In this document: positions 1 through 64,000 of the stretch, in pieces | How the letters are laid out: each line of letters starts with the position of its first letter | How positions within the stretch are numbered: position 1 is the stretch's first letter | Assembly (NCBI GenBank): GCA_947594835.1 | Contig: CANQEH010000013.1 | Location: forward strand, 8,838 to 72,837 | DNA from: an uncultured Acetatifactor sp. | GTDB taxonomy: Bacteria > Bacillota > Clostridia > Lachnospirales > Lachnospiraceae | DNA length: 64,000 bases | Reading direction: 5' to 3' | The notes under the pieces: generated by a model | Databases searched by the model: none | Told to the model about the DNA's origin: nothing | Seen by the model: only the letters and a program-made list of their open reading frames with translations | Translations under genes and position numbers: made by a program

Positions 1-2223
1 TAATTCTTCCCGGCTCTCCACCTCAAAGGTGGTCTGCAGCGTGGCCATGCCCTGCTTGTTGGTGCGGGTGTTGACGGACAGGATATTGATGTTTTTCTCT
101 GTCAGCGCCTTGGAGATGTCCGCCAGCAGGCCGCTTCTGTCATTGGCGAAAATATTGATCTCCGCCACATATTTCCCCTCCTGGTTCTCCGGCATCTGCC
201 ACTCCGCGTCAATCAGCCGCGCCCGCTCTAACTCCGGCAGGTTCATGATGTTGACACAGTCTGTCCGATGGATGGAGATGCCGCGTCCTCTGGTCACAAA
301 GCCCACGATCTCGTCCCCGGGCACGGGGGAGCAGCACTTGGAAAATCGCACGGAGAGATCCGTGATCCCTTTGACCACAATGCCCCCCGTGCTCTTTCGG
401 GAGAGCATCCTGGCCTGGTTGGCCGCCCCGGCCTCCGAGATGCTCTTTAGCACCTCCTCGTTGGTCATCTGCCGCCTGTGATCCCTCTCGTACAGCTCCA
501 GCATCTTGTTGACGAGCTGGCCCTCTTTGAGTGCCCCGTGGCCCATAGCCGCCATCACCGCATCCCAGTCCCGGAAACCGTACTTGCGCATGACCGCGTC
601 CATATATTCCGGCTTCATCAGTTCGGAAAGGTTGATGGATTTTAGCTTGCAGTAGGACGCCATCAGTTCCTTGCCCTTGACGATGTTGTCCTCTTTCAGC
701 TCGTTCTTAAACCACTGGTTGATCTTGTTCTTCGCCTGGGTGCTCTTGACGATCTTTAACCAGTCCCGGCTGGGGCCCTTGGAGTTCTGGGAGGTGATGA
801 TCTCAATGCGGTCGCCGTTCTTGATCACATAGTCGATGGTCACCAGCTTGCCGTTGACCCTGGCGCCCACCATCTTATTGCCCACCGCCGAGTGGATGCT
901 GTAAGCAAAATCGATGGGCGTGGAGCCCGCGGGCAAGTTTTTCACTTCCCCGGTGGGGGTAAAGCAGTACACATTGTCCGCAAACAGATCCAGATCGTTT
1001 TTCAACAGGTTCATAAACTCCCTGTTGTCGGACATATCCTGCTGCCACTCCAGGATCTGGCGCAGCCACACCAGCTTTTCTTCCTCCTGGCCCTCCACCC
1101 GCTTCCCGTCGGAGGCCTCCTTGTATTTCCAGTGGGCGGCGATACCGTATTCCGCCGCCTTGTGCATCTCAAAGGTGCGGATCTGGATCTCAAAGGGCTG
1201 TCCCGTGCTGCCGATCAGGGTGGTGTGCAGGGACTGGTACATATTGGCCTTCGGCATGGCGATATAGTCTTTGAAACGGCCCGGTATGGGCTTATACATC
1301 TCGTGGATGACGCCCAGCGCCGCATAGCAGTCCTTCACCGTGTCCACGATGATGCGCACCGCAAACAGATCGTAGATCTGGTCTAAGGTCTTGCCCTGGT
1401 TGACCATCTTTTTGTAAATGCTGAAAAAATGCTTCACCCGGCCGTCGATCTTGGCCTGGATGCCCGCATTTTCGATGTGCTCCCGCACTTCGTCCACAAT
1501 GCTCTGGATATATTTCTCCCGGACGCTCTTGCGCACGGCGATGCGCTCCACCAGATCGTAATACACATCCGGGTGGAGATATTTTAAGGAGAGGTCGTCC
1601 AGCTCCGTCTTGATCTTGCTGATGCCCAGCCTGTGGGCGATGGGGCAGTAGATCTCCAGGGTCTCCCTGGCGATCCGCTGCTGGCTCTCCGGCTTCTGGT
1701 ATTTCAACGTGCGCATATTGTGGAGCCGGTCAGCCAGCTTGATGAGGATGACGCGTATGTCCTTTGCCATGGCGAGAAACATCTTGCGCAGGTTTTCCGC
1801 CTGCATTTCCAGCTTGGCGTCAGACTGCTCGATGCTTTCCGACAGGGGAATCTTCTCCAGCTTCGTCACCCCGTCCACCAGAAGGGCCACGTCCTCCCCG
1901 AACTCCCGCACCAGGTCTTCTTCCGTCATGGCGGTGTCCTCCACCACGTCGTGCAAAAGGCCCGCCACGATCGTCTCTTTGTCCAGCTCCAGATCCGCCA
2001 GAATAATGGCCACGTTCAGAGGATGGACGATATAGGGCTCCCCGGATTTGCGCCGCTGATCCTTGTGGGCCTGGCTGGCCACATGGTACGCCTTCTCGAT
2101 CATGGAGATATCGTCGCTGGGATGATATCTGCGCACATGAGAGATCAGCTCCTGATACAGTTCTTCCGGATTTAAAAATTCCTGGGATCCACTTATTTTG
2201 CCGTCGTCAAAAATGACATCCAT
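1..2223 (-). CDS. relA: bifunctional (p)ppGpp synthetase/hydrolase, RelA/SpoT family; C-terminal end cut by window edge
   Basis: Absent from the ORF track because no stop lies inside the window. My reverse translation from ATG 2223-2221 (GGGAGG SD upstream) reads MDVIFDDGKISGSQEF...HKDQRRKSGEPYIVHPLNVAIILADLELDKETIVAGLLHDVVEDT (HD hydrolase motif). This is followed by a synthetase region, a TGS-like segment (TPTGEVKNLPAGSTPIDFAYSIHSAVGN) and an ACT-like end (NDRSGLLADISKALTEKNINILSVNTRT). The frame is open for 741 codons down to position 1. Confidence 0.93.
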   Translation of the reverse strand, partial: MDVIFDDGKISGSQEFLNPEELYQELISHVRRYHPSDDISMIEKAYHVASQAHKDQRRKSGEPYIVHPLNVAIILADLELDKETIVAGLLHDVVEDTAMTEEDLVREFGEDVALLVDGVTKLEKIPLSESIEQSDAKLEMQAENLRKMFLAMAKDIRVILIKLADRLHNMRTLKYQKPESQQRIARETLEIYCPIAHRLGISKIKTELDDLSLKYLHPDVYYDLVERIAVRKSVREKYIQSIVDEVREHIENAGIQAKIDGRVKHFFSIYKKMVNQGKTLDQIYDLFAVRIIVDTVKDCYAALGVIHEMYKPIPGRFKDYIAMPKANMYQSLHTTLIGSTGQPFEIQIRTFEMHKAAEYGIAAHWKYKEASDGKRVEGQEEEKLVWLRQILEWQQDMSDNREFMNLLKNDLDLFADNVYCFTPTGEVKNLPAGSTPIDFAYSIHSAVGNKMVGARVNGKLVTIDYVIKNGDRIEIITSQNSKGPSRDWLKIVKSTQAKNKINQWFKNELKEDNIVKGKELMASYCKLKSINLSELMKPEYMDAVMRKYGFRDWDAVMAAMGHGALKEGQLVNKMLELYERDHRRQMTNEEVLKSISEAGAANQARMLSRKSTGGIVVKGITDLSVRFSKCCSPVPGDEIVGFVTRGRGISIHRTDCVNIMNLPELERARLIDAEWQMPENQEGKYVAEINIFANDRSGLLADISKALTEKNINILSVNTRTNKQGMATLQTTFEVESREEL

Positions 2224-2321
2224 GTATCCTCCCATTCTGCCGCTTGCGTCGGCTTCCGGCGGGCATTGCGCCCGTCCGGCCGGCCCTGGCTTGGTGTCAC
2301 AGGCCGCCCCCGCTTTTTACA

Positions 2322-2846
2322 TCACTTGCCCGGATAGCTGATGGCCGCTTCCAGACGATAGTCTTTCAGGCGCTCCCTGCCCTTTAACCCGGCAAGCTCG
2401 ATCAGCACCACGACGCCCACCACCTGGCCGCCCAGGCTCTCGATCAGCTTGATCATGGCCTCCGTGGTGCCGCCGGTGGCGATCAGATCGTCCACGATCA
2501 GCACCTTCTGGCCGGGCTGGATGCTGTCCTTGTGCATTTCGATGGTGGCCTGGCCATATTCCAGATCATAGGAAATGGAAACGGTCTCCCGGGGCAGCTT
2601 TCCCGCCTTGCGGATCAGGACAAAAGGCTTTTTGTTGTTGTAGGCAATGGGCGTTCCAAAGATGAATCCCCTGGATTCCGGCCCTGCCACCACGTCGTAG
2701 TCCAAATCCTTTATCTTCTCCTGCATGGTGTCCACCGCCAGCTGCAGCCCATCCGCATCCTGCAGGACGCTGGTCACGTCCCTGAAAATAATTCCCTCCT
2801 CGGGAAAATCGGGAATGCTGAGTACATAATCCTCTAGTTTTTTCAT
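2322..2846 (-). CDS. apt: adenine phosphoribosyltransferase
   Basis: Track ORF 2322..2939 trimmed to the internal ATG at 2846, which is preceded by GGAG. Product MKKLEDYVLSIPDFPEEGIIFRDVTSVLQD... with PRTase motif VLIVDDLIATGGT. Confidence 0.93.
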   Translation of the reverse strand: MKKLEDYVLSIPDFPEEGIIFRDVTSVLQDADGLQLAVDTMQEKIKDLDYDVVAGPESRGFIFGTPIAYNNKKPFVLIRKAGKLPRETVSISYDLEYGQATIEMHKDSIQPGQKVLIVDDLIATGGTTEAMIKLIESLGGQVVGVVVLIELAGLKGRERLKDYRLEAAISYPGK

Positions 2847-2953
2847 ATTCATCTCCATTCCGGAGCGTTCTCGCGACGGGGCGACGCGAATCTCAAATTC
2901 GCGTCTGCCATCAGGGCAATTTGTGACGCTCCAGCACAAATTGCCGTGTAAAC

Positions 2954-2977
2954 AATAAGCTATCGAGCTTATTTTTT
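2954..2977. terminator. hairpin AATAAGCT-atcg-AGCTTATT flanked by A/T runs; likely terminator of the CBS gene (bidirectional shape)
   Basis: 8-bp perfect stem 2954-2961/2966-2973. T-run on the plus side; UUGUUU on the minus side about 40 nt after the stop at 3017. Confidence 0.4.
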
Positions 2978-3016
2978 ACACTGTTTCCTCCTTCTCTCCG
3001 CGCTGCCCCAGGCCGC

Positions 3017-3469
3017 CTACTGCCTGCGCCGCTCTCTATGCGCCGCCCCGCCCTGGGGTGCGGCCGTTTGCCTGATAAAGTGATCCAGAATCACGCTTCT
3101 CGTGACAATTCCGATGAAGACGCTCCTGTCGTCTATCACAGGGACGAAACTCTGCTGCCTGATCAGCTCTAAAAGGCTCTCCATGGTCATATCAATACAG
3201 GCCGGCTTTATCTTCCCGCACTGGATGATCTCACGGACCGTCGTCCGCTCCAGCCGCTTTGCCGTGCCCTCTACCTTCCGATCGCAGTAAAAAGCGTTCC
3301 AGAGAAAATCCCCCTCGCTGATGACCCCCACATACCGGTCTTCCACGTCGATCACCGGAATGGCGGAAAAACCGCTCCGGTGCAGGCGCTCCAGGCCCTG
3401 CTTTAAGGTCATCCGGTCCTGCAGATAGGACACCTCCTCCTTGGGCAGAAGAAAAGACGCTATGTTCAC
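3017..3469 (-). CDS. stand-alone CBS-pair protein, DarB/CbpB (YkuL)-like
   Basis: 150-aa ORF made only of two CBS modules. SGFSAIPVID and FIGIVTRSVILDHF resemble the TGYTAIPVLD / FEGIFTRRVVLKEL segments I recall from B. subtilis YkuL. Confidence 0.75.
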   Translation of the reverse strand: MNIASFLLPKEEVSYLQDRMTLKQGLERLHRSGFSAIPVIDVEDRYVGVISEGDFLWNAFYCDRKVEGTAKRLERTTVREIIQCGKIKPACIDMTMESLLELIRQQSFVPVIDDRSVFIGIVTRSVILDHFIRQTAAPQGGAAHRERRRQ

Positions 3470-3561
3470 TGGGCAGCTCCTTCCTGCCGGATCTACCGGC
3501 GTTTGGCTCCACTGTCTATATACGCAGACACGGCAGAGCCCTCCCTGCCGTGTCCGTCATC

Positions 3562-4065
3562 CTACTTCTTTCCGCAGCACTTTTTATATTTTTTGCCGCT
3601 TCCGCAAGGGCAGGGATCGTTGGGATAAACCTTTGCATCCTTCACGATGGTAGTGGAAGATTTCTGCTCCTTGTAGAGCCGCTTTCTGGTCTCCTGGTCA
3701 AAAATGGCGTCCCATTCCTCCAGGCCGTACAGCCAGTCCGCATCGGCAGCCACCATGTTTTTGTACAGCAGCTCCTTGTCAAACCCAAGGTTTACCTCCG
3801 TGTCCTCCTCCATCTCCTCGATGGGGTTTTGTTCCTTGAGGCTGTCGTTTATGCCGTCCAAAAAACCGGTCATCGTCAGCACCGGCACGCCGAACCGCTC
3901 GGCCAGCTCCTTCACCGTGCCCTTCACCACCTGCTCCGGCTCCTTCAACAGCTCGGCGTAAATGTCCTTCTCCTGCTGGAAATAGGCCGACCAGATCTTC
4001 TTCAGCTTGTCCTGTCCCGCCGTCTCGTCATAGGCGATCTTTTTCCATTCCTCTAATAATGCCAT
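3562..4065 (-). CDS. SEC-C motif domain protein
   Basis: Track ORF trimmed to ATG 4065 (GGAGGATGG SD). C-terminal metal-binding SEC-C motif [17 protein letters not shown]. Confidence 0.8.
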
Positions 4066-4289
4066 AGTATTTCCATCCTCCTGCTTTCCGCCGCGGACTT
4101 TGTCCCGGCACACGGCGCAGCCATGCGCTATTGTATGTAAGTATATAACAAATTCGCATATTAAACAATATTTCCGGGGAACAATTTTAGGATTTTTTTC
4201 AGAAGACGGCGTTGTAAAACGTCCGTCTGAATGATATGATGAGTCTGTAACAAAAAAGCCGTCCCAAGACGTCACAGGGGGAACTGCAG

Positions 4290-4562
4290 ATGGAATCTTC
4301 CGAAAAAAAGCCTTCCGAAAAAAAGAAAATCACTTCAAAACAGGTGGTGGCCCTGGCGGGCGTCGCCCTGCTTCTGCTTCTGTATCTGGCCGCCCTCATC
4401 GCCGCACTGGCCGACCGCACCGCCTCCGGCAAATGGTTCCAGCTCTGTATCTATGCCACCGTTGCGGTTCCCATCCTGATCTGGGTCTACACCTGGATCT
4501 ACGGGAAGCTCACCGGGCGCCACACCATCGCAGACGGGAAGCCCCCGGAGGAAAAACCGTGA
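4290..4562 (+). CDS. small membrane protein (two predicted TM helices), unknown function
   Basis: 90-aa ORF with a lysine-rich N-terminus followed by [23 protein letters not shown] and [18 protein letters not shown]. It is the only sensible ORF in this gap. Confidence 0.55.
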
Positions 4563-4575
4563 CGGCGTCTTCTTT

Positions 4576-5178
4576 TTACCCTACGCCCAGCAGGGCCAGT
4601 TCCCGTTCGACCTGATCTTTTGTCTGGAACACGATGCCTGCAAACCCTTCTGCCCGGGACGCCTGCACATTCTCTTCCAGATCGTCTATAAAGACGCACT
4701 CGGCGGCCTTCAGCCCATAGCGGGACAAAAGCAGCCGGTAGATGGCCGGATCCGGCTTGACCAGCTTCTCCTGAAAGGAGAGGATGCCGCCGTCCGTATA
4801 CGGAAGAAAGGCGAGCGCGTCCGCGCACTCCTTATATGCCTTGGCGGAAAAATTGGACAAAAAGTAAACGCCGTATCCCTCTTTCTTCAGGGCACAGATC
4901 CAGGGGATCGCGTATTCCCGGGGCGTCACCAGATCGTGGATATCGCCGAAGGCTTCCCTGAGCTCCCGCTCAATGGCCGGATCCAGGCTGATGAATTTCT
5001 GCATCACCGTCTCCTCATCCCACGCGCCCCTGTCTATCTCTTTCCAGTAGGGGCCGGACACGGAGGCCCGGGCAATCCGGGCGATCATCTCCCTGTCGTA
5101 CCCCTTATCCTGTAAAAATTCCTTCCAACGGTAATCTGTCAGTACATTCCCGATGTCGAACACAATATTTTTGATCAT
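4576..5178 (-). CDS. HAD superfamily (subfamily IA-like) hydrolase
   Basis: N-terminal motif I in the form IVFDIGNVL, and FIDD near the C-terminus. The start overlaps the purA stop (ATGA). Confidence 0.8.
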   Translation of the reverse strand: MIKNIVFDIGNVLTDYRWKEFLQDKGYDREMIARIARASVSGPYWKEIDRGAWDEETVMQKFISLDPAIERELREAFGDIHDLVTPREYAIPWICALKKEGYGVYFLSNFSAKAYKECADALAFLPYTDGGILSFQEKLVKPDPAIYRLLLSRYGLKAAECVFIDDLEENVQASRAEGFAGIVFQTKDQVERELALLGVG

Positions 5179-6473
5179 ACCTGCTTTTTTAAGCTGCTCT
5201 CCCTGTAAATGATATCCTCCCGGCTGGGGCCGTTGCTGATCATGGTGATGGGATAGCCGAGCTTCTCCTCGATAAACTCTATATAATTCCGGCAGTTGTG
5301 GGGCAGTTCCTCGTACTTTCTGATGCCCCGGATCTGGCAGTTCCAGCCGGGCAGTTTCTCAAAGACGGGCTTTGCCCTCTCCAGCCTGGTGGTCACAGGG
5401 AAATCGGTGGTCACTTCCCCGTCGATCTCATACCCGACGCAGACAGGGATCTCCTCCAGATACCCCAGCACATCCAGCACCGTAAACGCCACGTCCGTGG
5501 TGCCCTGAAGCCTGCAGCCATACTTAGATGCCACGCAGTCAAACCATCCCACTCTCCTGGGCCGTCCTGTGGTCGCGCCGTACTCGCCGCCGTCGCCGCC
5601 CCTGCGGCGCAGCTCCTCCGCCTCCTCCCCGGACAGCTCGGAGACAAAAGCCCCCGCGCCCACCGCCGAGGAATATGCCTTGCACACCGTGACAATCTGA
5701 CGGATCTCGTAGGGAGGAATCCCCGCGCCGATAGCGCCGTAAGCCGCCAGGGTGGAAGAAGAAGTCACCATGGGGTAGATGCCGTGGTCGGGATCCTTTA
5801 AGGTGCCAAGCTGCCCCTCCAGCAGCACGGTCTTCCCCTCTTTCAGCGCCTGATCCAAAAAGGCGGACACGTCGCACACATAGGGCGCTATCATCTCCCG
5901 ATACCCGTGCAGCGTCTCAAGCAGCTCCTCCGGGACGATCTGGGGCTTGTGGTACAGATGCTCCAGCAGCACGTTTTTCAGCGCGCAGACCCGCTCCACT
6001 TTCTCCCGCAGCGTCTCCTCGTCAAAGAGTTCGCTGACCTGAAAGCCGATCTTGGCATATTTGTCGGAATAAAAGGGAGCGATGCCGGACTTGGTGGAGC
6101 CGAAAGATTTTCCGCCCAGCCTTTCCTCCTCATATTGGTCAAACAGGATGTGATAGGGCATGACGATCTGCGCCCGGTCGGACACCAGTATCTTCGGGGC
6201 AGGCACATCCCGCTCCACGATGGACTGTATTTCCTGCATGAGCTTGGGGATATCCAATGCCACGCCGTTTCCGATCACGCTGGTGATATGCTGGTAAAAC
6301 ACGCCGGAGGGCAGAGTGTGCAGCGCAAACTTGCCGTAGCTGTTCACAATGGTGTGGCCCGCGTTGGCCCCGCCCTGGAAGCGCACCACAATATCCGCTT
6401 CCTGCGCCATCATGTCCGTGATCTTTCCCTTTCCTTCGTCGCCCCAGTTGGCTCCTACGATTGCCTTGACCAT
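5175..6473 (-). CDS. purA: adenylosuccinate synthetase
   Basis: MVKAIVGANWGDEGKGKITD P-loop and full-length 432 aa. GAGGAAATAAG SD, with TTTACT-17-TATACT promoter-like hexamers at about 6515-6545. Confidence 0.95.
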   Translation of the reverse strand: MVKAIVGANWGDEGKGKITDMMAQEADIVVRFQGGANAGHTIVNSYGKFALHTLPSGVFYQHITSVIGNGVALDIPKLMQEIQSIVERDVPAPKILVSDRAQIVMPYHILFDQYEEERLGGKSFGSTKSGIAPFYSDKYAKIGFQVSELFDEETLREKVERVCALKNVLLEHLYHKPQIVPEELLETLHGYREMIAPYVCDVSAFLDQALKEGKTVLLEGQLGTLKDPDHGIYPMVTSSSTLAAYGAIGAGIPPYEIRQIVTVCKAYSSAVGAGAFVSELSGEEAEELRRRGGDGGEYGATTGRPRRVGWFDCVASKYGCRLQGTTDVAFTVLDVLGYLEEIPVCVGYEIDGEVTTDFPVTTRLERAKPVFEKLPGWNCQIRGIRKYEELPHNCRNYIEFIEEKLGYPITMISNGPSREDIIYRESSLKKQV

Positions 6474-6574
6474 CTTATTTCCTCATTTCTGCGCCGTCTA
6501 TCGCGCACAGCGCAATATAAGTATAATATAAAATTCCCCATAAGTAAATCGAAAAATAATCTGAATCAAAGCAT

Positions 6575-6638
6575 CCAAAATTGAAATTTTAAATTCCACT
6601 CTCAAATCCTCTGGTGGAATTTAAAATTTCAATTTTGG
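6575..6638. repeat. perfect 25-bp inverted repeat (CCAAAATTGAAATTTTAAATTCCAC / 14-nt loop / reverse complement)
   Basis: Arms 6575-6599 and 6614-6638 are exact reverse complements. It sits exactly at the GC-rich to AT-rich composition switch upstream of purA. Confidence 0.9.
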
Positions 6639-6663
6639 GCAAGATTTTATTTGCTGTCATATC

Positions 6664-6691
6664 TTGCAAAACTCTGTCACTATGGTAGAAT
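6664..6691 (+). promoter_or_regulatory. sigma-A-type promoter, TTGCAA-16 nt-TGgTAGAAT (extended -10)
   Basis: Hexamers at 6664-6669 and 6686-6691, with TG one nt upstream of the -10. Confidence 0.5.
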
Positions 6692-6782
6692 ATATATGGG
6701 TGTTACCAAAACGGGTAGCGGTTCGCCTTTTGCCAAAATGAGTACATTTTGAGAACTTCCTGTATCGAAGGAGGGGATACAT

Positions 6783-6815
6783 ATGGAAAATACAGTGAAA
6801 GGTAAGTACCATTGA
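6783..6815 (+). CDS. 10-codon leader ORF MENTVKGKYH, stop overlapping the next start (TGATG)
   Basis: AAGGAGG sits 7 nt upstream of the ATG at 6783. TGA 6813-6815 overlaps ATG 6815-6817. Confidence 0.25.
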   Translation: MENTVKGKYH

Positions 6816-6946
6816 TGTTCGGAATGATTTTGGAACTTGTCGGTATGGTAGTGACAGTTATCAGCATCGTCGTCACTACAATCAGTATCCGACAAACCAG
6901 AACAAATAAAAGGCATCAAAAAAGCAACCGCGCCGACCAAAGTTAG
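6815..6946 (+). CDS. 43-aa hydrophobic/basic peptide, candidate type I toxin or small membrane protein
   Basis: MFGMILELVGMVVTVISIVVTTISIRQTRTNKRHQKSNRADQS gives one TM-length hydrophobic stretch and then a basic tail. The stop codon is embedded in an intrinsic terminator. Below the 60-aa track cutoff. Confidence 0.45.
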   Translation: MFGMILELVGMVVTVISIVVTTISIRQTRTNKRHQKSNRADQS

Positions 6947-6957
6947 GTTGCTTTTTT
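6918..6957. terminator. bidirectional intrinsic terminator AAAAAAGCAACC-loop-GGTTGCTTTTTT
   Basis: GCAACC/GGTTGC core extended by A6/T6. The shape serves transcripts from both strands. Confidence 0.7.
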
Positions 6958-7011
6958 GATTTGCAACTATCAACTGAGGCGAACCGTTGCTTTACGGTAA
7001 CACCTTTTCTA
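6918..7011 (-). ncRNA. predicted ~90-nt antisense RNA overlapping the 3' end of the 43-aa ORF
   Basis: Bounded by the minus-strand promoter at 7018-7046 and the shared terminator. No convincing ORF or SD inside. Confidence 0.3.
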
Positions 7012-7017
7012 TGAATT

Positions 7018-7046
7018 ATATTAGCACTGTTCAGCACTTCCGTCAA
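7018..7046 (-). promoter_or_regulatory. sigma-A-type promoter, TTGACG-17 nt-TGcTAATAT (extended -10), firing leftwards
   Basis: The reverse complement of 7041-7046 is TTGACG. The reverse complement of 7018-7023 is TAATAT, preceded by TGc. Confidence 0.5.
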
Positions 7047-7071
7047 CATTTTTTCTCATGCAAAATTTCTA

Positions 7072-7088
7072 CCAAAATTGAAATTTTA
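7072..7088. repeat. third copy (17 nt, direct) of the left arm of the 6575 inverted repeat
   Basis: CCAAAATTGAAATTTTA is identical to 6575-6591. Confidence 0.8.
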
Positions 7089-7302
7089 TTGGTATAAAAA
7101 CAAGCACTACTTATATAAGGAGATATGTTCTTTGCTATATCTCATTGTATAATCTCTATATAGAATAGGGCACCTCCCGTCCCGTCTTTGGTAGTTAACG
7201 CCAGATTTTTTAGGAGCAAAACCAGCATAGATCTCTTCCAAATGCCCATATATTCGGGCTTTTTTTAGCTTAAGATTCTGCGAAACAACAAAGTTCCATG
7301 TA

Positions 7303-8279
7303 TCACTCTTCTAATACCACCGGGCAGCCATCATAAAGCTCATTATCACTATATGCAATGACTCTTTCCGTTGCCGGGAGATTACCCTCTGCTGCTGCAA
7401 GACTATCATTTCTATCCAACAAAGTTACATCTCTCTTTGCAGCTACATAAGTATTTCCCAGGATTCCCTGCCGCTCTTCCAATACATATACAAAGCATTC
7501 CCATTTTCCATGTGCAGTGCATCAGCGGGCAGACAGGCTTGATATGACTTCCCACCCCATTCCAAAGAAAATGTAACTTCAGGCACATATTGTTCTATTG
7601 TCTCAATTTCAACAATACACCTGCATTTTGAATCTCTCTGAGTGCACTCCGTCAACTTTCCCTGCAGAACCATACTCCCCACAGTTACATTCACATCCGT
7701 GCCGAGTAATTTATCCACATTGTCATAATATCCGGAAAACTCACCTATAACCGATATCTCCCCCATTCCAATGGTTACAGCCTCCTCCCCAACACTGACA
7801 ACCCAGCCATCTGCTTTGGCAAAAACACTTCCCTCCTGTTCATGTAACTGTTTCAGCAAATCTATATCTTTTTGCAAAATACTGATGCGGGAGCGCAATA
7901 TTTCTCCGTATTTTTCATTTGCAACCTGAGACAAAAGAAAATAATACTCCAACAGTTTTAGTTCCTTTTCTGCCAGTTCTTCTTCCAGTGAAGCTGCGTT
8001 ATATTGATATAACGCATCTGTGCTTTTTACCCGGTCTCCCTCTTCCACAAGATAAGAATCTATGGATAGCCCCTCCACACAACCAATCTGGGCTGTTTCT
8101 TCAAAGCTGATCTGACCTGTTCCGATAATTTCATGTGTAATATAATCTTTATGGGGATATACAAAACTGACCACAGGTGTATTATGCTCTCTCTGATACC
8201 AAATGTGGATTGTCAGGACAGTCATTACTCCCCAAAACAACATCCCAGCTAATATATAAATCTTTTCCCTTTTTTTCAT
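7303..8279 (-). pseudogene. HlyD-family efflux adaptor (membrane fusion protein), frameshifted near 7482-7490
   Basis: Track ORF 7443..8279 has an N-terminal TM helix, a lipoyl-like segment VEEGDRVKSTDALYQY and a coiled coil. The conserved C-terminal end VYVLEERQGILGNTYVAAKRDVTLLDRNDSLAAAEGNLPATERVIAYSDNELYDGCPVVLEE continues in another frame down to the stop at 7303-7305. Confidence 0.7.
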
Positions 8280-8293
8280 AGCATCCCCTTATC

Positions 8294-9139
8294 CTATCCC
8301 TTTAAACCCGTATTTGCTATGCCTTCTTCCATCAAGTCATGCCCAAGCACAAAAATCAGAAGTGTTGGTATCAAAATAATAACGGACGCCGCTAAAGCGA
8401 TTCCTGCATTTTCTTTTGTAATATTGGGTAAATAAAGAGACACCGGCCATTTTGAGCGTTGCTGCAAAAAAGTCATAGGGGCTTCGATGGCATTCCAATA
8501 CTCAATAAAACTTAAAATAACAGCAGCTCCAATTCCCTGCTTTCCCAAAGGCAATCCTACCTGAAAGAATATACAGGCTTCTGCTGCACCATCCAATCTG
8601 GCGGCTTCCAACAGTTCATCCGGCACAGCTTTCAAAAAACGTGTCATGATAAAAACCGGAAAAGCCGCAAATACGCCAGGTAATATGATGGAAAAATGCG
8701 TATCTACCATATTCAGATGATAAAGTGTTAAATATTCCGGAACCATCAATACCTGAAAAGGTATCAGCATGAGGATGATATATAGTCCAAACAGATAGTC
8801 GATCCATTTCACTTTCCATTTGGCAAAAGCCCATGCAGCAGGAACCCCGATTACGATTTGTCCCACTACAATACAGATCACCTGCCCCACAGAATTCCAG
8901 AACATAACAAAAAATTCAAAAGTGCGTAAAAGCAATTCTTTAAAATTGCCTGCGCTAAAATAATATGGCAGGATTGGAACACTGGCATACCCTGTACTCC
9001 CCTGCAAAACTCCTCCAAAACTAATCCTGATCTCTTCGCCTTTCATAAAAGAACACACAACGACTATAAAGATTGGTTCTAACATGAACCATACAAGCAA
9101 CAATGTTCCCACAAAGGCCAGTCCATTTTTTCTTCTCAT
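8294..9139 (-). CDS. carbohydrate ABC transporter permease (MalG-like)
   Basis: Trimmed to ATG 9139 (MRRKNGLAFVGTLLLVWF...). Contains the EAA-type loop LEAARLDGA. Confidence 0.85.
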   Translation of the reverse strand: MRRKNGLAFVGTLLLVWFMLEPIFIVVVCSFMKGEEIRISFGGVLQGSTGYASVPILPYYFSAGNFKELLLRTFEFFVMFWNSVGQVICIVVGQIVIGVPAAWAFAKWKVKWIDYLFGLYIILMLIPFQVLMVPEYLTLYHLNMVDTHFSIILPGVFAAFPVFIMTRFLKAVPDELLEAARLDGAAEACIFFQVGLPLGKQGIGAAVILSFIEYWNAIEAPMTFLQQRSKWPVSLYLPNITKENAGIALAASVIILIPTLLIFVLGHDLMEEGIANTGLKG

Positions 9140-9153
9140 ACAATCATCTTTCC

Positions 9154-10032
9154 TTATGAATAAACACCTTTGTCCAACGCTTTTTGAAATAAAAGGGCTG
9201 ACAAACTGACGACAATCATGACTAATACAGCCGCCGCACATAAATGTTCCAATTTGAGGTCTGCCAGCCAATGATTAAATAAATGCTGAATCAAATAAAT
9301 GCTCTGGTCAGGATATTCTCCTGCAATCAGATACACCTCCCGGAAAGCTTTAAAAGCATTGAGCAGCGACAGAATAACAATCACGCTGCCATATGGTAAT
9401 ATACACGGCCATGTAATATAACGAAACTGCATGAATCTGTCTGCACCATCCATGTCAGCTGCCTCATAAATGCATCGGTCTATGCTATTGAATGCGGCCG
9501 CCCACAATATGACATCATATCCAATATTTCTCCATACATAAGTTATCACCAACACTCCAAATGCCCACTTACTGTTGAGGAAGTCAACGCCCCCGGCAAA
9601 ACCGCCTGTTAATTTATCCAAAAGCCCATATCTGCTAAACATAAGTTTCCATACCAAAACAATGCTTGCTACTGGAATCGCCATAGGTATTAACATAACT
9701 GTTTTTCTGATATCATCCTTCTTCTTACTGACGAAATATGCTGCCAAAAGCGAAAAAAAGAGCAAGACAGGAATGCAGGTTCCCAAAAATAAAATCGTAT
9801 TTTTCACTGCCAGTTGAAAAGACGGATTACCAATAACGCTGATATAATTTTGGAATCCTGCAAATGCTTTTGTAGTGTTATTTGCAAATGACCGCTTGAA
9901 CATCTCTGCCATAGGAATGACATGAAAAACAGCCACTCCAACGATACTCGGCAAAAGCATCCAAAACCCCCATGTATTATTCCTGAAGATATAAGTCCAC
10001 TTCGTTTGCGATTTCCTGTACGGCAGTTTCAA
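9154..10032 (-). CDS. sugar ABC transporter permease (MalF-like)
   Basis: Six-TM pattern and the EAA loop YEAADMDGADRFMQFRYIT. Confidence 0.85.
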   Translation of the reverse strand: MKLPYRKSQTKWTYIFRNNTWGFWMLLPSIVGVAVFHVIPMAEMFKRSFANNTTKAFAGFQNYISVIGNPSFQLAVKNTILFLGTCIPVLLFFSLLAAYFVSKKKDDIRKTVMLIPMAIPVASIVLVWKLMFSRYGLLDKLTGGFAGGVDFLNSKWAFGVLVITYVWRNIGYDVILWAAAFNSIDRCIYEAADMDGADRFMQFRYITWPCILPYGSVIVILSLLNAFKAFREVYLIAGEYPDQSIYLIQHLFNHWLADLKLEHLCAAAVLVMIVVSLSALLFQKALDKGVYS

Positions 10033-11782
10033 GCGTAACCTCTCCTTTCAAATATGCGGCCGCAGACACTTCCAATCGTTGTCTGACAACCTGATCACAT
10101 ACGACTGGAGTTTTCAACGACAAAATTTCTTCATACAGTCTGTTTCTGGATGCCGCATCCGGCCATTTATAATTTATCTGTATTCCGGTATCAGGATCAC
10201 CGGTAGCGCCGCCTCTGTCACTGTCAGTGTCTCTCCATTTCTCAAGAGCTGACAGGCTTACCGGAAATCCTCCATGCCGGTATTCCGTCTCCTGAACTTC
10301 ATAGGAAAGCGCTGTCTTTACAAATTCTATCGCCAGTTCTTTTTGCCCGCTTGCTTTATACACTCCCAAAAGACCATACGGTTCAAATAAATTCTGATAG
10401 ACCGCATAATTTCCTTTCAGTTTAGCAAATGCAATCATTTCTGTAGCTTCGTCGTCAATCATTCCCTTCATTGTGCAGACCGCCAGAGACACCTGCCCGT
10501 ATGCTAACCTTCTGGGTGAATGCGAAGAATCAAAATCCGTGATCTCAACCGCATTTACGGAATCCGATATTTTCTTCATATCCTCCAAAAACATCCTAAG
10601 GCTGTCCTGATCAATGTGGTTTTCATTCACTATGCTGTTGATATAAAAAGGCAAAAAGCTTTCAATCACTGTTTCGTATGATTCTGAACCTTCCACAAAA
10701 TAGGGTGGTTCTGCCTGATTGGCATAATCAGCCAGGCTGCTTAAACTGCTGCTCCTGTTCATAACATCTTGTGTCCCAATGATAATAGGCAAACCGACTC
10801 TGGCTGGAACCGCATATATTTCTCCGCCACTCTCATAAGCAGTCTGTATATTAGGAATCACATCTGTTTCAGAAAGCATCCCGGATAAATCTTCTAAAAT
10901 TCCCCTATCCACATAGGAATCCATCGGCAGACCATCCAAAACAAAAATGTCAGGGCCATTTCCTGCTGCAATACGCGCATTCAAAGTGCGCACCAGATCG
11001 CTTTCCGTCACCGCGCCCTCTGCGCTTTCTGCCGCCTCATAGACAATATCTATATCCGGATGTTTTAATCCAAACTCGCTGACCGCTGTTCTGATCAGCT
11101 CATTATCATATAACCCATAAATTGTCAGCTGATGCCCATCCGTGCTGACGAGTGATGAGTTATCCTTTCCGTCACCCTGCTGATATTGTACAAGCCTTCC
11201 ACTCGTCTGATCCCGGTTCGTAAATAAAATATATATCGTTCCATCCTTTTCCTCAAACCACAGCGGAAAATATGCAGCATTTGAGAGCATTGTCTGCTCC
11301 GCAGCAACTACGGTCACACACTTTTCACTCTCCCTGTCTATTTCTATAATTCCCAAATCTCCAACCAAAAAGATACGATTCTCCACATTCATAAAAATCT
11401 GAGGCACATTCTGGTATTGTTTTGTCAGCAGTATTTCTTTTTCGATATTCTTTTGTTCCACATTATACAGGTAAACCCCCGTATTTCCATCATTATACCG
11501 TGCAGCATACTTACCATATCCTGAAAGAGCATATGCTTCTCCACCGTTAAAACTGTCTGTCAGCTCTCCATTTCTATGAATCTGGCAAGTTCCGTCACTT
11601 AGCATAGCTGCGACTGTATCCTTAGACAATACAGCTATTTTATTCACCACAGGATAATGATCCTCGTTTTCTGCTTTATGCCAGCCTTGCATATCTATTT
11701 CCCACTTTGCAACTTCCGATAACCATAACCCTGCGCGATACTTGACAGATACTGCTTCATATTGGTTATCTGCGCCTTTCAC
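9977..11782 (-). CDS. extracellular solute-binding-protein-like protein with an extra N-terminal domain; no recognisable signal peptide, GTG start, possibly defective
   Basis: The C-terminal ~380 aa look like family-1 sugar SBPs (GPDIFVLDGLP...). The first ~210 aa are an unrelated beta-rich region. A strong SD + ATG at 11823 opens a 14-codon ORF in another frame whose TGA overlaps the GTG. Confidence 0.6.
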   Translation of the reverse strand: MKGADNQYEAVSVKYRAGLWLSEVAKWEIDMQGWHKAENEDHYPVVNKIAVLSKDTVAAMLSDGTCQIHRNGELTDSFNGGEAYALSGYGKYAARYNDGNTGVYLYNVEQKNIEKEILLTKQYQNVPQIFMNVENRIFLVGDLGIIEIDRESEKCVTVVAAEQTMLSNAAYFPLWFEEKDGTIYILFTNRDQTSGRLVQYQQGDGKDNSSLVSTDGHQLTIYGLYDNELIRTAVSEFGLKHPDIDIVYEAAESAEGAVTESDLVRTLNARIAAGNGPDIFVLDGLPMDSYVDRGILEDLSGMLSETDVIPNIQTAYESGGEIYAVPARVGLPIIIGTQDVMNRSSSLSSLADYANQAEPPYFVEGSESYETVIESFLPFYINSIVNENHIDQDSLRMFLEDMKKISDSVNAVEITDFDSSHSPRRLAYGQVSLAVCTMKGMIDDEATEMIAFAKLKGNYAVYQNLFEPYGLLGVYKASGQKELAIEFVKTALSYEVQETEYRHGGFPVSLSALEKWRDTDSDRGGATGDPDTGIQINYKWPDAASRNRLYEEILSLKTPVVCDQVVRQRLEVSAAAYLKGEVTLETAVQEIANEVDLYLQE

Positions 11783-11851
11783 CGCTCTCGGATACTTGGA
11801 ACTTTCCTAACCTTTTCCTCCATTTTCGGGCCTCCTTTCAAGATGATTTTC

Positions 11852-13465
11852 CTACTTTCCTTTTGCTATTTTACGAGGATACCATTTTTGAAACCATGCG
11901 GTAAATATCCCCATGATTGCTGGAAGAATTAAATTTATCATTCCAACATAACTTCCTGCGTCGGTGCCCATCATAAAATATGTCCAAATCGATGTTACTA
12001 AGTAGAGAATACCCCATGCAGCAGTCAAGATACGGTTGGTAGTAATAAACATAGGGTTTTTCAAGGCTTTTTCTCCGCCATAATCATTCATAGAATATTC
12101 TGCGGAGAGAGGTATTTTGAAACAGGCAGATATGCTCCACATCATACCAAATGCTAAATAAGACAATGGCATTATAGTAACAGCCGACAAGTTGATAAGC
12201 AGCAACATTGAAAATATGCTTACCAATGCGCCGGAAATTACATCATAAACTGTTTTTTTGTTTTTATAAAACAGCAAAGGTAATAAGCAGCAAACAAAAA
12301 TGCTGATCATACTTCCCCAAAAAATATGTATATTGGCAGCTATCCAAAATACAATCCAGGGGATCAAAACATAACGCATATCTGTTTTTCCTTTTGGTGT
12401 TGACTGATCTTTTGTTCTATCTGCGTTTTGGTGTCGTCCAAAATATTCGTCCCATTTCAGCATTAAGTCAAAATCGCCTTCGACAGAATATAAATGTTTC
12501 ATTAAAGCGTCAGAGCCTTCTATTTCTCCGGCAGCAATCGACTGCCATACAGAAAAAGGCGTATGAATTACCGTTGCTGGTTTTTCGTTAAATTTTTCAA
12601 CAACACGGCTTTCCGTTTTCCCCAGGATAATACGATAGTGCTTTCCGATGTCTGTATAATCCATATCAAAGATTATGTCTGTTCCGCGATACGCTGCCGG
12701 ATTATAAAGTGCAGCCATCTGCTTGGTAAAGGTTAATGAAAAATCTTCCTTTTCGCCTGTCTGTGTGATCCCCCAGCTTGCGTCTGCCATGTGTTCGAAA
12801 ACATCTCTCGGAAATAACAGTTCCTGTAGTTTTGCATTTGTTTCTGCTTTTATACCGCCGGAAACATACTCGTGCCCTGCCTGTCGAACAACCGCCAAAT
12901 ATTCTTCTGTACGGTTTGATAATTCTTGTACGCTGAATAGTGCGCCTTCTCCACAAAATAAGGCAGCATAGTTCCCTTTGCCGTAAATCCTGTCAAATTG
13001 TGCTGTTACGCTATCGTAATTTGATTTTGCCGTATAAAATCCGCAAGTAGAGATTAAAACGTTTTTCTTTCCACTCATATCATATCTTGCAGGGTGACCG
13101 CCGCTTTCTGCATTAGAGAGCATGAAAGGCAGAGTGAGAGGAAGCTGTCGATCTATTACTGTTTTGAGCTTGCCTGGCAAACTGAAATAATATAATGGGA
13201 AACTCCAAATTGTGAGATCAGCCCATAATAACTTTTCAAGAACTATTTGCATATCATCGTAAATACAGCATTTTCCGGGAGTGGTTTTCCAACAGGAAAA
13301 ACACCCAAGGCAAGAGTGAATATCCATCTGCGCAATATTAAGCCTTTCCATTTCAGGCAGGCACTCTTTCTGGGCATAGCAAATTCCCTCCAAAAAAGCG
13401 TTAGCAAGCCGAAGCGTATTGCTGCGTTCACCCTTTGGGCTTCCATTGATTAAAAGGATATTCAT
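11852..13465 (-). CDS. flavodoxin-fold NAD(P)H-dependent oxidoreductase fused to an SCP2-like segment and a C-terminal multi-TM domain
   Basis: Trimmed to the ATG at 13465 (GGAGGA SD). MNILLINGSPKGERSNT plus a CLGCFSCW...PGKC cysteine cluster, then SVEGDFDLMLKWDEYFG, then 4-5 hydrophobic helices. Confidence 0.75.
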   Translation of the reverse strand: MNILLINGSPKGERSNTLRLANAFLEGICYAQKECLPEMERLNIAQMDIHSCLGCFSCWKTTPGKCCIYDDMQIVLEKLLWADLTIWSFPLYYFSLPGKLKTVIDRQLPLTLPFMLSNAESGGHPARYDMSGKKNVLISTCGFYTAKSNYDSVTAQFDRIYGKGNYAALFCGEGALFSVQELSNRTEEYLAVVRQAGHEYVSGGIKAETNAKLQELLFPRDVFEHMADASWGITQTGEKEDFSLTFTKQMAALYNPAAYRGTDIIFDMDYTDIGKHYRIILGKTESRVVEKFNEKPATVIHTPFSVWQSIAAGEIEGSDALMKHLYSVEGDFDLMLKWDEYFGRHQNADRTKDQSTPKGKTDMRYVLIPWIVFWIAANIHIFWGSMISIFVCCLLPLLFYKNKKTVYDVISGALVSIFSMLLLINLSAVTIMPLSYLAFGMMWSISACFKIPLSAEYSMNDYGGEKALKNPMFITTNRILTAAWGILYLVTSIWTYFMMGTDAGSYVGMINLILPAIMGIFTAWFQKWYPRKIAKGK

Positions 13466-13467
13466 TT

Positions 13468-14013
13468 TCATTCCTCCATATTTTCCAAAAGGTGCATACA
13501 GTGTTCGATCCATTCCAGATACATTTGTGTATATCTCTTTCCAAAGTCAGCTGTCATTTGCCAAAATACCGCACTTTTTTTGTCGGGTATCATTTCCTGA
13601 TACGATGTAATAGAAGCGTCTGTCTGTTGGAGAGCCTTTGAGCCAATGCGGTATTTATCGTTAAGTTGTTTGAAAAAATCCAAGCTGCTTGAAATGGGCA
13701 ATTCACCCATAAAAAAAATTTTCATTAAAGTTGGAGAACGCATATCAATATTTACATCCGGGCTCCTTAACCAACGCAGCAACTCTTCTCGTCCTTCTTC
13801 TGTAATGGAACAGATATTTTTATTTGGTTTGCCCGATTGTTCAACAGTATGTTTTACAATCCATTTATTTTTTTCTAAGACAATAAGTTCACGATAAATC
13901 TGGCTGGTTTGCGCAGGCCAAAAGAATTTAAGTGAACTTTCAAAGGCTTCTCGAATTTCGTAGCCAGTCATATCCCCATAGTTTAGTAATCCCAATATTC
14001 CATGTTTAAGCAT
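13468..14013 (-). CDS. PadR family transcriptional regulator
   Basis: MLKHGILGLLNYGDMTGYEIREAF...QIYRELIVLEKNKWI is a typical PadR winged helix. Trimmed to ATG 14013 behind AAGGAG. Confidence 0.9.
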   Translation of the reverse strand: MLKHGILGLLNYGDMTGYEIREAFESSLKFFWPAQTSQIYRELIVLEKNKWIVKHTVEQSGKPNKNICSITEEGREELLRWLRSPDVNIDMRSPTLMKIFFMGELPISSSLDFFKQLNDKYRIGSKALQQTDASITSYQEMIPDKKSAVFWQMTADFGKRYTQMYLEWIEHCMHLLENMEE

Positions 14014-14041
14014 AACGAGGCTTTCTCCTTTCACAGATTAT

Positions 14042-14088
14042 ATATTCAACAAGTGGAATATAAATATTCTATTCCACTTGTTGAATAT
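14042..14088. promoter_or_regulatory. 19-bp perfect inverted repeat (ATATTCAACAAGTGGAATA-N9-TATTCCACTTGTTGAATAT), probable PadR operator
   Basis: Arms 14042-14060 and 14070-14088 are exact reverse complements, immediately upstream of the padR start. Confidence 0.6.
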
Positions 14089-14207
14089 TGTCAAGTGTAG
14101 ATGCTGCCTTCTGGCGGAAGTATGTTGCACGATGGCGGCTCTGATGATAAAATAAGGGTATAGATGGAGGCGTTACTCCGTCAGTTTCATACAGGGAGGG
14201 ATGGAGC

Positions 14208-15275
14208 ATGGATCCATCTGGTCAGAGGGAACGCGCAAATGTTCCCGAAAAGAAAAAAACAGCCACCATTGCGGTGCCGAGCGAGATCGCACAGAACATG
14301 AAGGTGGCAGATGAAGACGCCAGTTTTCGGTATGATGAGTCGGCGCGGAATTTTGTGGCGGAGAAACCGGTTCTGGCATATATTTTGAAAAGCGCACTTG
14401 ACGAATATGCGCCATACACAGTGCAGGAAATTGCCGAACAGTTTATCGAGGGGAAGCCAGAGATAAAAAGAGCGGCAGTCCATCCAGATCATCCGAATAA
14501 AAAGAGTGACGCCGAGATCATGAGCGGGGACGCCAGGATAGAAGGGCTCCCCACCGCCGATAAATCCCAAAGGGATGGTACGGTTTATTATGATATCCGC
14601 TTTCTTGCGGTGCTACCGTCAAGCGGCGATCTGGTTGAAATATTTGTCAATGTGGAGATTCAGAATGACGATACCCCTGGTTATCCGATCCCGAAACGCG
14701 GCATTTACTATGCGGCAAGAATGATTTCTTCCCAGCGTGGAACCATATTTAAGGATCAGGAATACGGCAAAATTAAAAAGGTGGTATCGATCTGGATCTG
14801 TGAAGATACGGCTTCCTTCCGATCCGATACCATCAACAGATACTCTTTTACGGAAAAATGTGTAAGAGGGGATTTCCACGAGGAGAAAATGGACTATGAC
14901 CTGATGACAGTAGTGGTGCTGCGGCTGGGGAGCAAGGGCGAGACCAGTGAGGACAACGCCATCCGGCTGCTCAGCAAAATGTTTTCCACAGAACTCAGCT
15001 ATGAAGAAAAAATGGATACACTACAAAATGAATTTCGGATCAGTGTGAACAGGGAAATCAGCGAGGAGGTGCTAAACGTGTGTAATTTAAGTACAGGGGT
15101 TTATAATAAGGGGTATAATTCGGGCCTTTCCGCAGGTGAAATGAAAAAGGCCCGCGAGACAGCATATCGCCTCAGGGACAAGGGCATACCTGTGGAAGAG
15201 ATTGCTGATATGATCGCGGTCGGGCTGGATACGATTCAGAAATGGTTTGCCGAGCGCGAAAAGCAGCTTGTATAA
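14208..15275 (+). CDS. PD-(D/E)XK nuclease family transposase-like protein (Rpn / TIGR01784-like)
   Basis: The core YYDIRF...VEIFVNVEIQNDDTPGYPIPKRGIYYAARMIS matches the D...(E/Q)xQ...YY pattern I recall for this family. The C-terminal helical tail is typical. Confidence 0.7.
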   Translation: MDPSGQRERANVPEKKKTATIAVPSEIAQNMKVADEDASFRYDESARNFVAEKPVLAYILKSALDEYAPYTVQEIAEQFIEGKPEIKRAAVHPDHPNKKSDAEIMSGDARIEGLPTADKSQRDGTVYYDIRFLAVLPSSGDLVEIFVNVEIQNDDTPGYPIPKRGIYYAARMISSQRGTIFKDQEYGKIKKVVSIWICEDTASFRSDTINRYSFTEKCVRGDFHEEKMDYDLMTVVVLRLGSKGETSEDNAIRLLSKMFSTELSYEEKMDTLQNEFRISVNREISEEVLNVCNLSTGVYNKGYNSGLSAGEMKKARETAYRLRDKGIPVEEIADMIAVGLDTIQKWFAEREKQLV

Positions 15276-15318
15276 ATTTTACTGAAAGAATCAGCCGACT
15301 ACTCATACAAAACAAAAG

Positions 15319-15855
15319 TCAAATATCCTCCAAAACAATCCAGTACCGCTCCAGATCAATGTCCTCATCCGGTTCGTGGACGGTACATTCGTACACGCCT
15401 CCGTTGGCCAGGATGGTGCGGCGGCTGGCCGGATTGTCCGGCTCACAGGAGATCAACACCTTGTCCAGGCCAATCTCCCGGCAGAAGGGCAGGGTCAGGC
15501 GGAGCATCTCCTTTGCATACCCCTTCCGGCGCTCACTGGGTCGTGTGGAGTAGCCAATGTGTCCTGCGTATTTTTCCAGGTATTCGTTGAAATAATGCCG
15601 CACCTGAATCATAGCAACCACCTTGCCGTCCGATTCCCGGACAGCGAGAAACTGGGTTGCCTGCACCTTGCCCGCCGGAACCGTCGCCGGATCCATATAG
15701 CTGGTTACATCCGCCAGCCATTCCGCCGGATTTTCAGCCCGCCTCAAGGGGCCGCAGCCGTCCATGCCGCTGTCCGATTCCAGGCATTCCTGGCGGTAAG
15801 CCCATACCTCATCCAGATATTCCTCGGCAGGCGTCACCAATCGGATGGTATCCAT
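15319..15855 (-). CDS. GNAT family N-acetyltransferase
   Basis: ...IGYSTRPSERRKGYAKEML... is acetyl-CoA-binding motif A-like. The start could instead be the upstream ATG at 15900. Confidence 0.8.
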   Translation of the reverse strand: MDTIRLVTPAEEYLDEVWAYRQECLESDSGMDGCGPLRRAENPAEWLADVTSYMDPATVPAGKVQATQFLAVRESDGKVVAMIQVRHYFNEYLEKYAGHIGYSTRPSERRKGYAKEMLRLTLPFCREIGLDKVLISCEPDNPASRRTILANGGVYECTVHEPDEDIDLERYWIVLEDI

Positions 15856-15989
15856 ACAGTTTCCAGTTTCCCCTGTCCTTTGCCCTCTTTCCTTTATCAT
15901 CGCTTCCCAAAACCTCCCAAACGCCGATTCTGCCAGACCGGTGCCTCCCTGTTTTTGCTTCTCATGATATCACCCCCTGTCAGATAGCG

Positions 15990-16763
15990 TCAATGTTCTT
16001 TCTTTGCAAGATATAAATCTATGGTATCATAAATATTGATCGTACCGCCCGCTTCGTTGACGGCCCGCCGCATTTCTGACTCGAAGGCCTCCTTTCGCGC
16101 TGGATGGAGCGCCCTGTGATCCGAGTAGGTATTCAATAAATGAATGTATTCGTCTGTATCCAGTGTCCTCACACGTTTGTATAATCGATACTCCACGTTT
16201 TCAAATCCATGCCGTACCAGCTCCTGCGCCATCACCATGCAGTCCGCTTCCCCAAACTCCTTTTGTTTTTTGCCGGAAGGCCTGAAGTGATTGTACACTT
16301 TTTGACTTGCGGCATTGCCCGGATCATCCCTGCGATTGGGGAAAGGGTGATTCCAAAACAAGGCAATGCTGCCGCCCTTTTTTAAAGCTTTCATGATTTT
16401 AGGATAGGCTTCCTCCTTTGGCAGCCAGTGAAACGCAGTAGCGCAGTATATTAAGTCGCAACTGTTTTCTTCCACGGGACAAGACATAAAATCCATATTG
16501 ATGACCTGAAAATTGCTGTACTCTTTATATTTTCCCGCCACAAATGCACTCAGATTTTCCCCCAGCTCAATCCCGGTTACCTGACAGCCCAACTGAAGAA
16601 ACGGCAAGGTGGCCTGCCCAGTTCCAATGCCGATTTCAACCAATCTGCTGCCCGATTTGATTTGAGAATATGAGATGACATCTTCAAACAGCAGCTGTGG
16701 GTATCCCGGCCGATATTTATCATAATTCGCAGCGTCTTCGTCAAAGCTCACCCGTAACTCCAT
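15990..16763 (-). CDS. class I SAM-dependent methyltransferase
   Basis: Trimmed to ATG 16763 (GGAGGGACGGAGG SD). Motif I LVEIGIGTGQAT. Confidence 0.85.
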   Translation of the reverse strand: MELRVSFDEDAANYDKYRPGYPQLLFEDVISYSQIKSGSRLVEIGIGTGQATLPFLQLGCQVTGIELGENLSAFVAGKYKEYSNFQVINMDFMSCPVEENSCDLIYCATAFHWLPKEEAYPKIMKALKKGGSIALFWNHPFPNRRDDPGNAASQKVYNHFRPSGKKQKEFGEADCMVMAQELVRHGFENVEYRLYKRVRTLDTDEYIHLLNTYSDHRALHPARKEAFESEMRRAVNEAGGTINIYDTIDLYLAKKEH

Positions 16764-16871
16764 CCTCCGTCCCTCCTCTCTCCTGCCGAATGGATCAGAG
16801 AGCCGCACAGAATAAGGTTTTGATGCAGCCGTCCAGGTTTTCCGCCAAAAAACATCGGATACAAGATGCAT

Positions 16872-17933
16872 TTAACGCTCTCGCTCTATTTCTGCAATTT
16901 GATGGACAATCTCAGAAAAACCTTCTGAATCAGATTCCAGTAGCCCATGCGTCATATTTTGCATCAGAAACATCCGTTTATACGGCGCATTTACTTCGTC
17001 AAAATATTCCTGTGCCAGTTGATAATTTGTCTGATAATCTTTGTCGCCGTTTATGTTATAAAAAGGTACTTCATAGTCCACTTTACCCTTCAGAGAAAAA
17101 CTTGCAAATTCCTCAGAAGGATAAAAATCCAGATAAGCGCTCATCTCTGTGCGGAGGAATTGAATCCAGTCGGCAACGGAATAATACGGGTTAAAAATAA
17201 CCGCTGAAATCAAATTGTAATCTGCACCGTTCGCCATCCTGTCATAGCCATATTTTTGCATAATCGTGTTTTTCACAGAAAAATGTTCTGCCGTAGGATT
17301 GTCCGGTGTCAACTGGTTTACCAGACGCAACATTTCCTCATCGTTTTGCGCCCATAGATACGCTTCCTGCTGGAAGGCCTGTTCATTTTCCAGGCAATCG
17401 ACGAATTGGCCCGCTCCGATAAAACACTCATAATATTCCGGATATTCCAGCACCAGATTTGCACCGTATATGCTTCCCCACGAATGCCCTAAAATGGTCA
17501 ATTTATCTTTCGAGAGATAATCCAGCACATACTCCGTAACTTTTTTCCCATCCGATAAAAACAAATCTTTTGTCAAAGCAGTATCATTCTGCTCCGGATC
17601 ATAGCTTTTCCCGCAATTGCGCTGATCCCAGGTCACTATCGTGTATACATCCGCCCATTTTCTTGTGATCACATAATCAAAATAGCTTGTGGATGAGCCA
17701 GGCCCTCCGTGTAAATATAATAAAACCGGATTATCGATATCTTTCCCATAAATGCTGATCCACTGCTTTGTGCCGTTCACATCAAGATACATCGACTCAT
17801 TGATGCCTCCTGCGGGGGATTGCCTGCGGACCGCTTGCCCGATTGCCCTCACCAAAAAGAACACTGTGACGAAAGACAAGACCAGCACTGCCGCCCATTT
17901 CATCGCTCTAAAGATTCTGCACTTTTTCTTCAT
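16872..17933 (-). CDS. membrane-anchored alpha/beta hydrolase (proline iminopeptidase-like)
   Basis: Trimmed to ATG 17933 (GGAAGGAAG SD). N-terminal TM helix, oxyanion-type LHGGPG and nucleophile elbow GHSWGS. Confidence 0.85.
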   Translation of the reverse strand: MKKKCRIFRAMKWAAVLVLSFVTVFFLVRAIGQAVRRQSPAGGINESMYLDVNGTKQWISIYGKDIDNPVLLYLHGGPGSSTSYFDYVITRKWADVYTIVTWDQRNCGKSYDPEQNDTALTKDLFLSDGKKVTEYVLDYLSKDKLTILGHSWGSIYGANLVLEYPEYYECFIGAGQFVDCLENEQAFQQEAYLWAQNDEEMLRLVNQLTPDNPTAEHFSVKNTIMQKYGYDRMANGADYNLISAVIFNPYYSVADWIQFLRTEMSAYLDFYPSEEFASFSLKGKVDYEVPFYNINGDKDYQTNYQLAQEYFDEVNAPYKRMFLMQNMTHGLLESDSEGFSEIVHQIAEIERER

Positions 17934-18129
17934 CTGCTTCCTTCCGAATCCCGGTGGATTCCACAAACGCATACCTGACGCTCATTATACACCCAAATCA
18001 TGAAAAAAGCTACCGCCGTCCACCCAATGCCCCCCGGCGCCTCTCACACCCCTCCCCCGCCCCTTCCCCTTGCAATTTTTCATCCGGGAGCGTACAATAA
18101 AGGCAAAGAATGCTTCCGGGAGGCATACA

Positions 18130-20028
18130 ATGTATCGCAGGAAAAGACTAGGCGTTTTCGTGTCACATATCTATGGCGATTACCAGCGCAGGCTCTGCGC
18201 CGGGATCATCCGCAGGGCAAAGGAATACGGGTATCAGGTGGAGATCTTCACCTCCAACGACGGGGAGGACGTAGGCGATTACGGCCTGGGGGAGTACAGT
18301 CTTTTACACATCCCCGACCTCAACCGCTGCGACGGCGTCATCCTGGCCTCCAGCACCTACCTTCTGACAGAGATGGCGGAAAAGATCAAGGAGATGCTGC
18401 AGGAGCAGTTTCGCGGCCCCGTCATCGCCATTGAACAGAACAGTTCCCCCTTCCCCCGGGTGGCCTTAGAAAACAACAGCCCCGTCAAGGATCTGGTGCT
18501 GCACCTGGGCAGGGTGCACGGCTACACCAGGATGCTCTACCTGGGCAACCAGAACTACCCAGACTTTAGCTCCCTGCGCCGGGATTTCTTTCTGGAGGGC
18601 CTCTCTGCCCTGGGGCTGCCCGCGGAGGGCTGTGTCCTGACCTGCGACGGCACCCAGCAGGGCATCTCCTCCGCCCTGTCCGCTGTGCTGGAACAAAACC
18701 CCCTCCCCCAGGCCATCGTCTGCTATAACGACGCCCTGGCGCTGGATGTGATCGGCTTTCTCCGGGCCCGGGGCGTCCGCGTCCCCGGGCAGGTGGCGGT
18801 GACCGGCCTGGACACCCTCGCTTTCGGCCAGCAGACCTCCCCGGTGCTGACCTCCGTCACCTTTCCCATCCAAACGCTGGGAGAGACGGCGGTGGAACTG
18901 TTTTTCTCCGCCTCAAAGGGCGAGACCGTCCCCCCTGTGACCTATGTGTACGCCTCCCCCAGCATCGGCGCCTCCTGCGGCTGCAGCGTAAACGCCCCGG
19001 ACGCCTACGCTTACGCCCGTTTTCTGGACAAGGCCATCGTCCGCCGGGAGACGGAACTGATCCAGAACATGAATATGGCCGCCAACCTGCAGGGGGTGGA
19101 CGACCTGGACAAGGGTATGGATCTGATCGCGGACTTTGTGAAGAAACTGCCCCACTGCCGCCAGTTCTACTTGTGTCTCTACGACGGCTGGGATCGGATG
19201 CCGGGACGTCTGCAGGAGTTCTTTCCCTCCGGGGAACCTCAGGGCTCCGACACCGTCCTCTTAAAGCTTGCCATCAAGGACGGCAGACGGCTGCCGGAAT
19301 GTACCTTCCCCCGCCGCAGCACCCTGCCGGACTATCTCTATGAGGACGGCAGTTCCTTCCTCTACGCCTCCCTGTTCTTCGCCGGACAGCACTTCGGCTA
19401 CCTGGCCCTCTCCTTCGACGGGGATACGGTTGGATATGACTTTGCCTTCGTCTCCTGGCTCTTTAATGTGAACAATATGTTGAAGAGCCTCTGCGACAAA
19501 AAGAATCTCGGACTTTTGGCAGACAGGCTGGAAGCCCTTTACACCAGGGACGAACTGACCGGGCTGATGAACCGGCAGGGCTTTGGCCGGGCTGCCGCCC
19601 CGGTCTTTGAGCAGGCCGTGGCAGACAAAAAGACAATCTGCGCCATGATGTTTGACCTGGACGGCTTAAAGCACATCAACGACGCCTACGGCCACCCGGA
19701 GGGAGATTTTGCCATCCGGGTGCTGGCCCGTGCCCTGAAAAACTCTGTGGAGGAAACCTGTCTCTGCGCCCGGCAGGGGGGAGACGAATTCCAGCTTCTG
19801 GTTCCGGACTGCGACGGGCAGGCCGCCGCACAGATCCTTGAGAAAGTGCAGAAATATCTGGACAATTACAACCGCCTCCACACCAAGGAATATCTGGTGC
19901 AGGCCAGCGGCGGATACAGCGCCCGCGTCCCCCAAAGCCCGGCAGAGCTCTCCGAGATGTTCCGGGAGGCGGATCGGGAGATGTACCGCATGAAACAAAA
20001 GCATCAGGAAGCCTCAGCCCTTAAATAG
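18130..20028 (+). CDS. diguanylate cyclase with N-terminal LacI/RbsB-type (periplasmic-binding-protein type I) sugar-binding fold, no HTH, no TM
   Basis: Trimmed to ATG 18130 (GGGAGG SD). The N-terminus RLGVFVSHIYGDYQRRLCAGIIRRAKEYGY...CYNDALALDV is PBP-I-like. The C-terminus has DELTGLMNRQGF...DLDGLKHINDAYGHPEGD...RQGGDEFQLL (intact GGDEF). Confidence 0.85.
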   Translation: MYRRKRLGVFVSHIYGDYQRRLCAGIIRRAKEYGYQVEIFTSNDGEDVGDYGLGEYSLLHIPDLNRCDGVILASSTYLLTEMAEKIKEMLQEQFRGPVIAIEQNSSPFPRVALENNSPVKDLVLHLGRVHGYTRMLYLGNQNYPDFSSLRRDFFLEGLSALGLPAEGCVLTCDGTQQGISSALSAVLEQNPLPQAIVCYNDALALDVIGFLRARGVRVPGQVAVTGLDTLAFGQQTSPVLTSVTFPIQTLGETAVELFFSASKGETVPPVTYVYASPSIGASCGCSVNAPDAYAYARFLDKAIVRRETELIQNMNMAANLQGVDDLDKGMDLIADFVKKLPHCRQFYLCLYDGWDRMPGRLQEFFPSGEPQGSDTVLLKLAIKDGRRLPECTFPRRSTLPDYLYEDGSSFLYASLFFAGQHFGYLALSFDGDTVGYDFAFVSWLFNVNNMLKSLCDKKNLGLLADRLEALYTRDELTGLMNRQGFGRAAAPVFEQAVADKKTICAMMFDLDGLKHINDAYGHPEGDFAIRVLARALKNSVEETCLCARQGGDEFQLLVPDCDGQAAAQILEKVQKYLDNYNRLHTKEYLVQASGGYSARVPQSPAELSEMFREADREMYRMKQKHQEASALK

Positions 20029-21474
20029 GGCGTTTTTCCGATACTCAGTGGGCGACACGCCGCAGGACGCCTTAAAGATCTTCATAAAATGCTTCTCGTT
20101 TTCGTATCCCACTTTCGCGCTGATGTCCACCACCTTCATATCCGTCTCCTCCAGAAGCCGCTTGGCCTCCTGGAGCCGGATGTCCTTTAAGTAATTCACA
20201 AAATTGCTCCCTGTATACTGCTTGAACACATAGGAAAACAGGGAGTAATTCATGGAGATGTGGTTGCTCACCACCGCCATGTTTAAATCCTTGTCGAAAT
20301 TTTCCTGGATATAGTCCACCGCCTGTTTGATCTTCTGCCTGTTCTTGTAATCGTCAAACCGGCTGTTGACCGTCTCTCCAAAATCCGTCAGCCACCCGGT
20401 CATCTCCGCCGCATACTCCTCCATGCAGGGATAGCGGTACAAATCGTAATACCCTTCCACCTCCCGCTCATCCACCTTCAAAATGCCCGCGTAGGTGCTT
20501 CGGATGCCGTCCAGCAGCATCCGCATCCCGTTTTCAAAGACCTGGGGCGCATAGGCTCCAAGGGAAGCGTTCTTAAAGATGCGGCCCAGCTGTCTTAGGC
20601 CCTCCTCATACTTGTCCGTGCCGAGAAGCTGTACGATCTGCTGGATGGAACTCTCCTCCAGAGCCACCCCCCCGGACCTGCCTGTGACCATCTCCGAATA
20701 GGCCACCGCGTGTTTATTCAGGAAAAAGGCCTCCCTGCGGGCGTCGTCCGCCTGGCTGCAGGCCTGCTTGAGCGTCTCAAGCCCTCTCCAGGGGCCGCTT
20801 GTCCCCACATACCGCCCGGGGAGCTCCTCCCTTAACAGGATGGGCAGATGGCGCTCCGAGACCAGATAATATTCCCTTCCCTCTACACCGCTTAGGTAGA
20901 TGTAGGGAGCCCCGTCTTCCGCCTCTGTCTCTCCCCCGGTGTCCCTGGCGCACACCGCATAAAAGTTCCCCCCGAAAAAGCTCCCTTCATACTGCTGGAT
21001 TAAAAGCTCCTTTTCCTCCTGGGGCAGATTGTCGTTTAAGATGGCGTATTTTAACTGCTGGCAGCCCAGGGAATAATCCGCCCGGCGGCTCTCCTGCCCG
21101 GCGGCGATCTCCCCGTCCAGCCTTTGCAGGATCTCCTTTACCTTTTCCCGATCCACCGGCTTTAACAGGTATTCCCGCACGCCGCCCCGCAGCATCTCCA
21201 CCGCGTAGGAAAAGTCGTCGTAGCCGCTGACCGCCACCGTCAGCGGTTTTACGGGCAGCTCCTGCATGGCTTTCACCAGCGCGATCCCGTCCATCTTCGG
21301 CATCCGGATGTCCGTGAACATCACGTCCACCTTCTGCGTCTTTAAGATCTCCAGCGCCGCCTCCCCGTTGCTGCACTCTAAGATATTCTCCACCGGGACG
21401 CCGCTCCGCTGCACCATCACCCGCAGCCCCTGCCGGATCAGCTTCTCATCTTCCACGATCAACAAGGTGTTCAT
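20014..21474 (-). CDS. response regulator, REC + AraC-type HTH (YesN-like)
   Basis: MNTLLIVEDEKLIRQGL...DVMFTDIRMPKMDG, with a C-terminal AraC HTH (VGYENEKHFMKIFKASCGVSPTEYRK). Confidence 0.92.
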   Translation of the reverse strand: MNTLLIVEDEKLIRQGLRVMVQRSGVPVENILECSNGEAALEILKTQKVDVMFTDIRMPKMDGIALVKAMQELPVKPLTVAVSGYDDFSYAVEMLRGGVREYLLKPVDREKVKEILQRLDGEIAAGQESRRADYSLGCQQLKYAILNDNLPQEEKELLIQQYEGSFFGGNFYAVCARDTGGETEAEDGAPYIYLSGVEGREYYLVSERHLPILLREELPGRYVGTSGPWRGLETLKQACSQADDARREAFFLNKHAVAYSEMVTGRSGGVALEESSIQQIVQLLGTDKYEEGLRQLGRIFKNASLGAYAPQVFENGMRMLLDGIRSTYAGILKVDEREVEGYYDLYRYPCMEEYAAEMTGWLTDFGETVNSRFDDYKNRQKIKQAVDYIQENFDKDLNMAVVSNHISMNYSLFSYVFKQYTGSNFVNYLKDIRLQEAKRLLEETDMKVVDISAKVGYENEKHFMKIFKASCGVSPTEYRKNALFKG

Positions 21475-23281
21475 CTGTCTGCCCTCCCTCTGTCATCGTC
21501 CTCATGGGGATCCGCACCATGATCTTGGTGTAAAGCCCCAGCCTGGACGCGATCTCTATCCCGTATTTTTCCCCAAAATTCATTTTGATGCGGTCCTGCA
21601 CATTCTTCAGCCCGATGCCGTTGCCCGAGCCGCCGGAGGTCTCGATCTCCCCGTTGATCTTGCGGTACAGGTTTTCCACTTCCTCGCCGCTCATCCCCCG
21701 GCCCGCGTCCGTGATCTCGATGATACAGTCCTCCCCGTCCCGGATCCCCTTCACATAGATGCTGGTGTCCTCCGCAATCTGCTCGATACCGTGGTAGATG
21801 GCATTTTCCACGATGGGCTGCAGGGACATCTTGGGAATCTCCTGCCTGCGGATCTCCCAGGGGATGTTTTCCGACAGATAGATCTCATAGTCGAACCGCA
21901 GATTGATCAGCTTCAGATAATTGCGGATGTACTCCATCTCCTCCTCCACCGTCACATTGCCGCTGGTCCAGTGCATACTGTACCGCAAAAGCTTTCCCAG
22001 AGCCGTGATGGCGTCCGAGATGTCGTACTTTTCGTCGATCTCCGCCATCATCTTGACAGACTCCAGCACATTGTAGATGAAGTGGGCGTTGATCTGGTTC
22101 TGCAGGGCCCGCACCTGGGTATTCTTCACCAGAAGCTCCCGCTTTAAATTGTCGTCCGTCAGGCGCTTGATGCTCACTAACATGGCGTTGATCTGTTTGC
22201 CGAGCTCCCCCATCTCGTCGCTGCCGCCCTCCGGGATCACCACCTCCAGATCCCCCTCCTGCACCTTGCGGATGGCCGTTAAGATGCGGTACAGACGGCC
22301 CAGCACGGCATTCACCGTCCGGTTGATCATATAGCCGAACAGCAGAACCAATGCAAAGCCCGCCACGATATAGACGGCCCGCTGGCGGTACACCTGTCCG
22401 ATGTTTCCGCTGATATCTTCCACCGATAAAAGCGCGCCGCCCAGCTCTTTGATGGGCTGGTACCCCGCCACCAGCTTCTGTCTGCCGCCCAGGTAGGACA
22501 CCTGCTGCCCTTCCTCCGCCTGCCGCCCGTTTAAGAGCTTCTCCGCCAGCAGGCGGTTTTTCTCCGTGTCATTTTCCTGGGAAAAATAATACTGCCCGTC
22601 TTCCGTCACAAAGCAGGCCCATTGCTCTTTTGCCTCCTCATAGACCATGGGGAACATGACGTCCATGTACATGGCTACCTCCAAAACCGCCAGAGGCTCC
22701 CCGTCGTAGGTCTCCATGGGGGTCACAAGGGATAAAAGGGCCCTTCCCTCGTTGAGCCGCCCTGCGTGTTCAAACAGGCTGTCCAGATAGCCGAACTGCC
22801 AGCCGAAAAAATCCTCCTGCCCCGCCCAGGCAAGGTTTTTCATCCGGCTGCTGCGATAGAGGATGGGCATCATCTCCTGTAAGCTGTCGCTGTCCACATA
22901 CACCCGGGTCTGGTACAGAGCGGAATTGTTGTTCACCATCCGCTCTAAGGAGGCCACGTCCTGATTGTAAAAGTCCAAAAGCTCCTGGGTGGTGTATTCC
23001 TCCCCGTCCTTCACGGCGTTTAAGAGATCCGACAGGGCGTGGTCGCTTAAGAAAAACTGGGTGGACATATTGATGGTCTCCACATTGCCCGCCGCCCGCT
23101 CGTATGCCTCGCTCAGCCGGTAGCCCATGGCGTCCATCCGCTCCTGTATCACGTTGTCCTCCATGCTTCGGAACAGCCATCCCCCCAGCGCCACCATGGG
23201 GATCAGCACAAAGCAAAGGGAGATCAGCGTAAACTTCGTATTCAGTTTCTGCCCGTCAAACCATTCCTTGATCCGCTTCAC
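21446..23281 (-). CDS. sensor histidine kinase, YesM-like (two TM, HAMP, His_kinase/HATPase)
   Basis: ALQNQINAHFIYNVLES histidine box and GIGLKNVQDRI G2-box. The extracytoplasmic domain lies between two TM helices. Confidence 0.92.
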   Translation of the reverse strand: MKRIKEWFDGQKLNTKFTLISLCFVLIPMVALGGWLFRSMEDNVIQERMDAMGYRLSEAYERAAGNVETINMSTQFFLSDHALSDLLNAVKDGEEYTTQELLDFYNQDVASLERMVNNNSALYQTRVYVDSDSLQEMMPILYRSSRMKNLAWAGQEDFFGWQFGYLDSLFEHAGRLNEGRALLSLVTPMETYDGEPLAVLEVAMYMDVMFPMVYEEAKEQWACFVTEDGQYYFSQENDTEKNRLLAEKLLNGRQAEEGQQVSYLGGRQKLVAGYQPIKELGGALLSVEDISGNIGQVYRQRAVYIVAGFALVLLFGYMINRTVNAVLGRLYRILTAIRKVQEGDLEVVIPEGGSDEMGELGKQINAMLVSIKRLTDDNLKRELLVKNTQVRALQNQINAHFIYNVLESVKMMAEIDEKYDISDAITALGKLLRYSMHWTSGNVTVEEEMEYIRNYLKLINLRFDYEIYLSENIPWEIRRQEIPKMSLQPIVENAIYHGIEQIAEDTSIYVKGIRDGEDCIIEITDAGRGMSGEEVENLYRKINGEIETSGGSGNGIGLKNVQDRIKMNFGEKYGIEIASRLGLYTKIMVRIPMRTMTEGGQTDEHLVDRGR

Positions 23282-24921
23282 CCCGTCCTCCCGGTCTGCT
23301 CGATCTTAAGCCGCTCCTTCAGTTCCCGCATCTGGCGGGTGCTCTCCTCCAACACCAGGCCGTACCCCAAATCCTCCCGCTGTTCTAAAAATTCCGCAAA
23401 GATCCGGTCAAATTCCTCCTCGGTGGGCGCTAAGAGCAGCCTTGGCAGCACCCGGCTCCAAAGCTCCTTTACCTTCATGTCCGCCTCGCCGGCCTCGGTG
23501 TTTCTGTCAAAGCTGAACTCGTACTGGCCCAGGTAATGGCTGTATGGATACGTCCACTCCTCCAGCTGCCCGTTGGGGGGCGAAAGGGGCTGACGCCACT
23601 CTAACTGTCTGGCATTGTCCTGGAGCATCCAATAGGTGTTGTCCGCGCCGTAGATTTCGTTGTAGGTCTCCCTGTCCGTCTGTAAAAGCTCCTGGACTTC
23701 GGGCCGCACCAGGGGATGTCCGTCCACCATGTCGTAGGTGACGCCCTCCACGCCCAGATAAGTGAGCATCTGCCCCTGGTCGCTCATCAGGTAGGAGAGC
23801 AGCCGGATGGCCCGGTCCGGGTGCTCACAGTTTTTGGAGATCAGGGTCACCGTCCAGCCGTTGATGCCGGAACCCGGCAGCACAGGGTCGTCCCCGGCGC
23901 TGTTTTTCGGCCCGTCCACCGCCATGTAGATCTTGTTCGGATCTTTGGCGTAGAGCGCCGCCTGCTGATCCGCCATATCCGTCCGCTGGTACAGCATACA
24001 GAAATACTGCCCCCGTTCCAGCTTTTCCTCCATCTGCACCCGCTGGTCGATAAAGATATCCTCCTTGAGATACCCCTCCGCCCCCAGGGTCCGGAAAGCC
24101 TTCAGCCAGGTGATGTAGTCCGGGTCCGTGTACCTGTCCAGATACACCCCGTCCTTTTCGTAGGGCACCGCCAGAAAATTCTGCAGATACTGGTCAAAGG
24201 AGACGCAGCCCGTGCTGTTGAACACATGGGAGCCCACGGGGATCAGTGGATACCCGTCCACCTCGGGGTAAGCCTCCGCCGCCCGCTTCACCGTGTCGAT
24301 AAAGCCCTGTGGGGTGGTCATGTCGGGACACCCCAAAGCCTCGTAGATATCCTTTCGCACCAGAAAGGTCTGGTTGGAGGCGATGTTTTCATACTTCTCA
24401 TAGTCCTCAGGGGAGTAGGAGGAGTTGGGATAGCAGTACAGATTGCCGTCCTCCCTGGTAAACCAGGACACCACCGTGGGATCCGCCTGCTCCCAGAAGG
24501 TGACGTCGTATGCATCCGCCAGCTCATTTAAAGCGCAGACCATATCCCGGTCTATCATGGTGTCCACCGCGTTCTCCCACCAGCCCAGGGTGATCAGATC
24601 CGGCAGGGTGTCTGAGGAGATCATGGCGTTAAACTTTTCCTCCTCGTTTCCGATGGGAGTCAGGAAGCGGATGGAGACGCCCGTGTCCCGGGTGATCTGA
24701 TCCGACACCAGATTGCCGCCCCAGGGGGTCTGATACCAGGCGTAATTGATATACCAGTCCAGGGTGACGGGCTCCGGGGCCTCCTTCTCCTGGGCGTCTT
24801 GCGCCCCCTGCGCTCCCTGCCCCTCCTGCCCGCAGGATGCTCCCAGCAGGGCCGCCCCCAACAGGATGGCGAAGGCCGCCGCCTTTTTTTGTCTCCCGAA
24901 ACCGTCTCCTGCCCGCTTCAT
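23278..24921 (-). CDS. large extracellular solute-binding lipoprotein (LplA-like), co-transcribed with the sensor kinase
   Basis: Lipobox LLGASCG. 547 aa. The stop overlaps the HK start. Confidence 0.85.
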   Translation of the reverse strand: MKRAGDGFGRQKKAAAFAILLGAALLGASCGQEGQGAQGAQDAQEKEAPEPVTLDWYINYAWYQTPWGGNLVSDQITRDTGVSIRFLTPIGNEEEKFNAMISSDTLPDLITLGWWENAVDTMIDRDMVCALNELADAYDVTFWEQADPTVVSWFTREDGNLYCYPNSSYSPEDYEKYENIASNQTFLVRKDIYEALGCPDMTTPQGFIDTVKRAAEAYPEVDGYPLIPVGSHVFNSTGCVSFDQYLQNFLAVPYEKDGVYLDRYTDPDYITWLKAFRTLGAEGYLKEDIFIDQRVQMEEKLERGQYFCMLYQRTDMADQQAALYAKDPNKIYMAVDGPKNSAGDDPVLPGSGINGWTVTLISKNCEHPDRAIRLLSYLMSDQGQMLTYLGVEGVTYDMVDGHPLVRPEVQELLQTDRETYNEIYGADNTYWMLQDNARQLEWRQPLSPPNGQLEEWTYPYSHYLGQYEFSFDRNTEAGEADMKVKELWSRVLPRLLLAPTEEEFDRIFAEFLEQREDLGYGLVLEESTRQMRELKERLKIEQTGRTG

Positions 24922-24997
24922 CCTTCCGTTCCTCTCTTCCGCCTCATTTCGGCCCGTCTGCGTCCGTCTGTCCTTTTTTCAGTATATCCCCAAACAC

Positions 24998-25029
24998 GCA
25001 AAAGTGCAAGGAGGATACCCCCCTTGCAC
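24998..25029 (-). terminator. intrinsic terminator after the ABC permease genes
   Basis: GTGCAAGG..CCTTGCAC stem followed by CTTTTG on the minus strand. TATACT -10-like hexamer just downstream for the sensor operon. Confidence 0.55.
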
Positions 25030-25043
25030 GGTTTGCCTTTCTC

Positions 25044-25877
25044 TTATTCTTTCACGCTGCCCGTAGAAATACTGCTGATGATGTACTTGGAGCAGAAGCA
25101 GAACACGATCATGATGGGCACGATGGAAATCGCCAGCGCCAGGTAGATCGCGCCCTGGTTGGTGGCGATATCCTGGCTGGAGCGCAGGGAGGATACCATC
25201 ACGGGCAGGGTCAGCTTTTCGGGTTTATGGATCAGGATCAAGGGGAGCAGGTAGGAGTTCCAGTTCCCGATGAACCCGCCGATCGCCATGGTGGCCACGC
25301 CGGGCGCCATGATGGGGAACACGATGCGGTGGAAAATGTGCAGTTCCTTTGCGCCGTCGATGCGGGCCGCCTCCAGAAGGCTCATGGGCAGCACGGACAA
25401 AATGTACTGGCGCAGGAAGAACACGGTGCCGGTGGAGGCAATGGCCGGGATGATCAGGGGCACATAGGTGTCCAGCAGCCCAAGCTTCACCACCAGGTTG
25501 TAAAATCCGATCAGGCCAAGCTGGCCGGGGATCATCATGAACACCACAATGGTGTAGAAGATGATGTTCTTTCCCTTGAATTTATAGACGGCCAGAGCGT
25601 AGGCGGTCAACGCGGAAAAGTATGCCATCAGCACGGTGGCGGGCACCGCCACCTTTAAGCTGTTCCAAAAGCCCAGGAACAAGTTGAAGTAGCCGAATAC
25701 CGCCTCCCAGTTCTCCTTCAGGCTGTGGCCCGGGATCAGGGTAAAGGAGGTCATGATCTCCCGGCCGCTCCTGGTGGCGTTTACGATCATCAAAAGGAAC
25801 GGGAGCAGGCAGGTCACTGCCAGCGCAATCAGGAAAATATATAAGAGCGTCTTTTTGATCTTGAATGCCATGGTCAT
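25044..25877 (-). CDS. carbohydrate ABC transporter permease
   Basis: EAA loop LLEAARIDGAKELHIFHRIVFP; six-TM pattern. Confidence 0.9.
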   Translation of the reverse strand: MTMAFKIKKTLLYIFLIALAVTCLLPFLLMIVNATRSGREIMTSFTLIPGHSLKENWEAVFGYFNLFLGFWNSLKVAVPATVLMAYFSALTAYALAVYKFKGKNIIFYTIVVFMMIPGQLGLIGFYNLVVKLGLLDTYVPLIIPAIASTGTVFFLRQYILSVLPMSLLEAARIDGAKELHIFHRIVFPIMAPGVATMAIGGFIGNWNSYLLPLILIHKPEKLTLPVMVSSLRSSQDIATNQGAIYLALAISIVPIMIVFCFCSKYIISSISTGSVKE

Positions 25878-26788
25878 TCCTCCCCTCTGTTCATCACCTT
25901 AAACTGGATGATAGATACCGTCAGGATCATCAAAAACAGCACATAGGCGATGGCGGATGCGTAACCCATCTGTCTTGTCTCGAAGCCGAATTTGTACATA
26001 TACATGGTCACGGTCTGGGTACTGCCAAGCGGGTCTCCCTTGGTGCCGCCGCACATTAAGAAGGGCAGGTCGAACATCTGCAGGCCGCCGATCAGGGAAG
26101 TGATGCCCACATACAGAAGGATGGGCCGCAGCAGGGGCAGGGTGATCTTTCCGAAGATTTTCCATCTCCCCGCGCCGTCGATGGCGGCTGCTTCAAAGTA
26201 GTCCCGGTTGATGCCCTGGACGCCTGCCATCAGCATGATAAAGGAATTGCCGAACCAGATCCAGGACTGTATCACCGATATCACATAGGGGGCCGAGGAG
26301 GTCTGGCCCAGCCAGTTGATGGGCTCGCTGATCAGATGAGCCTTCATCAGGATCTGGTTGAAGGTGCCGAACCGCCAGTCTAACAGCGTCTGGAACAAAA
26401 ACGCCACGCTGGTCACGGCGATGATATTGGGCAGATAGAACAGGGCGCGGAAGATTCCCAGGCCCTTCATCCGATATTTCATGTCGCTGAAAATAATGGT
26501 GAGCAGAAACGCCAGGCCCAGCTGCAGCACGATGTTCACGATCCAGATATTTAAGGTATGCAGCAGCGCCTTCCAAAAGAATTTGTCCTGGAATACCCGC
26601 AAATAGTTGGTAAATCCCAAGAATTTCATGGCGCCGTAGCCCTTGTATTCCGTAAAACTGATGTGCAGGGTGCGTAGCACCGGATAGACGCTGAACACCA
26701 GAAACACAATCACAAAGGGCGCCACAAAAAGATAGGCCATGTTGTTGATGTTTCTTCTTTTCTTTTTCGCAGTCTTTGCTTTCGCCAT
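25874..26788 (-). CDS. sugar ABC transporter permease
   Basis: EAA loop YFEAAAIDGAGRWKIFGKITLP. The stop overlaps the next start. Confidence 0.9.
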   Translation of the reverse strand: MAKAKTAKKKRRNINNMAYLFVAPFVIVFLVFSVYPVLRTLHISFTEYKGYGAMKFLGFTNYLRVFQDKFFWKALLHTLNIWIVNIVLQLGLAFLLTIIFSDMKYRMKGLGIFRALFYLPNIIAVTSVAFLFQTLLDWRFGTFNQILMKAHLISEPINWLGQTSSAPYVISVIQSWIWFGNSFIMLMAGVQGINRDYFEAAAIDGAGRWKIFGKITLPLLRPILLYVGITSLIGGLQMFDLPFLMCGGTKGDPLGSTQTVTMYMYKFGFETRQMGYASAIAYVLFLMILTVSIIQFKVMNRGEE

Positions 26789-26847
26789 ACCTCTCCCAGC
26801 CTTTCTGAAGCTTATTTGCCCGTGGAATCTCTCTCCGCGGAAATCGG

Positions 26848-26872
26848 GATGGAGGGTTTATGGCCCTCCATC
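26848..26872 (-). other. intercistronic hairpin GATGGAGGG-N7-CCCTCCATC after the SBP gene
   Basis: 9-bp perfect stem between the SBP stop (26898) and the permease start (26788). This placement is typical of a partial terminator or mRNA stabiliser. Confidence 0.4.
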
Positions 26873-26897
26873 TCGCAGTGTATGCTCTTTCTTACCT

Positions 26898-28346
26898 TTA
26901 CAGTCCCAGGGAGGACAGGATGCCCTCGCGGTCGATCTCGATGTCGGGATAGGTAGCTGCTACCTCGTCAAAGAATTCGTTGATTGCCGTAACCTTGTCG
27001 GTCTGATTTTCCTTTACCTTCGTGATCGCTGCGCCCCATGAGTTGCCGATGGCAGTGTCATACTGGGTCACCTTGGAGTAGTCGATGCCCTCTGCCAGCT
27101 CCAGCCACAGCTTGTTGGTCTGCTGGTTGTAAGTAGGGTTCACATCATCTGCATGGGCTTCCAGATAAGCCACCAGGGAAGAAACGTCGCCCTGAGAGGT
27201 CTCGCCCCACCAGGTAGCGGTATCCATATCCAGGGTAGCGAACTTGATGAACTCCCAAGCCAATTCCTTGTTCTCGGAGAAGCTGCTGATGCCGAGCCAG
27301 GAACCGCCGCCGAAGCCGTATGCAGGGCCGCGGCAGATGCCCCAGTCGCCCAAGGTGTCGCCTGCGTTGTCACGCATGGTCAGAGCGCCCCAGGAAGGAA
27401 GGCCGAATGCGAATACCTCAGCGGTGTCCATCCCCTCGGTAGCTGCCGTAAAGGAATCCTTATCCCATACGTTCATGTCGTCGGTACCCCACTGGGTCTC
27501 AGCGGTCAGAATGGGAACGGGGCCGCCCATTGCCTGATACCAGGGCGCTGCCCACTGTGCAGCGTAAGCGGTCAGATCTTCCTGCCAGAGCTGTACGCAC
27601 ATATCCATGTACTCCATTCTGGAAGGGTCGATGTTTAACTTGCCGTCGATAACCCATGCGCTGTCGCCGGAGAAGTAGTTGGTCTCAGCCTCGGAAGCAA
27701 AGATGCGGTAGCCTGCATCCTTTAACTTGCGGCCTGCGTCGATAATGCTGTCATAGCTGGAGAACAGCTTGCCGATCTCCTCGGGATCGTCGCTGCCGAA
27801 CACTTCCTTTGCAATGCTCCTTCTGTAGAAGAAACCGGCGGGGCAGATCTGGTAGGAAACGGCCCTCTGGATGCCCTGCTCGTCCTTACCTACCTCAACC
27901 ATGTAGTCCACCAGCTGGTCTGCATACTGTTCAAAGTTGTAAGGCGCCTGATCCAAGTCCTCAAAGAAGCCTGCGTCAAAGAAGTCGCCCAGCATCTGAG
28001 GCTCGCCCATGATGATGTCGGGGGTGGTCTGGCCAGCGCCTAAGGCTGCCTGTACGGTGGTGGGATAGTCTGCGGGAGCGGTCACCACAACCTCCATCTC
28101 CACGCCGGGGTGCAGTTCCACAAAGCGGTCTGCAAACTGCTTCATGTCGTCTGCCAGCGCCCAGAGCACCAGCTTGCCGCTCAGTTCGCCGGAAGCCGTG
28201 GCTACATCGCCGGTAGCTGCGGTATCGCCGGAAGCGTTGTCTCCGGCAGCGCTGCCGCTGGTGTTCCCTGCATCATTGCCGCAGGCTGCCAGCGAGAATG
28301 CCATGACGCCCGCTAACATCAATGCCGTTACCTTTTTGAGCTTCAT
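26898..28346 (-). CDS. ABC transporter solute-binding lipoprotein (sugar family 1)
   Basis: MKLKKVTALMLAGVMAFSLAACGN lipobox; 482 aa. Confidence 0.9.
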   Translation of the reverse strand: MKLKKVTALMLAGVMAFSLAACGNDAGNTSGSAAGDNASGDTAATGDVATASGELSGKLVLWALADDMKQFADRFVELHPGVEMEVVVTAPADYPTTVQAALGAGQTTPDIIMGEPQMLGDFFDAGFFEDLDQAPYNFEQYADQLVDYMVEVGKDEQGIQRAVSYQICPAGFFYRRSIAKEVFGSDDPEEIGKLFSSYDSIIDAGRKLKDAGYRIFASEAETNYFSGDSAWVIDGKLNIDPSRMEYMDMCVQLWQEDLTAYAAQWAAPWYQAMGGPVPILTAETQWGTDDMNVWDKDSFTAATEGMDTAEVFAFGLPSWGALTMRDNAGDTLGDWGICRGPAYGFGGGSWLGISSFSENKELAWEFIKFATLDMDTATWWGETSQGDVSSLVAYLEAHADDVNPTYNQQTNKLWLELAEGIDYSKVTQYDTAIGNSWGAAITKVKENQTDKVTAINEFFDEVAATYPDIEIDREGILSSLGL

Positions 28347-28459
28347 AATTTTTCCTCCTTTTATGGTGAAACATTACTTGTTTCCCGTTTTTGTAATTCC
28401 ATTATATTTTCCATGCCCAGGGGATAAAATGGCTCTTTTTTTGTAAAGGTGTCATTTTT

Positions 28460-29791
28460 TTATTCATAGAGCAGGGTTTTGATGGAATGTGCCTCCACAG
28501 AGAAGAAGACGCCCTCTCCCCGCTCTCTCAGGTACACCGGAAGCGCCTTTTCCCCCCGGTTTAAAAGCACCACCGCCCGGCTGCCGTCCGGGTTTTCAAA
28601 GCCGGCTGCCTCCAGGGCGTCCGTGTAACAGGTGGATGCCACCTGCACGGCCCCCGGCTGGATATGGCGGGAAAACTGCCCGATGTAGTAATAGGAAAGC
28701 TGTCTCTCCAGGCCCCCCTGCCCGTCGCACATCATGGGCGCGGCGCAGAAATTCCCCACATGGTTGGGGCCGCCCTTTTCGTCTAAAAGCAGGTTCCAGT
28801 CAAAAAAGGCCTCCGTGCCCGCCTTCAGGTTCCCCAGCAGATCGTGGGCGTACATCTGCGCCTTTTGTACCTCCCCAAAGTCCCCGAACCGGGAATACTC
28901 CACGCACCCTTCCGTAAAGAACACCCGCTTTTCCGGGTAGGCCTTTTTCACCGCCCGGATGGCGTCAAAGTGATCCCCGGTGTACCAGTGCATGGCAACG
29001 CCGCTTGCCGCCTCCCTGCAGCCGGGCACCGAAAAGCTCTCCCTGGCCCGGTCGTACATATTTTCCTTGTTGTGATCCCAGAGAAAGATCTCCACATCCC
29101 CAAGGCCTGCCTCTTTTAAGGCCGGAGATAAGTACTGCGCCGCAAAGCGCCCCTCCTCGGAGCCGGTGTAGATGCAGGAATCCCAGCTCTGTACGGCCTC
29201 CGGCTCGTTCTGCACCGTCAGGTAGCGGACTAAAATCCCCTCCTTTTGCAGTTCCTTTAAATAGCGGACATAATACCTGGCCCAGAGGCCGTAGCACTCT
29301 TCCTTTAACTTCCCTCCGTGGTTCATCTCCCCGTTGGTCTTCATGTAAGCGGGCGGCGACCAGGGCGAGACCAAAAGCCCCAGTTCCTTTCCCCGTCTCT
29401 GGGCGGCCGCCTTTACCAGGGGCAGGATGTGCTCCCTGTCATGGCTGATGTCAAAGCTCTCCAGGGTCTGATCGCCCTCTTTTACATAGGTGTAATTGCC
29501 CAGGGCAAAATCGCAGCTGTTCATGTGCAGCCTGCCCAAGCTGTAGCGCAGGCCAGTCTCTCCAAAATACCCCTCCAGAAACGTCTCCTTCGCCTGGTCG
29601 GAAAGGCCGGCAAAGCTGACCGCCGCCGCCTCGGTGAAAGCCCCTCCGAACCCCTCTATCCGCTGTTCTTTTAATTCCGGGTAAACGTTGACCACATGGA
29701 TGAAGTCCTCCTGGGGGACGGCGGACAAGCTCTCCTCCGCCCAGTACTGCCCTTTTGCCGCGTCCGTGGTAACGGCTCTGATCTCTCTCAT
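28460..29791 (-). CDS. glycoside hydrolase family 30 (glucosylceramidase-like beta-glucosidase/beta-1,6-glucanase type), cytoplasmic
   Basis: QRIEGFGGAFTEAAA and LTVQNEPE (acid/base Glu context) are GH30 hallmarks as I recall them. No signal peptide. Confidence 0.8.
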   Translation of the reverse strand: MREIRAVTTDAAKGQYWAEESLSAVPQEDFIHVVNVYPELKEQRIEGFGGAFTEAAAVSFAGLSDQAKETFLEGYFGETGLRYSLGRLHMNSCDFALGNYTYVKEGDQTLESFDISHDREHILPLVKAAAQRRGKELGLLVSPWSPPAYMKTNGEMNHGGKLKEECYGLWARYYVRYLKELQKEGILVRYLTVQNEPEAVQSWDSCIYTGSEEGRFAAQYLSPALKEAGLGDVEIFLWDHNKENMYDRARESFSVPGCREAASGVAMHWYTGDHFDAIRAVKKAYPEKRVFFTEGCVEYSRFGDFGEVQKAQMYAHDLLGNLKAGTEAFFDWNLLLDEKGGPNHVGNFCAAPMMCDGQGGLERQLSYYYIGQFSRHIQPGAVQVASTCYTDALEAAGFENPDGSRAVVLLNRGEKALPVYLRERGEGVFFSVEAHSIKTLLYE

Positions 29792-29827
29792 GGATATCCC
29801 TCCTGTCGGTTTTGCAAGGCTGCCGCC

Positions 29828-32800
29828 CTATACCAGTTTCACATAGATGGTTTCGATCTTCCCGTCCCGCACGGCCTTTGCCGTCTCTCCTGCGAGCACG
29901 CTCTGGCAGGTCTGGAAGCTGCTTTTATCCCGATAGGTCAGCTCCATCCGCTCCACAGAGTAATTGCCGGGGAAATAGTCCCTGGTCTGGGCCGTCTCAT
30001 AGATGACCCGGGTATTGCCCAAAAGCACAGCCTCCACCCGCTTTTCTTCCCCTAACAGGTAGGCGGGCAGGGCCGGGGTTAAGGACAGGGTCAGCTCCCC
30101 GTCCTTCCAGGAAAACAGCTCCCCGAACATCATGCCCACCCACATGGAGAGAAACTCCACGGTGGAGCCGGACAGCCTTGCCACAAAGCCCCGGCCATGG
30201 CAGGACTTGTCGGGGTTTTTGCTGCTTGCCAGGAAGGAGGAATTTTCGTAAATGCTCCTGCCGTAGCGCTCCGGATCCTGGAAGGGGATAGCCGCCTTTT
30301 TAAAATCGCTGAAAAACTCCTCGTACATCCCATTTCTCAAAAGCTCCAGCAGATACTTGTACTCCATGTGCAGCCAGATGGACTCGTTCTCCAGCCAGCC
30401 GGGGGTGAATGCCTTGGCCCGCCCCAGCTCGATGGAAGCCTCCGCCAGGGAGGCGTTTACCTTGTACATCTGAAGGGGCTCGTCGTAGAGATCGCTTTCC
30501 TTGATCTTCTCATACAGCCTGCGCTTTTCCTCCTCCCTGCCCTCCAGCTTGAAGAACCGCACCGGCCCCTCTAAAAACAGCGGCACGTTTTTCTGCTCAA
30601 AGCGCAGGGGAACAATGCCCTCCCCATCCTCTGCAAACTCTTTTACCTCATAGGTAAAATAGGTGGGGCAGATGCCCTCTTTCCCTGCGGCGCAGGCTTT
30701 GCGGATGCCCGCCAGAAGCGTCTCCTGCATGGCCTGCAGCAGCTCTAGCAGCCTTCCGCTGTCCACGGAGGCCCTTGCCCCGCTGATGCCTGCAAAGGTC
30801 TTCTCCCAGTAGGCCTCCTTGGCGTCGTTTCTCAAATTCCAGAACTCCAGAAGCTCCTCTTCTTTTTGGATATCTTCCCTGCAGTGGAGGGTGATCTCCC
30901 CCATCTGCTCCAAAAATCCCGCCACCTCTGCCAGCAGTTCCATATCGGGCCGGTAGGTCTTTAACTCCCGGATGACAAACTCGACCATCCGCTCCAGCTC
31001 GTAAGTCTCGGCCATGGAGGAGCCAAACAGCCCGGGCAGGCCGTTTAGGGCGTCATACCAGCCCGGCTTGCCTCCCTCCATCTCCACGCCGCAGCCATAG
31101 GCGTCCAGGGCGGCGTACTTGGCGGCGCAGAGTAAGAGCAGCTTCTCCATCACCGTCACCTCCACCACCTCTCCCTGGCCAAAGCGGTCCCGCAGCAGCT
31201 TTTCGCCGCCCGCTTTCCTGCCCTCGTCCAGGAAATGATACTGGCGCACCCCGTTTTCCGTCTTGACATACCGCTTTTTCCGGGGCAGGATCGCCGCCTG
31301 GGAGCGGTAGAAAGTGACAGGCGTCTCAAACAGGATCTCCTTCTCCTTTTCCGGGAAGACCTTCAGATACGCTTCGATCAGATCCAGGTTATACGTCCAG
31401 TGGTCGCTCCAGTAGCCCTCGCCAAAGTCCGCGTTGACCGTGCTGTGAACCCGGCCCATCACCTGGGCGAAATACCGCTCCTCTTCCTCCACGTCCCGGA
31501 TGCCCAGTTCGTCCAGCTTTGCAAAAAACGCGCCGGGGGTGAAGGGCTCTCCCAGAAAGCCCAGAAGTTCCTCCTTCTGCTCCTGGGTAAAGCGGTCAAA
31601 GATCTCCTCCGCCGCCTCCTCCGGCAGGGTGTATGTCACCTTCTCGATGGCCAGCGGATTGTAGCCGTCCAGCTGGATCAGGCTGTAAAATTTCACGATG
31701 TTTTCTGCGCCCACATAGGGGGTAAAGAAGGCGTCGCACCTCCTGTTCTGGTTCACGTCCCGGAAATTCCCGTTGCCCTGGGAATAGTACTCGGGGAGCA
31801 TCCGGAAATAGTTGTAATCCCGCTCCAGATCCCCGTGCTTTCTGGAGTAGGCGTAAAAGATATGATCCCCGGGCAGCCGGATGGGGAATCCCCCCCGCAG
31901 CACATTGTCCATATAGGTGTAGCTGCTGTATGCGTCAAAGGCCGCATCCGCCGTCTTTGTCCCGATCACCTGGCAGAGTTCTTCCGGCAGTTTCACGGCA
32001 CGGGCAAATTTTTCTTCAAAATACGCGGGGCCGAGGCGTTTCTCCAGCAGGCGCTCCAGCAGGCGCCTGCCGCCCACCTGGCCGATGACCTCGTACAAGG
32101 TCAGGCTCTCCCCGGGCTGCAGGGTGCGCTTTGCCGCAAAGAAGCAGCAGGGATACTGGTTCGTGTCCACCTGCTGGGCCGCCAGAAAAGCGTCGTAGTC
32201 CATCCTGGAAAAGCCCACAGCCTTCTGCATGGAGCAGTCATATCCAAAGACCAGGGAGGGATCCGTCACCACCGGCAGGCGCTCTCCCGTCCCGTCGCAG
32301 GCAAACCCGTAGTTTCCCCCTGCGATAGCGGTGACGCAGGCCGTGTCCGCCATGCTGGCCCGCACCCTGAAATAGGGCACCCCGGGCATCAGCTTTTCCG
32401 CCTGCATCCAGGCCTTGGAGGTGTGCCCCATCTCCTTGACGCTGCCCATGTCCACCCCGAAGGGGATCACCACAGGCATTCCGTCCAGCACTTCCAGGGT
32501 GCAGGGCGCGCCTTTTTTGCTGCGCAGGGTCACCTTCCGCACCAGCGCTCCCGTCTTTTCCTCCGGCAGCGTGATGTAGTCTACCCGGACGTCCAGACCG
32601 TTTGCCGCATCCGTCTCCTGGATGGCAAGGCTGTTTGGCCCCACCGTCATCTGCTTTTGGGTGTCCTCCCCGGTAAAAAGCTCCAGATATCTGCCGTCCA
32701 GCCTGACAAAGGTGCGAAACCCGCGGAGGGCCGTGTGCTCATAGGACTGCTGGGCAGGGAAAAACTCCATGATGGCGTGATCCTTGTCCTCCACGCCAAA

Positions 32801-32935
32801 GCTTGCGATGCACTGGCCGCGGTTGACATAATAGCACCAGATGGGGATGCCGTGGAGCCCTGCAAGCCCCGGAAGGAAGCTGGCAAAGGCAGGCTTTTTG
32901 TCATAATCGGTAATGGTAAAGGTCATATCGGACAT
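29828..32935 (-). CDS. 1035-aa uncharacterised (alpha/alpha)6-barrel-type glycoside phosphorylase/hydrolase-like protein, distantly GH94-like
   Basis: FRDVNQNRR, GKPGWYDALNGLPG and ENESIWLHMEYKY occupy positions analogous to the RD..QD, DWND and ENG..FxH segments of GH94-type enzymes. I cannot place it in a named family. Confidence 0.5.
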   Translation of the reverse strand: MSDMTFTITDYDKKPAFASFLPGLAGLHGIPIWCYYVNRGQCIASFGVEDKDHAIMEFFPAQQSYEHTALRGFRTFVRLDGRYLELFTGEDTQKQMTVGPNSLAIQETDAANGLDVRVDYITLPEEKTGALVRKVTLRSKKGAPCTLEVLDGMPVVIPFGVDMGSVKEMGHTSKAWMQAEKLMPGVPYFRVRASMADTACVTAIAGGNYGFACDGTGERLPVVTDPSLVFGYDCSMQKAVGFSRMDYDAFLAAQQVDTNQYPCCFFAAKRTLQPGESLTLYEVIGQVGGRRLLERLLEKRLGPAYFEEKFARAVKLPEELCQVIGTKTADAAFDAYSSYTYMDNVLRGGFPIRLPGDHIFYAYSRKHGDLERDYNYFRMLPEYYSQGNGNFRDVNQNRRCDAFFTPYVGAENIVKFYSLIQLDGYNPLAIEKVTYTLPEEAAEEIFDRFTQEQKEELLGFLGEPFTPGAFFAKLDELGIRDVEEEERYFAQVMGRVHSTVNADFGEGYWSDHWTYNLDLIEAYLKVFPEKEKEILFETPVTFYRSQAAILPRKKRYVKTENGVRQYHFLDEGRKAGGEKLLRDRFGQGEVVEVTVMEKLLLLCAAKYAALDAYGCGVEMEGGKPGWYDALNGLPGLFGSSMAETYELERMVEFVIRELKTYRPDMELLAEVAGFLEQMGEITLHCREDIQKEEELLEFWNLRNDAKEAYWEKTFAGISGARASVDSGRLLELLQAMQETLLAGIRKACAAGKEGICPTYFTYEVKEFAEDGEGIVPLRFEQKNVPLFLEGPVRFFKLEGREEEKRRLYEKIKESDLYDEPLQMYKVNASLAEASIELGRAKAFTPGWLENESIWLHMEYKYLLELLRNGMYEEFFSDFKKAAIPFQDPERYGRSIYENSSFLASSKNPDKSCHGRGFVARLSGSTVEFLSMWVGMMFGELFSWKDGELTLSLTPALPAYLLGEEKRVEAVLLGNTRVIYETAQTRDYFPGNYSVERMELTYRDKSSFQTCQSVLAGETAKAVRDGKIETIYVKLV

Positions 32936-32962
32936 GATCTGTCTCCTCCTTAAGCATTGGTC

Positions 32963-35656
32963 TTATATCAATTCTGCAAAAATCTCATGCCGGGTCTCTT
33001 TGTCCAGGCCGCGCATCTGTTCCGCCGTCACGGCTGCGCCTTCCTGCTCCGGAAGCCTTGCGCCGTCCAGATAGACCGCTCCCAGACGGTATGCGCCGCA
33101 GGTTTTCCGCTCCCGGTTTTCGTACTCAATCTTTAAGCTGCGCCCGCCCCAGGTCAGCTCGATGGAGGCCCTGCCCTCCCCGTCAAACTGCTCCGCCAAA
33201 AGCTTCGGCTCCAGACACAGGGCGCCAAATTTTCCCTTCACGCCGAAGACCTCCTGAACCACGGTCAGCACATACCAGCTGGCTGCCCCGGTCAGGTAAT
33301 GGTACAGGCCCCGTCCCCTGTCGTCGAAATACTCCGGGATGCCGGGATAAATGCAGCTTACCTCAAAATCCGCCGCCTGCTCATAGAGCGTGTGCAGCGC
33401 CTTGTGCCCCTCCCCGGCAAACCCCTGCCGGTACAGGGCGTTTGCGTACATGGTCGTCATATGGGAGAACACGGCGCCGTTTTCCTTGTGGCCGTAGGCA
33501 AAGCCGAACATACGCCCCAGATCAGTCTTTAGCTCTTTAAAATCCGTGTTCAGCCGATATCCGCCCACCTCCCTGCGGTACAGATAGCGGTCTGCGCTCC
33601 TTGTGATCTTTGCGGTCTGCTCTCTCGTTGCCGTCCCGGACATGACGGCAAACACCTGGCCTGTGAGCATCATGCGCACGCCCTCTTTGGTCTTTCCCTC
33701 CACCTGCCTGCCGTGGTCGTCGTAATAGCTGTTAAACCAGCCGTCCTCCCCGTCCTCGATCCACTCCGTCTTCCGGATATGCTCCCGGATCCAGGCCGCT
33801 TTGTGCCGGAGGCTCTCTGCGGCGTCCTCCGCCCTGAGATAGCATTTTTCTCCCGACAGGGTGTGGCGGCAGCTCTCACAGTAGCTGGCAAGGAGCCTGC
33901 GCTTCTCCTCCGGGCTGTCATAGAGCTTTTCACTGTCCGAAAACAGCACCTCCATCTCCGCTGCCACCCAGAAGCCCTCCATGCCCCGCTGCGCTTTCTG
34001 CGCCTCGATGAGGGAGGCTAAGGTGTCCAGGTTTTCCGCATAGGCGGCGGTAAACGCCACGCTCTCCCCCTGATGGGCCGCCATATCCAGCGCGTCGTTC
34101 CAGTCCGCCCCCCTTAGGAGCATATGGTTGTGTCCGCCCACATCGTAAAACACCGTCAGGTTCTGCACCAGAAGATGCTCCAGCACGCTGCCCTGGTACA
34201 CGCCGCCGGAAAGATCCCGCTGCAGCGGTGCTTCCCCGGGCAGGAAATCCGGGTCTATCTGGGTGCCCCGAAAGATCTGGCCGTCCTTAAAATAGCTGTT
34301 CTCCCTGCACAAAAACTCCAGATCCCCCGTCTGGTGTATGTACTGCCCCACCGTGATGAGCGGCCAGAGTCCGTGATCCATCCAGACCCTGGTGATATGG
34401 TTTCTGTCCGCCAGAAACTCTCCCGGTCCGTTTCCGATGATGGTGGCGTTGGTGCCGTCCATGCGCACGCCGCCGAAATTGGCCAAAAGCATCTCCTTCA
34501 CCCCCTGGGGATTCAGGAGAAGCAGCGCCAGGCAGTCCTGCCACAGATCCCGCCATCCCCTGCCGCCCCGGCCATAGTCGTGATGGGGCAGAAAGGAGCA
34601 GCCGTAGATCCGCCGCAGGATGGGCTGGAAGGTCACCCAGTGCAAAAAACGGTCAAAGTCCCTGTCCCCGGTGTGGTAGTGGATGCTGACCTTCTCCTCC
34701 CAGTAAGCTTTCGTCTCCTCCAGGGCCGAGAGGGCTTTCTCTTTCGTCCCCAGGGCTTCCCGCAGCGCTTCTTCCTGCCAGGGCCCCTGGGTCAGCCCTG
34801 CAAGCAGCACATAGGAGACGCTCCCGCCGGGAGCAAGGCTCACCTGGGCAAAGCGCATGGCCCCCATGGCCTCCCGCCCCGCCGCGCTTTCGCCCGCCGG
34901 GACGCCGGGAAGACGCCCATAGACGGCCCGCGGGCAGTCGTAGCTTCCGCCCTCCCCCACAAAGTCGCCTGCAACGGGATAAAAAGCCTCCGGGGCTTCC
35001 CCGGTTCCTGTAAACCCGGCGGCAAAATAGGTGGTGTCATTGATCTGATGCCCCCTCTCGTCAAAGGAGAGGGTGGGATGCACCAGAACGCTGTGCCGGG
35101 TGGTGCAGATCCGGTGCAGCAGGGAAGTCACGTGCCTGTGATCCCGCAGGTTGTCGGCGCTGCGCCCGTAGATCGGGATGGCGCTGTAAGGCGTAAACGT
35201 CACGGGGGATACGCCGTCGTTCTGAATCGTCACCAGCAGAGCTTCCACATTGCCCTGCCGCACCGGCACGAACGCCTGGATCCGGGAGGTAAGCCCCGTC
35301 CTGGCGCTGTGCCTGACCGTCTGCTGCCACATCAGCCCCGCCGTCAGACTGCTCTCCTCCCCCTTCCCCTCCGCCCGGGCCGCCGCCTCGCTGGCGCTGG
35401 CCCCGGTGGCCGACCAGACGGATCCGTCTGAGAGCGCGCACCAGAAATTCCGGGTGCTCCTGTTGTTGTGCAGATCCTCCACGCTCACAGGCTGTAACAG
35501 GAAATGATCCTGATCCGTCTTTGCGTCGCCGCCCAAAAGCGGCGTGAACGCGCTCCGCAGGCCGTCTCCCGAAGCAATGGGAAAATACAGGCCGCTTAAC
35601 GCCTCTGGAAACGGCAGGGTAAAAGTGCCATTATCGTCCTGATAAGAGTAAGCCAT
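32963..35656 (-). CDS. GH94-like glycoside phosphorylase (cellobiose/oligoglucan phosphorylase superfamily)
   Basis: Trimmed to ATG 35656 (MAYSYQDDNGTF...). GWRDLWQDC, RGADWNDALDM and HKENGAVFSHM are motifs typical of GH94. Confidence 0.7.
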   Translation of the reverse strand: MAYSYQDDNGTFTLPFPEALSGLYFPIASGDGLRSAFTPLLGGDAKTDQDHFLLQPVSVEDLHNNRSTRNFWCALSDGSVWSATGASASEAAARAEGKGEESSLTAGLMWQQTVRHSARTGLTSRIQAFVPVRQGNVEALLVTIQNDGVSPVTFTPYSAIPIYGRSADNLRDHRHVTSLLHRICTTRHSVLVHPTLSFDERGHQINDTTYFAAGFTGTGEAPEAFYPVAGDFVGEGGSYDCPRAVYGRLPGVPAGESAAGREAMGAMRFAQVSLAPGGSVSYVLLAGLTQGPWQEEALREALGTKEKALSALEETKAYWEEKVSIHYHTGDRDFDRFLHWVTFQPILRRIYGCSFLPHHDYGRGGRGWRDLWQDCLALLLLNPQGVKEMLLANFGGVRMDGTNATIIGNGPGEFLADRNHITRVWMDHGLWPLITVGQYIHQTGDLEFLCRENSYFKDGQIFRGTQIDPDFLPGEAPLQRDLSGGVYQGSVLEHLLVQNLTVFYDVGGHNHMLLRGADWNDALDMAAHQGESVAFTAAYAENLDTLASLIEAQKAQRGMEGFWVAAEMEVLFSDSEKLYDSPEEKRRLLASYCESCRHTLSGEKCYLRAEDAAESLRHKAAWIREHIRKTEWIEDGEDGWFNSYYDDHGRQVEGKTKEGVRMMLTGQVFAVMSGTATREQTAKITRSADRYLYRREVGGYRLNTDFKELKTDLGRMFGFAYGHKENGAVFSHMTTMYANALYRQGFAGEGHKALHTLYEQAADFEVSCIYPGIPEYFDDRGRGLYHYLTGAASWYVLTVVQEVFGVKGKFGALCLEPKLLAEQFDGEGRASIELTWGGRSLKIEYENRERKTCGAYRLGAVYLDGARLPEQEGAAVTAEQMRGLDKETRHEIFAELI

Positions 35657-35729
35657 AACGCCTCGCCTTCTGCCGCACAGGCGGCACATCTGCCTCCTTG
35701 GAGACAGAATTTTTCGATACCCTTATTAT

Positions 35730-35765
35730 AAAAAAAGGCCCCCTTCCAGGAAAGGAGCCTTTTTT
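35730..35765. terminator. bidirectional intrinsic terminator (A7-GGCCCCCTTCC-a-GGAAAGGAGCC-T6)
   Basis: Near-perfect 11-bp stem with flanking A and T runs, 20 nt after the stop at 35785. Confidence 0.6.
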
Positions 35766-35784
35766 CAGAAAGAGTGCCCTTTTT

Positions 35785-37356
35785 TTAGTTTTGTAAATTT
35801 CTGGGGCCCATCTGCCCGGGATCCATCCCGCCGGGAGGCATCTCCCCAGGGCTCATCTCCCCGGGAGGCATCTCTCCTCCCATTCCTCCGGGATTCCTGC
35901 CCCCGGGGCCCATCCTGCCGTCCATGCCGTCTCCATAGATCAGCTGCTCCAACGTGATTTCCTGGGTTGTGTCCCCTGCCGTCAGAGTGTACGTCCGCCC
36001 CTGTTCCAGCTGGGGGCAGCTGACCACCACGCAGTTAAAGGCGCTCTCCGGCAGAAACTGCACCAACACCTCCCCCGTTTCGTCCGCCAGGGAAATCTCC
36101 TCTCCCGCCTGGCAGTCCGAAACCTGAAGCAGGATGGAGCCCTGGGTGGAAGCGTCCCCGAAGTTCATGGCCATCCGGCCATCCCCCGCAGCCGCCAGGA
36201 CGCCCCCTGTGATCTGCCCTGTCCCGCCGTAGTCCAGGGAGGCGTTTGCGCCGTCTTCCGGGCCGGAGACATAGGTTTCGCCCCCGGTGACCGTAAGATC
36301 CCCGTTGGAGTCAATGCCGTCGCCCGCCGCGTGGATCTTTAGCATTCCCCCGGAGATGACGATACTGGCGTCGCTTCCGCCAAAGGCCTCGCCGTTCCCC
36401 GGAAAAGCGCCAAAACCGCTCTGGTCATTTCCGCCTGCCGCGTTTAAGCCGTCGTCCGACACGTTTAAGCGGATCTCCCCGCCGGCGATCTGCACCTGGT
36501 TTCCCTCGATCCCCTCATACCCTTGCGTCACTTCCAGACAGCCGCCCAGCACGGAAGCGGAACCGTCTGCGTGGACGCCGTCGTCCTCCACGCACATCTG
36601 CAGCGTCCCACCGCTTACGGTCACATCCCCTTCACTGTTTATGCCGTCCTTTCCTGCGGTAATCCCGATCTGCCCGCCGCCCACGCGCACGCTGTCCTTT
36701 CCCTCCAGTCCGTGGCCCTTTTGGGCGGTTATTGTAAGGCTGCCGCCTGTGACTGCCAGATCGTCCTTGGTGACGACGCCGTGCCCGTCCTCTGCCGTGA
36801 CGCTTAAGCTGCCGCTGCCGTTTATGGTCAGATCACACTTGGAAAAGATGACGCCGTCGATGTTGTTTTCGTCAATGGCCACATAGCCGCCCCCTGTCAG
36901 GCTGTTTCCGGCGTCCGCTGCCAGCGTCACAAACAGCTTATCCGCGCTCTTTGCGTAAATGGCCGCGCCGCTGTGGTTGGAAATCTCCACTCCGTCCAGC
37001 ACAAGCTGTACCTTGTCCGTGTCCGCAGCTTCCACTACCACCATCCCCTCCAGACTGCCCGAGAGAAGGTAAGTTCCCTCGTCAGTGATGGTGACGGTGT
37101 TTCCTGTCACCGCCACGGAAGACCCGCTGCTTGATGCGCCGTCCCCCGTCAGTGAGATGGCGGTGCACTCCGCCGGGTCATAGCTTCCGCTTAAGTCCCT
37201 GTCCGTAAACAGCTGCGAAACATCCGGCAGGGTCTCCCCCACCGTGCCGTTCGCTGCCAGAGTGTCCGTGGCCAGGGTGTCCGTCCCCTGGGATGTCTGC
37301 TCCCCGCAGGCGGTGAGCGCAAGCGCTGCCGCCGCCAGGAGCGCCGCCTGCCTCAT
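35785..37356 (-). CDS. beta-helix carbohydrate-binding-domain lipoprotein (Cthe_2159 / DUF4353-like) with Pro/Gly/Met-rich tail
   Basis: Trimmed to the ATG giving MRQAALLAAAALALTACGE (lipobox). Repetitive ...VTITDEGTYLLSGSLEGMVVVEA...VQLVLDGVEISNHSGAAIYA... pattern typical of that family as I recall it. The upstream 46 codons of the track ORF are 18-bp repeats. Confidence 0.7.
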   Translation of the reverse strand: MRQAALLAAAALALTACGEQTSQGTDTLATDTLAANGTVGETLPDVSQLFTDRDLSGSYDPAECTAISLTGDGASSSGSSVAVTGNTVTITDEGTYLLSGSLEGMVVVEAADTDKVQLVLDGVEISNHSGAAIYAKSADKLFVTLAADAGNSLTGGGYVAIDENNIDGVIFSKCDLTINGSGSLSVTAEDGHGVVTKDDLAVTGGSLTITAQKGHGLEGKDSVRVGGGQIGITAGKDGINSEGDVTVSGGTLQMCVEDDGVHADGSASVLGGCLEVTQGYEGIEGNQVQIAGGEIRLNVSDDGLNAAGGNDQSGFGAFPGNGEAFGGSDASIVISGGMLKIHAAGDGIDSNGDLTVTGGETYVSGPEDGANASLDYGGTGQITGGVLAAAGDGRMAMNFGDASTQGSILLQVSDCQAGEEISLADETGEVLVQFLPESAFNCVVVSCPQLEQGRTYTLTAGDTTQEITLEQLIYGDGMDGRMGPGGRNPGGMGGEMPPGEMSPGEMPPGGMDPGQMGPRNLQN

Positions 37357-37378
37357 CCTGCCGCTTCCCTTTTTTTGT

Positions 37379-37432
37379 CTTTTGCCGTTTTCCTGTGTTT
37401 TTCCAGTTTCCTGTCTTTTGTCAGTTTCCTTG
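37379..37432. repeat. three tandem 18-bp repeats (CTTTTGCCGTTTTCCTGT / GTTTTTCCAGTTTCCTGT / CTTTTGTCAGTTTCCTTG) plus a degenerate fourth at 37361-37378
   Basis: Read directly; lies just upstream of the lipoprotein start codon. Confidence 0.8.
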
Positions 37433-37560
37433 CTATGTCTGCCCATCGTCTTACCGACCTCCCTGACCGCATCCATGCGCTCTCGCTTTTTCAAAGCCCC
37501 GCTGGTTCTGCGCCTGCTATGCCGTCGCTATACCGTCCGGGACTCGCTATGCCTATCCAA

Positions 37561-37620
37561 AATTTTCTATATCTGATTTGAATTTTCTATGCTGCCCTGA
37601 ACTTTCTGTACCTGCCCTGG
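37561..37620. repeat. three ~20-bp tandem units (AATTTTCTAT.../AATTTTCTATGCTGCCCTG/AACTTTCTGTACCTGCCCTGG), decaying further to 37660
   Basis: Read directly. The adjacent 37514-37553 carries three copies of (C/T)GCTAT(G/A)CC. Confidence 0.75.
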
Positions 37621-37684
37621 GCTTGCTGCACTGCCCCGGACTTTTTCAACATCTTTCGGGCTCTCCCCTGCGCCGCAGCCGCAG

Positions 37685-37770
37685 CAGGCGGTCACAGTTC
37701 GCAGCCTCGATCCCTCTCTGGGTAGGCGTGTTGCCACGCCCGTAGCCGCGCAGGCGGTCACAGTTCGCAG
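37685..37770. repeat. 20-bp exact direct repeat CAGGCGGTCACAGTTCGCAG (37685-37704 and 37751-37770)
   Basis: The second copy contains the last four codons and the stop of the DUF4956 gene. The first copy is a duplicate of that gene end 66 bp downstream. Confidence 0.9.
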
Positions 37771-38459
37771 ACCGCCGTTTCCTGCTGGCAGATGGAGATC
37801 TCCAGATTCCCGTTGCGGCAGCGGAGCTTGTCGATCAACTCCTTCTCCGCCCCGGCGTCCTTCAGCACAATGCTGTAAGTCAGCTTAAACAGGCTTCCCA
37901 GACTGGCAGTCTTTACCTGCTCCAGCGCATGGGAGCTTGTATACTCCTCCAGAATCTGGTCAAAGACGCCGGTGTAGTCCAGATCCTCCGGGATGGTGAT
38001 ATGTAGCGTCTTATGCCGCCTGGCCTGCGCTTTGCCGCCGAAGTCCAGCCGGTTGTACACCATCATCACAAGGCCGAGCAGCACCGCAAACAGCACCCCG
38101 TACCCCAGATAGCCCATGCCGTTTATCAGGCCCGTGCACATGGCCAGAAAAATCGCGCAGATCTCCTTCGCCGTGCCGGGCGCCGACCGGAAACGCACCA
38201 GGCTGAAGGTTCCCGCCACCGCCACCCCGGTGCCGATGTTCCCGTTTACCATCAGGATCACCACACACACCACCGCGGGCAGAAGCGCCAAAGTCAGAAG
38301 AAAGCTCTTGGTGCAGCGGCTCCCGACGGTGTATACGGCGGCAAGGAAAAGCCCCGCCAGCAGGGAGACCGCCAGGCAGAGAAGAAACGCCCCCGGGGAG
38401 ATGGAGGCCGCCGCCTGGGCGTCCGTGTCAAAAATTCCTCGAAACCACCTGTCAAGCAT
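37758..38459 (-). CDS. DUF4956-domain membrane protein (copy 1)
   Basis: Four-to-five TM helices with the conserved FSLVRFRSA segment and a C-terminal soluble domain. The start overlaps the VTC gene stop. Confidence 0.8.
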   Translation of the reverse strand: MLDRWFRGIFDTDAQAAASISPGAFLLCLAVSLLAGLFLAAVYTVGSRCTKSFLLTLALLPAVVCVVILMVNGNIGTGVAVAGTFSLVRFRSAPGTAKEICAIFLAMCTGLINGMGYLGYGVLFAVLLGLVMMVYNRLDFGGKAQARRHKTLHITIPEDLDYTGVFDQILEEYTSSHALEQVKTASLGSLFKLTYSIVLKDAGAEKELIDKLRCRNGNLEISICQQETAVCEL

Positions 38460-39168
38460 ATCTCTTTCCTCCTCTTTCTCTCTCCATCAAAGTGCAGTAA
38501 GCGTTCCCGTATTTGGAAAAGGAAACCTTCTGCAGCCGCTCTTTTGTCAGGATTTCCACCATCCAGAGCGGGATCCCCCCGCAGGTCTTTAACTCCATCA
38601 GGGTGCTCCCCTCCTCCAGCAGGGGTTCCCCGGCTGCCTCCTCCCCCAGGGACAGCCCAGACGCCCGCCAGAGGATGTTTTCGTCAAAGGTCACCCGGAA
38701 GCTCTCCTCCTTTTTGTCAAAGAATGCCTCCCGCTCATAGGAGAGAAAGATCTTCGGCTGAAGCGTCCCGTAAAAGGACACAAAATAATCGATCTCGTCC
38801 GTGATCTGGCTCCGTGCAGGCGCCGGAATCCGGCCTGCCAGATAGTCCTCTGCCTCCGTCTGGCGGATGCCCATACGGCGCTTGTAGACCACCGAGTTGT
38901 ACTTCTTTTTCAGCTCTATAAACACCTGATCCTGCGGGGCGGCCTTTTGATAACTGCGCACCCGCAGCTTTTCCTTGTAGACGGGATGCTCTAAAGACCT
39001 GCGGGCCAGCCGGAAGGTATCCGTGTCGTAATAGATATTGCGGATGGTGCTCCTGCCGAAGCGATCCGGCTCCATGCGCCCCTCCAGCGCCTCCATAATC
39101 TTTTGTTTCTGTGCCCCGTTCAACAGGTACTTGATTTCATACCGTTCAAACACCATCGGCGTATCCAT
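38452..39168 (-). CDS. VTC-domain (polyphosphate-polymerase-like / triphosphate tunnel fold) protein (copy 1)
   Basis: Trimmed to ATG 39168 (CAGGAGG SD). MDTPMVFERYEIKYLL (RxExK[Y/F] strand), RNIYYDT, KLRVRSY, MELK, SFSKY. The alternating charged strands are typical of VTC/CYTH tunnels. Confidence 0.8.
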   Translation of the reverse strand: MDTPMVFERYEIKYLLNGAQKQKIMEALEGRMEPDRFGRSTIRNIYYDTDTFRLARRSLEHPVYKEKLRVRSYQKAAPQDQVFIELKKKYNSVVYKRRMGIRQTEAEDYLAGRIPAPARSQITDEIDYFVSFYGTLQPKIFLSYEREAFFDKKEESFRVTFDENILWRASGLSLGEEAAGEPLLEEGSTLMELKTCGGIPLWMVEILTKERLQKVSFSKYGNAYCTLMERERGGKRYA

Positions 39169-39229
39169 AAAAACCTCCTGAAACCGCGGCAGGCTGCTGC
39201 CGCTTTTTTCTGAGATTATCCTAACACGC

Positions 39230-39249
39230 GAACCTAAAGGGAACCTTAA
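39230..39249. promoter_or_regulatory. direct repeat GAACCTAAA-N2-GAACCTTAA (11-bp spacing) at the -35 position of the VTC operon; candidate OmpR-family response-regulator site
   Basis: On the minus strand it reads TTAAGGTTCccTTTAGGTTC, 17 nt upstream of a GATAAT -10-like hexamer (39215-39220). Confidence 0.35.
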
Positions 39250-39283
39250 CCAGATTGTGAAATAAATGTGTTTTCCTGTCCCC

Positions 39284-39313
39284 TTGAAACCCCCGGGCAT
39301 CCTATGCTAGAAT
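39284..39313 (+). promoter_or_regulatory. sigma-A-type promoter TTGAAA-18 nt-TGcTAGAAT for the two-component operon
   Basis: Hexamers at 39284-39289 and 39308-39313. Confidence 0.5.
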
Positions 39314-39361
39314 GAAGCTGTCCAGGGCCCGGCCAAACCGGCCCGGGGAAAGGAGGGCTCC

Positions 39362-40039
39362 ATGCGGCTTTTGATTGCGGATGACGACCAGGATATCCTC
39401 AAGGTGCTGACGGCGCTGTTTGAGCGCAGCCACTACAGCACGGACGTGGTCTCCAACGGAAACGACGCTTACGATTACGCATCAGGCGGGAATTACGACG
39501 GTGTGATCCTGGATGTGATGATGCCCGGCATGGACGGCCTGGAAGTGCTTCGGAAATTAAGGGCGGCCGGGGTGAAGACGCCGGTGCTTTTGCTCACCGC
39601 CAAAGGGGAAGTGGAAGACAGGGTAAGCGGCCTGGACGCCGGGGCAGACGATTATCTGCCAAAGCCCTTTGCGGCTTCCGAGCTGCTGGCCCGGGTCAGG
39701 GCCATGCTCCGCAGGCGGGATCAGTACCGGGGGGACGTCCTCTCCTTTGAGGGTCTGACCCTGGATCTTGCCACTTTTGAGCTGGGATTCGGCGGCAGGC
39801 GCATCCGCCTGGTCAGCCGGGAGTTCCAGATGCTGGAGCTTTTGATGCAGTCCCCCGGCGCCCTGGTGTCCACAGAACAGTTCATGGAGCGCATCTGGGG
39901 ATGGGACTGCGAGGTGGAGCCAAGCATCGTCTGGGTCTACCTCTCTAATCTGCGGAAAAAGATAGAAAACCTGGGCGCGCCTGTGGGCATCCGGGCGGTC
40001 CGGGGCGTGGGCTACTGCCTGGAAAGGAGCGCGTCATGA
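39362..40039 (+). CDS. OmpR/PhoB-family response regulator
   Basis: MRLLIADDDQDILKVL...DVMMPGMDG...LTAKG, and a winged-helix end VRGVGYCLE. Confidence 0.93.
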   Translation: MRLLIADDDQDILKVLTALFERSHYSTDVVSNGNDAYDYASGGNYDGVILDVMMPGMDGLEVLRKLRAAGVKTPVLLLTAKGEVEDRVSGLDAGADDYLPKPFAASELLARVRAMLRRRDQYRGDVLSFEGLTLDLATFELGFGGRRIRLVSREFQMLELLMQSPGALVSTEQFMERIWGWDCEVEPSIVWVYLSNLRKKIENLGAPVGIRAVRGVGYCLERSAS

Positions 40040-41352
40040 TACCGAAGCTTCGCAGGAAATTTATCTCCATCACTGCCTGCACCCTCTTTGCCGTCCTCGT
40101 GCTGGTGGTGGGCTCCATCAACGGTATTTTCTTTTTTCAAAACACCCGCCTCCTCTCCTCCCATCTGGACGGGCTGCTTGCGGAATACGGCTCCGTCCCA
40201 AGGCCCCCCGCCGGCCTGCCGGGAGAAAAGCCTGGCCCCGCCGCGCCGAAAGAGCCCGGCCAGGCCCCCGAAGACTTCCATCTGCTGCCCCGTTTCGAGG
40301 ATCGCCTGAAAGTGCGCCCCGACGGCTGCGTGCTCTTAATGGCGTCAGACGGCTCCATCGCCGACATCCGTCAGGATAACGCAGGCCGGTATTCCCGGGA
40401 GGAGCTGGAAGCGGTGGCGGACGCTGTCCTGTCCAAAGGACGAAGCGAAGGGTGGCAGAAATATTACAAATTCCGGGTGGTCGCCGTGCAGACGCCGGAG
40501 GGGGAGTCCCAGACCCTCATCGGCCTGGTAAACGGCTCCTCCGCCCTTTACGCAGTGTTTAACGCGCTCACCGTTTCGGCCCTGATCGGCGCCCTCTGCT
40601 TTCTCCTGATCCTGTCCGTCCTGATCGTGGCCTCCGGCCGGGCGGTGCGGCCCATCGCAGAGAGCTACGCAAAGCAGAAGCAGTTTGTGACGGATGCGGG
40701 CCATGAACTCAAGACCCCTCTCACCGTCCTCTCCGCCGACAACGAACTGGCGCGGATGACCTTCGGGGACAGCGAATGGTTTGACAACATCGACAAGCAG
40801 GTGGCGCGGATGGACGGCCTGGTACGCAGCCTGATCACCCTGGCCAAAATGGATGAGGGGCAAAAGCCCGTATTCACCCGGTTTTCCTTAAGCGACGCCG
40901 CCTTCGACACCGCCAGATCCTTTGAACACTTAAGCCGCGCCAAAGGCCGGGAGCTTGCGTTAGACATTTCCGATGGGATCTTTTGCCTGGGAGACGAGTC
41001 CAGAATCCGGCAGATGATTTCTATTTTGATGGACAATGCCGTGAAATATTGCGACACAGAGGGGAAGATTTCTGTCAGCCTGCACGCCGGGAGAGGGATA
41101 CGGCTTCAGATTACCAACGATTATGCAAAGGCTTCGGAATTTGAGCCGGAAAAAGTATTTGAACGGTTTTACCGGGCAGACAAGGCCCGCACGGAACCCG
41201 GCAGTTACGGGCTTGGCCTGTCCATCGCCAGATCCATTGCCAGACAGCACAGGGGAGAGATCCGCGCAAAAGCCCTGGAGGGCTGCCGGGTGCGCTTTGA
41301 AGTGACCCTGCCCCTCACCCGGCCTGGGGACGCTGTCTCTGACCGTCGATGA
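40036..41352 (+). CDS. sensor histidine kinase (two TM, HisKA + HATPase_c)
   Basis: H-box FVTDAGHELKTPLTV, N-box ILMDNAVKY, G-box GSYGLGLSIARSIA. The start overlaps the RR stop. Confidence 0.92.
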   Translation: MIPKLRRKFISITACTLFAVLVLVVGSINGIFFFQNTRLLSSHLDGLLAEYGSVPRPPAGLPGEKPGPAAPKEPGQAPEDFHLLPRFEDRLKVRPDGCVLLMASDGSIADIRQDNAGRYSREELEAVADAVLSKGRSEGWQKYYKFRVVAVQTPEGESQTLIGLVNGSSALYAVFNALTVSALIGALCFLLILSVLIVASGRAVRPIAESYAKQKQFVTDAGHELKTPLTVLSADNELARMTFGDSEWFDNIDKQVARMDGLVRSLITLAKMDEGQKPVFTRFSLSDAAFDTARSFEHLSRAKGRELALDISDGIFCLGDESRIRQMISILMDNAVKYCDTEGKISVSLHAGRGIRLQITNDYAKASEFEPEKVFERFYRADKARTEPGSYGLGLSIARSIARQHRGEIRAKALEGCRVRFEVTLPLTRPGDAVSDRR

Positions 41353-42043
41353 CCGCTGCGATGCGCCCTCTGACCAATTCCGAGATCTCCCGGGTGGTTA
41401 AGCTGGCGTATTCCTCAAAGGGAATGGGCTTTAAAAAATGTACCTGGGTCTTTACGCTGCGCAGGGAGTTTATGCCAAAGACCTTGTAGGAGTCGATGAT
41501 GGCCACGGGGACGATGGGCGCCTTTGACCGGGTGGCGCATTGAAAGGAACCGGGCATGAACTGCTGCAGGGCGTTTCGGTTGTTGTCGTAACCGCCCTCC
41601 GGAAAAACGATGTACCGGCGGCCGTTTTTGACCTCCTCCGCAATCCGGTGGATGGTTTTTATCTGCTGTCTCATATCGTTCTTGTCCAGCCTGCTGCCCC
41701 GCACCAGATCCACAAAGGAACCGGCCAAGGGCAGCTGGGATCTGTAAGCGTCCATCACGATGGTGCAGGGCTTTTTGTGAGCGCTCATGATCCCCAGGGT
41801 ATCGTACTTTCCCTGATGGTTGGAGTACATCACATAGCCGCCCTCCTGGGGCAGAAGCTCCGTGCCGAAGGCCTCCGTCTTGATCCGCCCGTTGCGCATC
41901 ATGATACGGATACACCGCCTGGCGATCCTGTAGCATTTCTCCTCGGAATATCTGTCTGGATGCCTGGACACATAATGGGCCCTTTCCGTGTAGTACAGCA
42001 CGAAGGGCAGGGATATCAATATGACGTAACACAATCTCAGCAT
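41315..42043 (-). CDS. lysophospholipid (1-acyl-sn-glycerol-3-phosphate) acyltransferase family protein
   Basis: NHQGKYD (HX4D) and FPEGG motifs; N-terminal TM helix. The 3' end overlaps the convergent kinase gene by 38 nt. Confidence 0.85.
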   Translation of the reverse strand: MLRLCYVILISLPFVLYYTERAHYVSRHPDRYSEEKCYRIARRCIRIMMRNGRIKTEAFGTELLPQEGGYVMYSNHQGKYDTLGIMSAHKKPCTIVMDAYRSQLPLAGSFVDLVRGSRLDKNDMRQQIKTIHRIAEEVKNGRRYIVFPEGGYDNNRNALQQFMPGSFQCATRSKAPIVPVAIIDSYKVFGINSLRSVKTQVHFLKPIPFEEYASLTTREISELVRGRIAAVIDGQRQRPQAG

Positions 42044-42053
42044 CTTTTTTGTC

Positions 42054-43505
42054 CTATACGTTGATCTGAGCCTGTCTGCCCAAAAGACTCCTGTTTTCCT
42101 CCAGAATGGGAGAAATCACCTGGGCAAGATAGCGCTCTGTCTGCTCTCTGGCACAGCCCACATAGCGCTCCGGCTCCATGGATTTTTTAAGCTGCTCCAG
42201 ATCCATGTGGAAAGCGGGATCCGCCGCAATCAGCTCTAAAAGGTTGTTTTCCTTCCCCTCTGCCTTCACGTTCTTTGCCGCCTCCATGGACAGCTCGCGG
42301 ATGCGCTCATGGAGCTCCTGGCGGTTTCCGCCGTTTTTCACCGCGTCCATCATGATGTTCTCCGTTGCCATAAAGGGAAGTTCGCTCTGCAGGTGCTTTT
42401 CAATCACCTTTGGATATACCACCAGACCGTCCACCACGTTTAAGCACAGATCCAGAATCCCGTCCACCGCCAGAAATCCTTCCGGAATGGAGAGGCGCTT
42501 GTTGGCGGAGTCGTCCAGGGTGCGCTCAAACCACTGCACGGCAGAGGTGATAGCCGGGTTTAAAGCGTCCACCATCACATACCGGGCCAGGGAGGCGATC
42601 CGCTCGCTGCGCATGGGGTTGCGCTTATACGCCATGGCGGAAGAACCGATCTGGTTCTTCTCAAAGGGCTCCTCCACCTCTTTTAAGTGCTGGAGCAGAC
42701 GGATATCGTTGCTCATCTTATGGGCGGAGGCGGCGATTCCGGCCAGCACGTTGGCCACCCGGGTGTCTACCTTCCGGGAGTAGGTCTGCCCGGAGACGGG
42801 ATAGCACGCCGCAAAGCCCATCTTTTCCGCGATCATGGGGTCAATCCTGTCCACCTTTTCCTGATCCCCGTCAAACAGTTCCAGAAACGAGGCCTGGGTG
42901 CCCGTGGTTCCCTTGGAGCCCAGAAGCTTTAAGGTAGAGAGCACATAATCTAAGTCCTCCAGATCCAGGGCAAACTCCGAAAGCCAGAGAGTGGCCCGCT
43001 TTCCCACCGTGGTGGGCTGGGCCGGCTGGAAGTGGGTGAACGCCAGGGTGGGCTGTCCCGCGTACTGGCCTGCAAAGTCCGCCAGTCTGGCCATCACATT
43101 TACCAGCTTGGCCTTCACCAGCCGCAGCGCCTCCCGCATGACGATGATATCGGTGTTGTCCCCCACATAGCAGGAGGTGGCGCCCAGGTGGATGATGCCT
43201 GCGGCTTTCGGGCACTGCTGCCCGTAGGCATAGACATGGCTCATCACGTCGTGGCGGACTTCCTTTTCCCTTGCCCTGGCCACCTCGTAGTTGATGTCCT
43301 CCGCATGGGCCTTTAACTCCTGGATCTGCTCGTCCGTGATGACGGGGACGCCGTTCTGGCACAGCCCCAGTTCCTTCTCCGTCTCCGCCAGGGCGATCCA
43401 GAGCCTGCGCCAGGTTCTGAATTTCATATCCTGGGAAAAAATGTACTGCATCTCCTGGCTTGCATAGCGCTCGGAGAGAGGGCTGATATATCTGTCTGTG
43501 CGCAT
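42054..43505 (-). CDS. purB: adenylosuccinate lyase
   Basis: Fumarate-lyase signature GSSAMAYKRNPMRSE; 483 aa. Confidence 0.95.
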   Translation of the reverse strand: MRTDRYISPLSERYASQEMQYIFSQDMKFRTWRRLWIALAETEKELGLCQNGVPVITDEQIQELKAHAEDINYEVARAREKEVRHDVMSHVYAYGQQCPKAAGIIHLGATSCYVGDNTDIIVMREALRLVKAKLVNVMARLADFAGQYAGQPTLAFTHFQPAQPTTVGKRATLWLSEFALDLEDLDYVLSTLKLLGSKGTTGTQASFLELFDGDQEKVDRIDPMIAEKMGFAACYPVSGQTYSRKVDTRVANVLAGIAASAHKMSNDIRLLQHLKEVEEPFEKNQIGSSAMAYKRNPMRSERIASLARYVMVDALNPAITSAVQWFERTLDDSANKRLSIPEGFLAVDGILDLCLNVVDGLVVYPKVIEKHLQSELPFMATENIMMDAVKNGGNRQELHERIRELSMEAAKNVKAEGKENNLLELIAADPAFHMDLEQLKKSMEPERYVGCAREQTERYLAQVISPILEENRSLLGRQAQINV

Positions 43506-43520
43506 GGATCCTGCCTCCTT

Positions 43521-44978
43521 TTACTTTTCAAATTCCCCGCGGATGTCCTCCGCCGGGGGCTCTAAGGGGTAACGGCCCGTAAAGCAGCCGGTGCATATCC
43601 GCTTTTCCCCCATAATGTCGTACAGCCGCTCCAGCCGCAGATAGGCCAGCGTGTCGGTGCCGATCAGGCTGCAGATCTCCTCCACGCTCCGATTGTAGGC
43701 GATCAGCTGCTCCCTGGCCGGAACATCCGTGCCGAAGTAGCAGGGCCAGAGGAAGGGCGGGGAGCCGACCCGCATATGCACCTCTTTGGCGCCGGCATCC
43801 CGGAGCATCCGCACAATGCGGTCGGAGGTGGTGCCCCGGACGATGGAGTCGTCGATCATGATGATGCGCTTTCCCTCCACCGCCTCCCGGATGGGGTTTA
43901 ATTTTACCTGGACGCTGTTCTCCCGGTTTTTCTGTTTGGGCTTGATAAAAGTGCGGCCCACATAGGCATTTTTCACAAACGCCGTGCCGTAGGGGATGCC
44001 GGACTGGAGGGAATACCCCAGGGCGGCGCAGTTGCCGGATTCCGGCACGCCCACCACAAGATCCGCCTCCACCGGGGAGTCCATGGCCAGGTATTTCCCG
44101 GCCATCAGACGAAAATGGTAGACGCTCGTCTGATCCAGAATGCTGTCGGGGCGGGCGAAATAAATGTACTCAAACACACAGCGGGCCTGCTCTTTCTCCG
44201 GAAGGGCGTGCTCCATATAGGACGTAAGGCCCGTCTCCGGCGAGATCGTGACGATCTCCCCCGGCTGTACGTCCCGGATAAACTCTGCCCCCACCGTGTC
44301 CAGCGCACAGCTCTCGCTGGCAAGCATCCAGGTATTGTCCCGCTTGCCGATGCATAAGGGCCTAAAGCCGAAGGGATCTCTTGCGCCGATCAGCTTCCTG
44401 GGAGACATGATCACAAGGGAGTAGGCGCCTTCTAACTTCGCCATGGCCCTCCCCACCGCCTCCTCCACGGTCTTGGAGTTGAGCCGCTCCCTGGCGATGT
44501 GGTAGGCGATGACTTCGGAATCGATGGTGGTCTGGAAGATGGCGCCGGTGTATTCCAGTTCCCGCCGCAGCGCAGGCGCATTGATGAGATTGCCGTTGTG
44601 GGCAAGCCCCAAAGTTCCCTTCACATAGTTTAGCACCAAAGGCTGGGCATTCTCCCGGGTGGAGCTGCCTGCGGTGGAATAGCGCACATGGCCCACGCCG
44701 ATGTCGCCTTTAAGCTTCTCCAAATTCTCCGGGGTGAATGCCTCGTTCACCAGCCCCATGTCCTTTGAGGAGAGCACTTTCCCCTTGGGGCCGTTTGTGT
44801 CGCTGACGGCAATCCCGCAGCTTTCCTGCCCTCTGTGCTGCAGGGCTAAAAGCCCGTAGTAGATGGTAGAGGAGACGTCGCCCCCGTCAAAATCGTAGGC
44901 GCCGAAGACGCCGCACTCCTCCCGCAGCTTATCGCTTTCCTTTTGCATATCATTCCGATCGATCATGGTTTCCCTCAT
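43521..44978 (-). CDS. purF: amidophosphoribosyltransferase
   Basis: Propeptide followed by the CGVFG nucleophile; PRTase motif IIMIDDSIVRGTT. Confidence 0.95.
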   Translation of the reverse strand: MRETMIDRNDMQKESDKLREECGVFGAYDFDGGDVSSTIYYGLLALQHRGQESCGIAVSDTNGPKGKVLSSKDMGLVNEAFTPENLEKLKGDIGVGHVRYSTAGSSTRENAQPLVLNYVKGTLGLAHNGNLINAPALRRELEYTGAIFQTTIDSEVIAYHIARERLNSKTVEEAVGRAMAKLEGAYSLVIMSPRKLIGARDPFGFRPLCIGKRDNTWMLASESCALDTVGAEFIRDVQPGEIVTISPETGLTSYMEHALPEKEQARCVFEYIYFARPDSILDQTSVYHFRLMAGKYLAMDSPVEADLVVGVPESGNCAALGYSLQSGIPYGTAFVKNAYVGRTFIKPKQKNRENSVQVKLNPIREAVEGKRIIMIDDSIVRGTTSDRIVRMLRDAGAKEVHMRVGSPPFLWPCYFGTDVPAREQLIAYNRSVEEICSLIGTDTLAYLRLERLYDIMGEKRICTGCFTGRYPLEPPAEDIRGEFEK

Positions 44979-44996
44979 CTTTGCCAGACTCTTTCC

Positions 44997-45701
44997 TTAT
45001 AAGCCCAGGCGTTTGAACACCTCGTTATAGGCTTCCTCCACGTTCCCCAGATCCCTGCGGAAACGATCCTTGTCCAGCTTTTCGTTGGTGTTTACATCCC
45101 ACAGCCTGCAGGTGTCGGGAGAAGTCTCGTCCGCTAAGATGATCTGTCCGTGATAGCGGCCAAACTCGATCTTGAAGTCGATGAGCTTTATTCCGGCCTG
45201 GAGGAAGTATGCCTTCAAAACGTCATTTACCTGGAAAGCGTATTTCTTGATGGTCTCGATCTCCTCCCAGGTAGCCAGGTTAAGCGCCCTCGCAAAATAG
45301 TCGTTGATCAAGGGATCGCCCAGTTCGTCATTCTTGTAGGAGAATTCCACGGTGGGTTCTGTAAAGGGAGTTCCCTCCGGCACGCCCAGCCGCTTGGAAA
45401 AGCTGCCTGCCGCCACGTTGCGGACGATCACTTCCAGGGGGACGATCTCCACCCGCTTCACGGCGGTCTCCCGGTCGCTCAGCTCCTGGATAAAATGGGT
45501 GGGAACGCCTTCCTTTTCCAAAAGCTGGAATACATGGTTGGTCATCCTATTGTTGATGACGCCTTTTCCCACGATGGTTCCCTTCTTCTCGCCGTTAAAT
45601 GCAGTGGCGTCGTCTTTGTAGTCCACGATCAGCACGTCCGGGTCATCCGTCAGGAAAACTTTTTTTGCCTTTCCTTCGTAGAGCTGCTCCAGTTTTTTCA
45701 T
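44997..45701 (-). CDS. purC: phosphoribosylaminoimidazole-succinocarboxamide (SAICAR) synthase
   Basis: Trimmed to ATG 45701 (GGAGGAG SD). [16 protein letters not shown]... Confidence 0.95.
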
Positions 45702-45762
45702 CTTCTTCTCCTCCATTCCGTAACCTGCAAACTATGCGCCGCTTACTTTTGTGCGCTCATCC

Positions 45763-45791
45763 ATTATAACTGATACCCGCTGTGAAGTCAA
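45763..45791 (-). promoter_or_regulatory. sigma-A promoter TTGACT-17 nt-TATAAT for purCFB
   Basis: The reverse complement of 45786-45791 is TTGACT. The reverse complement of 45763-45768 is TATAAT. Confidence 0.65.
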
Positions 45792-45827
45792 TCGGGGGGC
45801 GGAGTGCGGCAAATGCTTTTGTGTGGC

Positions 45828-45906
45828 GTGTCCGGGGTTTGCATCCTGGATTTTGTGCCCAAGGGTTGTATCCGAGGTTCGCATCCGGGGTTTGTGTCTG
45901 AGTTTT
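45828..45906. repeat. array of six degenerate ~13-bp tandem repeats (G[TC][GA]TCCGGGGTTT-like) just upstream of the pur promoter
   Basis: The units are GTGTCCGGGGTTT, GCATCCTGGATTT, TGTGCCCAAGGGTT, GTATCCGAGGTTC, GCATCCGGGGTTT and GTGTCTGAGTTTT, read consecutively. Confidence 0.7.
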
Positions 45907-45983
45907 TGTTTGATTCGTGTAAATTGTTTGGAGTGACGGCCGGTTCTGCGGCGGGACGTAAAGCTGCGCCGGGCGTCCCCCTT

Positions 45984-47156
45984 CTACCCATCCTCATATT
46001 TCCCCGCCATCGCCAGAATCTCTTCGCCGTATGCGGGATAACGCTTCACGATATCCATGATCTCCCCGCGGGCTCTCCCGGCCACGCCGTCGTTGTAATC
46101 CATCTGTTTGCGCAGCGCCTGGCGGCGCAGGATCAGTTCATGGCGGATTTCCACCATCTCCCGCTTGTCCAACAGCGCTTCGGGCTGGTTCGTCCAGCGG
46201 CCCGGGTCTGCGATGTGATAATTTGACATCCTTGCCAGAAGCTGCTTCTGATAATAGTCCAGCTTGGCCTCCGCCTCCGCGTATACCTTGCGCTCCTCCT
46301 TCTCCTGCTGATACTGCTTCCAGAGCTTCTCCAACGCCTGCCCGCTCTCGGTATTGTATTTCAGGCACAGGTATTCCTGCAGGTTCTTGTTGTTCACATA
46401 TCGGATTTTTACCTTGTTCTGCAGCAGAATCAGCCGGTTCACGGCGTTGATCACCCGGTGCTTTTCCCGCTCCGCGTCCGTGTATTTGATCCAGAGCACG
46501 GTGACGGCCACTGCCGCCGCCCCGCCTGCCAGCACATATCCGATCTTGGTATTCATCTGGAAGGCAAACTGCAGCACCAAAAGCATCAGCACACAGGCTG
46601 CCAGGGCCGTCAGGAAGATAAACGCCATCCCCCGCAGGTTGTCCATCATGGTCTCCAGCTCCGTCCTGCGGTAGGCATAGGCGTGCCTTTCCCTGTCCAG
46701 CCGTTTCATATCCTCCTGCACCAGCGCGCCGTACCGCTCGCACTCCTTCAGCTTGTCGATGCCCTGCTGTATCTGGTCCTCCTGCTGCCGCAGACGGTAA
46801 TAGTCGGCATCCTTCATCCGATTCTTTTTTCCCTGATACCGCTCCCGCTCCCGGACAAAAGAAACCATCCGCCTGGCAATTCCGTTTAAGGCCTCCCGCT
46901 CCTCCTCCGGCAGGGCTTCGATCTCGTCGATGTCCGTCAGATAAGACGTCACCTGGGCATACTCGCCGCTCAACAGATCCTTTTCCCTGGCCGCGTCCGC
47001 CGCCTGCTCCAGACATTCCTCCACATACTGCCTGCGCTGGACGCTGTCGGTAAAGTCCACCTCTGAACCGTCATAGGCCACGGCGTCTTCCCAGTCCTGC
47101 CCATCACTAGCTTCCTCTGTCTTCTTCCTTCCGAACCACTTCTTCCAAAATCCCAT
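45984..47156 (-). CDS. coiled-coil membrane protein (two central TM helices), unknown function; last gene of a four-gene operon
   Basis: 390 aa. Charged heptad-like N- and C-terminal halves flank FIFLTALAACVLMLLVLQFAF and IGYVLAGGAAAVAVTVLWI. Confidence 0.75.
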   Translation of the reverse strand: MGFWKKWFGRKKTEEASDGQDWEDAVAYDGSEVDFTDSVQRRQYVEECLEQAADAAREKDLLSGEYAQVTSYLTDIDEIEALPEEEREALNGIARRMVSFVRERERYQGKKNRMKDADYYRLRQQEDQIQQGIDKLKECERYGALVQEDMKRLDRERHAYAYRRTELETMMDNLRGMAFIFLTALAACVLMLLVLQFAFQMNTKIGYVLAGGAAAVAVTVLWIKYTDAEREKHRVINAVNRLILLQNKVKIRYVNNKNLQEYLCLKYNTESGQALEKLWKQYQQEKEERKVYAEAEAKLDYYQKQLLARMSNYHIADPGRWTNQPEALLDKREMVEIRHELILRRQALRKQMDYNDGVAGRARGEIMDIVKRYPAYGEEILAMAGKYEDG

Positions 47157-47168
47157 TGCCCGCTCCCG

Positions 47169-48026
47169 TCAGTTGCCCACGCTGTTTCGATAGCCGTCCT
47201 TTAAGGCCTGGATGATCCGGTCTGCCTCCTCGTCATACTTTGACCGTTCCACGCCGCCCCGCCGCTCCCGCCTGCCGTACAAAAGGAGGTATTCCGGCTG
47301 CTTTTCCCACTCCTGTGTGAGCTTTTCCATCTCTTTTTCCAGCTCCAGGGCCTGCTCGTAATTTGCCGTCTGTTCCGCCGCAAAAGCGATATACTCCCCT
47401 TCCGTCAGCGTCATCCTCTTTGCCGCCAGATAGTCCCGGTAACAGCCCGGATCCCGGTCGGTCTGGCAGGCTTTGAAAAAGCACTCCGCCGCCCGCTCAT
47501 AGAGCATCAGGCCCGTCAGGGCCACCCCCTTGTTGTGCAGGATGGCACCAAGGCAGCCTGCCGCCGGCAGCGGCTCCCCCTTCTCCTCCGCCTCCCGCCA
47601 TTGCTCCAACAGCGCGTCGTACTCTCTGACCGCAGCCAGATATTTTTTGTTTCTGACCAGAAAGTCCACCTGGCTCTTTCTGCGCTCGATCCGGCTTAAG
47701 CCTGCCCCCTGCTTTAAGACCTGCTCCACCTCTTTCACCACGGGCTCCGGGTACATTCCCACATATCCCATGATGGTGCTCACAAAGGCGCTCAGGGAGC
47801 CCTGCCTGTGCACCAGAGGAGACAGCGCACGGGCCAGTTCCTTCAACCCGCACTCCCGCTCCATCCATCCCAGCAGCCCGTCGCTCATAAGCGACGCATC
47901 CAGCAGGAACGCATTTTCTTTCAGGCAGTAGCACAATTCCTCCATACAGTACACATTGATCTCAAGCCCCGGCACACAGTACGGCAATTTCGCATAATTT
48001 CCCACACAGACACTGACCCGCATCAT
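47169..48026 (-). CDS. hypothetical cytoplasmic protein, helical/TPR-like C-terminal half
   Basis: 285 aa. The start overlaps the upstream stop (ATGA). No recognisable catalytic motif. Confidence 0.7.
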   Translation of the reverse strand: MMRVSVCVGNYAKLPYCVPGLEINVYCMEELCYCLKENAFLLDASLMSDGLLGWMERECGLKELARALSPLVHRQGSLSAFVSTIMGYVGMYPEPVVKEVEQVLKQGAGLSRIERRKSQVDFLVRNKKYLAAVREYDALLEQWREAEEKGEPLPAAGCLGAILHNKGVALTGLMLYERAAECFFKACQTDRDPGCYRDYLAAKRMTLTEGEYIAFAAEQTANYEQALELEKEMEKLTQEWEKQPEYLLLYGRRERRGGVERSKYDEEADRIIQALKDGYRNSVGN

Positions 48027-49315
48027 GATACCCCTTCATACAATTCAATCCGTTCCTTCCAGACCCGTCTGGAAGAAGGGCGGAACTCCCCAAAGCCCAG
48101 GTCTTTGACTTCCACCGCCAGCACATTCTCCGCCTCCAGGTAAAAGTGCACCCGCACGCGCCCAATGTCCCCCGGGAAGCCCTCCAGGCTGATCCTGGCC
48201 TCTTTGCCGCATTTCCCGATGAGGGGCGTCACCCGCACTGTGATCTCACTGCCGTCCTGTACATAAAACTCTGCGGTGTGATCCGCCTCATACCAGTTGA
48301 TCCCTGCGTCCAGGGCCGCGTAATAGGACGCCTCCCCCTGCCGGAACACCTGCATCCCGATGTTTGCCTTTAACCTGTCGTTTCCCAAAAAGACGTGCGC
48401 CTTTCCCGCCGGGCTGGGATTTAACCGCTCCTGCATCCCATAGCAGGCCCCTTTCCCAAACAGGTTGTTGCCCTGGAAGACCCTGCGTCCCCTGCACAAA
48501 AATTTTAGGGAATCCTTCATCCACTCCTGTGAAAAGCCGTCCCCAATGAGGTAGACGCTCTCCACGTTCTCCCCCATCTCACTCTCCGCCAGGCGCAGGA
48601 AAGCGGCGTCCAGCTCCTGGGAGCGCTTCTGCCTTGCCCCAGGCTCCTGGGGCAGCGGCTCCCATGCGTAGAAAGGATGGGCCGTCTCACGGATAAAGGC
48701 CGCCACCGGCGTAGTCCGGCGGTTGCACTCCATCTGATATGCCCGCATACAATTTCCCCGGTAATCAAACAGCATGGAGCTTCTTGCCCAAAGCTCCCGG
48801 GGCTGGCGCAGCATATAATTGTAATAGCTCTCCGTGTGGCTCTGAAAGAACACCTTGTCCGTTTTTAAGTGGACGGCCGCCACCATCTGGTTCAGCACTT
48901 CCAGCACCCTGCCGTCCACCATCTCGCAGGTAATCATCAGCGCGCCGATGCGCTCCGTGGAAGCCGCCTGGCTCAAAAGCCCCAGACTCCTGCGGAAAAA
49001 CAGCGCTAACAGCGCCGCCGGCTCATAGCTCTCCCCCTCGATGAACACGGTTTCCCCGTCCAGGGCCTGCCCAAACAGGTTTTCTATCAGGATCCCCTGG
49101 TTTTCCTCCGCATAGCGCAGCGCTTCCTTGCCGTAAAACCACTGGTTTGCTCCCGGCCTTTTGCAGAGCACCGCAGGGATATTGTATTCCTGCGCCCCGG
49201 CCACCTGGGAGACGGTCTCCACTTCCCCGCTGTCGGAAAAGGCATAGCTGATCTGGCAGGTTTCATTGCCAAGGTCATATCCCACAATCAGTTTTTCACC
49301 GCCAAACAATGCCAT
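48023..49315 (-). CDS. hypothetical protein with Hsp70/actin (ASKHA)-fold-like N-terminus and a beta-rich C-terminal domain
   Basis: LIVGYDLGNETCQISY resembles the phosphate-1 DxG strand of Hsp70/actin ATPases. VYLIGDGFS resembles the adenosine motif. I recall similar Firmicute proteins carrying a DUF5716-type label but cannot verify that. Confidence 0.65.
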   Translation of the reverse strand: MALFGGEKLIVGYDLGNETCQISYAFSDSGEVETVSQVAGAQEYNIPAVLCKRPGANQWFYGKEALRYAEENQGILIENLFGQALDGETVFIEGESYEPAALLALFFRRSLGLLSQAASTERIGALMITCEMVDGRVLEVLNQMVAAVHLKTDKVFFQSHTESYYNYMLRQPRELWARSSMLFDYRGNCMRAYQMECNRRTTPVAAFIRETAHPFYAWEPLPQEPGARQKRSQELDAAFLRLAESEMGENVESVYLIGDGFSQEWMKDSLKFLCRGRRVFQGNNLFGKGACYGMQERLNPSPAGKAHVFLGNDRLKANIGMQVFRQGEASYYAALDAGINWYEADHTAEFYVQDGSEITVRVTPLIGKCGKEARISLEGFPGDIGRVRVHFYLEAENVLAVEVKDLGFGEFRPSSRRVWKERIELYEGVS

Positions 49316-49330
49316 GTGTCTTCTCTCCCG

Positions 49331-52300
49331 CTATTTTAACCGAAACAGATGCCCGTTTAAAAAGTCCTTCCGATAGTATTCCTCCAGCAGGTTGTCCATG
49401 GTGTCCATATCCTGCATGGAGCGGCTGATCACAATGTCGTTGATCAGCTGGAAACGGCTCTCCTGCCCGTCCATGCGGATATCGTTCTTCTGCCGGGAGC
49501 CGCTCTCCGTCAGCTGTGGCTCCTGCCCGTCCATCTCCTCTGTGATGTAATACTGTAAGGTCTCCCCGAAGAAAAGGATAAACTCCTTAAAACATACCCC
49601 GCCGTACACCTCCCGCATATACTCGGAGGTATACTCCTTCGCACCGCCGTCCCCGCTCTCAATCACATAGTGGATGCAGGCCCTGCTGCCGGGTGCGGCC
49701 CGGTATTCGATCAGCGTCTTGTCCGCCAGCTCCTGCTGTACCTGGGGCAGCCTGCTGTACGCCTGAAAGAAAGACAGGTGGATCCCCTCCGCCAGAAACT
49801 CCAGCAGGAAGTCTTCCGCCAGGCGCTGCGCCTCCTCCCCAAGGATCCCCTGATTTTCGGAACAATACTTTACAAAGGCCAGCTTGCAGACCCTCTGGAC
49901 AGGCTCCCCCCGCAGGTACATATTCTGGATCTCCTGAAACACTTCCTGTTCTGTGAGCCGCTCCTTGACAAAGTAACCATAGGCGCACTGTGCTAAAAAC
50001 GCCTCCTCCACCTCCGCCTTCGCCCCCTGGGACAAATAGTAGCGGAAGATATCCATCTTTTCCCCCACAAAGGCGCCGGTGTAAAGCATCTGCACCAGAA
50101 TCCTCTCGCTTAACTTGTAACAGTCCACGCCAAAAGAGCGGGCCGCTTTCCAGACGTCCCTCAGCCCCTTGATCCTCCCCCGGTCATACATGGCCAGATA
50201 CGCAAGCACCACGCCGTCGTACTTCCCCCGCTGGAACGCATGAACCGCCGCCGCCGTCAGCATCGGATCTTCCATCATATGATTTTTTTCCATCATGGGG
50301 CTGATCAGGCGCACCAGCACCTTGGGATCCACAAAATAGGGGCCGTAAGTGTCCAGCCACTGCCTGGCCAGCTGGTGCTGCCCCCGCATGACCATGTACT
50401 GGATCACGCTGCCCCGCTCCTCCACGGTCAGCTCCTCTGCCGGAATCCGTCCCAGAAACCCGTCCAGGGAACGCATATCGTCGGCCTCGTAATAGCAGTG
50501 CATCACCTTTAGGTACAACTCCCGCCTGAGAGCCTGCGAGGCACAGCCCGAAGCCAGCACCCGCAGGCCCCGGTCGATGCGCTCCCTCAGACTCTCCTGT
50601 TCCTCCCGTCCGGCGCCGCACAGATAGATATCAAGCGCCGGGCTCTGCTCCAGATAAGGCAGCAGAAGCCGCAGATAGTGTCCCGGGCGCATCAGCTTTT
50701 CCAGGGTATACTCTGCCGTGGGGATAAAACGATTGCCCCAGGCGTCCTCCAGCACAATGGTATATTCGCTGCCGTACAGCGCCACCCAGGCCTGGCAGTC
50801 CCCCAGCGCATATTCCGCAGGCTGCAGATTCCCGGGCTGGTACACATATACCTTTTTCAGCCTCTCGTCCTCCACCTGAATGAGATGGGCAAACAAAAGC
50901 CTGGAGAGGGGCCCGCAGGTATCCTTATTGATCATGCCGGGCTGCAGCAGCTTGTTGTACAGATCCGCCAGAGGCCGGTTGATATGCTCCCTGCGGATCT
51001 GATCCAGCACGAAATACTCCATCCTGGGCCGGTAAGCTTCCGCGATCTCCCCCAGCTTCTCCCCCTGTTGTAAGATATAATCGTACAGATAAGCCGTGTG
51101 CTCATAGTCCAGATTGTTCTGATAAGAAAAATACATCAGGACAGTCCTGGGGATTTCCTGGGGAACCTTCAGATCCAGGGACATCATATAGTACTCAAAC
51201 AGATTGGTGATGCGGAGTCTTTCGCCCACACCGGCCTGATACCAGGGAAAATACTGCTTCCCCGCCCTGCCGCCTTTGATGAGCAGGGTACAGATCTCCT
51301 GCAAAATCCGCACATCACCCTTTTTCCGATACAGCGCAGCCAGAATCCGAAACAGCGCCGGAGTAAACTCCCGCACCTTTCCCGCCAGATACAGGATCTG
51401 CTCTGTCACCTCCTGACGGATCAGCTCCTGTTTTGCCGCATACCAGAGAATCTGCTGTTCAAACCTTCCCAGCTTGCGCAAAAGCGCCGGGTTGCTGTGA
51501 AGCAGCGCGATGGCCTCGATATAGAGGATGGGACTGGTGCATCCCGTGTCAAACTGCCGCTCTAAGAACACCCATTTCCCCGCCGCCGACTTCTGGTAAT
51601 CCCGGGACAGGTACAGAAGCAGCCAGGCTGCCCGCCAGTTGGCGTCGTCCTGGCGGTAGATCTGTTCCACCTGGGCCGTCACCCGGTTCACATACTCCTC
51701 CTCCGGGTGGATCAATGTGGTTAAGTACAGATAATAAGCCGTCAACGCCTCGTCCGCATTTTTATCCCGCTCCAAAAGCTCCGCCACATGATCCAGAATC
51801 CAGCCGGCCTCGTGATACCGCTCCTCTGTGATGAGCATCTGGGCCTGCAGAAGCCGGGCGCCCGCATCGTTTTCATTCCTGTCCACCAGGCGCTCCACCA
51901 AAGCCCCCGACTCCTTCAGCCAGACGGCGGTGCTGATCTTTTTGGCGCGGAACGCCAGATAGAGGCGCATCAGCTGTACCTGGGCCCGCTTCCGCGAAAG
52001 GGCAGTCTTCCTCTGGCCGTTTCCGTCCCCGCACTGTACCGTCACCGGGATGACCAGGGACACATAACAATTGTACAGGCGGATTTCTCCGAAATTCCGG
52101 CCCTTCCGGCATCCGGCCCCATCGATAAAGACCGGCAGCCTGCAGCGGTTTCCCAAAAAATCGTCGTCAGTGATGAGCTCTTTCTCCGCAAACAAAAAGC
52201 TGCCGTTTAACTCCACGGAGAGCTGAGTAAATCCCCAGCCGTTGCGCACAATGCCGATCTCCCGCTCCGCCACGTCCCCCGGGCCGAATTCCGGCCCAAA

Positions 52301-52909
52301 CTCCAGGGCCATCTGGTCTTCCTCCAGCAGATATTCCACCTTCTGCTTTTTGTTGGCCTGGATCAGAAATTCCTCCACCTGCTGTTCCGATCCGGCATAG
52401 ACGGACAGGGCCCGGTAGGCCTCCGCATACTGGGTATCCCTGCCGGAAAAAATCCCCGCAAACCGCGGCGAGTAAAACAACTTCACCGCCTCCGCCCAGT
52501 CGGTTTTTGCCAGATTGGCAAAATGGAACAGATTTTTGATCACCCCCACGGAAGAATCCAGCGTGTCGTACTCTACGGTGGCCACAAAGGGCAGATAATA
52601 TTCCCCCTGATTGCTGATCACGGAAAAATTTCCCTTTACCACGTCGCCTTCCTCCAGGTGTTCCCCGTGGAAGCAGTAGAAAATCTCCTCCTGAGACCCC
52701 ACAAACTCTGCAGTCAGACATTCCATGCGAAGATCCGAAGACAGCACCGTGCCGTTTGCATAGACTCCCTGGGGCGCATAGAGGAAGAAAGATCCCTCGC
52801 ACTGCTCCCCCCGTTTCAGCGTGATTTCTATTTTTGAACAGGAGAAATCCAGGGATCCGTTTTCATAACAAAAATCCCCCTCCAGAATCTGATCAATGAC
52901 CTGTCCCAT
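49331..52909 (-). CDS. 1192-aa hypothetical protein: two N-terminal beta-sandwich-like modules, ~800 aa of helical repeats, C-terminal beta module
   Basis: Trimmed to the ATG at 52909 (GAGGAGAAGCGGGAGAG upstream). No signal peptide or TM helix. I recall DUF5717-type labels on similar Lachnospiraceae proteins but cannot verify that. Confidence 0.7.
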   Translation of the reverse strand: MGQVIDQILEGDFCYENGSLDFSCSKIEITLKRGEQCEGSFFLYAPQGVYANGTVLSSDLRMECLTAEFVGSQEEIFYCFHGEHLEEGDVVKGNFSVISNQGEYYLPFVATVEYDTLDSSVGVIKNLFHFANLAKTDWAEAVKLFYSPRFAGIFSGRDTQYAEAYRALSVYAGSEQQVEEFLIQANKKQKVEYLLEEDQMALEFGPEFGPGDVAEREIGIVRNGWGFTQLSVELNGSFLFAEKELITDDDFLGNRCRLPVFIDGAGCRKGRNFGEIRLYNCYVSLVIPVTVQCGDGNGQRKTALSRKRAQVQLMRLYLAFRAKKISTAVWLKESGALVERLVDRNENDAGARLLQAQMLITEERYHEAGWILDHVAELLERDKNADEALTAYYLYLTTLIHPEEEYVNRVTAQVEQIYRQDDANWRAAWLLLYLSRDYQKSAAGKWVFLERQFDTGCTSPILYIEAIALLHSNPALLRKLGRFEQQILWYAAKQELIRQEVTEQILYLAGKVREFTPALFRILAALYRKKGDVRILQEICTLLIKGGRAGKQYFPWYQAGVGERLRITNLFEYYMMSLDLKVPQEIPRTVLMYFSYQNNLDYEHTAYLYDYILQQGEKLGEIAEAYRPRMEYFVLDQIRREHINRPLADLYNKLLQPGMINKDTCGPLSRLLFAHLIQVEDERLKKVYVYQPGNLQPAEYALGDCQAWVALYGSEYTIVLEDAWGNRFIPTAEYTLEKLMRPGHYLRLLLPYLEQSPALDIYLCGAGREEQESLRERIDRGLRVLASGCASQALRRELYLKVMHCYYEADDMRSLDGFLGRIPAEELTVEERGSVIQYMVMRGQHQLARQWLDTYGPYFVDPKVLVRLISPMMEKNHMMEDPMLTAAAVHAFQRGKYDGVVLAYLAMYDRGRIKGLRDVWKAARSFGVDCYKLSERILVQMLYTGAFVGEKMDIFRYYLSQGAKAEVEEAFLAQCAYGYFVKERLTEQEVFQEIQNMYLRGEPVQRVCKLAFVKYCSENQGILGEEAQRLAEDFLLEFLAEGIHLSFFQAYSRLPQVQQELADKTLIEYRAAPGSRACIHYVIESGDGGAKEYTSEYMREVYGGVCFKEFILFFGETLQYYITEEMDGQEPQLTESGSRQKNDIRMDGQESRFQLINDIVISRSMQDMDTMDNLLEEYYRKDFLNGHLFRLK

Positions 52910-52965
52910 TCCCACTCTCCCGCTTCTCCTCTGTACCATTCATGACCCGTCCAGGCTTCTATTCC

Positions 52966-52994
52966 ATTATAGCAAACAATGGATAACAGGGCAA
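52966..52994 (-). promoter_or_regulatory. sigma-A-type promoter TTGCCC-17 nt-TATAAT for the four-gene operon
   Basis: The reverse complement of 52989-52994 is TTGCCC. The reverse complement of 52966-52971 is TATAAT. Confidence 0.5.
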
Positions 52995-53142
52995 ATCATT
53001 TCTGAGGGAGGCACCTTTTGAAAAAGGCCGCATATCTATACCATAAATGCAATACGCCGCAAAACCAAAACCACCCGCCGCGCTGCCGGAAAGCGCCGCA
53101 GCCCCGGGTGCAAGCCGCCAAAAGGCAGATCGAGAGGTAACT

Positions 53143-54414
53143 ATGCCAAACAACCAGTTAACGGCCGCCCAGGAATCCGGCGCCTCCTCAAACGGTTCCC
53201 TCAGAGTCAGCGTGACGTCGTCCCTCGGAAGGGTTCCCGTCCCAAACGCCTCTGTCACCATCTCCTACACCGGGGATCCCGGGGAGCCGCTGATGCAGCT
53301 TTCCACCGACAGCTCCGGCCAGACGCCTTCCGTGGAACTGCCCGCGCCTCCTGTGGAGCTTTCCCAGGAGCCGGAGAACGAGCTCCAGCCCTATTCGGAA
53401 TACAACATTCTGGTAACGGCGGAAGGCTATGAGCCGGTGCTCATATCCGGCTCGGAACTCTTCGCAGGGGAACTTTCCCTCCAGCCCGTCCGCCTGATGC
53501 CCCTGGAAACAGAGGCGGACGCAAACCAGATAGTGGTCATCCCCGCCCACACGCTGTTTGGGGATTACCCGCCCAAAATCCCCGAGGAGGAGATCAAGCC
53601 CATCGCGGAGACCGGGGAAATCGTCCTGAGCCGGGTGGTCATCCCGGAATATATCATTGTGCACGACGGCGTGCCAAACGACGCCACCGCCCAAAACTAC
53701 TGGGTGCGCTACCGGGACTATATCAAGAACGTGGCCTCCTGCGAGATCTACTCCACCTGGCCGGAAGCGGCGATCTACGCCAACATCCTGGCGATCATGT
53801 CCTTTACCTTAAACCGTGTCTACACGGAGTGGTACCGAAACCAAGGCTACCCTTTTACCATCACTTCCTCCACGGCCTACGACCAGAAATGGGTTTACGG
53901 CCGAAATATCTTCCAGAACATCGACAGACTGGTGGATTCGGTGTTTGCCAACTACCTCTCCCGGCCCGGCGTGCGTCAGCCCATCTTCACCTCCTACTGC
54001 GACGGACAGCGGGTCACCTGCTCGGGGTTAAGCCAATGGGGCTCCAAATACCTGGGAGACCAGGGGTATTCCGCCATTGAGATCATCCGCTATTACTACG
54101 GCAGCGATATGTATATCAACACCGCCGAGGCCATATCCGGCGTGCCCTCCTCCTACCCGGGGTACGACTTGAACATCGGCGCCTCCGGCGACAAGGTCAG
54201 GCAGCTCCAGTCACAGTTAAACCGCATCGCCCGCAACTACCCGGCCATCCCCACCGTCGCAGCGGACGGGGTCTACGGCTCCCAGACGGCGGAAGCCGTC
54301 CGCATCTTCCAGGGCATCTTCGACCTGCCCCAGACCGGCGTTACGGACTATCCCACCTGGTACGAGATATCGGAAATCTATGTTGGCGTATCGCGGATCG
54401 CAGAGCCGGGATAA
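53143..54414 (+). CDS. sleC: spore cortex-lytic enzyme SleC-like (N-terminal pre/pro region, SpoIID-like catalytic core, C-terminal peptidoglycan-binding domain)
   Basis: Trimmed to ATG 53143 (GAGAGG SD), giving 423 aa. YPPKIPEEE, VIPEYIIVHDG, EIYSTWPEAAIYANILAIMSFTLNRVYTEWYRNQGYPFTITS and the PG_binding_1-like end GVYGSQTAEAVRIFQGIFDLPQTGV match clostridial SleC as I remember it. Confidence 0.75.
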   Translation: MPNNQLTAAQESGASSNGSLRVSVTSSLGRVPVPNASVTISYTGDPGEPLMQLSTDSSGQTPSVELPAPPVELSQEPENELQPYSEYNILVTAEGYEPVLISGSELFAGELSLQPVRLMPLETEADANQIVVIPAHTLFGDYPPKIPEEEIKPIAETGEIVLSRVVIPEYIIVHDGVPNDATAQNYWVRYRDYIKNVASCEIYSTWPEAAIYANILAIMSFTLNRVYTEWYRNQGYPFTITSSTAYDQKWVYGRNIFQNIDRLVDSVFANYLSRPGVRQPIFTSYCDGQRVTCSGLSQWGSKYLGDQGYSAIEIIRYYYGSDMYINTAEAISGVPSSYPGYDLNIGASGDKVRQLQSQLNRIARNYPAIPTVAADGVYGSQTAEAVRIFQGIFDLPQTGVTDYPTWYEISEIYVGVSRIAEPG

Positions 54415-54422
54415 AGTAAAAT

Positions 54423-54447
54423 GGGCATCCTTCTTAAGAGGATGCCC
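54423..54447. terminator. hairpin GGGCATCCT-N-AGGATGCCC between convergent genes
   Basis: 9-bp perfect stem between the sleC stop (54414) and the DUF4956 stop (54474). Confidence 0.55.
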
Positions 54448-54473
54448 ACTTGATTAGAAATTCCTGCTTTCAC

Positions 54474-55148
54474 TCAGTACACCGCCTCACCGGTGTGTGC
54501 CATAACTGTGACAGAGATAACGCCTTCAACCTCATTTAACTCACTCAGCAAAGATTCGTAATCCTTTATACGTATCTCCATCAAAAAATCTACATTTTCT
54601 TTGGTCAGGTTTCTGGACTTGACAGTATAATGTCTATCATACTTTTCTACCACTTGATACACACGAGGCGCACACGCATTGCTCTTTGCGTTCACCACAA
54701 GCAACATGGACTTTCTTAATTCTGGAAAACGGTAGAAAACCAGTACAAGCACTGTTGCCCCCAGAGACAGCGCCAATGCCAATCCAGGCATTCCGGCACC
54801 ACATATGATTCCCACACTGATACTCCAAAACATGAAAATTAAATCCAGCGGATTCTTTACCGCAGTCCGAAAACGCACAATGGACAATGCACCCACCATA
54901 CCCAAAGACACTACCACACTGCTCTGAATCGCCAAGATGATTGCCGCTGTGATCACGCACATCAGAATCAAGGAAACATTAAAACCCTTGGAATAAAATG
55001 TATTGACAGTAACGACCCGATACACAAAGAAAAGATAAATTCCCAACAGTCCTGCCACAAGTAACAAAAGCGTCACTTCTTTCATGGACAAGCTGGTATT
55101 CTGAAATCCTTGCAAAAACGATTTTTTAATGACATCCTGAATGCTCAT
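54474..55148 (-). CDS. DUF4956-domain membrane protein (copy 2)
   Basis: Trimmed to ATG 55148 (AAGGAG SD). LSIVRFRTA segment and the same TM + soluble-tail layout as copy 1. Confidence 0.8.
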   Translation of the reverse strand: MSIQDVIKKSFLQGFQNTSLSMKEVTLLLLVAGLLGIYLFFVYRVVTVNTFYSKGFNVSLILMCVITAAIILAIQSSVVVSLGMVGALSIVRFRTAVKNPLDLIFMFWSISVGIICGAGMPGLALALSLGATVLVLVFYRFPELRKSMLLVVNAKSNACAPRVYQVVEKYDRHYTVKSRNLTKENVDFLMEIRIKDYESLLSELNEVEGVISVTVMAHTGEAVY

Positions 55149-55159
55149 TTTCGACTCCT

Positions 55160-55855
55160 TTACGTCATTGCGTATTTTCTGCACAGCACATATTTTGAAA
55201 AACTCGTACGGCTCATCTGCTGTCCGGCGGCCAGCAATTCTACAATAAAACTGGGCAGAATCTCATCAAATTTCACTTCCAGAAGCTGTTCCCCCATCAA
55301 AAAGATTCCTCTCCGCTCAATGGTCGGCTCCAAAAAGTGCTCTGTGCCAAATCCAGAACAAATATTTCGGTCAAAGGTAATTCTTACATTTCCAATATTG
55401 AATAGATATGGCGTCCGGGTATATTCTACCATAACTTTGGGTGTGAACAATTCCGTTCTTTGTTCCAGCAAAAACCTTTTCAAAAGTTCCTGCCCATCCT
55501 TTACATCCGAAACAGGCTTACCTTTGATCAGGCTCTCGCACTGATGCTTTGAAATTCTGCAGATTTCCTTTGCCTTCATTCCGCGAACGGAATGCTTGCA
55601 TTCCAGCTTTATCATTTCCGGGCATCCGTCATAGATACGTATGCGATATTTTTTCCGATTGTCTGTCCCATCCATCCCCTCTTGGAAACAGCAGTCATCA
55701 TATGTGTCAAAATACAGGCTCCGAATCTCGTAATTACCCTCTGGCCCCACATAGGGATCTAACCTGCACAGATGACGTATCTTATTCTCCATAAGCATAA
55801 GACTGTTTTCGTCACAAATAAATTTCCATTCATGTCGATAGCGCAGCGTTTCCAT
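55160..55855 (-). CDS. VTC-domain (polyphosphate-polymerase-like tunnel fold) protein (copy 2)
   Basis: YRHEWKFIC (RxExKF), RSLYFDT, KKYRIRIY, LLEVKFD and SFSKY are the same strand signatures as copy 1. Confidence 0.8.
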   Translation of the reverse strand: METLRYRHEWKFICDENSLMLMENKIRHLCRLDPYVGPEGNYEIRSLYFDTYDDCCFQEGMDGTDNRKKYRIRIYDGCPEMIKLECKHSVRGMKAKEICRISKHQCESLIKGKPVSDVKDGQELLKRFLLEQRTELFTPKVMVEYTRTPYLFNIGNVRITFDRNICSGFGTEHFLEPTIERRGIFLMGEQLLEVKFDEILPSFIVELLAAGQQMSRTSFSKYVLCRKYAMT

Positions 55856-55871
55856 CCTCTTTGTTTTCTCC

Positions 55872-57908
55872 TTAAGGCGTATCGGTACTTTCTGCTTCTG
55901 CCTGCTCCTGCATCATCTCCAGCCGATCGGCAAACTGGCGTATGATTTCCGAATCGACCTGTGAAGCCTCTTGTCCAGACATTGCAAGACCATTCTGCAA
56001 TAAAACATCCATTTCAATCCATTCTGATCGATAAACAGCATTTTCCAATATTGGGAGCCTGCTGTTAAATAACGCATTGCTTTCCACATTTCTCCACCCC
56101 GAAAAAATCGCAGCGTAGGTTGTAATCACAGGGGCATTTTCAAGATATTCTCCTTTTTTTACATTGTATTTTTCATAAACATTTCCTTGATAGTCCAAAA
56201 ATGTAATGGTACAATACTCTTCGCCATCCAGCCAGACATCTTCCAGATATTCTGCTTTCTGCTTCAGAAAATTGATGAGAGCATCTCTGCTTGTATCAAA
56301 ATCAGAATAATAGCCATATACACCAGGCCAGCGTATACCATCCATTTCAGCCGATTCCTTTACCACAGCGCTCGTCCGATAAATATCTGCTCCGGCCAAA
56401 TACTTAGCATAAGGCAGATATAGCTGTTGAAACTGGTCGTAAACCTGGTCTCGTACCTCCTGATATTGCATCATTTCCTGTACATAAATGCCGAAATTTC
56501 CCAACTGTCTGGGATCATCCAGCCAAAATTTCTTCGCTCCATAGCTTCCCATAGTTCTGTCATAATCCCACATAGGCCCGGAATAGATATGAGTATCTAT
56601 ACTATCACAATCCTTATAAAAATACATACTGTTTGAGACAACGTCCGGATTATGAAACATTTCTTCCATCAAATATTTTTGGATCCAGGAATCCACGTCC
56701 AGATATTCCGAAAAATGTCTGCCGGTCCCAGGATGAATTCCATCCTCCTGATGAAATGCCAGTTCCAGTTCATTAAACTGGCCACATATATACTGGGCCT
56801 GTTCTACCGTAGCAGGATTGGGGCTGACAATCTGATAGCAATTTCCACCTTCTGTCATAAACGCATTTGTTTCGTCTTCATAGATATGTGCGGGGATATG
56901 CCTCACTAAATATCCACCTGTGATATCTTTCGGATTAACCAGTCCGCTCGTTGCCTTTATTTTCCCATCCTCAGATACATACAGGGCCGCAGTATCGTAT
57001 GTATCTTGTCCGTTAATTTTTTCTGTGGCTTCCTCCAAATTTGTAATATTTAAACGTTTGTCAGATATCTCAATTTTTTCACACAAATAATAATTGCCAA
57101 CATAATCTCCATTTAAATACAGATCCACAAATCTTCCCTGAATAGACGGTACTTCCGTATAGTTTTCTGCAAAGCGAAATATTATGTCGTTCTTTATCAG
57201 GGAATCATCCAGCATATCGGCAAGCAAAATCCATTTTTCTGCCAAAGGCATATCTAAAAGCCCATATCCCTTTTCCAGCTTGATCTGATAGGACTTCTTT
57301 TCCATTTCGTAGAAAGAAGAACTGCCACGCGCCTTGATATATTCAAGTTGTCCGCAATATTCATTGTTTCCGTCTATTCCAATTAAGGCTACAGATGCCG
57401 GCTCTTTCACTTCTTTGTCTGCATGGATTCTTTCCATGCTCCCAGATGCAGTCTCAATAAAAAGGGCTGGGATTTCTGCGGACTCCAAAAAAACAATTTG
57501 TCCGGATTCCGGATCCGTGCCTTCCTGTCCAGAATAAAATTCTAATTCATACGTTTTGGAATATTCCAGATGTTCGATCACAGCATTCGAAGCCGTAAAA
57601 ATTTCCGCATCCAAGCGAACTGATGAACCTTCACCCAAATTACAGAACCTGACCTCCCAGTGATCAGAGCCTGTAGGCAGGAAAAAATAAAATACCCCCC
57701 CGTCTCCCTGCCAGATATGCAGTTTCTGAGTCCCCCCCGGAAACCCAACACTTACCTCCAATTGAGTACAAGTTTCTGCCGGAATGGAATCGACGCCATA
57801 CTTTCTGCTTGACCAGAAAAGAAAAACTGACATTGCAGCAGCCAAAGCAGCTGCACAAAGCAGAGAAGACACGATCACTGAACGTCTTTGTGACATATTC
57901 CTATCCAA
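55872..57908 (-). CDS. membrane-anchored CotH kinase family protein
   Basis: N-terminal TM helix VIVSSLLCAAALAAAMSVFLFW. CotH-type core (VDLYLNGDYVGNYYLCEKIE, GPMWDYDRTMG). The start may be the TTG at 57908 or the ATG at 57896. Confidence 0.8.
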   Translation of the reverse strand: MDRNMSQRRSVIVSSLLCAAALAAAMSVFLFWSSRKYGVDSIPAETCTQLEVSVGFPGGTQKLHIWQGDGGVFYFFLPTGSDHWEVRFCNLGEGSSVRLDAEIFTASNAVIEHLEYSKTYELEFYSGQEGTDPESGQIVFLESAEIPALFIETASGSMERIHADKEVKEPASVALIGIDGNNEYCGQLEYIKARGSSSFYEMEKKSYQIKLEKGYGLLDMPLAEKWILLADMLDDSLIKNDIIFRFAENYTEVPSIQGRFVDLYLNGDYVGNYYLCEKIEISDKRLNITNLEEATEKINGQDTYDTAALYVSEDGKIKATSGLVNPKDITGGYLVRHIPAHIYEDETNAFMTEGGNCYQIVSPNPATVEQAQYICGQFNELELAFHQEDGIHPGTGRHFSEYLDVDSWIQKYLMEEMFHNPDVVSNSMYFYKDCDSIDTHIYSGPMWDYDRTMGSYGAKKFWLDDPRQLGNFGIYVQEMMQYQEVRDQVYDQFQQLYLPYAKYLAGADIYRTSAVVKESAEMDGIRWPGVYGYYSDFDTSRDALINFLKQKAEYLEDVWLDGEEYCTITFLDYQGNVYEKYNVKKGEYLENAPVITTYAAIFSGWRNVESNALFNSRLPILENAVYRSEWIEMDVLLQNGLAMSGQEASQVDSEIIRQFADRLEMMQEQAEAESTDTP

Positions 57909-57946
57909 CTCTTTACCTGCTTCCTTTCGTTTTTAATGTCTATGAG

Positions 57947-57975
57947 AGAATAACATACTTCAATGGAAAAGTCAA
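57947..57975 (-). promoter_or_regulatory. sigma-A-type promoter TTGACT-17 nt-TATTCT for the cotH-VTC-DUF4956 operon
   Basis: The reverse complement of 57970-57975 is TTGACT. The reverse complement of 57947-57952 is TATTCT. Confidence 0.45.
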
Positions 57976-58110
57976 TTTAACCACTCTTTGGACTTTCCGT
58001 ACTACAGCTTATCTAAAAATCTGCCCATTTTTTCTTGCCTTTTCGTCTCCTCTGTAATAAAATAACAGCATTCAACATACTGCCAAAAACGTCGAAAGGA
58101 GACAGATGAC

Positions 58111-59727
58111 ATGAAATTGACAAGAACCGGGCTTGCGGCAGACCGCAGCGCTTTTCTTGCGGCGGGTTACCGCCTGCCGGACTTTGACGATGCAACTGTG
58201 CGGGCGTCTACCGCAGCCCATCCCTGCTGGATCCATTTCGGTGCAGGCAACATCTTCCGCGCCTTTCAGGCAAACATGGCGCAGGGCCTGCTGAACCGCG
58301 GCGTCCTGCAGACCGGGCTGATCGCCGCCGAAGGCTACGACTACGAGATCGTCGAAAAGAGCCTGCGCCCCCACGACGACCTGACCCTTTTGGCCACCTT
58401 AAAATCCGACGGCACCGTGGAAAAGACAGTGGTGGGCAGCATTATGGAGTCATATGTGCTGGATCGCTCCGATGAGGCGGAATATGCGCGCCTGCAGGAG
58501 ATCTTCGCCTCCCCCTCCCTGCAGATGGCCAGCTTTACCATCACGGAAAAGGGGTATGCGGTTGCCGATTCCCTGGGAAACACCCTGCCCTCCATTGCCG
58601 CAGACTTTGAAAAAGGGCCGGGCCAGGCGGACAGTTATCTGGGCAAGGTAGTCTCCCTGCTTTACCACCGCTATCAAAACGGGGCGCTGCCCATCGCCAT
58701 GGTGAGCATGGACAACTGCTCCCACAACGGCGACAAGCTCAAGGCGGCAGTCTTATCCTTTGCCGACGCCTGGTGCGGGCGCGGTCTGGCTGCGGACGGC
58801 TTTGCCGGGTATGTGAGGGATGAGTCCAAGGTTTCCTTCCCCTGGTCCATGATCGACAAGATCACGCCCAGGCCCGACAGCCGGATAGAGGCGATGTTTG
58901 CAGCCGACGGCATAGAAGACCTGGCCCCTGTCATCACCTCCAAAAATACGTATATCGCTCCTTTCGTCAACGCGGAGGAGTGTGAATACCTGGTGATAGA
59001 AGACGCCTTTCCCAACGGCAGGCCCCCTCTTGAGCAGGGCGGCGTACTGTTTACCGACCGGGCGACCGTGGACAAGGTGGAAAAGATGAAAGTCTGCACC
59101 TGTTTAAATCCCCTGCACACTGCCCTGGCCATCTTCGGCTGCCTGCTGGGCTATCAGCTGATCTGCGAGGAGATGACCGATCCCACCCTGCGCAGGCTGG
59201 TGGAAGGAATCGGCTACCGGGAGGGCCTGCCCGTGGTGACAGATCCCGGCGTCATCCACCCCGAGGATTTCATCGACCAGGTGATAAACGTCCGGCTTCC
59301 CAATCCCTTCATGCCCGACACGCCCCAGCGGATCGCCACGGACACTTCCCAGAAGCTGGGAATCCGGTTCGGCGAGACCATCAAGGCATACCAGAACTCG
59401 CCACAGCTTGACACAGCGGATCTGAAGCTGATCCCCCTGGTGTTTGCGGGATGGCTGCGCTATCTGATGGCTGTGGACGATGCGGGAAATCCCTTTTCCC
59501 CCAGCCCGGATCCCCTGCTGAAGGAGGCAGGCGCCTATGTGGCCGGCTTTTCTTTAAATGACGGCCCCAAGGATCTGGACGCGCTGGACGGCCTGCTGTG
59601 CAACGAGAAAATCTTCGGTGTGAGCCTGGCCGAAGCCGGCATGGCAGAAACGGTGAAGGGCTTCTTTGCGGAGCTGTCCCAGGGCGTGGGAGCCGTCCGG
59701 AAAACGCTGGAAAAATATGTGGGCTGA
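58111..59727 (+). CDS. mannitol dehydrogenase family oxidoreductase (fructuronate/mannonate reductase-like)
   Basis: The N-terminal Rossmann segment WIHFGAGNIFRAFQA and the 538-aa length fit the long-chain mannitol dehydrogenase family. Confidence 0.8.
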   Translation: MKLTRTGLAADRSAFLAAGYRLPDFDDATVRASTAAHPCWIHFGAGNIFRAFQANMAQGLLNRGVLQTGLIAAEGYDYEIVEKSLRPHDDLTLLATLKSDGTVEKTVVGSIMESYVLDRSDEAEYARLQEIFASPSLQMASFTITEKGYAVADSLGNTLPSIAADFEKGPGQADSYLGKVVSLLYHRYQNGALPIAMVSMDNCSHNGDKLKAAVLSFADAWCGRGLAADGFAGYVRDESKVSFPWSMIDKITPRPDSRIEAMFAADGIEDLAPVITSKNTYIAPFVNAEECEYLVIEDAFPNGRPPLEQGGVLFTDRATVDKVEKMKVCTCLNPLHTALAIFGCLLGYQLICEEMTDPTLRRLVEGIGYREGLPVVTDPGVIHPEDFIDQVINVRLPNPFMPDTPQRIATDTSQKLGIRFGETIKAYQNSPQLDTADLKLIPLVFAGWLRYLMAVDDAGNPFSPSPDPLLKEAGAYVAGFSLNDGPKDLDALDGLLCNEKIFGVSLAEAGMAETVKGFFAELSQGVGAVRKTLEKYVG

Positions 59728-59782
59728 CCCTCTCTCGAAGAGTTGGAAGAAACGTGCGCCGTCTGGCGCACAGACAAAAAGA

Positions 59783-59817
59783 CGTGTGCGGATCCCTTCC
59801 GCACACGCCTTTTTTTG
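59783..59817. terminator. bidirectional intrinsic terminator (CGTGTGCGGA-tccc-TTCCGCACACG, A5 / T7 flanks)
   Basis: Lies between the convergent stops at 59727 and 59822. Confidence 0.7.
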
Positions 59818-59821
59818 GTTT

Positions 59822-61924
59822 TTATTTTGTCAGCAGCATCATGATATCGTTGCTTCTGGCAATAAAGCGGGTCATGGCGTCCGAGGCAAGCGGTGCGTGC
59901 TGGAGCCTTGCCAGGTCATAGAGCTGTTCGCAGATCATCTCCACGTTTTCCCCTTCCTGATGCTCCATCACATACTGTACCAGCGGATGGCTGGCGTTTA
60001 AGATCAGCGTCTCGCCCTCGCCGCCGAATGTTCCCATGTCCATTCCCGGCATGGAGTACATCTTCATCATATCCTGCATCCTTCTGGTCTCCTCCGAAAG
60101 GGTGAGCACAGAGGATATTTTCTTGTTTTTCAGCTTCTCCACCTTGATGGCGATCTTGTCGTTCTTCAGCGCCTTCTTCATGATCTTGGCGATGGCCTGG
60201 GCCTGCTCCTCCATCTCCTTTAACGCCTTCTGGGAAGTCTTGGACTTCAGCGCGTCCGTCACGTCCGCGTCGATGCGCTGGAACTTAACGCCCTGGTTCT
60301 TGGCCTCCAGCTGGGAGATAAAGGGCTGGTCGATGTTGTGGGTCAGGATCACCGCGTCCATCTTGGCCGCTTTAAACATATTGATGTACTGGCTCTGCTG
60401 CCGCTCGTCGGTGACGTAGTAGATGACTTTCTCTTTCTTTTCTTCCCCGTCTTCCGGTAGGTCCTCTCCCTCTGCCTTGTCCTCTTCCTGCTCTGACGTC
60501 GGGGAGACCACTTCTGCCTCCACCTTTTCGCCGTTTTCATCCACCGCTTCCCCGGCGCTCTCTTCCTCGTCCTGGGGCTTGATGTCCAGACATTCGGGCA
60601 GCGTCAGATACTTGCCCTCCAGATTCTTAAACAGGATGTAGTCGTTCATCTTCTCGCAGAACTTGTCGTCCCGCAGGCAGCCGAACTTGATGAAGGGGCT
60701 GATGTCGTCCCAGTACTTGTCGTACTCCTCTTTTTCCGTCTTGCACATCCCGGAGAGCTTGTCCGCCACCTTCTTGGTGATATACTCGGAAATCTTCTTG
60801 ACAAAGCCGTCGTTCTGCAGGGCGCTGCGGGACACATTTAAGGGCAGATCCGGGCAGTCGATGACGCCCTTTAAGAGCAGCAAAAACTCCGGGATCACTT
60901 CCTTGATGTTGTCCGCAATGAACACCTGATTGTTGTACAGCTTGATGGTTCCCTCGATGGACTCGTACTCCATGTTGATCTTGGGGAAGTACAGGATGCC
61001 CTTTAAGTTGAAGGGATAGTCCATGTTCAGATGGATCCAGAACAGCGGCTCCTTGTAGTCCTGGAAGACCTTCCGGTAAAACTCCAGATACTCCTCTCTG
61101 GTGCAGTTGTTGGGGTGCTTCGTCCAGAGGGGCTCCGTCTCGTTCAAAAGCTCAGGGCGCCTGCGTATCTTGAGTTTCTTCGGCTCTGCCTCCTTGCCTT
61201 CCTCCCCTTCTTTCTGCTCCGGCAGGATCTCCTCCAGGACGACGTCGTCCTCTTTCTTTTCGTCCTCCCTGATGATCTGGGTCTCCTTGGTGTCCGCCTT
61301 GGACAGATAGATTTCCGTGGGCATGAAGGAACAGTACTTCTTGATCACTTCCCTGGCCTTGTACTCGTTGCAGAACTCCAGGCAGTCTTCGTTTAAAAAC
61401 AGCGTGACGGACGTGCCCACTTCCTTCCTGTCCCCTGTCTCCATGGTAAACTGGGTGCCGCCGTCGCACTCCCAATGCACCGGCTCCGCCCCCTCCTTAT
61501 AGGAGAGCGTGTCGATGTGAACCTCGTCCGCCACCATGAACGCGGAATAAAAGCCCAGACCGAAATGGCCGATGATCTGGTCGGCGCTGCTCTTGTCCTT
61601 ATATTTTTCAATGAAGTCCGTGGCCCCGGAAAAAGCGATCTGATCGATGTATTCGTCCACTTCCTCCGCCGTCATGCCCAGGCCGTTGTCGGTGAAGGTA
61701 AGGGTCTTTGCCTCCGGGTTTACCACCACGTCTATTCTGGCGCGATACCCTTCCGGCAGGGTATATTCCCCCATCATGTCCAGTTTTTTGAGCTTGGTCA
61801 CCGCATCGCATCCGTTGGAGATCAGCTCCCTGTAAAAGATGTCGTGATCGGAATACAGCCACTTCTTGATGATGGGAAAAATATTTTCGCTGTTGATGGA
61901 TAAGCTTCCAGTCTTTGCTGCCAT
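59822..61924 (-). CDS. htpG: molecular chaperone HtpG (Hsp90)
   Basis: Trimmed to ATG 61924 (AAAGGAG SD). IFPIIKKWLYSDHDIFYRELISNGCDA and GHFGLGFYSAFMVA (GHKL ATPase). Confidence 0.95.
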   Translation of the reverse strand: MAAKTGSLSINSENIFPIIKKWLYSDHDIFYRELISNGCDAVTKLKKLDMMGEYTLPEGYRARIDVVVNPEAKTLTFTDNGLGMTAEEVDEYIDQIAFSGATDFIEKYKDKSSADQIIGHFGLGFYSAFMVADEVHIDTLSYKEGAEPVHWECDGGTQFTMETGDRKEVGTSVTLFLNEDCLEFCNEYKAREVIKKYCSFMPTEIYLSKADTKETQIIREDEKKEDDVVLEEILPEQKEGEEGKEAEPKKLKIRRRPELLNETEPLWTKHPNNCTREEYLEFYRKVFQDYKEPLFWIHLNMDYPFNLKGILYFPKINMEYESIEGTIKLYNNQVFIADNIKEVIPEFLLLLKGVIDCPDLPLNVSRSALQNDGFVKKISEYITKKVADKLSGMCKTEKEEYDKYWDDISPFIKFGCLRDDKFCEKMNDYILFKNLEGKYLTLPECLDIKPQDEEESAGEAVDENGEKVEAEVVSPTSEQEEDKAEGEDLPEDGEEKKEKVIYYVTDERQQSQYINMFKAAKMDAVILTHNIDQPFISQLEAKNQGVKFQRIDADVTDALKSKTSQKALKEMEEQAQAIAKIMKKALKNDKIAIKVEKLKNKKISSVLTLSEETRRMQDMMKMYSMPGMDMGTFGGEGETLILNASHPLVQYVMEHQEGENVEMICEQLYDLARLQHAPLASDAMTRFIARSNDIMMLLTK

Positions 61925-61968
61925 TGCTACCACTCCTTTTTGATTTGATGTGACATCTGACTACATCC

Positions 61969-61996
61969 AGTTTATCACTTGTGGGACAAATGTCAA
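61969..61996 (-). promoter_or_regulatory. sigma-A promoter TTGACA-16 nt-TGaTAAACT for htpG
   Basis: The reverse complement of 61991-61996 is TTGACA. The reverse complement of 61969-61974 is TAAACT with an extended TG. Confidence 0.55.
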
Positions 61997-62003
61997 TAAA
62001 AAA

Positions 62004-62030
62004 TTAGCACTCATCTTGCACGAGTGCTAA
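62004..62030. promoter_or_regulatory. CIRCE operator (HrcA binding site), perfect consensus TTAGCACTC-N9-GAGTGCTAA
   Basis: TTAGCACTC at 62004-62012, spacer atcttgcac, GAGTGCTAA at 62022-62030. It sits 7 nt upstream of the htpG -35. Confidence 0.85.
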
Positions 62031-62088
62031 TAGCCTGCCCAAAACCGCCGAAACACGGCGTTTCCCGTCTTTCTAAAATTTTTGTGAA

Positions 62089-63138
62089 CTAGGGAAAATA
62101 CTTCTCATACACCTCAAAAAAACTGGTGGTGGAGATCCCCTCCCCGTGCGCCAGGGCCACCTGGCCCCACAGTTCTTCATTCAGGCTCTTGTCCAGAGTC
62201 TCCACAAAGGCGTCGTACTCCTGGCCGAACACCTCACGCCTGCGCTCCTCCACGATCTGCAGCTTGTTGGCGTCCGTCTGCTCCCTGTCAAACGTGTTGA
62301 TACATTTGATGATGTGGTAGCCGTCGCCGCTCTCCACCACCCGGCTGATTTCGCCTGTCTCCAGAGAAAAAGCCGCCTCCTCGAAGGCCGGATCCATCTC
62401 CCCCTTTCCGAAGGAACAGGTGATTGCGGCGTCCCCGCTGTAGCGCGAGGCAAGATCCAGGAAGTCCTGCTCTCCCGAGACGGCCATCTCCCTGATTTCC
62501 TGGGCTTTTTCGTATACCGCCGCCTTTGCGTCGTCCGTGTAATCCACCCGGTTCCCCGCGCCGTCTGTGACATAGGTGGGCAGGAAGATGTGCTGAACCG
62601 TAATGGTGCGGGCCTCGTCGTCGCTGATCTCCGGGTTGATGTCCTGAATGATATACTCATACACCTTGTCCGCCAGGGCGTACTCCTCATACATCCGGCC
62701 AAGGAGCTCCTGGCTGACTCCCGTCAGCTCCACCTCCGCCTGGCTTAAGGACTGGAAATACTCCGCCGCGGCCTGGTTTACCTTTGCCTGCTCTTTCTCG
62801 CTTAAGCCCACTTCCTTGTCCAGGGCCAGCAGATACATGGTCTTGACCTGGGCGATCCTGGCCAGCGCCATGTCCTTCACATTCTCCTCCAGGGTAACGC
62901 CGTCTAAAGACACCTCCCACACCTGGGGGCCGTACACATTCTCATACTTGTCCTGGGTGTTGATCAGATACACCATCATCTCCGGCAGCGTGCAGGCCGC
63001 GCTCCCGATCCGGAACACCTCGTCCTCTCCCAGGCCGGTGGTGAACACCACCCGGGGGCTGCCGCAGGCGCAGAGACACCCCGGAAAAAATGACAATACA
63101 AGCAGCAGGGTCAGAAAACGCCTCCCGACCCTGCCGAT
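62089..63138 (-). CDS. PrsA-like lipoprotein peptidyl-prolyl isomerase (PpiC/parvulin type); start codon uncertain
   Basis: RRFLTLLLVLSFFPGCLCACGS is a signal peptide with a lipobox. Parvulin domain (ITVQHIFLP...GEISRVVESGDGYHIIKC). The track ORF's first ~75 codons overlap ilvE and are not credible, and there is no ATG/GTG/TTG in frame near the signal peptide. Confidence 0.7.
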   Translation of the reverse strand: MGRVGRRFLTLLLVLSFFPGCLCACGSPRVVFTTGLGEDEVFRIGSAACTLPEMMVYLINTQDKYENVYGPQVWEVSLDGVTLEENVKDMALARIAQVKTMYLLALDKEVGLSEKEQAKVNQAAAEYFQSLSQAEVELTGVSQELLGRMYEEYALADKVYEYIIQDINPEISDDEARTITVQHIFLPTYVTDGAGNRVDYTDDAKAAVYEKAQEIREMAVSGEQDFLDLASRYSGDAAITCSFGKGEMDPAFEEAAFSLETGEISRVVESGDGYHIIKCINTFDREQTDANKLQIVEERRREVFGQEYDAFVETLDKSLNEELWGQVALAHGEGISTTSFFEVYEKYFP

Positions 63139-63173
63139 CCCTTTTTGATTCTTTTGTTCCCCTCTGCCGCCCC

Positions 63174-64000
63174 TCACAGGATCACATGGATCCAGCCTTC
63201 GGGCGCCTGGATGCGTCCCATCTGGATGCCGGTGAGCGTGTCGTAGAGTTTTCTGGTGACAGGCCCCATCTCCTCCATGCCGCTGGGCAGGCAGATTTCC
63301 CTGCCGTGATCTACAATCTTTCCCACAGGGGAGATGACAGCCGCGGTTCCGCACAGGCCGCACTCCGCAAAATCCTTCACCTCATCCAGGAAAACTTCCC
63401 GCTCCTCCACCGCAAGGCCCAGATATTCCTTCGCCACATGAACCAGGGAACGCCGGGTGATGGAGGGAAGGATGCTGTCGGACTTGGGAGTCACCACCTT
63501 GCCGTCCTTTGTCACAAACAAAAAGTTTGCGCCGCCGGTCTCCTCCACCTTGGTGCGAGTAGAGGGGTCAAGGTACATATTCTCGTCATAGCCCTCCTCA
63601 TGGGCGGTGACGATGGCGTGCAGGCTCATGGCGTAGTTTAAGCCAGCCTTGATGTGCCCCGTGCCATGGGGCGCCGCCCGGTCAAAGTCGCTGACCCGGA
63701 TGGTGAGGGGCTTTGCGCCGCCCTTAAAGTAAGGGCCCACGGGCGTGCAGAAAATGCGGAACTGATACTCGTCGGCGGGCTTTACCCCGATGACGGGATT
63801 GCTGCCGAACATATAGGGGCGCACATACAGCGTGGCGCCGCTGCCATAGGGGGGCACATAAGCGGCGTTTGCCGCCACGACCTCCGACACTGCCTTCACA
63901 AAGCGGTCACAGGGAAAGACCGGCATCTCCAGCCTGGCGGCGCTCTTCTCCATGCGCTCTGCGTTTAAATCGGGGCGGAATGTCACGATATGCCCGTCCT
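63174..64000 (-). CDS. ilvE: branched-chain amino acid aminotransferase, N-terminus beyond the window end
   Basis: ...DGHIVTFRPDLNAERMEKSAARLEMP..., with the frame open to position 64000. Class IV aminotransferase features (YVRPYMFGS, GTGHIKAGLNYA). Confidence 0.9.
   Translation of the reverse strand, partial: DGHIVTFRPDLNAERMEKSAARLEMPVFPCDRFVKAVSEVVAANAAYVPPYGSGATLYVRPYMFGSNPVIGVKPADEYQFRIFCTPVGPYFKGGAKPLTIRVSDFDRAAPHGTGHIKAGLNYAMSLHAIVTAHEEGYDENMYLDPSTRTKVEETGGANFLFVTKDGKVVTPKSDSILPSITRRSLVHVAKEYLGLAVEEREVFLDEVKDFAECGLCGTAAVISPVGKIVDHGREICLPSGMEEMGPVTRKLYDTLTGIQMGRIQAPEGWIHVIL

Follow-up and report, generated by a model that had tools for sequence, protein, structure and literature searches.

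In the full-length toxin mRNAs of hok and aapA1, long-range pairing between the 5' and 3' ends decides translatability and renders the message inert. To our knowledge, no end-to-end helix spanning the terminator has been described for bsrG/SR4 or txpA/RatA of Bacillus subtilis. In these two systems RNase III cleaves the duplex formed by the toxin mRNA and its antisense RNA, and SR4 binds the 3' end of its target yet inhibits translation besides promoting decay (PMC6563280, citing Jahn and Brantl 2013). In the par locus of Enterococcus faecalis pAD1 (fst RNA I / RNA II), the two RNAs share a bidirectional intrinsic terminator whose complementary loops start RNA-RNA contact (PMC7472228). The peptides of the characterised C. 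difficile modules CD2517.1/RCd8, CD2907.1/RCd9 and CD0956.2/RCd10 have 50-53 aa, and their phage homologs 30-56 aa; for the Lachnospiraceae, earlier surveys gave only a few Fst- or TxpA-like matches, in two species now assigned to that family (PMC6563280).

With a modest degree of preference, the stretch from 6648 to 7056 of the window (the whole 64,000-nucleotide piece of DNA analysed) is read here as an intact copy of an unnamed but widespread cassette from gut Lachnospiraceae, type I TA-like in organisation, that specifies a small membrane peptide and a convergent antisense RNA. The family to which it belongs is judged to be real, undescribed and type I TA-like, with a variant regulatory design; the toxicity of its peptide and its switch are putative. 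Its elements are as follows.

About 6648 to 7056, no strand: the whole conserved cassette; family conservation begins and ends at these limits.
6664 to 6691, plus strand: predicted toxin-mRNA promoter, TTGCAA-16 nt-TGgTAGAAT, from the promoter scan (9/12 consensus matches, extended -10).
6698 to 6707, plus strand: 5' arm of helix I (GGGUGUUACC), which begins where the mRNA is predicted to start and pairs with 6996-7005.
6719 to 6729, plus strand: 5' arm of helix II (CGGUUCGCCUU), which pairs with 6976-6986.
6725 to 6733, plus strand: anti-SD2 segment (GCCUUUUGC), which overlaps helix II by 5 nt and is paired by RNAalifold with 6795-6803.
6734 to 6751, plus strand: 5'-UTR hairpin CAAAAUG-AGUA-CAUUUUG (96.7% of cells paired; three pairs with compensatory changes).
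6756 to 6774, plus strand: leader-SD hairpin, CUUCC (6756-6760) with GGAGG (6770-6774), 98.4% of cells paired.
6783 to 6815, plus strand: leader ORF MENTVKGKYH, 10 codons, whose TGA (6813-6815) overlaps the peptide ATG (TGATG).
6795 to 6803, plus strand: invariant purine-rich box GUGAAAGGU in the leader ORF, the putative second ribosome-binding site (SD2).
6815 to 6946, plus strand: peptide ORF, 43 codons, MFGMILELVGMVVTVISIVVTTISIRQTRTNKRHQKSNRADQS, a TM-length helix and a basic tail, ending with TAG at 6944-6946.
6915 to 6960, both strands: terminator-like hairpin with A6/U6 flanks, a perfect 15-nt inverted repeat (6915-6929 / 6946-6960).
6915 to 7010, minus strand: predicted antisense RNA of ~95 nt, made of a 5' stem-loop (7006-6976), a variable spacer and the terminator hairpin.
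6976 to 7005, plus strand: 3' arms of helices II and I, located 3' of the terminator hairpin and complementary to the 5' hairpin of the antisense RNA.
7018 to 7046, minus strand: predicted antisense-RNA promoter, TTGACG-17 nt-TGcTAATAT, from the promoter scan (9/12 consensus matches, extended -10).

The cassette measures ~400-410 bp. Comparison of 25-84 copies by blastn and MAFFT gives 72-91% nucleotide identity inside 6648-7056, and the flanks are unrelated. Related genomes, to which a preliminary description of this DNA had pointed as a check on its reading, hold more than 100 loci that share the module; these loci, found in species-representative genomes, belong almost exclusively to the Lachnospiraceae and include one in the cultured type strain Hungatella hathewayi DSM 13479, on the minus strand of NZ_CP102274.1 (L157 4552-4875). 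Recurrence of the module with unrelated flanks, conserved promoters and a selected peptide shows that the arrangement is not due to chance. A second core-like match at window position 17998 proved to be chance similarity. Several MAGs hold two to four or more copies, some of them in tandem, and the neighbouring genes are mostly housekeeping genes rather than mobile elements. Plasmid and phage collections gave no match, and IMG/VR gave one contig with a divergent copy. Orthologous neighbourhoods on either side of the window's copy are without the cassette: in close relatives the homology on one side breaks off at window position 7303, and on the purA side only distant relatives are available, all of them lacking it. 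The relatives compared on the two sides did not yield an exact empty site.

The peptide has the form that the preliminary description gave it, one TM-length helix followed by a basic tail: mean Kyte-Doolittle hydropathy is +2.2 for residues 1-25 and -2.8 for residues 26-43, the latter with a net charge of +5. The codon pattern shows that it is translated and under purifying selection: in the 23 codons of the membrane segment, among 30 distinct copies, every third position is variable, but only 13 of the first and 8 of the second positions are, and pN/pS is 0.27. Comparative evidence supports the reading offered at the outset, that of an unannotated type I TA locus or at least a small membrane-peptide gene. 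The toxicity of the peptide is suggested by its design and by the likeness of the cassette to type I TA systems, and its neutralisation by the antisense RNA is putative. An exhaustive HMMER search returns 234 peptide cluster representatives, all short; the family is widely called as ORFs of 36-59 aa, and no member bears a name other than "hypothetical protein". It is visible only to such a search, a word-indexed protein search giving a single homolog. Its signature is GIVVTVISIIVTxISI...HQKSNR. The peptide and 27 relatives produced only sub-threshold transmembrane noise against Pfam, NCBIfam and PDB, and no Fst, Ldr, Hok or other toxin model was matched in the Pfam and NCBIfam scans even with permissive E-value cut-offs (10 for the single peptide, 1 for the 27-member Pfam scan). 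The PXXXG(C) motif and the conserved Trp of Fst-type peptides are absent, and the core contains neither Pro nor Trp. At the RNA level, Rfam gives no gathering-score match in the whole 64-kb window, and a permissive scan of 6300-7600 gives chance-level hits only (for example OrzO-P, 25.5 bits against a cut-off of 60). The locus was rightly called unannotated, and its peptide rightly left outside the named families.

The leader ORF was also correctly delineated, with 10 codons and a TGATG overlap with the peptide ATG at 6815. Its Shine-Dalgarno region is AAGGAGGGG, and the ATG at 6783 sits 8 nt past the GGAGG core. Coupling to the peptide is present in all variants, but the 10 + 43 codons of the window's copy are only one of several arrangements. 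In most members the leader has 14 codons (MENKVKGKHYWCSE), and its stop and a later ATG overlap as ATGA; some copies carry leader and peptide as a single in-frame fusion. Besides the 43-aa peptide there are a 39-aa variant and a fused variant of 54 aa. Every variant has a leader that ends at or adjoining the peptide start codon, or an in-frame fusion. Such a coupled leader is shared with hok/mok/sok of plasmid R1 (mok-hok); bsrG/SR4 and txpA/RatA have none.

All the sequence features named in the preliminary description lie where it placed them, and both of its promoters are conserved in the family. On the plus strand at least 9/12 consensus matches are kept in 56 of 84 copies, and the TG of the extended -10 in 74%; on the minus strand the same threshold is reached in 79 of 84, with a -35 of TTGAC(G/A) in 68 of 84. 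In the model the plus-strand promoter would be of moderate strength and the convergent one stronger, the latter giving rise to an antisense RNA that would end at the shared terminator. The predicted fold of this RNA has a free energy of -31.2 kcal/mol, and the inner stem of its 5' hairpin, read on the minus strand, is 94% paired. The 15-nt inverted repeat of the terminator takes in the A6/T6 runs, and the peptide stop codon lies at the junction of the loop and the 3' arm. Its 5' arm encodes the invariant HQKSNR, the hairpin core is invariant across the family, and the loops are conserved and complementary to each other. Wobble pairs in this hairpin number 38 when read on the minus strand against one on the plus strand. 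The claim of a shared terminator holds as far as the hairpin with its A6/T6 flanks is concerned, but covariation further downstream indicates that the toxin mRNA does not simply stop there.

Convergent promoters and a shared bidirectional terminator relate the cassette to par; in both, too, the Shine-Dalgarno sequence lies in an intramolecular hairpin, a helix hides the extreme 5' end of the toxin mRNA, and a motif recurs close to the 5' ends of the two RNAs (PMC7472228). However, the par repeats (DRa/DRb) are direct in the DNA, so that the RNAs are complementary at the translation start, whereas those of the cassette are inverted and give both RNAs the same sequence. Unlike in par, the complement of the shared motif lies in the mRNA's own 3' extension. 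With bsrG/SR4 and txpA/RatA the cassette has in common a convergent antisense RNA, predicted in its own case, that overlaps the 3' end; the peptides are unrelated and without a family match. The C. difficile modules resemble it in their clostridial hosts, convergent genes that overlap, unannotated peptides that are hydrophobic at the N-terminus and positively charged at the C-terminus, and several copies per genome (PMC6563280). They differ in that their host belongs to the Peptostreptococcaceae, in their mostly prophage or CRISPR-array-adjacent location and in their long antisense overlaps; the family described here carries a signature of its own. Pairing of the 5' and 3' ends of the mRNA is a likeness to hok and to aapA1/IsoA1 of Helicobacter pylori, a likeness of working and not of family membership. 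Sok and IsoA1 overlap the 5' part of their toxin mRNAs, whereas the predicted antisense RNA of the cassette would lie over the 3' end of the mRNA and not over the leader, and would cover the long-range helix at its 3' arm.

The two predicted RNAs begin, as originally noticed, with the same sequence, GGTGTTACC-N12-GGTTCGCC at 6699-6727 on the plus strand and GGTGTTACC-N10-GGTTCGCC at 7004-6978 on the minus strand. The accompanying remark that read-through of the terminator would create 5'-3' pairing now concerns the best-supported structural feature of the family, a covarying end-to-end helix of 21 bp. Across 76 copies, 96.9% of its cells are paired and 13 of the 21 pairs show compensatory changes. 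Helix I has 94.7% of cells paired and compensatory double changes in eight of ten pairs, helix II 98.9% and compensatory changes in five of eleven. Doubly changed cells number 97, against 19.4 +/- 7.3 in shuffled controls, none of 500 shuffles reaching 97, and when the partner is slid by 1-3 columns at most 50% of cells are paired. G·U cells are far more frequent on the plus strand than when the same positions are read on the minus strand (122 against 12, or 97 against 12 for 55 distinct haplotypes). This asymmetry of G·U over A·C assigns the helix to the plus-strand RNA. Since the helix needs 6976-7005 in that RNA, the mRNA must read through the terminator: part of plus-strand transcription would pass the hairpin, and its 3' end would pair with the mRNA's own 5' end. 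A hairpin of bidirectional appearance would stop both directions equally well, and the long mRNA could therefore be a minor species. A U-rich run follows the 3' arm in nearly all copies. Some other candidates were set aside. Unbiased all-against-all column covariation was too noisy owing to shared ancestry; a local hairpin in the 5' motif of the mRNA (GUUACC:GGUAGC), with 78% of cells paired, is not a conserved structure; and an exchange of stems between the 5' hairpins of the two RNAs (-24.4 kcal/mol for the duplex) fails to explain covariation at hairpin-bulged positions.

A second conserved pairing involves the leader ORF. The GAAAGG of SD2 is invariant or nearly so at the nucleotide level, and every variant has a start codon 7-13 nt further downstream; the peptide ORF of the window's copy starts 11 nt past the box (GAAAGGU). 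The GAAAGGT within the leader is probably a second ribosome-binding site, serving the peptide ORF. In the helix that it forms with the anti-SD2 segment, 92.1% of cells are paired and one pair is compensatory (C-G to U-A, in seven sequences). Covariation in this helix is slight, its support coming mostly from conservation. The leader-SD hairpin lacks covariation because both its sides are conserved. The end-to-end helix and the SD2 helix use the same five nucleotides, so that only one can form at a time. Thermodynamic prediction gives SD2 a median unpaired probability of 0.69 in the long mRNA but 0.03 both in the short mRNA and when the last ~95 nt of the long one are blocked, a predicted switch that appears in 57 of 76 copies. 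No switch is predicted for the window's own copy: SD2 is 0.68 unpaired in each of the three states, since GCCUUUU has an alternative partner in AAAAGGC (6908-6914). Two other forms of contact were considered and rejected: par-like pairing in trans between the 5' end of the antisense RNA and GGUAAGCAC, which adjoins SD2, is partial and lost in divergent copies, and RNAduplex of the antisense 5' domain against the body of the mRNA gave only long-looped, unconvincing duplexes.

It seems possible, although this is put forward tentatively, that the antitoxin RNA mimics the 5' end of the mRNA and operates a strand-displacement switch in which only transcripts reading through the terminator are translatable. 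In the preferred scheme, the promoter at 6664-6691 would produce an mRNA starting near 6698, with the leader ORF behind a strong but hairpin-held Shine-Dalgarno sequence, and the promoter at 7046-7018 an antisense RNA of ~95 nt ending at the A6-hairpin-U6 terminator. In the long mRNA, expected to be about 310 nt and to end shortly after the 3' arm, the end-to-end helix would keep the 5' segment away from SD2, leaving SD2 open for synthesis of the peptide; mRNAs ending at the terminator, of about 260 nt, would have SD2 closed from the outset. The antisense RNA would be complementary throughout to the final ~95 nt of the long mRNA, with a 5' end copying that of the mRNA. It would probably dock by means of the complementary terminator loops and then pair with 6976-7005, displacing the mRNA 5' end, which would snap onto SD2 and close it. 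The long duplex that results would also be open to cleavage by RNase III. As far as we found, no type I system is known to have a switch of this kind, gated by read-through. The sign of the predicted switch is opposite to that of hok and aapA1, with which there is no protein similarity; the inert state conferred by 5'-3' pairing in those two mRNAs counts against the scheme, as does the fact that the neighbours of the cassette are mostly housekeeping genes.

The same helix could act with the opposite sign, the long mRNA being a stable, inert store that 3' trimming or cleavage of 6976-7005 would convert into a translatable, antisense-sensitive form. The use of 5'-3' pairing in hok and aapA1 speaks for this, as does the reality of the helix itself. 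By hiding the first nucleotide of the mRNA the helix would shield the message against 5'-dependent decay, a part played in par RNA I by the upstream helix (PMC7472228), and type I toxins are commonly activated by processing (PMC6563280). Under such an arrangement the antisense RNA would act mainly by triggering degradation. Thermodynamic prediction points the other way, since with the 3' arm removed or blocked SD2 is predicted to be closed (the median of 0.03 already given) and the accessibility of the leader Shine-Dalgarno sequence is the same in both forms (0.33 versus 0.30); we consider this alternative unlikely. Still more doubtful is a helix that serves RNA stability or 3'-end formation only, with antisense control exerted solely through the ~46-nt terminator overlap and RNase III, as in txpA/RatA, where degradation of the duplex is established (PMC6563280). 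The helix could then protect the ends or, given the UUUUC that follows, be a second terminator. The conserved, complementary terminator loops and the U-rich run after the 3' arm agree with this, but this stretch doubles as the AT-rich region where the antisense promoter starts transcription, and so is not independent evidence. Moreover, the 5-nt overlap of helix II with the anti-SD2 segment in all copies and the near-invariance of SD2 and its partner would be left unexplained.

Departing from the strand-displacement scheme at another point, the peptide might have no toxic role and belong among ordinary small membrane proteins, as a transporter or stress accessory for instance, with a cis-antisense RNA setting its level. 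Its role as a toxin is drawn from analogy, the known toxin families show no homology to it, and many copies lie between housekeeping genes. Such a function is less easily reconciled with the presence of several copies in one genome, some in tandem, at sites that are unrelated and whose orthologues lack the cassette. The same goes for the layered restraint of translation, in which both ribosome sites are sequestered, the leader is coupled and the stronger promoter is that of the antisense RNA. A hydrophobic helix with a basic tail is, in addition, typical of type I toxins such as those of C. difficile (PMC6563280), and an ordinary membrane protein appears improbable to much the same degree as a helix for stability alone. 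It is very hard to believe that the inverted repeat is a DNA-level feature without any RNA helix, be it the ends of a miniature transposable element or protein-binding sites under gene conversion. The cassette does occur at many unrelated sites, and in the window it is flanked by three copies of CCAAAATTGAAATTTTA; however, this AT-rich flanking repeat is confined to the window, other copies are without target-site duplications, and the repeats lie ~50 nt inside the conserved unit and not at its ends. The spacers between the repeat halves stay different while the halves co-vary, and the strong G·U over A·C asymmetry fits a one-strand RNA and not duplex DNA.

The family is abundant (more than 100 loci, 234 peptide clusters), unannotated and highly expressed in gut metatranscriptomes, and its description would fill gaps in small-protein and small-RNA annotation. 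A covarying helix that spans a terminator and is overlapped by an antisense RNA may serve as a model for the way in which 3'-end binding of an RNA could govern a ribosome site lying 200 nt further upstream, and the presence of the cassette in the cultured strain H. hathewayi DSM 13479 makes it experimentally accessible. A compact 400-bp module could also serve for counter-selection or plasmid stabilisation in genetically difficult gut Clostridia, a use to which C. difficile modules have already been put.

RNA-seq of a cultured Hungatella strain gave flat contigs, merged with neighbouring genes. In unstranded metatranscriptomes, coverage of relatives keeps exactly to the predicted boundaries and stops at the predicted start of the antisense RNA. 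In X25, word depth is ~25 over the promoter region, 256-790 over 6729-6959, 74-115 over 6960-7001 and 8-23 beyond 7002. In X26, also unstranded, a contig of depth 36 matches the H. hathewayi copy exactly, with zero coverage beyond either of the predicted transcription starts.

The cassette, a module of about 410 bp (~6648-7056) in which a small membrane peptide gene faces a predicted convergent antisense RNA gene, is real, expressed and undescribed. Its parts in the window are as follows:

6664-6691, + strand: promoter TTGCAA-16-TGgTAGAAT
6699-6727 (+ strand) and 7004-6978 (- strand): motif GGTGTTACC...GGTTCGCC, one copy per strand
6783-6815, + strand: leader ORF of 10 codons, starting 8 nt past the GGAGG core of AAGGAGGGG
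6815-6946, + strand: peptide ORF of 43 codons, its ATG overlapped by the leader TGA
6915-6929 and 6946-6960, both strands: perfect 15-nt inverted repeat including A6 and T6 runs, the peptide stop codon lying at the junction of loop and 3' arm
7046-7018, - strand: promoter TTGACG-17-TGcTAATAT

The preliminary description had proposed all of these elements, including the stop codon within a flanked hairpin and a common 5' motif for both RNAs, and each was found in its place. The proposed helix and basic tail of the peptide were also recovered: residues 1-25 form a single hydrophobic helix (mean hydropathy +2.2), and the tail has a net charge of +5.

Species-representative genomes were scanned with the 5' motif and then, separately, with the terminator core, giving at least 119 stretches each. 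The short 5' motif pattern has many chance matches in unrelated phyla, and true cassettes were recognized by paired inverted motifs and whole-cassette blastn. Among the matches listed, those of the terminator core belong almost entirely to Lachnospiraceae; carriers include Acetatifactor, Eisenbergiella, Roseburia-like and Kineothrix MAGs from rabbit, mouse and other guts, the cultured strain Hungatella hathewayi DSM 13479 and the isolate H. effluvii DSM 24995. Copies share 72-91% nucleotide identity across window ~6648-7056 and zero similarity beyond (blastn, MAFFT), and their neighbours differ (EamA transporter, ABC permease, glycosyltransferase, amylase, FtsH and, once, an IS66 transposase). 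Several MAGs carry 2 to 4 or more copies on separate contigs, with tandem copies at some loci. The layout noted in the preliminary description thus recurs in related genomes between unrelated flanks: the cassette is a widespread, conserved unit and no chance arrangement.

Genomes carrying the window's 278-aa gene (7443-8279) at 86-93% identity are without the cassette, and their homology ends at window 7303, which makes this point a break in synteny some 250 bp away from the cassette. In the three closest of these genomes the end at ~7303 is abrupt, and neither purA nor the cassette lies beside the gene. The cassette is also missing upstream of purA in more distant relatives with purA and the HAD gene. 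It was not found in plasmid and phage collections; one IMG/VR contig has a divergent copy. Tandem or closely spaced duplicates lie within single loci of the numbered genome stretches (L089 2438-3198; L135 1660-2150; L152 4384-5021, - strand; L136 1149-4231), and some second copies have lost their 5' part, as in L015, where the terminator and antisense part alone are left.

In the membrane segment of 30 distinct copies, third-codon positions vary at 23 of 23 codons, first positions at 13 and second positions at 8, and pooled pN/pS is 0.27. This signature of purifying selection, on which the preliminary description had made its reading depend, indicates that the ORF encodes a genuine peptide. 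When 1.84 billion representatives were searched exhaustively with HMMER, 234 clusters were returned at E <= 0.001, 51 of which reach <= 1e-10; with few exceptions they are peptides of 36-59 aa, and the family has the signature (M)xExIxxIVGIVVTVISIIVTxISI(R/I)Q..K-rich..HQKSNR. Members have no database name beyond "hypothetical protein", none reaches the threshold of Pfam and NCBIfam models, those for known type I toxins among them, and a PDB search gave no relative, in agreement with the earlier failure to recognize a named family; a full-text literature search found no paper describing the peptides. By these comparisons they form a new family. The codons of the C-terminal HQKSNR double as the 5' arm of the terminator hairpin, whose nucleotide sequence is invariant, and this keeps the six residues fixed. 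In the H. hathewayi DSM 13479 copy (L157 4552-4875, - strand) the peptide ORF is of 36 aa (MMLGIVVGIVGIIVTVISIIVTVISIRHTDKKDRIN) and ends just before the hairpin, so overlap of ORF and terminator is not universal.

The leader ORF is present in all copies but is joined to the peptide ORF in different ways. Most copies have the leader MENKVKGKHYWCSE with an ATGA overlap and a 39-aa peptide; the 10-codon leader with TGATG overlap is found in the window and two other copies; divergent copies have a leader MENxVKGT ending 1 nt ahead of the peptide ATG. In a few copies the leader is fused in frame to give peptides of 52-54 aa, the form that gene callers find most often. A palindromic insertion of ~20 nt (e.g. 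TGTGCGATACTCGCACA) separates the leader Shine-Dalgarno from GGAAAAT at L014 4693-5021, L116 131-462 (- strand), L088 3170-3498 (- strand) and L175 4841-5168; in L014 and L116 it adds a longer in-frame extension to the peptide N-terminus. The leader nucleotides GGAAAAT and GAAAGGT are (near-)invariant even at third-codon positions, and the constraint therefore acts on the RNA. In every variant a possible start codon of the peptide ORF follows GAAAGGU at a distance of 7-13 nt, and we infer that GAAAGGU serves as a second site of ribosome binding, SD2. For GGAAAAU (6786-6792), in the first leader codons, 76 copies yielded no partner with conserved pairing.

RNAalifold on 23 copies predicted four elements: two hairpins, a long-range SD2 helix and the terminator hairpin. 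Paired cells and compensatory changes were counted on 76 distinct copies. The structures of the + strand RNA, with the end-to-end helix between the mRNA 5' end and its own 3' extension, are:

6734-6751, + strand: hairpin, 96.7% of cells paired, compensatory changes at 3 pairs
6725-6733 with 6795-6803, + strand: SD2 helix, GCCUUUUGC with GUGAAAGGU, 92.1% paired, 1 compensatory pair (C-G to U-A, 7 sequences) and many wobble-compatible single changes
CUUCC with leader GGAGG, + strand: leader Shine-Dalgarno hairpin, 98.4% paired, no compensatory pairs, both sides invariant
6698-6707 with 6996-7005 and 6719-6729 with 6976-6986, + strand: end-to-end helix, covarying

A local hairpin in the 5' motif, with 78% of cells paired, was rejected as a conserved structure.

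In divergent copies the motifs of the two strands change jointly, while the spacers between their halves remain different. On both strands GGTGTTACC becomes GCGCTCC, or GGGCTCCC in some copies and GGGCATTACC in others, and GGTTCGCC becomes GGTTCACC, GGTTGGCC or GGTTCGTC. The end-to-end helix has standard pairs in 96.9% of 1594 cells and compensatory double changes at 13 of 21 pairs. Doubly changed cells number 97 against 19.4 +/- 7.3 after shuffling, a value reached in 0 of 500 shuffles, and sliding the partner by 1-3 columns leaves at most 50% of cells paired and at most 10 doubly changed. This covariation demonstrates that the helix exists, and gives substance to the earlier remark that read-through would permit 5'-3' pairing.

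Other readings of the joint change are gene conversion of a DNA repeat, a constraint on the antisense RNA only and a stem swap between the two RNAs. Non-Watson-Crick cells comprise 122 G·U on the + strand against 12 A·C, which are G·U on the - strand (97 against 12 over 55 distinct haplotypes; 16 against 6 when each state is counted once per column). Gene conversion does not match this bias together with the joint changes, nor does a requirement of the antisense RNA alone match the bias and the covariation pattern. A stem swap is at odds with covariation that extends to positions where either RNA's own 5' hairpin would be bulged. Covariation and G·U bias fit pairing within the + strand RNA. 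Such pairing implies that at least some peptide mRNA continues past the terminator hairpin as far as about 7005-7010 and folds back to pair with its own 5' end. Because the antisense RNA is made from the strand opposite the 3' arm, it resembles the 5' arm, which would explain why both RNAs begin alike. In the terminator hairpin itself (6915-6960; columns 323-383 of the family alignment A3), 38 wobbles are read on the - strand against 1 on the +, and on the + strand the loop-closing pair is often C·A, suggesting that the hairpin was selected first as the terminator of the antisense RNA.

Both the end-to-end helix and the SD2 helix need 6725-6729 and are therefore mutually exclusive. In partition-function folding of the 76 copies, the median probability that SD2 is unpaired is 0.03 in the mRNA ending at the terminator, 0.69 in the long mRNA and 0.03 in the long mRNA with its last ~95 nt blocked as the antisense RNA would block them. 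The SD2 switch is predicted in 57 of 76 copies, with leader Shine-Dalgarno accessibility nearly constant. In the window copy SD2 is predicted open in all three states because of a private pairing, GCCUUUU with AAAAGGC at 6908-6914. This AAAAGGC lies in the codons of the basic tail and matches the anti-SD2 segment GCCUUUU (6725-6731) with full complementarity; the alternative fold that results is specific to the window copy and missing from most relatives.

The long mRNA would be the translatable form. By analogy with hok and aapA1, in which the long mRNA form is inert, the switch may instead have the opposite sign. If the long mRNA is the translatable form, the antisense RNA would dock on it, probably by loop-loop contact between the terminators, whose loops are complementary, as happens in par (PMC7472228), and zip along 6976-7005, pushing off the mRNA 5' end, which would refold onto SD2. 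The resulting ~95-bp duplex would invite cleavage by RNase III, as for txpA/RatA and C. difficile pairs (PMC6563280). Leader translation across SD2 could transiently open the helix and bring ribosomes to the peptide start.

Expression data are assembled, unstranded contigs, which neither resolve the two strands nor reveal read-through. In the metatranscriptome X25, with relatives aligned to the window, word depth is ~25 in the promoter region (6645-6707), 256-790 over 6729-6959, 74-115 over 6960-7001, 8-23 over 7002-7064 and 0 outside. A second metatranscriptome, X26, contains a contig of 251 nt that matches the H. hathewayi copy exactly (depth 36), and coverage drops to zero just beyond both predicted transcription starts, boundaries that contaminating genomic DNA would not yield. 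Contigs from pure-culture Hungatella RNA-seq are merged with neighbour genes and uninformative on RNA ends. These data support strong expression inside the predicted boundaries.

The closest layout is that of par/Fst, which shares convergent promoters, a bidirectional terminator, a hairpin over the Shine-Dalgarno and a 5'-end helix. However, the cassette is without the two defining par/Fst features, the Fst-type peptide and the direct repeats through which the two RNAs become complementary where translation starts. The cassette recalls hok/mok in its coupled leader and 5'-3' pairing, although there the antisense RNA lies at the other mRNA end. As in bsrG/SR4, binding of an RNA to the mRNA 3' end would affect the ribosome site, and host class and peptide design are shared with the C. 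difficile modules, compared by description. The proposed reading as a type I TA-like locus is supported in silico by the conserved cassette, the selected peptide ORF and expression within the boundaries. On present sequence evidence the cassette is most suitably classed as a new family, type I TA-like and of variant regulatory design, and as a member of no named family. Two features are new here and go beyond one more type I TA: the covariation-supported end-to-end mRNA helix across the terminator and the resulting mimicry of the mRNA 5' end by the antisense RNA.

Directly left of the window cassette lies a perfect 25-bp AT-rich palindrome (CCAAAATTGAAATTTTAAATTCCAC and its complement, 6575-6599 / 6614-6638), and directly to the right (7062-7088) its outer 17 nt recur a third time, so that the cassette is bracketed. 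This repeat has no further copy in the window and none at other cassette loci, and may mark how the window copy was inserted. Between the cassette and the 278-aa gene, outside the conserved cassette, there is a 16-nt imperfect inverted repeat (TTATATAAGGAGATAT / ATATCTCATTGTATAA, 7111-7152).

Follow-up and report, generated by a model that had tools for sequence, protein, structure and literature searches.

The closest described systems come from yeast and from bacterial polysaccharide loci. In the yeast protein Vtc4, changing K200, R264, R266, K281, R361, S457 or K458 to alanine, or introducing Y359F, lowers polyphosphate; E426 chelates the active-site Mn2+, and K458 is missing from the inactive Vtc2 and Vtc3 (bioRxiv 10.1101/2023.01.27.525886). 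E426 also belongs to the inactivating mutant R264A/R266A/E426N (PMC9911596). In bacteria, pel clusters are flanked by genes for CotH, polyphosphate polymerase and DUF4956 (Whitfield 2020, PMC7112168), and in Streptococcus intermedius deletion of the DUF4956 or CotH homologue results in less Pel-dependent aggregation (PMC12345266). Cthe_2159, the founding member of a further family considered here, is a reported binder of cellulose and polygalacturonic acid that resembles PL9 lyases (PMC6712302). The VTC-DUF4956(-CotH) linkage is thus already published, and the gene families are already annotated. The first-pass annotation of the DNA described here knew of no characterised bacterial example; this holds for biochemistry, where we found no bacterial VTC protein with measured activity in the searchable literature, but not for the linkage and the deletion phenotypes, which are published, nor for nomenclature, as NCBI already names such proteins "polyphosphate polymerase domain-containing protein".

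We have analysed a 64-kb window (the whole stretch of DNA under study) that holds a VTC gene of this kind within what is, by gene content and order, a self-contained five-gene module, widespread in gut Clostridia.

A Vtc4-type tunnel enzyme

The VTC gene (38452-39168, minus strand) starts with the ATG at 39168, preceded by an AGGAGG ribosome-binding site, and encodes a stand-alone protein of 238 aa that matches Pfam VTC (PF09359) with 145.4 bits (cut-off 23; E 2.7e-42). The motifs RYEIKY, RNIYYDT, KLRVRSY, MELK, SFSKY and FSLVRFRSA, on which the first reading of a VTC-domain protein with tunnel strands and a DUF4956 neighbour was based, are each present in the translations of the locus, and that reading is borne out. 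The AlphaFold model (pLDDT 93.2) has the Vtc4 structure 3g3r as its top PDB fold match (TMq 0.75, E 2.7e-13); all 13 top PDB matches are tunnel domains of Vtc4, Vtc2 or Vtc3 (TMq 0.67-0.75), and other tunnel enzymes lie below them at TMq ~0.5.

At the sequence level, a profile of bacterial homologues finds Vtc4 chains with E 8.6e-12, and hhalign aligns the bacterial protein with Vtc4 over the whole domain at a probability of 97%, using a Vtc4 sequence whose last 95 residues do not come from a database copy but reproduce the published numbering of E426, K428, S457 and K458. In this alignment the Vtc4 residues K200, R264, R266, K281, Y359, R361, E426, S457 and K458 correspond to K13, R69, R71, K87, Y144, R146, E192, S218 and K219, so that all nine residues important for polyphosphate synthesis are retained, including K219 as the counterpart of K458. 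Eight of the nine are invariant among 36 diverse homologues, the exception being Y144, which is neither invariant nor near-invariant. The comparison with Vtc4 and other tunnel structures that the first-pass annotation had proposed therefore gives Vtc4 as the best fold match, with the catalytic residues in place. Judged by sequence and model, the protein is a Vtc4-type triphosphate-tunnel enzyme, closest to yeast Vtc4; given its fold and residues, its most probable activity is to build polyphosphate from the gamma-phosphate of ATP.

The DUF4956 membrane partner

The next gene (37758-38459, minus strand) encodes a DUF4956 membrane protein of 233 aa (Pfam PF16316, E 1.4e-15). As noted initially, its start lies across the VTC stop; the two genes overlap by 8 nt, and the same 8-nt overlap is found in 36 of 58 related loci. 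Model and hydropathy predict five membrane helices followed by a C-terminal ACT/ferredoxin-like domain. Helix 3 carries an invariant S-x-x-R-F-R motif at its cytoplasmic end, and the invariant columns are common to a distant paralogue in the same window; the loop charges put the R-F-R residues, like the C-terminal domain, on the cytoplasmic side. The model is poor (pLDDT 62), with weak, ACT/NIL-like fold matches and no evident pore, and sequence and fold comparison detects no similarity to the yeast Vtc1/DUF202 channel subunits. The proposal of a two-piece synthase/translocase thus stands in part: the Vtc4-type enzyme, its residues and the linkage all favour it, but since DUF4956 has no detectable homology to the yeast channel subunits, "translocase" is an analogy only.

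An acidic surface lipoprotein behind a long spacer

The DUF4956 gene is followed by an unusually long, repeat-containing spacer of 401 bp (37357-37757, minus strand; direct repeats D1-D5). The 3' end of the DUF4956 gene is duplicated there as an exact 21-nt repeat (37684-37704 and 37750-37770), alongside three copies of ~20 nt and an 18-nt periodic repeat; no Rfam match was obtained within it, and a consensus scan gave no terminator-like site. Because the corresponding gap in relatives is usually only ~5-70 bp, we regard the long spacer as a local peculiarity. The homologues of the downstream protein have short N-termini, which places its real start at the ATG at 37356 and delimits the spacer as given.

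The downstream gene (35785-37356, minus strand) encodes the 523-aa precursor of a surface lipoprotein with a Cthe_2159 beta-helix (Pfam PF14262, E 8e-64; PDB 4PEU, E 9e-29), in agreement with the initial description of a Cthe_2159/DUF4353-like lipoprotein after a repeat-rich spacer of about 400 bp. It carries an LTAC lipobox, as its homologues also carry lipoboxes, and ends in a small extra domain and a Gly/Pro/Met-rich tail. A terminator-like hairpin 3' of the gene (35740-35757, minus strand) is the likely end of the operon, though the consensus scan that located it is by itself no proof of function. The suggestion that the lipoprotein binds the polyphosphate product outside the membrane is weakened by its composition: with 72 D/E against 17 K/R it has a pI of 4.05 and a net charge of about -55, and this acidity is conserved across 60 homologues. 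Direct binding of the polyphosphate polyanion is therefore unlikely on sequence grounds, unless metal ions bridge the two.

A two-component system and its candidate operator

Divergent from the VTC operon, as the first-pass annotation had it, lie the genes of an OmpR/PhoB-family response regulator (39362-40039, plus strand; 225 aa; Response_reg and Trans_reg_C) and of a sensor histidine kinase (40036-41352, plus strand; 438 aa), which overlap by 4 nt. The kinase has predicted membrane helices at about 10-28 and 180-198 around a ~150-aa extracytoplasmic loop, followed by HisKA and HATPase_c. Regulators adjacent to VTC loci have a median identity of 50%, and in 36 of 41 loci the alignment with the neighbouring kinase begins at residue 1, so that the sensor portions are orthologous.

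A consensus scan gives a sigma-70-like promoter for the regulator-kinase operon (39284-39313, plus strand; TTGAAA-18-TAGAAT with TG, 10/12 matches). For the VTC operon, comparison of upstream regions yields the direct repeat TTTAAGTT-N3-TTTAGGTT, built from 76 loci, of which 49 surpass the 99th percentile set by the controls, with sites concentrated mostly between -54 and -69 relative to the VTC start. Scanning both strands of the window with this matrix returns one match, the repeat TTAAGGTT-ccc-TTTAGGTT with an 11-bp period (39230-39249, minus strand; score 22.7), a putative response-regulator site 9 nt upstream of the GATAAT -10-like hexamer of the VTC operon (39215-39220). The motif density is 4.4/kb upstream of VTC and 0.017/kb elsewhere, a ~255-fold enrichment obtained with a matrix trained on the same VTC upstream regions that it scored; the training set contained neither the remaining 2.26 Mb of sequence nor the matches upstream of regulator genes. 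About half of the other matches fall upstream of the adjacent regulator gene. Given this enrichment at VTC genes and the occurrence upstream of the regulator gene, the two-component sensor very probably controls the VTC operon, as far as comparative sequence can tell.

Conservation of the module

In 80 Clostridia genomes, VTC is followed by DUF4956 in 73 of 73 loci, Cthe_2159 lies downstream in 60 of 63, and a regulator-kinase pair adjoins the operon in 31 of the 41 loci with room for it, about a quarter of the latter having no adjacent two-component system. In the reverse search, three of four distant Cthe_2159 members lie beside VTC and DUF4956. Gene co-occurrence, another check proposed at the outset, is thus very strong in both directions, and such conserved order across 80 genomes argues that the arrangement is not due to chance.

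The window holds a second VTC-DUF4956 pair (54474-57908), only 26% and 22% identical to the first and accompanied by a CotH protein whose N-terminus carries a signal or anchor. The founding Cthe_2159 gene likewise comes after a CotH gene, and the Acetivibrio clariflavus genes for Cthe_2159 and CotH are both located within an exopolysaccharide gene cluster. With the paralogue joining CotH and the founding Cthe_2159 adjoining it, VTC-DUF4956 is repeatedly paired with extracytoplasmic proteins.

Proposed function and alternatives

We tentatively suggest, with somewhat less than even confidence in the reading as a whole, that the locus encodes a sensor-controlled Vtc4-type polyphosphate module with DUF4956 for docking and export and an acidic lipoprotein at the surface. 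The membrane histidine kinase, through its extracytoplasmic sensor loop, would phosphorylate the OmpR-type regulator, which may then occupy the 11-bp-spaced repeat at the -35 position and switch on the VTC operon, as well as its own operon in many genomes. The lone tunnel enzyme would convert ATP gamma-phosphate to polyphosphate, presumably docked at the membrane by the translationally coupled DUF4956 protein, which, more speculatively, could pass the growing chain outward. At the external side of the membrane, the lipoprotein may act on the product or in concert with it, probably by way of divalent cations that bridge the two or in association with a surface polysaccharide.

Alternatively, polyphosphate might stay in the cytoplasm and store phosphate, energy or cations, with DUF4956 as an anchor or regulator whose ACT-like domain senses a metabolite, and with a lipoprotein that is merely co-regulated and has a separate surface role. 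The enzyme evidence fits this equally well, the C-terminal domain of DUF4956 does resemble small-molecule-binding ACT/NIL domains, and both the lack of a detected pore or channel homology and the poor suitability of an acidic lipoprotein as a polyphosphate binder are in line with it. We nonetheless consider it rather unlikely, as it makes an obligatory, translationally coupled membrane partner superfluous, as the conserved third partner is always extracytoplasmic (Cthe_2159 lipoprotein or, in the paralogous cluster, CotH), and as it runs against the yeast precedent, where coupled translocation keeps polyphosphate out of the cytosol (PMC9911596; PMC10657179).

That phosphoryl groups from the module, in the form of polyphosphate or of a different tunnel-enzyme product, modify or anchor an extracellular polysaccharide, which Cthe_2159 binds or processes and to which a secreted CotH kinase transfers them in the paralogous cluster, seems to us doubtful. 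The carbohydrate binding and lyase likeness of Cthe_2159 (PMC6712302), its CotH neighbours, including those in the A. clariflavus exopolysaccharide cluster, the genes around pel clusters (PMC7112168) and the aggregation phenotypes in S. intermedius (PMC12345266) all speak for such a role; against it, genes for glycosyltransferases or polysaccharide export are not conserved beside the module in the 80 genomes, CotH occurs at none of the 80 loci of this type, and the beta-glucan utilisation genes that neighbour the module in the window are not conserved as neighbours. A non-polymerase tunnel enzyme, e.g. an inorganic triphosphatase or nucleotide converter that serves signalling or detoxification together with DUF4956, is improbable: triphosphatases and class IV adenylate cyclases share the fold and are also significant matches, and the first-strand glutamate typical of hydrolytic tunnel enzymes is kept in the bacterial proteins (E11; threonine in Vtc4), but it is specifically the VTC family that gives the best matches in sequence and in fold, and the Vtc4 residue set includes the equivalent of K458, the sole residue separating active Vtc4 from inactive Vtc2/Vtc3.

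Comparison with known systems

In regulation of the PhoR-PhoB type, an OmpR-family activator binds direct repeats standing in for the -35 box. The sensor-controlled module proposed here is alike in regulator family and in having two ~8-bp half-sites with an 11-bp period that end about 9-10 bp before the -10 hexamer; it differs in the repeat sequence, which is derived from the present comparison, and in that regulator and kinase both fall below the NCBIfam cut-offs for PhoB/PhoR and for any other named pair.

The lipoprotein shares its beta-helix domain with the carbohydrate-binding Cthe_2159 of Clostridium thermocellum (PDB 4PEU), but differs in being a lipoprotein and almost twice as long, and in having an additional C-terminal domain and a Gly/Pro/Met-rich tail; the founding gene, moreover, adjoins CotH and not VTC. 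The Gram-positive pel loci and NELoc-2 of Clostridium perfringens (PMC7112168; Lepp 2010, PMC2879425; PMC12345266) have the same VTC and DUF4956 core with an extracytoplasmic third partner; here, CotH gives way to a lipoprotein of the Cthe_2159 family and to a two-component system of the module's own, and no pel genes are nearby.

With the yeast VTC complex, which joins the catalytic tunnel domain of Vtc4 to a membrane channel of Vtc1, Vtc3 and Vtc4, the module has in common the Pfam family, the fold of the catalytic domain, the triphosphate-binding and catalytic residues, and an obligatory pairing of the enzyme with a membrane protein. The bacterial enzyme is, however, a lone 238-aa domain with neither an SPX sensor nor a fused membrane domain; its DUF4956 partner has five predicted helices and an ACT-like domain in place of the three-helix DUF202 subunits; control would be exerted by a two-component system instead of inositol pyrophosphates; and, unlike in yeast, the operon also encodes a surface lipoprotein.

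The VTC-domain protein and its active site

Gene calls were checked by ORF listing and Pfam scans, which returned all five genes of the module where the first-pass annotation had placed them; each sequence motif that it quoted was also found in the translations. The VTC-domain gene lies at 38452-39168 on the minus strand, starting at an ATG at 39168 with an AGGAGG site before it, and its 238-aa product is, judged by sequence and structure model, a tunnel enzyme of the Vtc4 type whose active site is complete. It matches the Pfam profile PF09359 with 145.4 bits (cut-off 23; E 2.7e-42) over profile positions 2-234 of 235, and family members are named "polyphosphate polymerase domain-containing protein" by NCBI. 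A single-sequence search of the PDB gave only faint matches to Vtc3, and profile and fold searches were needed: a profile of bacterial homologues matched Vtc4 chains with E 8.6e-12, and hhalign aligned the whole domain to Vtc4 with 97% probability. The AlphaFold model, for which 36 diverse homologues served as input, shows a closed beta-barrel tunnel and has a pLDDT of 93.2, and its top 13 fold matches in the PDB are all tunnel domains of Vtc4, Vtc2 or Vtc3 (TMq 0.67-0.75), the best being 3g3r (E 2.7e-13, TMq 0.75).

In Vtc4, mutation of the triphosphate-binding residues K200, R264, R266, K281, Y359, R361, S457 and K458 lowers polyphosphate, and E426 chelates the active-site Mn2+ (bioRxiv 10.1101/2023.01.27.525886); the inactive mutant R264A/R266A/E426N includes this glutamate (PMC9911596). 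In order of sequence, these nine residues correspond to K13, R69, R71, K87, Y144, R146, E192, S218 and K219 in the HMMER and hhalign alignments. The HMMER alignment reached Vtc4 residue 385 only; in the hhalign alignment the last 95 residues of Vtc4 (386-480) are hand-entered and not a database copy, but match the published E426, K428, S457 and K458 exactly. A profile of the C-terminal half alone left the last two Vtc4 strands unaligned, and the full profile was aligned instead. Eight of the nine residues are invariant in the 36-sequence alignment, with Y144 outside the invariant and near-invariant lists. K458 is the only one of these Vtc4 residues that differs in the inactive Vtc2 and Vtc3 (bioRxiv 10.1101/2023.01.27.525886), and its equivalent, K219, sits within the invariant SFSKY motif. 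The tunnel residues on which the first-pass proposal of a membrane-coupled polyphosphate or triphosphate-tunnel system depended are thus all present, and we infer that the protein synthesizes polyphosphate in an ATP-dependent manner.

The DUF4956 membrane partner

The DUF4956 gene (37758-38459, minus strand) overlaps the VTC gene by 8 nt, an overlap that recurs in 36 of 58 related loci, and its product matches the PF16316 profile with 57.9 bits against a gathering score of 30.6 (E 1.4e-15). Hydropathy and loop charges predict five helices, with the N-terminus outside, the C-terminus inside, and charged cytoplasmic loops at residues 45-51, 89-98 and 138-152. At a pLDDT of 62 the structure model is poor, though better in the membrane helices; it places a beta-alpha-beta-beta-alpha-beta domain after these helices, and the C-terminal part has weak fold matches to ACT, NIL and NikR-type small-ligand domains. 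S86, R89, F90 and R91 and glycines in helix 4 are among the residues that are invariant even when compared to the 22%-identical paralogue in the window, which, taken together with the topology, puts an R-F-R motif where helix 3 meets the cytoplasm. We infer that a tunnel enzyme docked on the membrane protein could release its product there.

Pfam searches at E up to 10 found DUF4956 alone in this protein, with no Vtc1-type (DUF202) match, and a fold search with the low-confidence model gave no significant matches and no VTC channel chains. By its sequence, DUF4956 is a partner non-homologous to the VTC channel, and any conduction of polyphosphate through it is speculative. For the Streptococcus intermedius homologue, membership in the MgtC/SapB family was suggested (PMC12345266); for the protein studied here this relationship is supported neither by Pfam (no MgtC match at E up to 10) nor by hhalign (5% probability, using a hand-entered MgtC sequence and a shallow profile), though with this profile and the poor model a remote fold relationship may still exist. 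Transcriptome papers that mention DUF4956 yielded no usable functional clue.

Conservation of the gene linkage

With each species represented by a single genome, the scan gave 570 confirmed relatives, and linkage was counted in the best 80 of these, all from Clostridia and including Lachnospiraceae, Oscillospiraceae and Acutalibacteraceae, by tblastn with the proteins of the window; denominators are loci with enough flanking DNA. Within these best 80, DUF4956 directly follows VTC in all 73 loci, a Cthe_2159 protein lies within 4 kb downstream in 60 of 63, and a regulator and kinase are adjacent in 31 of 41; of these pairs, 15 lie upstream with the same orientation, 14 are divergent and 2 lie downstream. 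Alignments of the neighboring kinase begin at residue 1 in 36 of 41 loci, so that the sensor region is orthologous. Recurrent neighbors beyond these five genes, such as phosphatases, phosphate transporters or glycosyltransferases, were not found among the related loci. When the comparison starts from the founding Cthe_2159 protein, with four distant relatives, three adjoin VTC and DUF4956 in varying order and the fourth adjoins a sigma/anti-sigma pair. The linkage that the first-pass annotation asked about is thus very strong from both the VTC and the Cthe_2159 side: the pairing of VTC with DUF4956 is obligatory, and the operon with the lipoprotein is conserved.

In two metagenomic proteins, P0320 and P0340, a Cthe_2159 domain is attached directly to a shortened VTC domain and DUF4956 is lacking. 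Both were rejected as informative fusions, being most likely deletions or assembly artefacts. In ethanol-adapted lines of Clostridium thermocellum, the VTC-domain gene Clo1313_1989 carries a weak signature of convergent mutation (PMC10503014), a possible phenotype lead in a cultivable relative.

The surface lipoprotein and the intergenic spacer

The third gene of the operon (35785-37356, minus strand) encodes a Cthe_2159 protein (PF14262, 215.9 bits, E 8e-64) homologous to the solved beta-helix structure 4PEU (E 9e-29), with an LTAC lipobox; nearly all of the 60 homologues have a lipoprotein signal. We place its start at the ATG at 37356, and hence the length of the spacer to DUF4956 at 401 bp, because the signal peptides of homologues are short; in most relatives the spacer measures ~5-70 bp. 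The spacer was described as repeat-rich in the first-pass annotation, and inspection of the sequence bears this out: a 21-nt exact direct repeat occurs at 37684-37704 and at 37750-37770, 66 nt apart, one copy spanning the last codons and the stop of the DUF4956 gene. This resembles a short duplication in place and, with the further short repeats, brings the spacer up to its 401 bp. An Rfam scan of the whole window found no RNA families, and the spacer thus holds no known riboswitch or small RNA; in a consensus scan, no terminator-like site was seen in the spacer, and a terminator-like hairpin lies 3' of the lipoprotein gene.

The mature lipoprotein contains 72 Asp and Glu against 17 Lys and Arg (pI 4.05), and the homologues are all similarly acidic (median net charge -53.5). 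Direct binding of a polyanion is therefore unlikely, and contact with polyphosphate would need bridging cations. Alternatively, the domain may bind polysaccharide, as is reported, for the founding Cthe_2159 member only, with cellulose and acidic polysaccharide (PMC6712302). This weakens the simple form of the first-pass suggestion that the lipoprotein binds the product.

A candidate operator shared with the regulator gene

The divergent genes on the plus strand encode an OmpR/PhoB-type two-component system by their Pfam domains, with a receiver and winged-helix regulator (Response_reg and Trans_reg_C, 39362-40039) and a HisKA and HATPase_c kinase (40036-41352). Neither reaches any of the NCBIfam equivalog cut-offs, including those for PhoBR, CusRS/CopRS and RppAB; the best regulator scores are 197.5 against 250 for RppA and 175.8 against 296 for PhoB, and the kinase matches are far below their cut-offs.

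Upstream of VTC we find a candidate operator, TTAAGGTT-ccc-TTTAGGTT, at 39230-39249 on the minus strand, a direct repeat with an 11-bp period that lies 9 nt 5' of a GATAAT hexamer and 62-81 nt 5' of the VTC start. Many loci have similar 11-bp-spaced repeats at the same position. Of 76 upstream regions, 49 score higher with an iteratively refined 20-nt matrix (consensus TTTAAGTTCATTTTAGGTTC) than 99% of Markov-resampled controls, with sites starting mostly at -54 to -69. The matrix was trained on the VTC upstream regions that it scores, while the genome-wide contrast and the sites at regulator genes lie outside the training set: over all loci, the 180-bp stretches upstream of VTC contain 4.4 matches per kb compared to 0.017 per kb for the remaining 2.26 Mb (both strands), and about half of the 39 matches elsewhere are directly upstream of the adjacent regulator gene. 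The only match in the 64-kb window is the site upstream of VTC. The operator-like repeat is thus conserved and common to the regulator gene. A direct repeat that replaces the -35 box is typical of activators of the OmpR/PhoB family, and the geometry indicates that the regulator would bind here, activating the VTC operon and regulating its own gene.

Neighboring genes and the link to CotH

A second VTC gene (55160-55855, 26% identity to the VTC protein of the module) and a second DUF4956 gene (54474-55184, 22% identity), both on the minus strand, lie directly downstream of a gene for a CotH kinase-family protein of 678 aa whose N-terminus bears a signal or anchor (55872-57908, minus strand); the GC content of 54474-57908 is 0.41-0.47 compared to ~0.58 around it. 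A CotH-VTC-DUF4956 arrangement is known beside Gram-positive pel loci (PMC7112168) and from NELoc-2 of C. perfringens, where the membrane gene is annotated as tubulin/FtsZ (PMC2879425); in S. intermedius, deletion of the DUF4956 or the CotH homologue leads to less Pel-dependent aggregation (PMC12345266). The module differs from this pel accessory type in that CotH is absent, both from the locus itself and from anywhere in the loci of its relatives (0 of the best 80 of 570).

The founding Cthe_2159 protein (as a 99% identical copy) is encoded directly after a ~800-aa CotH-domain protein (relative loci L081, 3556-6861, and L083 and L084, 3553-6870), and in Acetivibrio clariflavus a CotH and Cthe_2159 pair lies inside an exopolysaccharide gene cluster. 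Taken across genomes, VTC-DUF4956, Cthe_2159 and CotH are thus neighbors in each pairwise combination, which points to one shared cell-surface pathway and favors a product that reaches the outside. Such a pathway could explain the use to which non-sporulating bacteria put secreted CotH kinases.

The minus-strand region at 20014-35689 is a probable beta-glucan utilization locus, with GH94-like (32963-35689), GH149-like (1,3-beta-glucan phosphorylase-like, 29828-32935) and GH30 (28460-29791) genes; it also encodes a solute-binding protein, two ABC permeases, an unassigned 547-aa protein and a His_kinase/AraC-type sensor pair. We rejected the glycosidase-family and ABC transporter genes, which lie downstream of the module, as part of it, since they are singletons among the related loci; with the second sensor pair they make up a sugar-utilization locus of their own. 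Beside it, at 18070-20028 on the plus strand, is a gene for a 652-aa protein with periplasmic sugar-binding-type domains and a GGDEF diguanylate cyclase domain. Elsewhere in the window, 45984-52939 (minus strand) encodes a series of large uncharacterized proteins: DUF5717 (1202 aa, E 2.4e-285), DUF5716 (430 aa), a TPR-like one of 285 aa and one of 390 aa that matches nothing in Pfam, while the lower GC content of 6001-18000 (0.39-0.50 vs ~0.57 elsewhere) suggests acquired DNA.

A tentative model and its alternatives

We tentatively propose that the module carries out sensor-controlled, Vtc4-type synthesis, in which the VTC enzyme would dock on DUF4956 and the lipoprotein would act at the surface, a reading that we give somewhat less than an even chance. 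Export of polyphosphate through DUF4956, and its use at the cell surface, would be a more speculative step. Taken to its full extent, the proposal describes a signal-induced, yeast-type polyphosphate synthase-exporter of gut Clostridia, where the DUF4956-docked enzyme threads the chain to the surface, the polymer forms a cation-bridged layer with the acidic lipoprotein, and it serves as phosphoryl donor for the secreted CotH kinase of the paralogous cluster; in this extended form we consider it rather unlikely.

Polyphosphate synthesis in the cytoplasm only would agree equally with the active-site residues, and is disfavored by the pairwise linkage to surface proteins; we regard it as unlikely. 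A role in glycan phosphorylation, with which the reported polysaccharide binding of the founding Cthe_2159 member would agree, is unlikely as well. A tunnel enzyme other than a polymerase is improbable, since, among Vtc4 and CYTH/TTM structures, the Vtc4-type fold is the closest and its active-site residues are complete, with E. coli YgiF, CYTH proteins and class IV adenylate cyclases following at a TMq of ~0.5.

Returning to sensor-controlled synthesis on DUF4956, an active VTC enzyme would constitute a second bacterial polyphosphate route, and a simple two-protein model of polymer synthesis coupled to the membrane; if the synthase-exporter reading is true, this route would be PPK-independent and include a bacterial counterpart of acidocalcisome loading. 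Experimental handles are the candidate operator, the cognate sensor kinase, residues K13, R69, R71, E192 and K219, and the R-F-R motif. The first-pass statement that no bacterial example is characterized holds for biochemistry, as the searched literature yielded no such study of a bacterial VTC protein. The gene families, however, are already annotated, and linkage of VTC-DUF4956(-CotH) is in print. We did not find in the searched literature a variant that combines Cthe_2159 with its own dedicated two-component system, nor the operator or the three-way linkage.

Comparison with eukaryotic VTC

Two reviews (PMC12526157, PMC10657179) assign the VTC-type polyphosphate polymerase to eukaryotes and PPK to prokaryotes. 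Despite this label, the bacterial VTC family is large, with 5,278 clusters at 50% identity (E up to 0.001), and is common in gut Clostridia; a word-indexed search for members was saturated. In eukaryotic VTC, the catalytic subunit carries an SPX domain and a C-terminal DUF202 in addition to the tunnel domain, whereas the 238-aa bacterial protein consists of the VTC domain alone; likewise, the eukaryotic membrane partner is a Vtc1-type DUF202 protein with three helices, while that of the bacterial enzyme is DUF4956.

Follow-up and report, generated by a model that had tools for sequence, protein, structure and literature searches.

The question raised by this locus is what is made by four adjacent genes on the minus strand that an earlier note, based on the sequence of the window (the whole stretch of 64,000 nt analysed here, from contig CANQEH010000013.1 of an uncultured Acetatifactor sp., assembly GCA_947594835.1), had described as an operon and read as a possible membrane-tethered ATPase or scaffold machine. 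All four open reading frames are present as claimed, and they are referred to here as g1 (49331–52909; 1192 aa), a DUF5717 protein predicted to be a giant scaffold in which Ig-like domains are combined with TPR/HAT-like solenoids; g2 (48023–49315; 430 aa), a DUF5716 protein with a lid-less Hsp70-like fold; g3 (47169–48026; 285 aa), a helical protein with TPR repeats; and g4 (45984–47156; 390 aa), a membrane protein with a transmembrane hairpin. The junctions also agree with the earlier description, g1 and g2 being separated by 15 nt and g3 and g4 by 12 nt, while the start of g3 overlaps the stop of g2 via ATGA; a GGGAG-type ribosome-binding site lies ahead of g1, g2, and g4. An alternative in-frame ATG at 52939 would extend g1 by 10 codons; the start is placed at the Met at 52909, where the homologues and also the Pfam match begin. 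The promoter that had been proposed ahead of the operon, TTGCCC-17-TATAAT, was found upstream of g1 (52966–52994, minus strand) together with an upstream TG, which makes it a sigma-70-type promoter with an extended −10. As the same element (TTGCCCT...TTTGnTATAAT) is kept 5′ of g1 in 51/72 related loci, this match is not due to chance, and judged by its sequence the promoter is of the sigma-A type, with nothing in it that points to a sporulation-specific sigma factor.

The labels DUF5716 and DUF5717, which the earlier note had suggested for similar proteins, were borne out by Pfam: g1 consists of DUF5717_N (E = 2.4e-285) and a C-terminal DUF5717 domain (E = 1.5e-99), and g2 carries DUF5716_C at aa 125–425 (E = 1.6e-91). 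A literature search found no paper discussing either family or the function of the operon. The AF2 model of g2 (pLDDT 95.1, pTM 0.92) was compared with the PDB by Foldseek, and the best 50 matches were all to DnaK, Hsc70, BiP, Ssz1, or Sse1 (best E = 5.8e-20, probability 1.00), with alignments to full-length Hsp70 chains that run over more than 500 columns and both domains. The highest TM scores (0.57–0.58) were obtained with the domain-docked DnaK states 7kru, 7krv, and 7krw. Based upon the model, Foldseek, and hhalign, aa ~8–306 (48398–49294, minus strand) resemble the nucleotide-binding domain, with a degenerate active site, whereas aa ~307–425 (48041–48397, minus strand) are all-beta in the model and resemble the beta-sandwich of the substrate-binding domain, with no alpha-helical lid after it. 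The C-terminal half of g2 had been called beta-rich; in the model, it is the C-terminal third that is all-beta. The structural comparison bears out the likeness to ASKHA proteins and narrows it beyond the earlier proposal, g2 being a two-domain Hsp70-like protein and not merely an actin-fold ATPase.

The TPR repeats of g3 occupy aa ~110–205 (47412–47699). The match to TPR_1 (E = 4.9e-4) falls short of the Pfam cutoff; TPR families were matched in 5/13 g3 homologues, and the g3 family profile matched consensus TPR structures with E = 5e-6 and, weakly, STI1, Tah1, SGTA, and PP5 (E = 0.002–0.3). Three residues of g3, K117, N165, and R204, show complete or nearly complete conservation. Among the best 150 clusters at 50% identity, at least eight contain g2 and g3 fused as one protein, one of these clusters having 1109 members, and in P0123 and P0170 g3 is joined to the C-terminus of g2.

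For g1, the AF2 model (pLDDT 84.1, pTM 0.61) begins with an N-terminal module (52031–52852, by DSSP) of two beta-sandwiches (aa 20–112 and 192–293) joined by a helical linker, continues with helical solenoids at aa 297–671 and 745–1061 (49727–52021), and ends with a beta-sandwich (aa 1064–1140) and a helical hairpin (aa 1154–1191; together 49337–49720). The earlier picture of beta ends around helical repeats is thus correct but incomplete, as there are two solenoids, split by an additional small beta domain (aa 674–738). The best Foldseek matches of the N-terminal module were to chains of the ciliary central-pair apparatus (~290 columns, E ~2e-6), followed by weaker ones to the tandem Ig domains of titin (E ~1e-3) and the S-layer domains of Sap (4e-4); the solenoids matched TPR/HAT scaffolds, including Ski3 (4buj), Naa15 (5nnp), Ctr9 (7dkh), and those of the APC type, with E = 1e-5 to 1e-3. 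These fold matches are generic (TM 0.07–0.16), and aa 334–416 show a weak sequence match to the TPR of SRP72. We treat the predicted folds of the operon proteins as established.

Signal peptides and transmembrane segments had been said to be absent from g1–g3, in agreement with Kyte-Doolittle values that never exceed 1.6 in 19-residue windows, N-termini included. The two transmembrane helices claimed for g4 are supported by hydrophobic segments at aa ~173–203 and ~205–223, which form a hairpin (46488–46640) preceded by a basic N-terminus and a charged helical arm and followed by a conserved C-terminal arm and an acidic tail. This protein has more than 2000 homologues, and a family alignment reveals the conserved motifs NKLILLQNKVKIRYVNN and REMVEIRHxLIxRRQxLRKQMDYN. 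It has no relatives in Pfam, NCBIfam, or PDB; none of the 120 homologues listed carried a Pfam domain, and the sole name among them was "hypothetical protein."

The four genes had been expected to be conserved together, and g1, g2, and g3 are indeed collinear in 80/80 loci from related genomes and g4 accompanies them in 74/80; profile searches assigned none of the proteins to an unrelated known function. The gene order is kept in loci as distant as L081–L087, where all products are 23–28% identical to those of the window. At least four related genomes (L066, L069, L070, and L087) do not have g4, the two-helix membrane anchor, at the locus, and membrane tethering is therefore not obligatory. 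The named members of the family are all from Lachnospiraceae. The chromosomal setting is stable over more than 80 loci, with sleC upstream and pur genes downstream. A CotH gene is also found near the operon in the window.

Several other readings of these results merit consideration. One of them, which corresponds to the "ATPase machine" of the earlier note, holds that g2 is a fully active Hsp70-type ATPase whose alternation between ATP and ADP states drives the folding or translocation of clients, and that g3 and g1 serve as its co-chaperone or exchange factor. The full two-domain fold of g2 favors it, as do the weak resemblance of the g3 profile to Hsp70/Hsp90-binding co-chaperones, the hydrophobic linker-like stretch HVFLG (consensus Y-V-F-L-G) between the domains of g2 at aa 307–311, the nearly invariant E162, the invariant G258 of the adenosine motif, and the acidic residue (D or E in 69/71 sequences) at the position equivalent to D8 of DnaK. 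However, hhalign aligned D14, E78, and S159 of g2 with D8, K70, and E171, respectively, and in this weak mapping (probability 14%, E = 0.0019), where residues could shift by a few positions, the K70-aligned position is Asp or Glu in 46/71 sequences and Lys in just 5/71, while 57/71 have Ser, Asp, or Thr at the position aligned with E171. The phosphate-1 Gly is present in 32/71 and is not followed by Thr-Thr; the phosphate-2 Gly is present in 18/71, in a loop that is one residue shorter and not conserved. Additionally, none of the 71 family members matched Pfam HSP70, even with the threshold relaxed to E = 1, and Pfam detected no J-domain or GrpE-like gene within the operon. Although E162 might substitute for E171, the label "ATPase" is doubtful, g2 is possibly a non-hydrolysing Hsp70 paralogue, and, due to its degenerate active site, its binding of nucleotide is uncertain; an ATP-driven chaperone is accordingly judged improbable. 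A cytoskeletal role, in which g2 would polymerise like MreB, ParM, or FtsA and the other three proteins would link the filaments to the membrane, draws upon the ASKHA fold with its phosphate-1-like strand GYDLG and upon the helical arms of the g4 anchor. We consider it very unlikely, as it found no specific support: the best 50 structural matches, all of Hsp70, Hsp110, or Ssz1 proteins with a beta-sandwich, include no actin-like filament former, there is no Pfam match to MreB, FtsA, or actin, and MreB, ParM, and FtsA are not known to have a counterpart of the C-terminal beta-sandwich.

The process that such a complex would serve is the subject of another reading, which is compatible with the architecture proposed below, namely that the operon acts in sporulation or germination, e.g., by handling SleC or other proteins of the cortex, coat, or forespore membrane. 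Such a role would explain the linkage of the operon to sleC in spore-forming Lachnospiraceae. The plus-strand neighbor from which the operon had been said to diverge (53047–54414, outside the operon) is a true SleC, with a PG_binding_1 domain and a match to PDB 9h68, "Spore cortex-lytic enzyme pre-pro-form" (E = 4e-131). In 64 related loci, a sleC gene is found no farther than 5.8 kb upstream of g1. These include the distant L083, where g1 is just 32% identical yet sleC precedes it by 186 nt on the same strand, and of the loci in which the upstream sequence exceeds 4.5 kb, just three lack sleC; the nearby CotH gene and the restriction of named family members to Lachnospiraceae also agree with this reading. 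However, the promoter is not one for sigma-E, -F, -G, or -K, and as to whether the operon is always next to sleC, the two are usually linked but typically ~2 kb apart (median gap 2.36 kb), with intervening genes, such as an ABC ATPase/permease pair in L004, and in variable orientation (58 divergent, six on the same strand). Furthermore, the downstream genes purB, purF, and purC are conserved as neighbors to about the same degree, and the whole block may therefore simply be inherited synteny, while CotH belongs to a low-GC island of CotH, VTC, and DUF4956 genes that related loci do not have at this position. We regard a sporulation or germination role as unlikely, with a chance that is still appreciable. 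Lastly, a multi-gene operon of unassigned function with TPR and ATPase-like components could be part of a defense or conflict system or the cargo of a mobile element, and one IMG/VR viral contig does carry g1–g2. This is scarcely credible, as that single locus lies at the contig edge, none of the four proteins was matched by PADLOC, Pfam detected no effector-like domain in them, the GC content of the operon (0.57–0.58) is similar to that of most of the window, and its chromosomal context is stable; the earlier assignment to the core genome rather than to mobile DNA is upheld.

The explanation that we favor, tentatively and with a chance slightly short of even, is that the four genes encode the subunits of one cytoplasmic, membrane-associated complex around a non-canonical Hsp70 paralogue, so far seen in Lachnospiraceae alone. 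Its core would be g2, a divergent Hsp70 paralogue that combines a nucleotide-binding-domain fold with a putatively peptide-clamping beta-sandwich and in which the alpha-helical lid and the canonical residues for hydrolysis would have been lost. Its obligate partner would be g3, a small TPR protein made by translational coupling and in some species fused to g2; as it occupies the place of the Hsp70 lid, its probable role is to cap or regulate the beta-sandwich of g2 or to dock another subunit. Beyond this pair, we infer that the g1 scaffold would provide a platform binding clients or partners and that the g4 hairpin, where present, would hold the assembly at the membrane's inner face, its two conserved helical arms presumably being cytoplasmic. 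The likeliest mode of action would be that of a scaffold-borne peptide clamp of the holdase or assembly type, for which nucleotide would be at most a conformational ligand rather than powering a fast ATP cycle of the DnaK type.

In comparison with known systems, g1 and g2 are full-length, high-scoring members of the DUF5717 and DUF5716 families, whose Pfam entries carry no function, whereas g3 and g4 belong to no family. The alpha-solenoids of g1 are similar in fold to superhelical TPR/HAT scaffolds (Ski3, Naa15, Ctr9, APC subunits, and TFIIIC tau131), which are platforms that cradle partner subunits, but the TM scores are just 0.09–0.16, there is no sequence relationship, and g1, a bacterial protein with all named members from one family, has three Ig-like beta-sandwiches in addition, along with a small beta domain in the middle of the chain. 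Similarly, g3 shares TPR repeats with the co-chaperones of Hsp70/Hsp90 (Hop/Sti1, Tah1, SGTA, PP5, and CHIP), the placement of K117, N165, and R204 is reminiscent of a carboxylate clamp, which they may form, and its fusions couple it physically to an Hsp70-like protein. It differs from them in having a conserved N-terminal domain of ~100 aa without known relative, and individual profile matches to them are below significance, just the consensus TPR proteins reaching E = 5e-6; g2, for its part, ends in ...IELY and has no EEVD tail. With the Hsp70/DnaK family, g2 shares the plan of an actin-like nucleotide-binding domain followed by a substrate-binding beta-sandwich, the N-terminal GxDLG strand, an LxGDG adenosine-like motif, and the hydrophobic interdomain segment. 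Atypical members of this family include HscC, Ssz1 of yeast, and Sse1, an Hsp110 protein, and both Sse1 and Ssz1, a poorly hydrolysing Hsp70, are among the structural matches of g2. In contrast to Hsp70, however, g2 has neither the lid nor a C-terminal tail (430 aa vs. ~610–640 aa), its nucleotide-binding domain is shorter (~300 aa vs. ~380 aa), an HSP70 match at the sequence level is lacking, conservation is absent both at the positions aligned with the catalytic Lys and Glu and in the Gly-rich phosphate loops, and the genes that accompany it in the operon encode the TPR protein g3, the giant scaffold g1, and the membrane anchor g4 rather than a J-protein or GrpE. The locus would thus represent a stripped-down relative of Hsp70 with three dedicated partners in the gut-bacterial family Lachnospiraceae.

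The four genes of this operon, designated g1 to g4, are located on the minus strand in the ORF listing at 49331-52909 (g1, 1192 aa), 48023-49315 (g2, 430 aa), 47169-48026 (g3, 285 aa) and 45984-47156 (g4, 390 aa). Reading of their junctions shows that g1 and g2 are separated by 15 nt, that g2 and g3 share an ATGA stop/start overlap and that 12 nt lie between g3 and g4, with purine-rich GGGAG-type ribosome-binding sites ahead of g1, g2 and g4. The start of g1 is the Met at 52909 rather than the alternative in-frame ATG 10 codons upstream (52939), because the Pfam match and all of the homologues begin at this Met. A sigma-A-type promoter (TTGCCC-17-TATAAT, with the upstream TG of an extended -10 element) was read at 52994..52966 on the minus strand. 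Every factual element that the earlier note had reported for this operon, viz. the four ORFs, their spacings, the ATGA overlap and the promoter, was borne out by the ORF listing and the junction reading, and its statement that the composition is like that of the core genome agrees with an operon GC content of 0.57-0.58, the same as in most of the window. Terminator-like sites within the operon were not enriched (6 found vs 7.2 expected from shuffled sequence), and internal termination is therefore unsupported. Read-through from the operon into the downstream purC, purF and purB genes may be possible, because no recognisable intrinsic terminator follows g4 (45717-45983, minus strand); a strong purC promoter, TTGACT-17-TATAAT, was read at 45791..45763 on the same strand.

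In Pfam searches, the g1 protein matched DUF5717_N (PF18984) and DUF5717 (PF18983) with E values of 2.4e-285 and 1.5e-99 (949 and 333 bits vs a cutoff of 25), both models being fully covered, and residues 125-425 of g2 matched DUF5716_C (PF18980; E = 1.6e-91, 306.8 bits vs a cutoff of 34.7), a model also matched by 71 out of 71 diverse g2 homologues. The DUF5716/DUF5717 labels that the earlier note gave for proteins of this kind were thus the right ones. The g3 protein matched only TPR_1 (aa 162-192, E = 4.9e-4), below the cutoff, and no Pfam match was found for g4. NCBIfam contained no match for any of the four proteins, and a literature search based upon the DUF names, the Pfam accessions and the topic returned nothing relevant on DUF5716 or DUF5717, with no mention at all of the accessions. 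The g2 family is large, with 2119 matches in a 90%-clustered database and 1129 clusters at 50% identity (E <= 1e-3), and when one genome per species was scanned with a pattern, relatives turned up in at least 525 stretches. All of the named members are Lachnospiraceae, viz. Acetatifactor, Waltera, Candidatus Merdenecus, MAGs labelled Roseburia and entries named 'Lachnospiraceae bacterium'. Three further contigs (loci L074, L075 and L078) bear the labels Bacteroidales, Odoribacter splanchnicus and Bacteroidaceae; in operon layout and identity levels they are like Waltera hominis (L073), and they are probably mis-binned Lachnospiraceae contigs.

When the window's proteins were compared by tblastn with 80 related loci, g1, g2 and g3 were collinear in all 80 and g4 was present in 74. 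Among the six loci without g4, three (L066, L069 and L070) have purB or purC right after g3, and the other three end at a contig edge. Six distant loci (L081-L086), reached by means of g2 representatives showing 28-41% identity, preserve both the gene order and the product sizes. The g1-g2-g3-g4 products are 1178-415-274-392 aa in L081, 1207-408-275-395 aa in L082, 1187-427-287-383 aa in L085 and 1193-429-285-391 aa in L086; in L083 (1175-685-394 aa) g2 and g3 are fused, and in L084 (1100-424-271 aa) the contig ends after the third gene. All four products of L081 are homologous to those of the window, with only 23-28% identity. A further distant locus from Candidatus Merdenecus (L087) contains g1-g2-g3 without g4, and in the g4-less loci L066, L069, L070 and L087 the gene directly after g3 is either a pur gene or encodes an ABC substrate-binding protein. 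The co-conservation of the four genes that had been proposed is hence upheld, and judging from these sequence comparisons g1-g2-g3 constitute an ancient, vertically inherited core, of which g4 appears to be a frequent yet dispensable fourth member. The genes were detected in 1 of 2.9 million viral contigs, at its very end, which together with the core-like GC content supports the earlier view that this is not mobile DNA. In this 42.7-kb contig (IMGVR_UViG_3300029230_000168, 1-9239), g1 and g2 occupy the extreme end and the operon DNA is probably host sequence flanking a prophage.

The AlphaFold2 model of g2, based upon an alignment of 71 sequences with 28-80% identity, has a pLDDT of 95.1 and a pTM of 0.92. 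A Foldseek search of the PDB with this model gave 520 matches at E <= 1e-3, and the best 50 of these were all Hsp70-family chains with the beta-sandwich as well as the nucleotide-binding domain, including DnaK, Hsc70, BiP, mortalin, Ssb, Ssz1 and Sse1 (best E 5.8e-20, probability 1.00). The top query TM scores (0.57-0.58) were obtained with domain-docked 'stimulating-state' DnaK structures. The model comprises a compact nucleotide-binding domain (aa ~8-306), a short hydrophobic connector (aa 307-311) with the consensus Y-V-F-L-G in the alignment, and a sandwich resembling the substrate-binding domain beta (aa ~307-425). The alpha-helical lid (SBD-alpha) is absent in the model, in which beta strands at aa 418-424 come last in a chain of 430 aa; most of the g2 homologues end in ...IELY. 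The predicted structure of g2 thus has the full Hsp70 body plan minus the lid, which is more than 'actin-fold-like'. At the sequence level, neither g2 nor any of its 71 homologues matched Pfam HSP70 even at E = 1, recurrent weak MreB or FGGY matches were not seen among these homologues in Pfam at E <= 1, and a PDB sequence search using the g2 protein and the family profile gave nothing usable. An hhalign comparison of the g2 profile with E. coli DnaK, whose sequence was checked against PDB DnaK chains, was weak (E = 0.0019, probability 14%) and agreed with the secondary structure.

Residue equivalences between g2 and DnaK, which are provisional and based upon this weak alignment, the secondary structure and column frequencies in the 71 sequences, indicate that the Hsp70 catalytic and phosphate-binding set (DnaK D8, K70, E171, D194 and T199, and the DxGTT and DxGGGT loops) is not conserved overall in the g2 family. 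The positions of D8 (g2 position 14, D or E in 69/71) and D194 (position 184, D or E in 51/71) are acidic in many members. The phosphate-1 glycine G10 (position 16) is G in 32/71, and the positions of T11 and T12 (17 and 18) are variable, the former being mostly N/D and the latter most often E. At the position of the catalytic K70 (position 78) D is found in 26, E in 20 and K in 5 of the 71 sequences, and that of E171 (position ~159) is S in 33, D in 16 and T in 8 of 71, with a nearly invariant E162 (64/71) about 3 residues downstream of the expected site. The loop corresponding to the phosphate-2 GGGT hairpin (~186-189) is one residue shorter, with G187 in 18/71, and the glycine of the adenosine motif (position 258) is invariant in the 71 sequences. 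A canonical Hsp70 ATPase cycle is unlikely in g2, because the aligned catalytic and phosphate-loop residues are not conserved, and nucleotide may serve this protein as a ligand, or the protein may be a pseudo-ATPase. Hence, of the Hsp70/actin-fold ATPase that the earlier note had suspected, the fold stands, in the form of both Hsp70 domains, whereas the ATPase is doubtful, as the provisional K70 and E171 equivalents and the phosphate loops are not conserved in the family.

The g3 protein consists of a conserved N-terminal domain of ~100 aa without relatives, TPR repeats (aa ~110-205) and a helical tail. TPR families were matched in 5 of 13 diverse g3 homologues, and the family profile matched consensus TPR structures with E = 5e-6 and, more weakly, the Hsp70/Hsp90-binding TPR co-chaperones STI1, Tah1, SGTA, PP5 and RPAP3. 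Residues K117, N165 and R204 of g3 are conserved and may correspond to those of a two-carboxylate clamp, and g2 ends in IELY. A conserved acidic tail, [DE][KR]Y[ED][DN]x, is found at the end of g4 and not of g2; docking of such an acidic C-terminal tail by the g3 TPR domain is a speculation. Among the top 150 g2 clusters there are eight with lengths of 685-765 aa, and for two of these the additional C-terminal half was identified as g3 (47% and 34% identity); one of the g2-g3 fusion clusters comprises 1109 sequences. Where the two are fused, a linker of ~14 residues connects the g2 beta-sandwich to g3, which is found at the position of the Hsp70 lid. It is almost certain that g2 and g3 function as one unit.

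The g1 model, built on 30 sequences with 53-74% identity, is of usable confidence (pLDDT 84.1, pTM 0.61) and contains, from the N-terminus, a pair of beta-sandwiches, two helical solenoids with a small beta domain between them, a third beta-sandwich and, at the C-terminal end, a helical hairpin. In Foldseek searches, its first ~290 aa matched tandem Ig-like domains in chains of the ciliary central-pair apparatus (E ~2e-6) and, more weakly, titin (E ~1e-3) and Sap S-layer domains (4e-4), and the solenoids matched TPR/HAT scaffolds such as Ski3, Naa15, Ctr9, TFIIIC, APC subunits and SPINDLY. The TM scores are only 0.07-0.16 throughout, and these matches therefore denote architecture and not family relationship. 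As had been noted, g4 alone has hydrophobic segments: a Kyte-Doolittle scan revealed none in g1-g3 and two in g4 (~aa 173-203 and 205-223). These two helices, joined by a very short loop, follow a basic N-terminus (MGFWKKLFGRKK-like) and a charged helical arm, and the C-terminal arm carries the strongly conserved NKLILLQNKVKIRYVNN and REMVEIRHxLIxRRQxLRKQMDYN before the acidic tail. Because the loop is short and a signal peptide is lacking, the two arms are expected to share one side of the membrane, and they would face the cytoplasm, where g1-g3 are located. In the homologue search for g4, the 120 matches listed out of more than 2000 were close relatives, either unnamed or annotated as hypothetical. 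Weak Pfam matches among 12 g4 homologues (DUF2207_C, SLATT_5, LapA_dom and others) were scattered singles, and were rejected as noise from the transmembrane region.

The g1 promoter element is kept in 51 of 72 related loci, and its sigma-A, extended -10 type argues for a vegetative or constitutive expression of the operon. The TTGCCC...TATAAT motif was not found within 160 nt upstream of g1 in two close relatives (L004 and L005). In L004 the gap between sleC and g1 is filled by an ABC ATPase/permease pair, and because this pair ends ~140 nt upstream of g1, co-transcription of g1-g4 with the transporter genes may occur there. In many related loci (L008, L013, L014, L024, L025, L031, L032, L035, L041, L047, L066 and L070) the promoter lies inside a covarying 12-bp hairpin, whose 5' arm begins in the -35 element (GCCCTnnG...), whose 15-nt loop contains TTTGnTATAAT and whose 3' arm precedes a T-run. 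In 14 sequences picked by eye, for which the counts are biased, 89% of cells pair vs 30-44% with slid partners, five pairs change on both sides and none of 500 shuffles matched the score. This hairpin looks like the terminator of an upstream same-strand ABC permease gene with the promoter nested inside it; in the window (52966-52994) this gene is absent, the inverted repeat is degenerate and a T-run is lacking.

The divergent neighbour of the operon is, as had been stated, sleC (53047-54414, plus strand), which matches the 'Spore cortex-lytic enzyme pre-pro-form' in the PDB (9h68, E = 4e-131; query aa 43-453 vs chain residues 54-475). A sleC gene was found within 5.8 kb upstream of g1 in 64 loci, so that a constant proximity, which the earlier note had raised as a point to check, holds only loosely: its orientation varies (58 divergent, 6 on the same strand), the median gap is 2.36 kb and the linkage is not operonic. 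In most loci varying combinations of the purC, purF and purB genes that follow g4 in the window are found downstream, and with both flanks conserved the region appears to be a conserved synteny block. Genes for htpG (Hsp90; 59822-61933) and a PrsA-like PPIase (62089-63363), both on the minus strand, are located 7-10 kb upstream of the operon, and this proximity of two chaperone genes to an operon with an Hsp70-like product is worth bearing in mind. The htpG gene is found again at the upstream edge in 8 loci (including L061, L067, L072, L073 and L086) with different intervening genes, and a functional linkage was rejected in favour of inherited synteny in view of these variable genes. A low-GC stretch at 54474-57908 (minus strand; GC 0.41-0.47 vs ~0.57), encoding DUF4956, VTC-domain and CotH kinase-like proteins, is possibly an acquired island; these genes are missing from this position in the related loci, with only weak VTC or DUF4956 matches in 5 of the 80 and none for CotH. 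Another low-GC region, larger and with a GC content of 0.39-0.50, is located far from the operon at ~6000-18000.

Based upon these observations, we tentatively propose that the operon encodes a single membrane-associated cytoplasmic complex, a reading that in its entirety we place a little below an even chance. In this complex, the g2-g3 unit would be a peptide-binding clamp, with the TPR partner taking the place of the lid on the Hsp70 beta-sandwich, g1 would provide a large interaction platform and g4 would tether the assembly to the membrane. Whichever process it serves, such a complex would work as a holdase or an assembly factor and not as a fast ATP-cycling foldase. What the analysis shows are the gene coupling, the co-conservation, the g2-g3 fusions, the folds, the loss of motifs and the type of promoter; a complex larger than g2-g3, the topology of g4, the clamping and the process served are inferred from these. 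That g2 carries out a classical ATP-driven Hsp70 cycle is favoured by its two-domain fold, but with the equivalents of K70 and E171 and the phosphate loops not conserved in the family, we consider this quite improbable. A role specific to sporulation or germination, which is compatible with the proposed architecture, we regard as unlikely, if somewhat less so: the linkage to sleC persists across 64 loci, including the distant L083, where a sleC gene in the same orientation as g1 starts the upstream flank at a distance of 186 nt, which suggests that such a role should be kept in mind, but the two are not in one operon and the promoter is of sigma-A type.

An actin-like cytoskeletal function of the MreB, ParM or FtsA type would agree with the ASKHA fold of g2, but the best 50 of the 520 fold matches are all Hsp70, Hsp110 or Ssz1 chains and no MreB, FtsA or actin Pfam matches were obtained for g2 and its 71 homologues, which makes this very improbable. 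Least probable of all, and hardly to be expected, is a defence or mobile system, given that PADLOC gave zero families for the four proteins at E <= 0.1 and that a single viral contig among 2.9 million carries the genes. A wider form of the proposed complex, which is possible and in our judgement doubtful, is that DUF5716 represents an overlooked Hsp70 branch: a non-hydrolysing peptide clamp, provided with a TPR lid in trans or by fusion and mounted on a ~1200-residue Ig/TPR scaffold at the membrane, which would be an assembly machine specific for the Lachnospiraceae and possibly tied to spores or germination through sleC.

Among the commensals of the human gut, Lachnospiraceae rank with the most abundant, and large metagenome clusters of these proteins exist (4031 members for the cluster represented by P0533 and 2931 for P0511), yet g1 and g2 are known only as DUFs, g3 and g4 have no family and nothing on them was found in the literature searched. 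The component folds are known, and catalogued DUFs cover two of the products. Apparently undescribed in that literature are the nature of DUF5716 as an Hsp70 without a lid and with divergent catalytic residues, its coupling or fusion to a TPR protein, and the conserved module that both form together with a giant Ig/TPR scaffold and a hairpin anchor, a module confined to a single bacterial family in every case seen. Recognition of g2 as a lid-less Hsp70 makes an anonymous operon testable in terms of nucleotide binding, peptide clamping and a four-protein membrane complex. A link to SleC, if real, would bear on spore germination and hence on the transmission of gut Clostridia.

In comparison with known systems, g2 shares the two-domain fold of Hsp70/DnaK, its model matching full-length DnaK, Hsc70 and BiP (E 5.8e-20, query TM up to 0.58), but it differs from them in lacking sequence-profile membership, the lid and the conserved catalytic set, and DnaJ or GrpE domains are not present in g1, g3 or g4. 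With TPR co-chaperones of the Hop/Sti1 type, the operon has in common the TPR repeats of g3, whereas g2 ends in IELY in place of an EEVD-type sequence. The filament-forming actin homologues MreB, ParM and FtsA are not among the best 50 fold matches of g2. Ssz1 is a remodelled Hsp70 subunit of the eukaryotic ribosome-associated complex, and g2 is a possible bacterial analogue of it which, if the proposed complex is correct, would provide a bacterial example of an Hsp70 recast as a specialised, possibly pseudo-enzymatic subunit.
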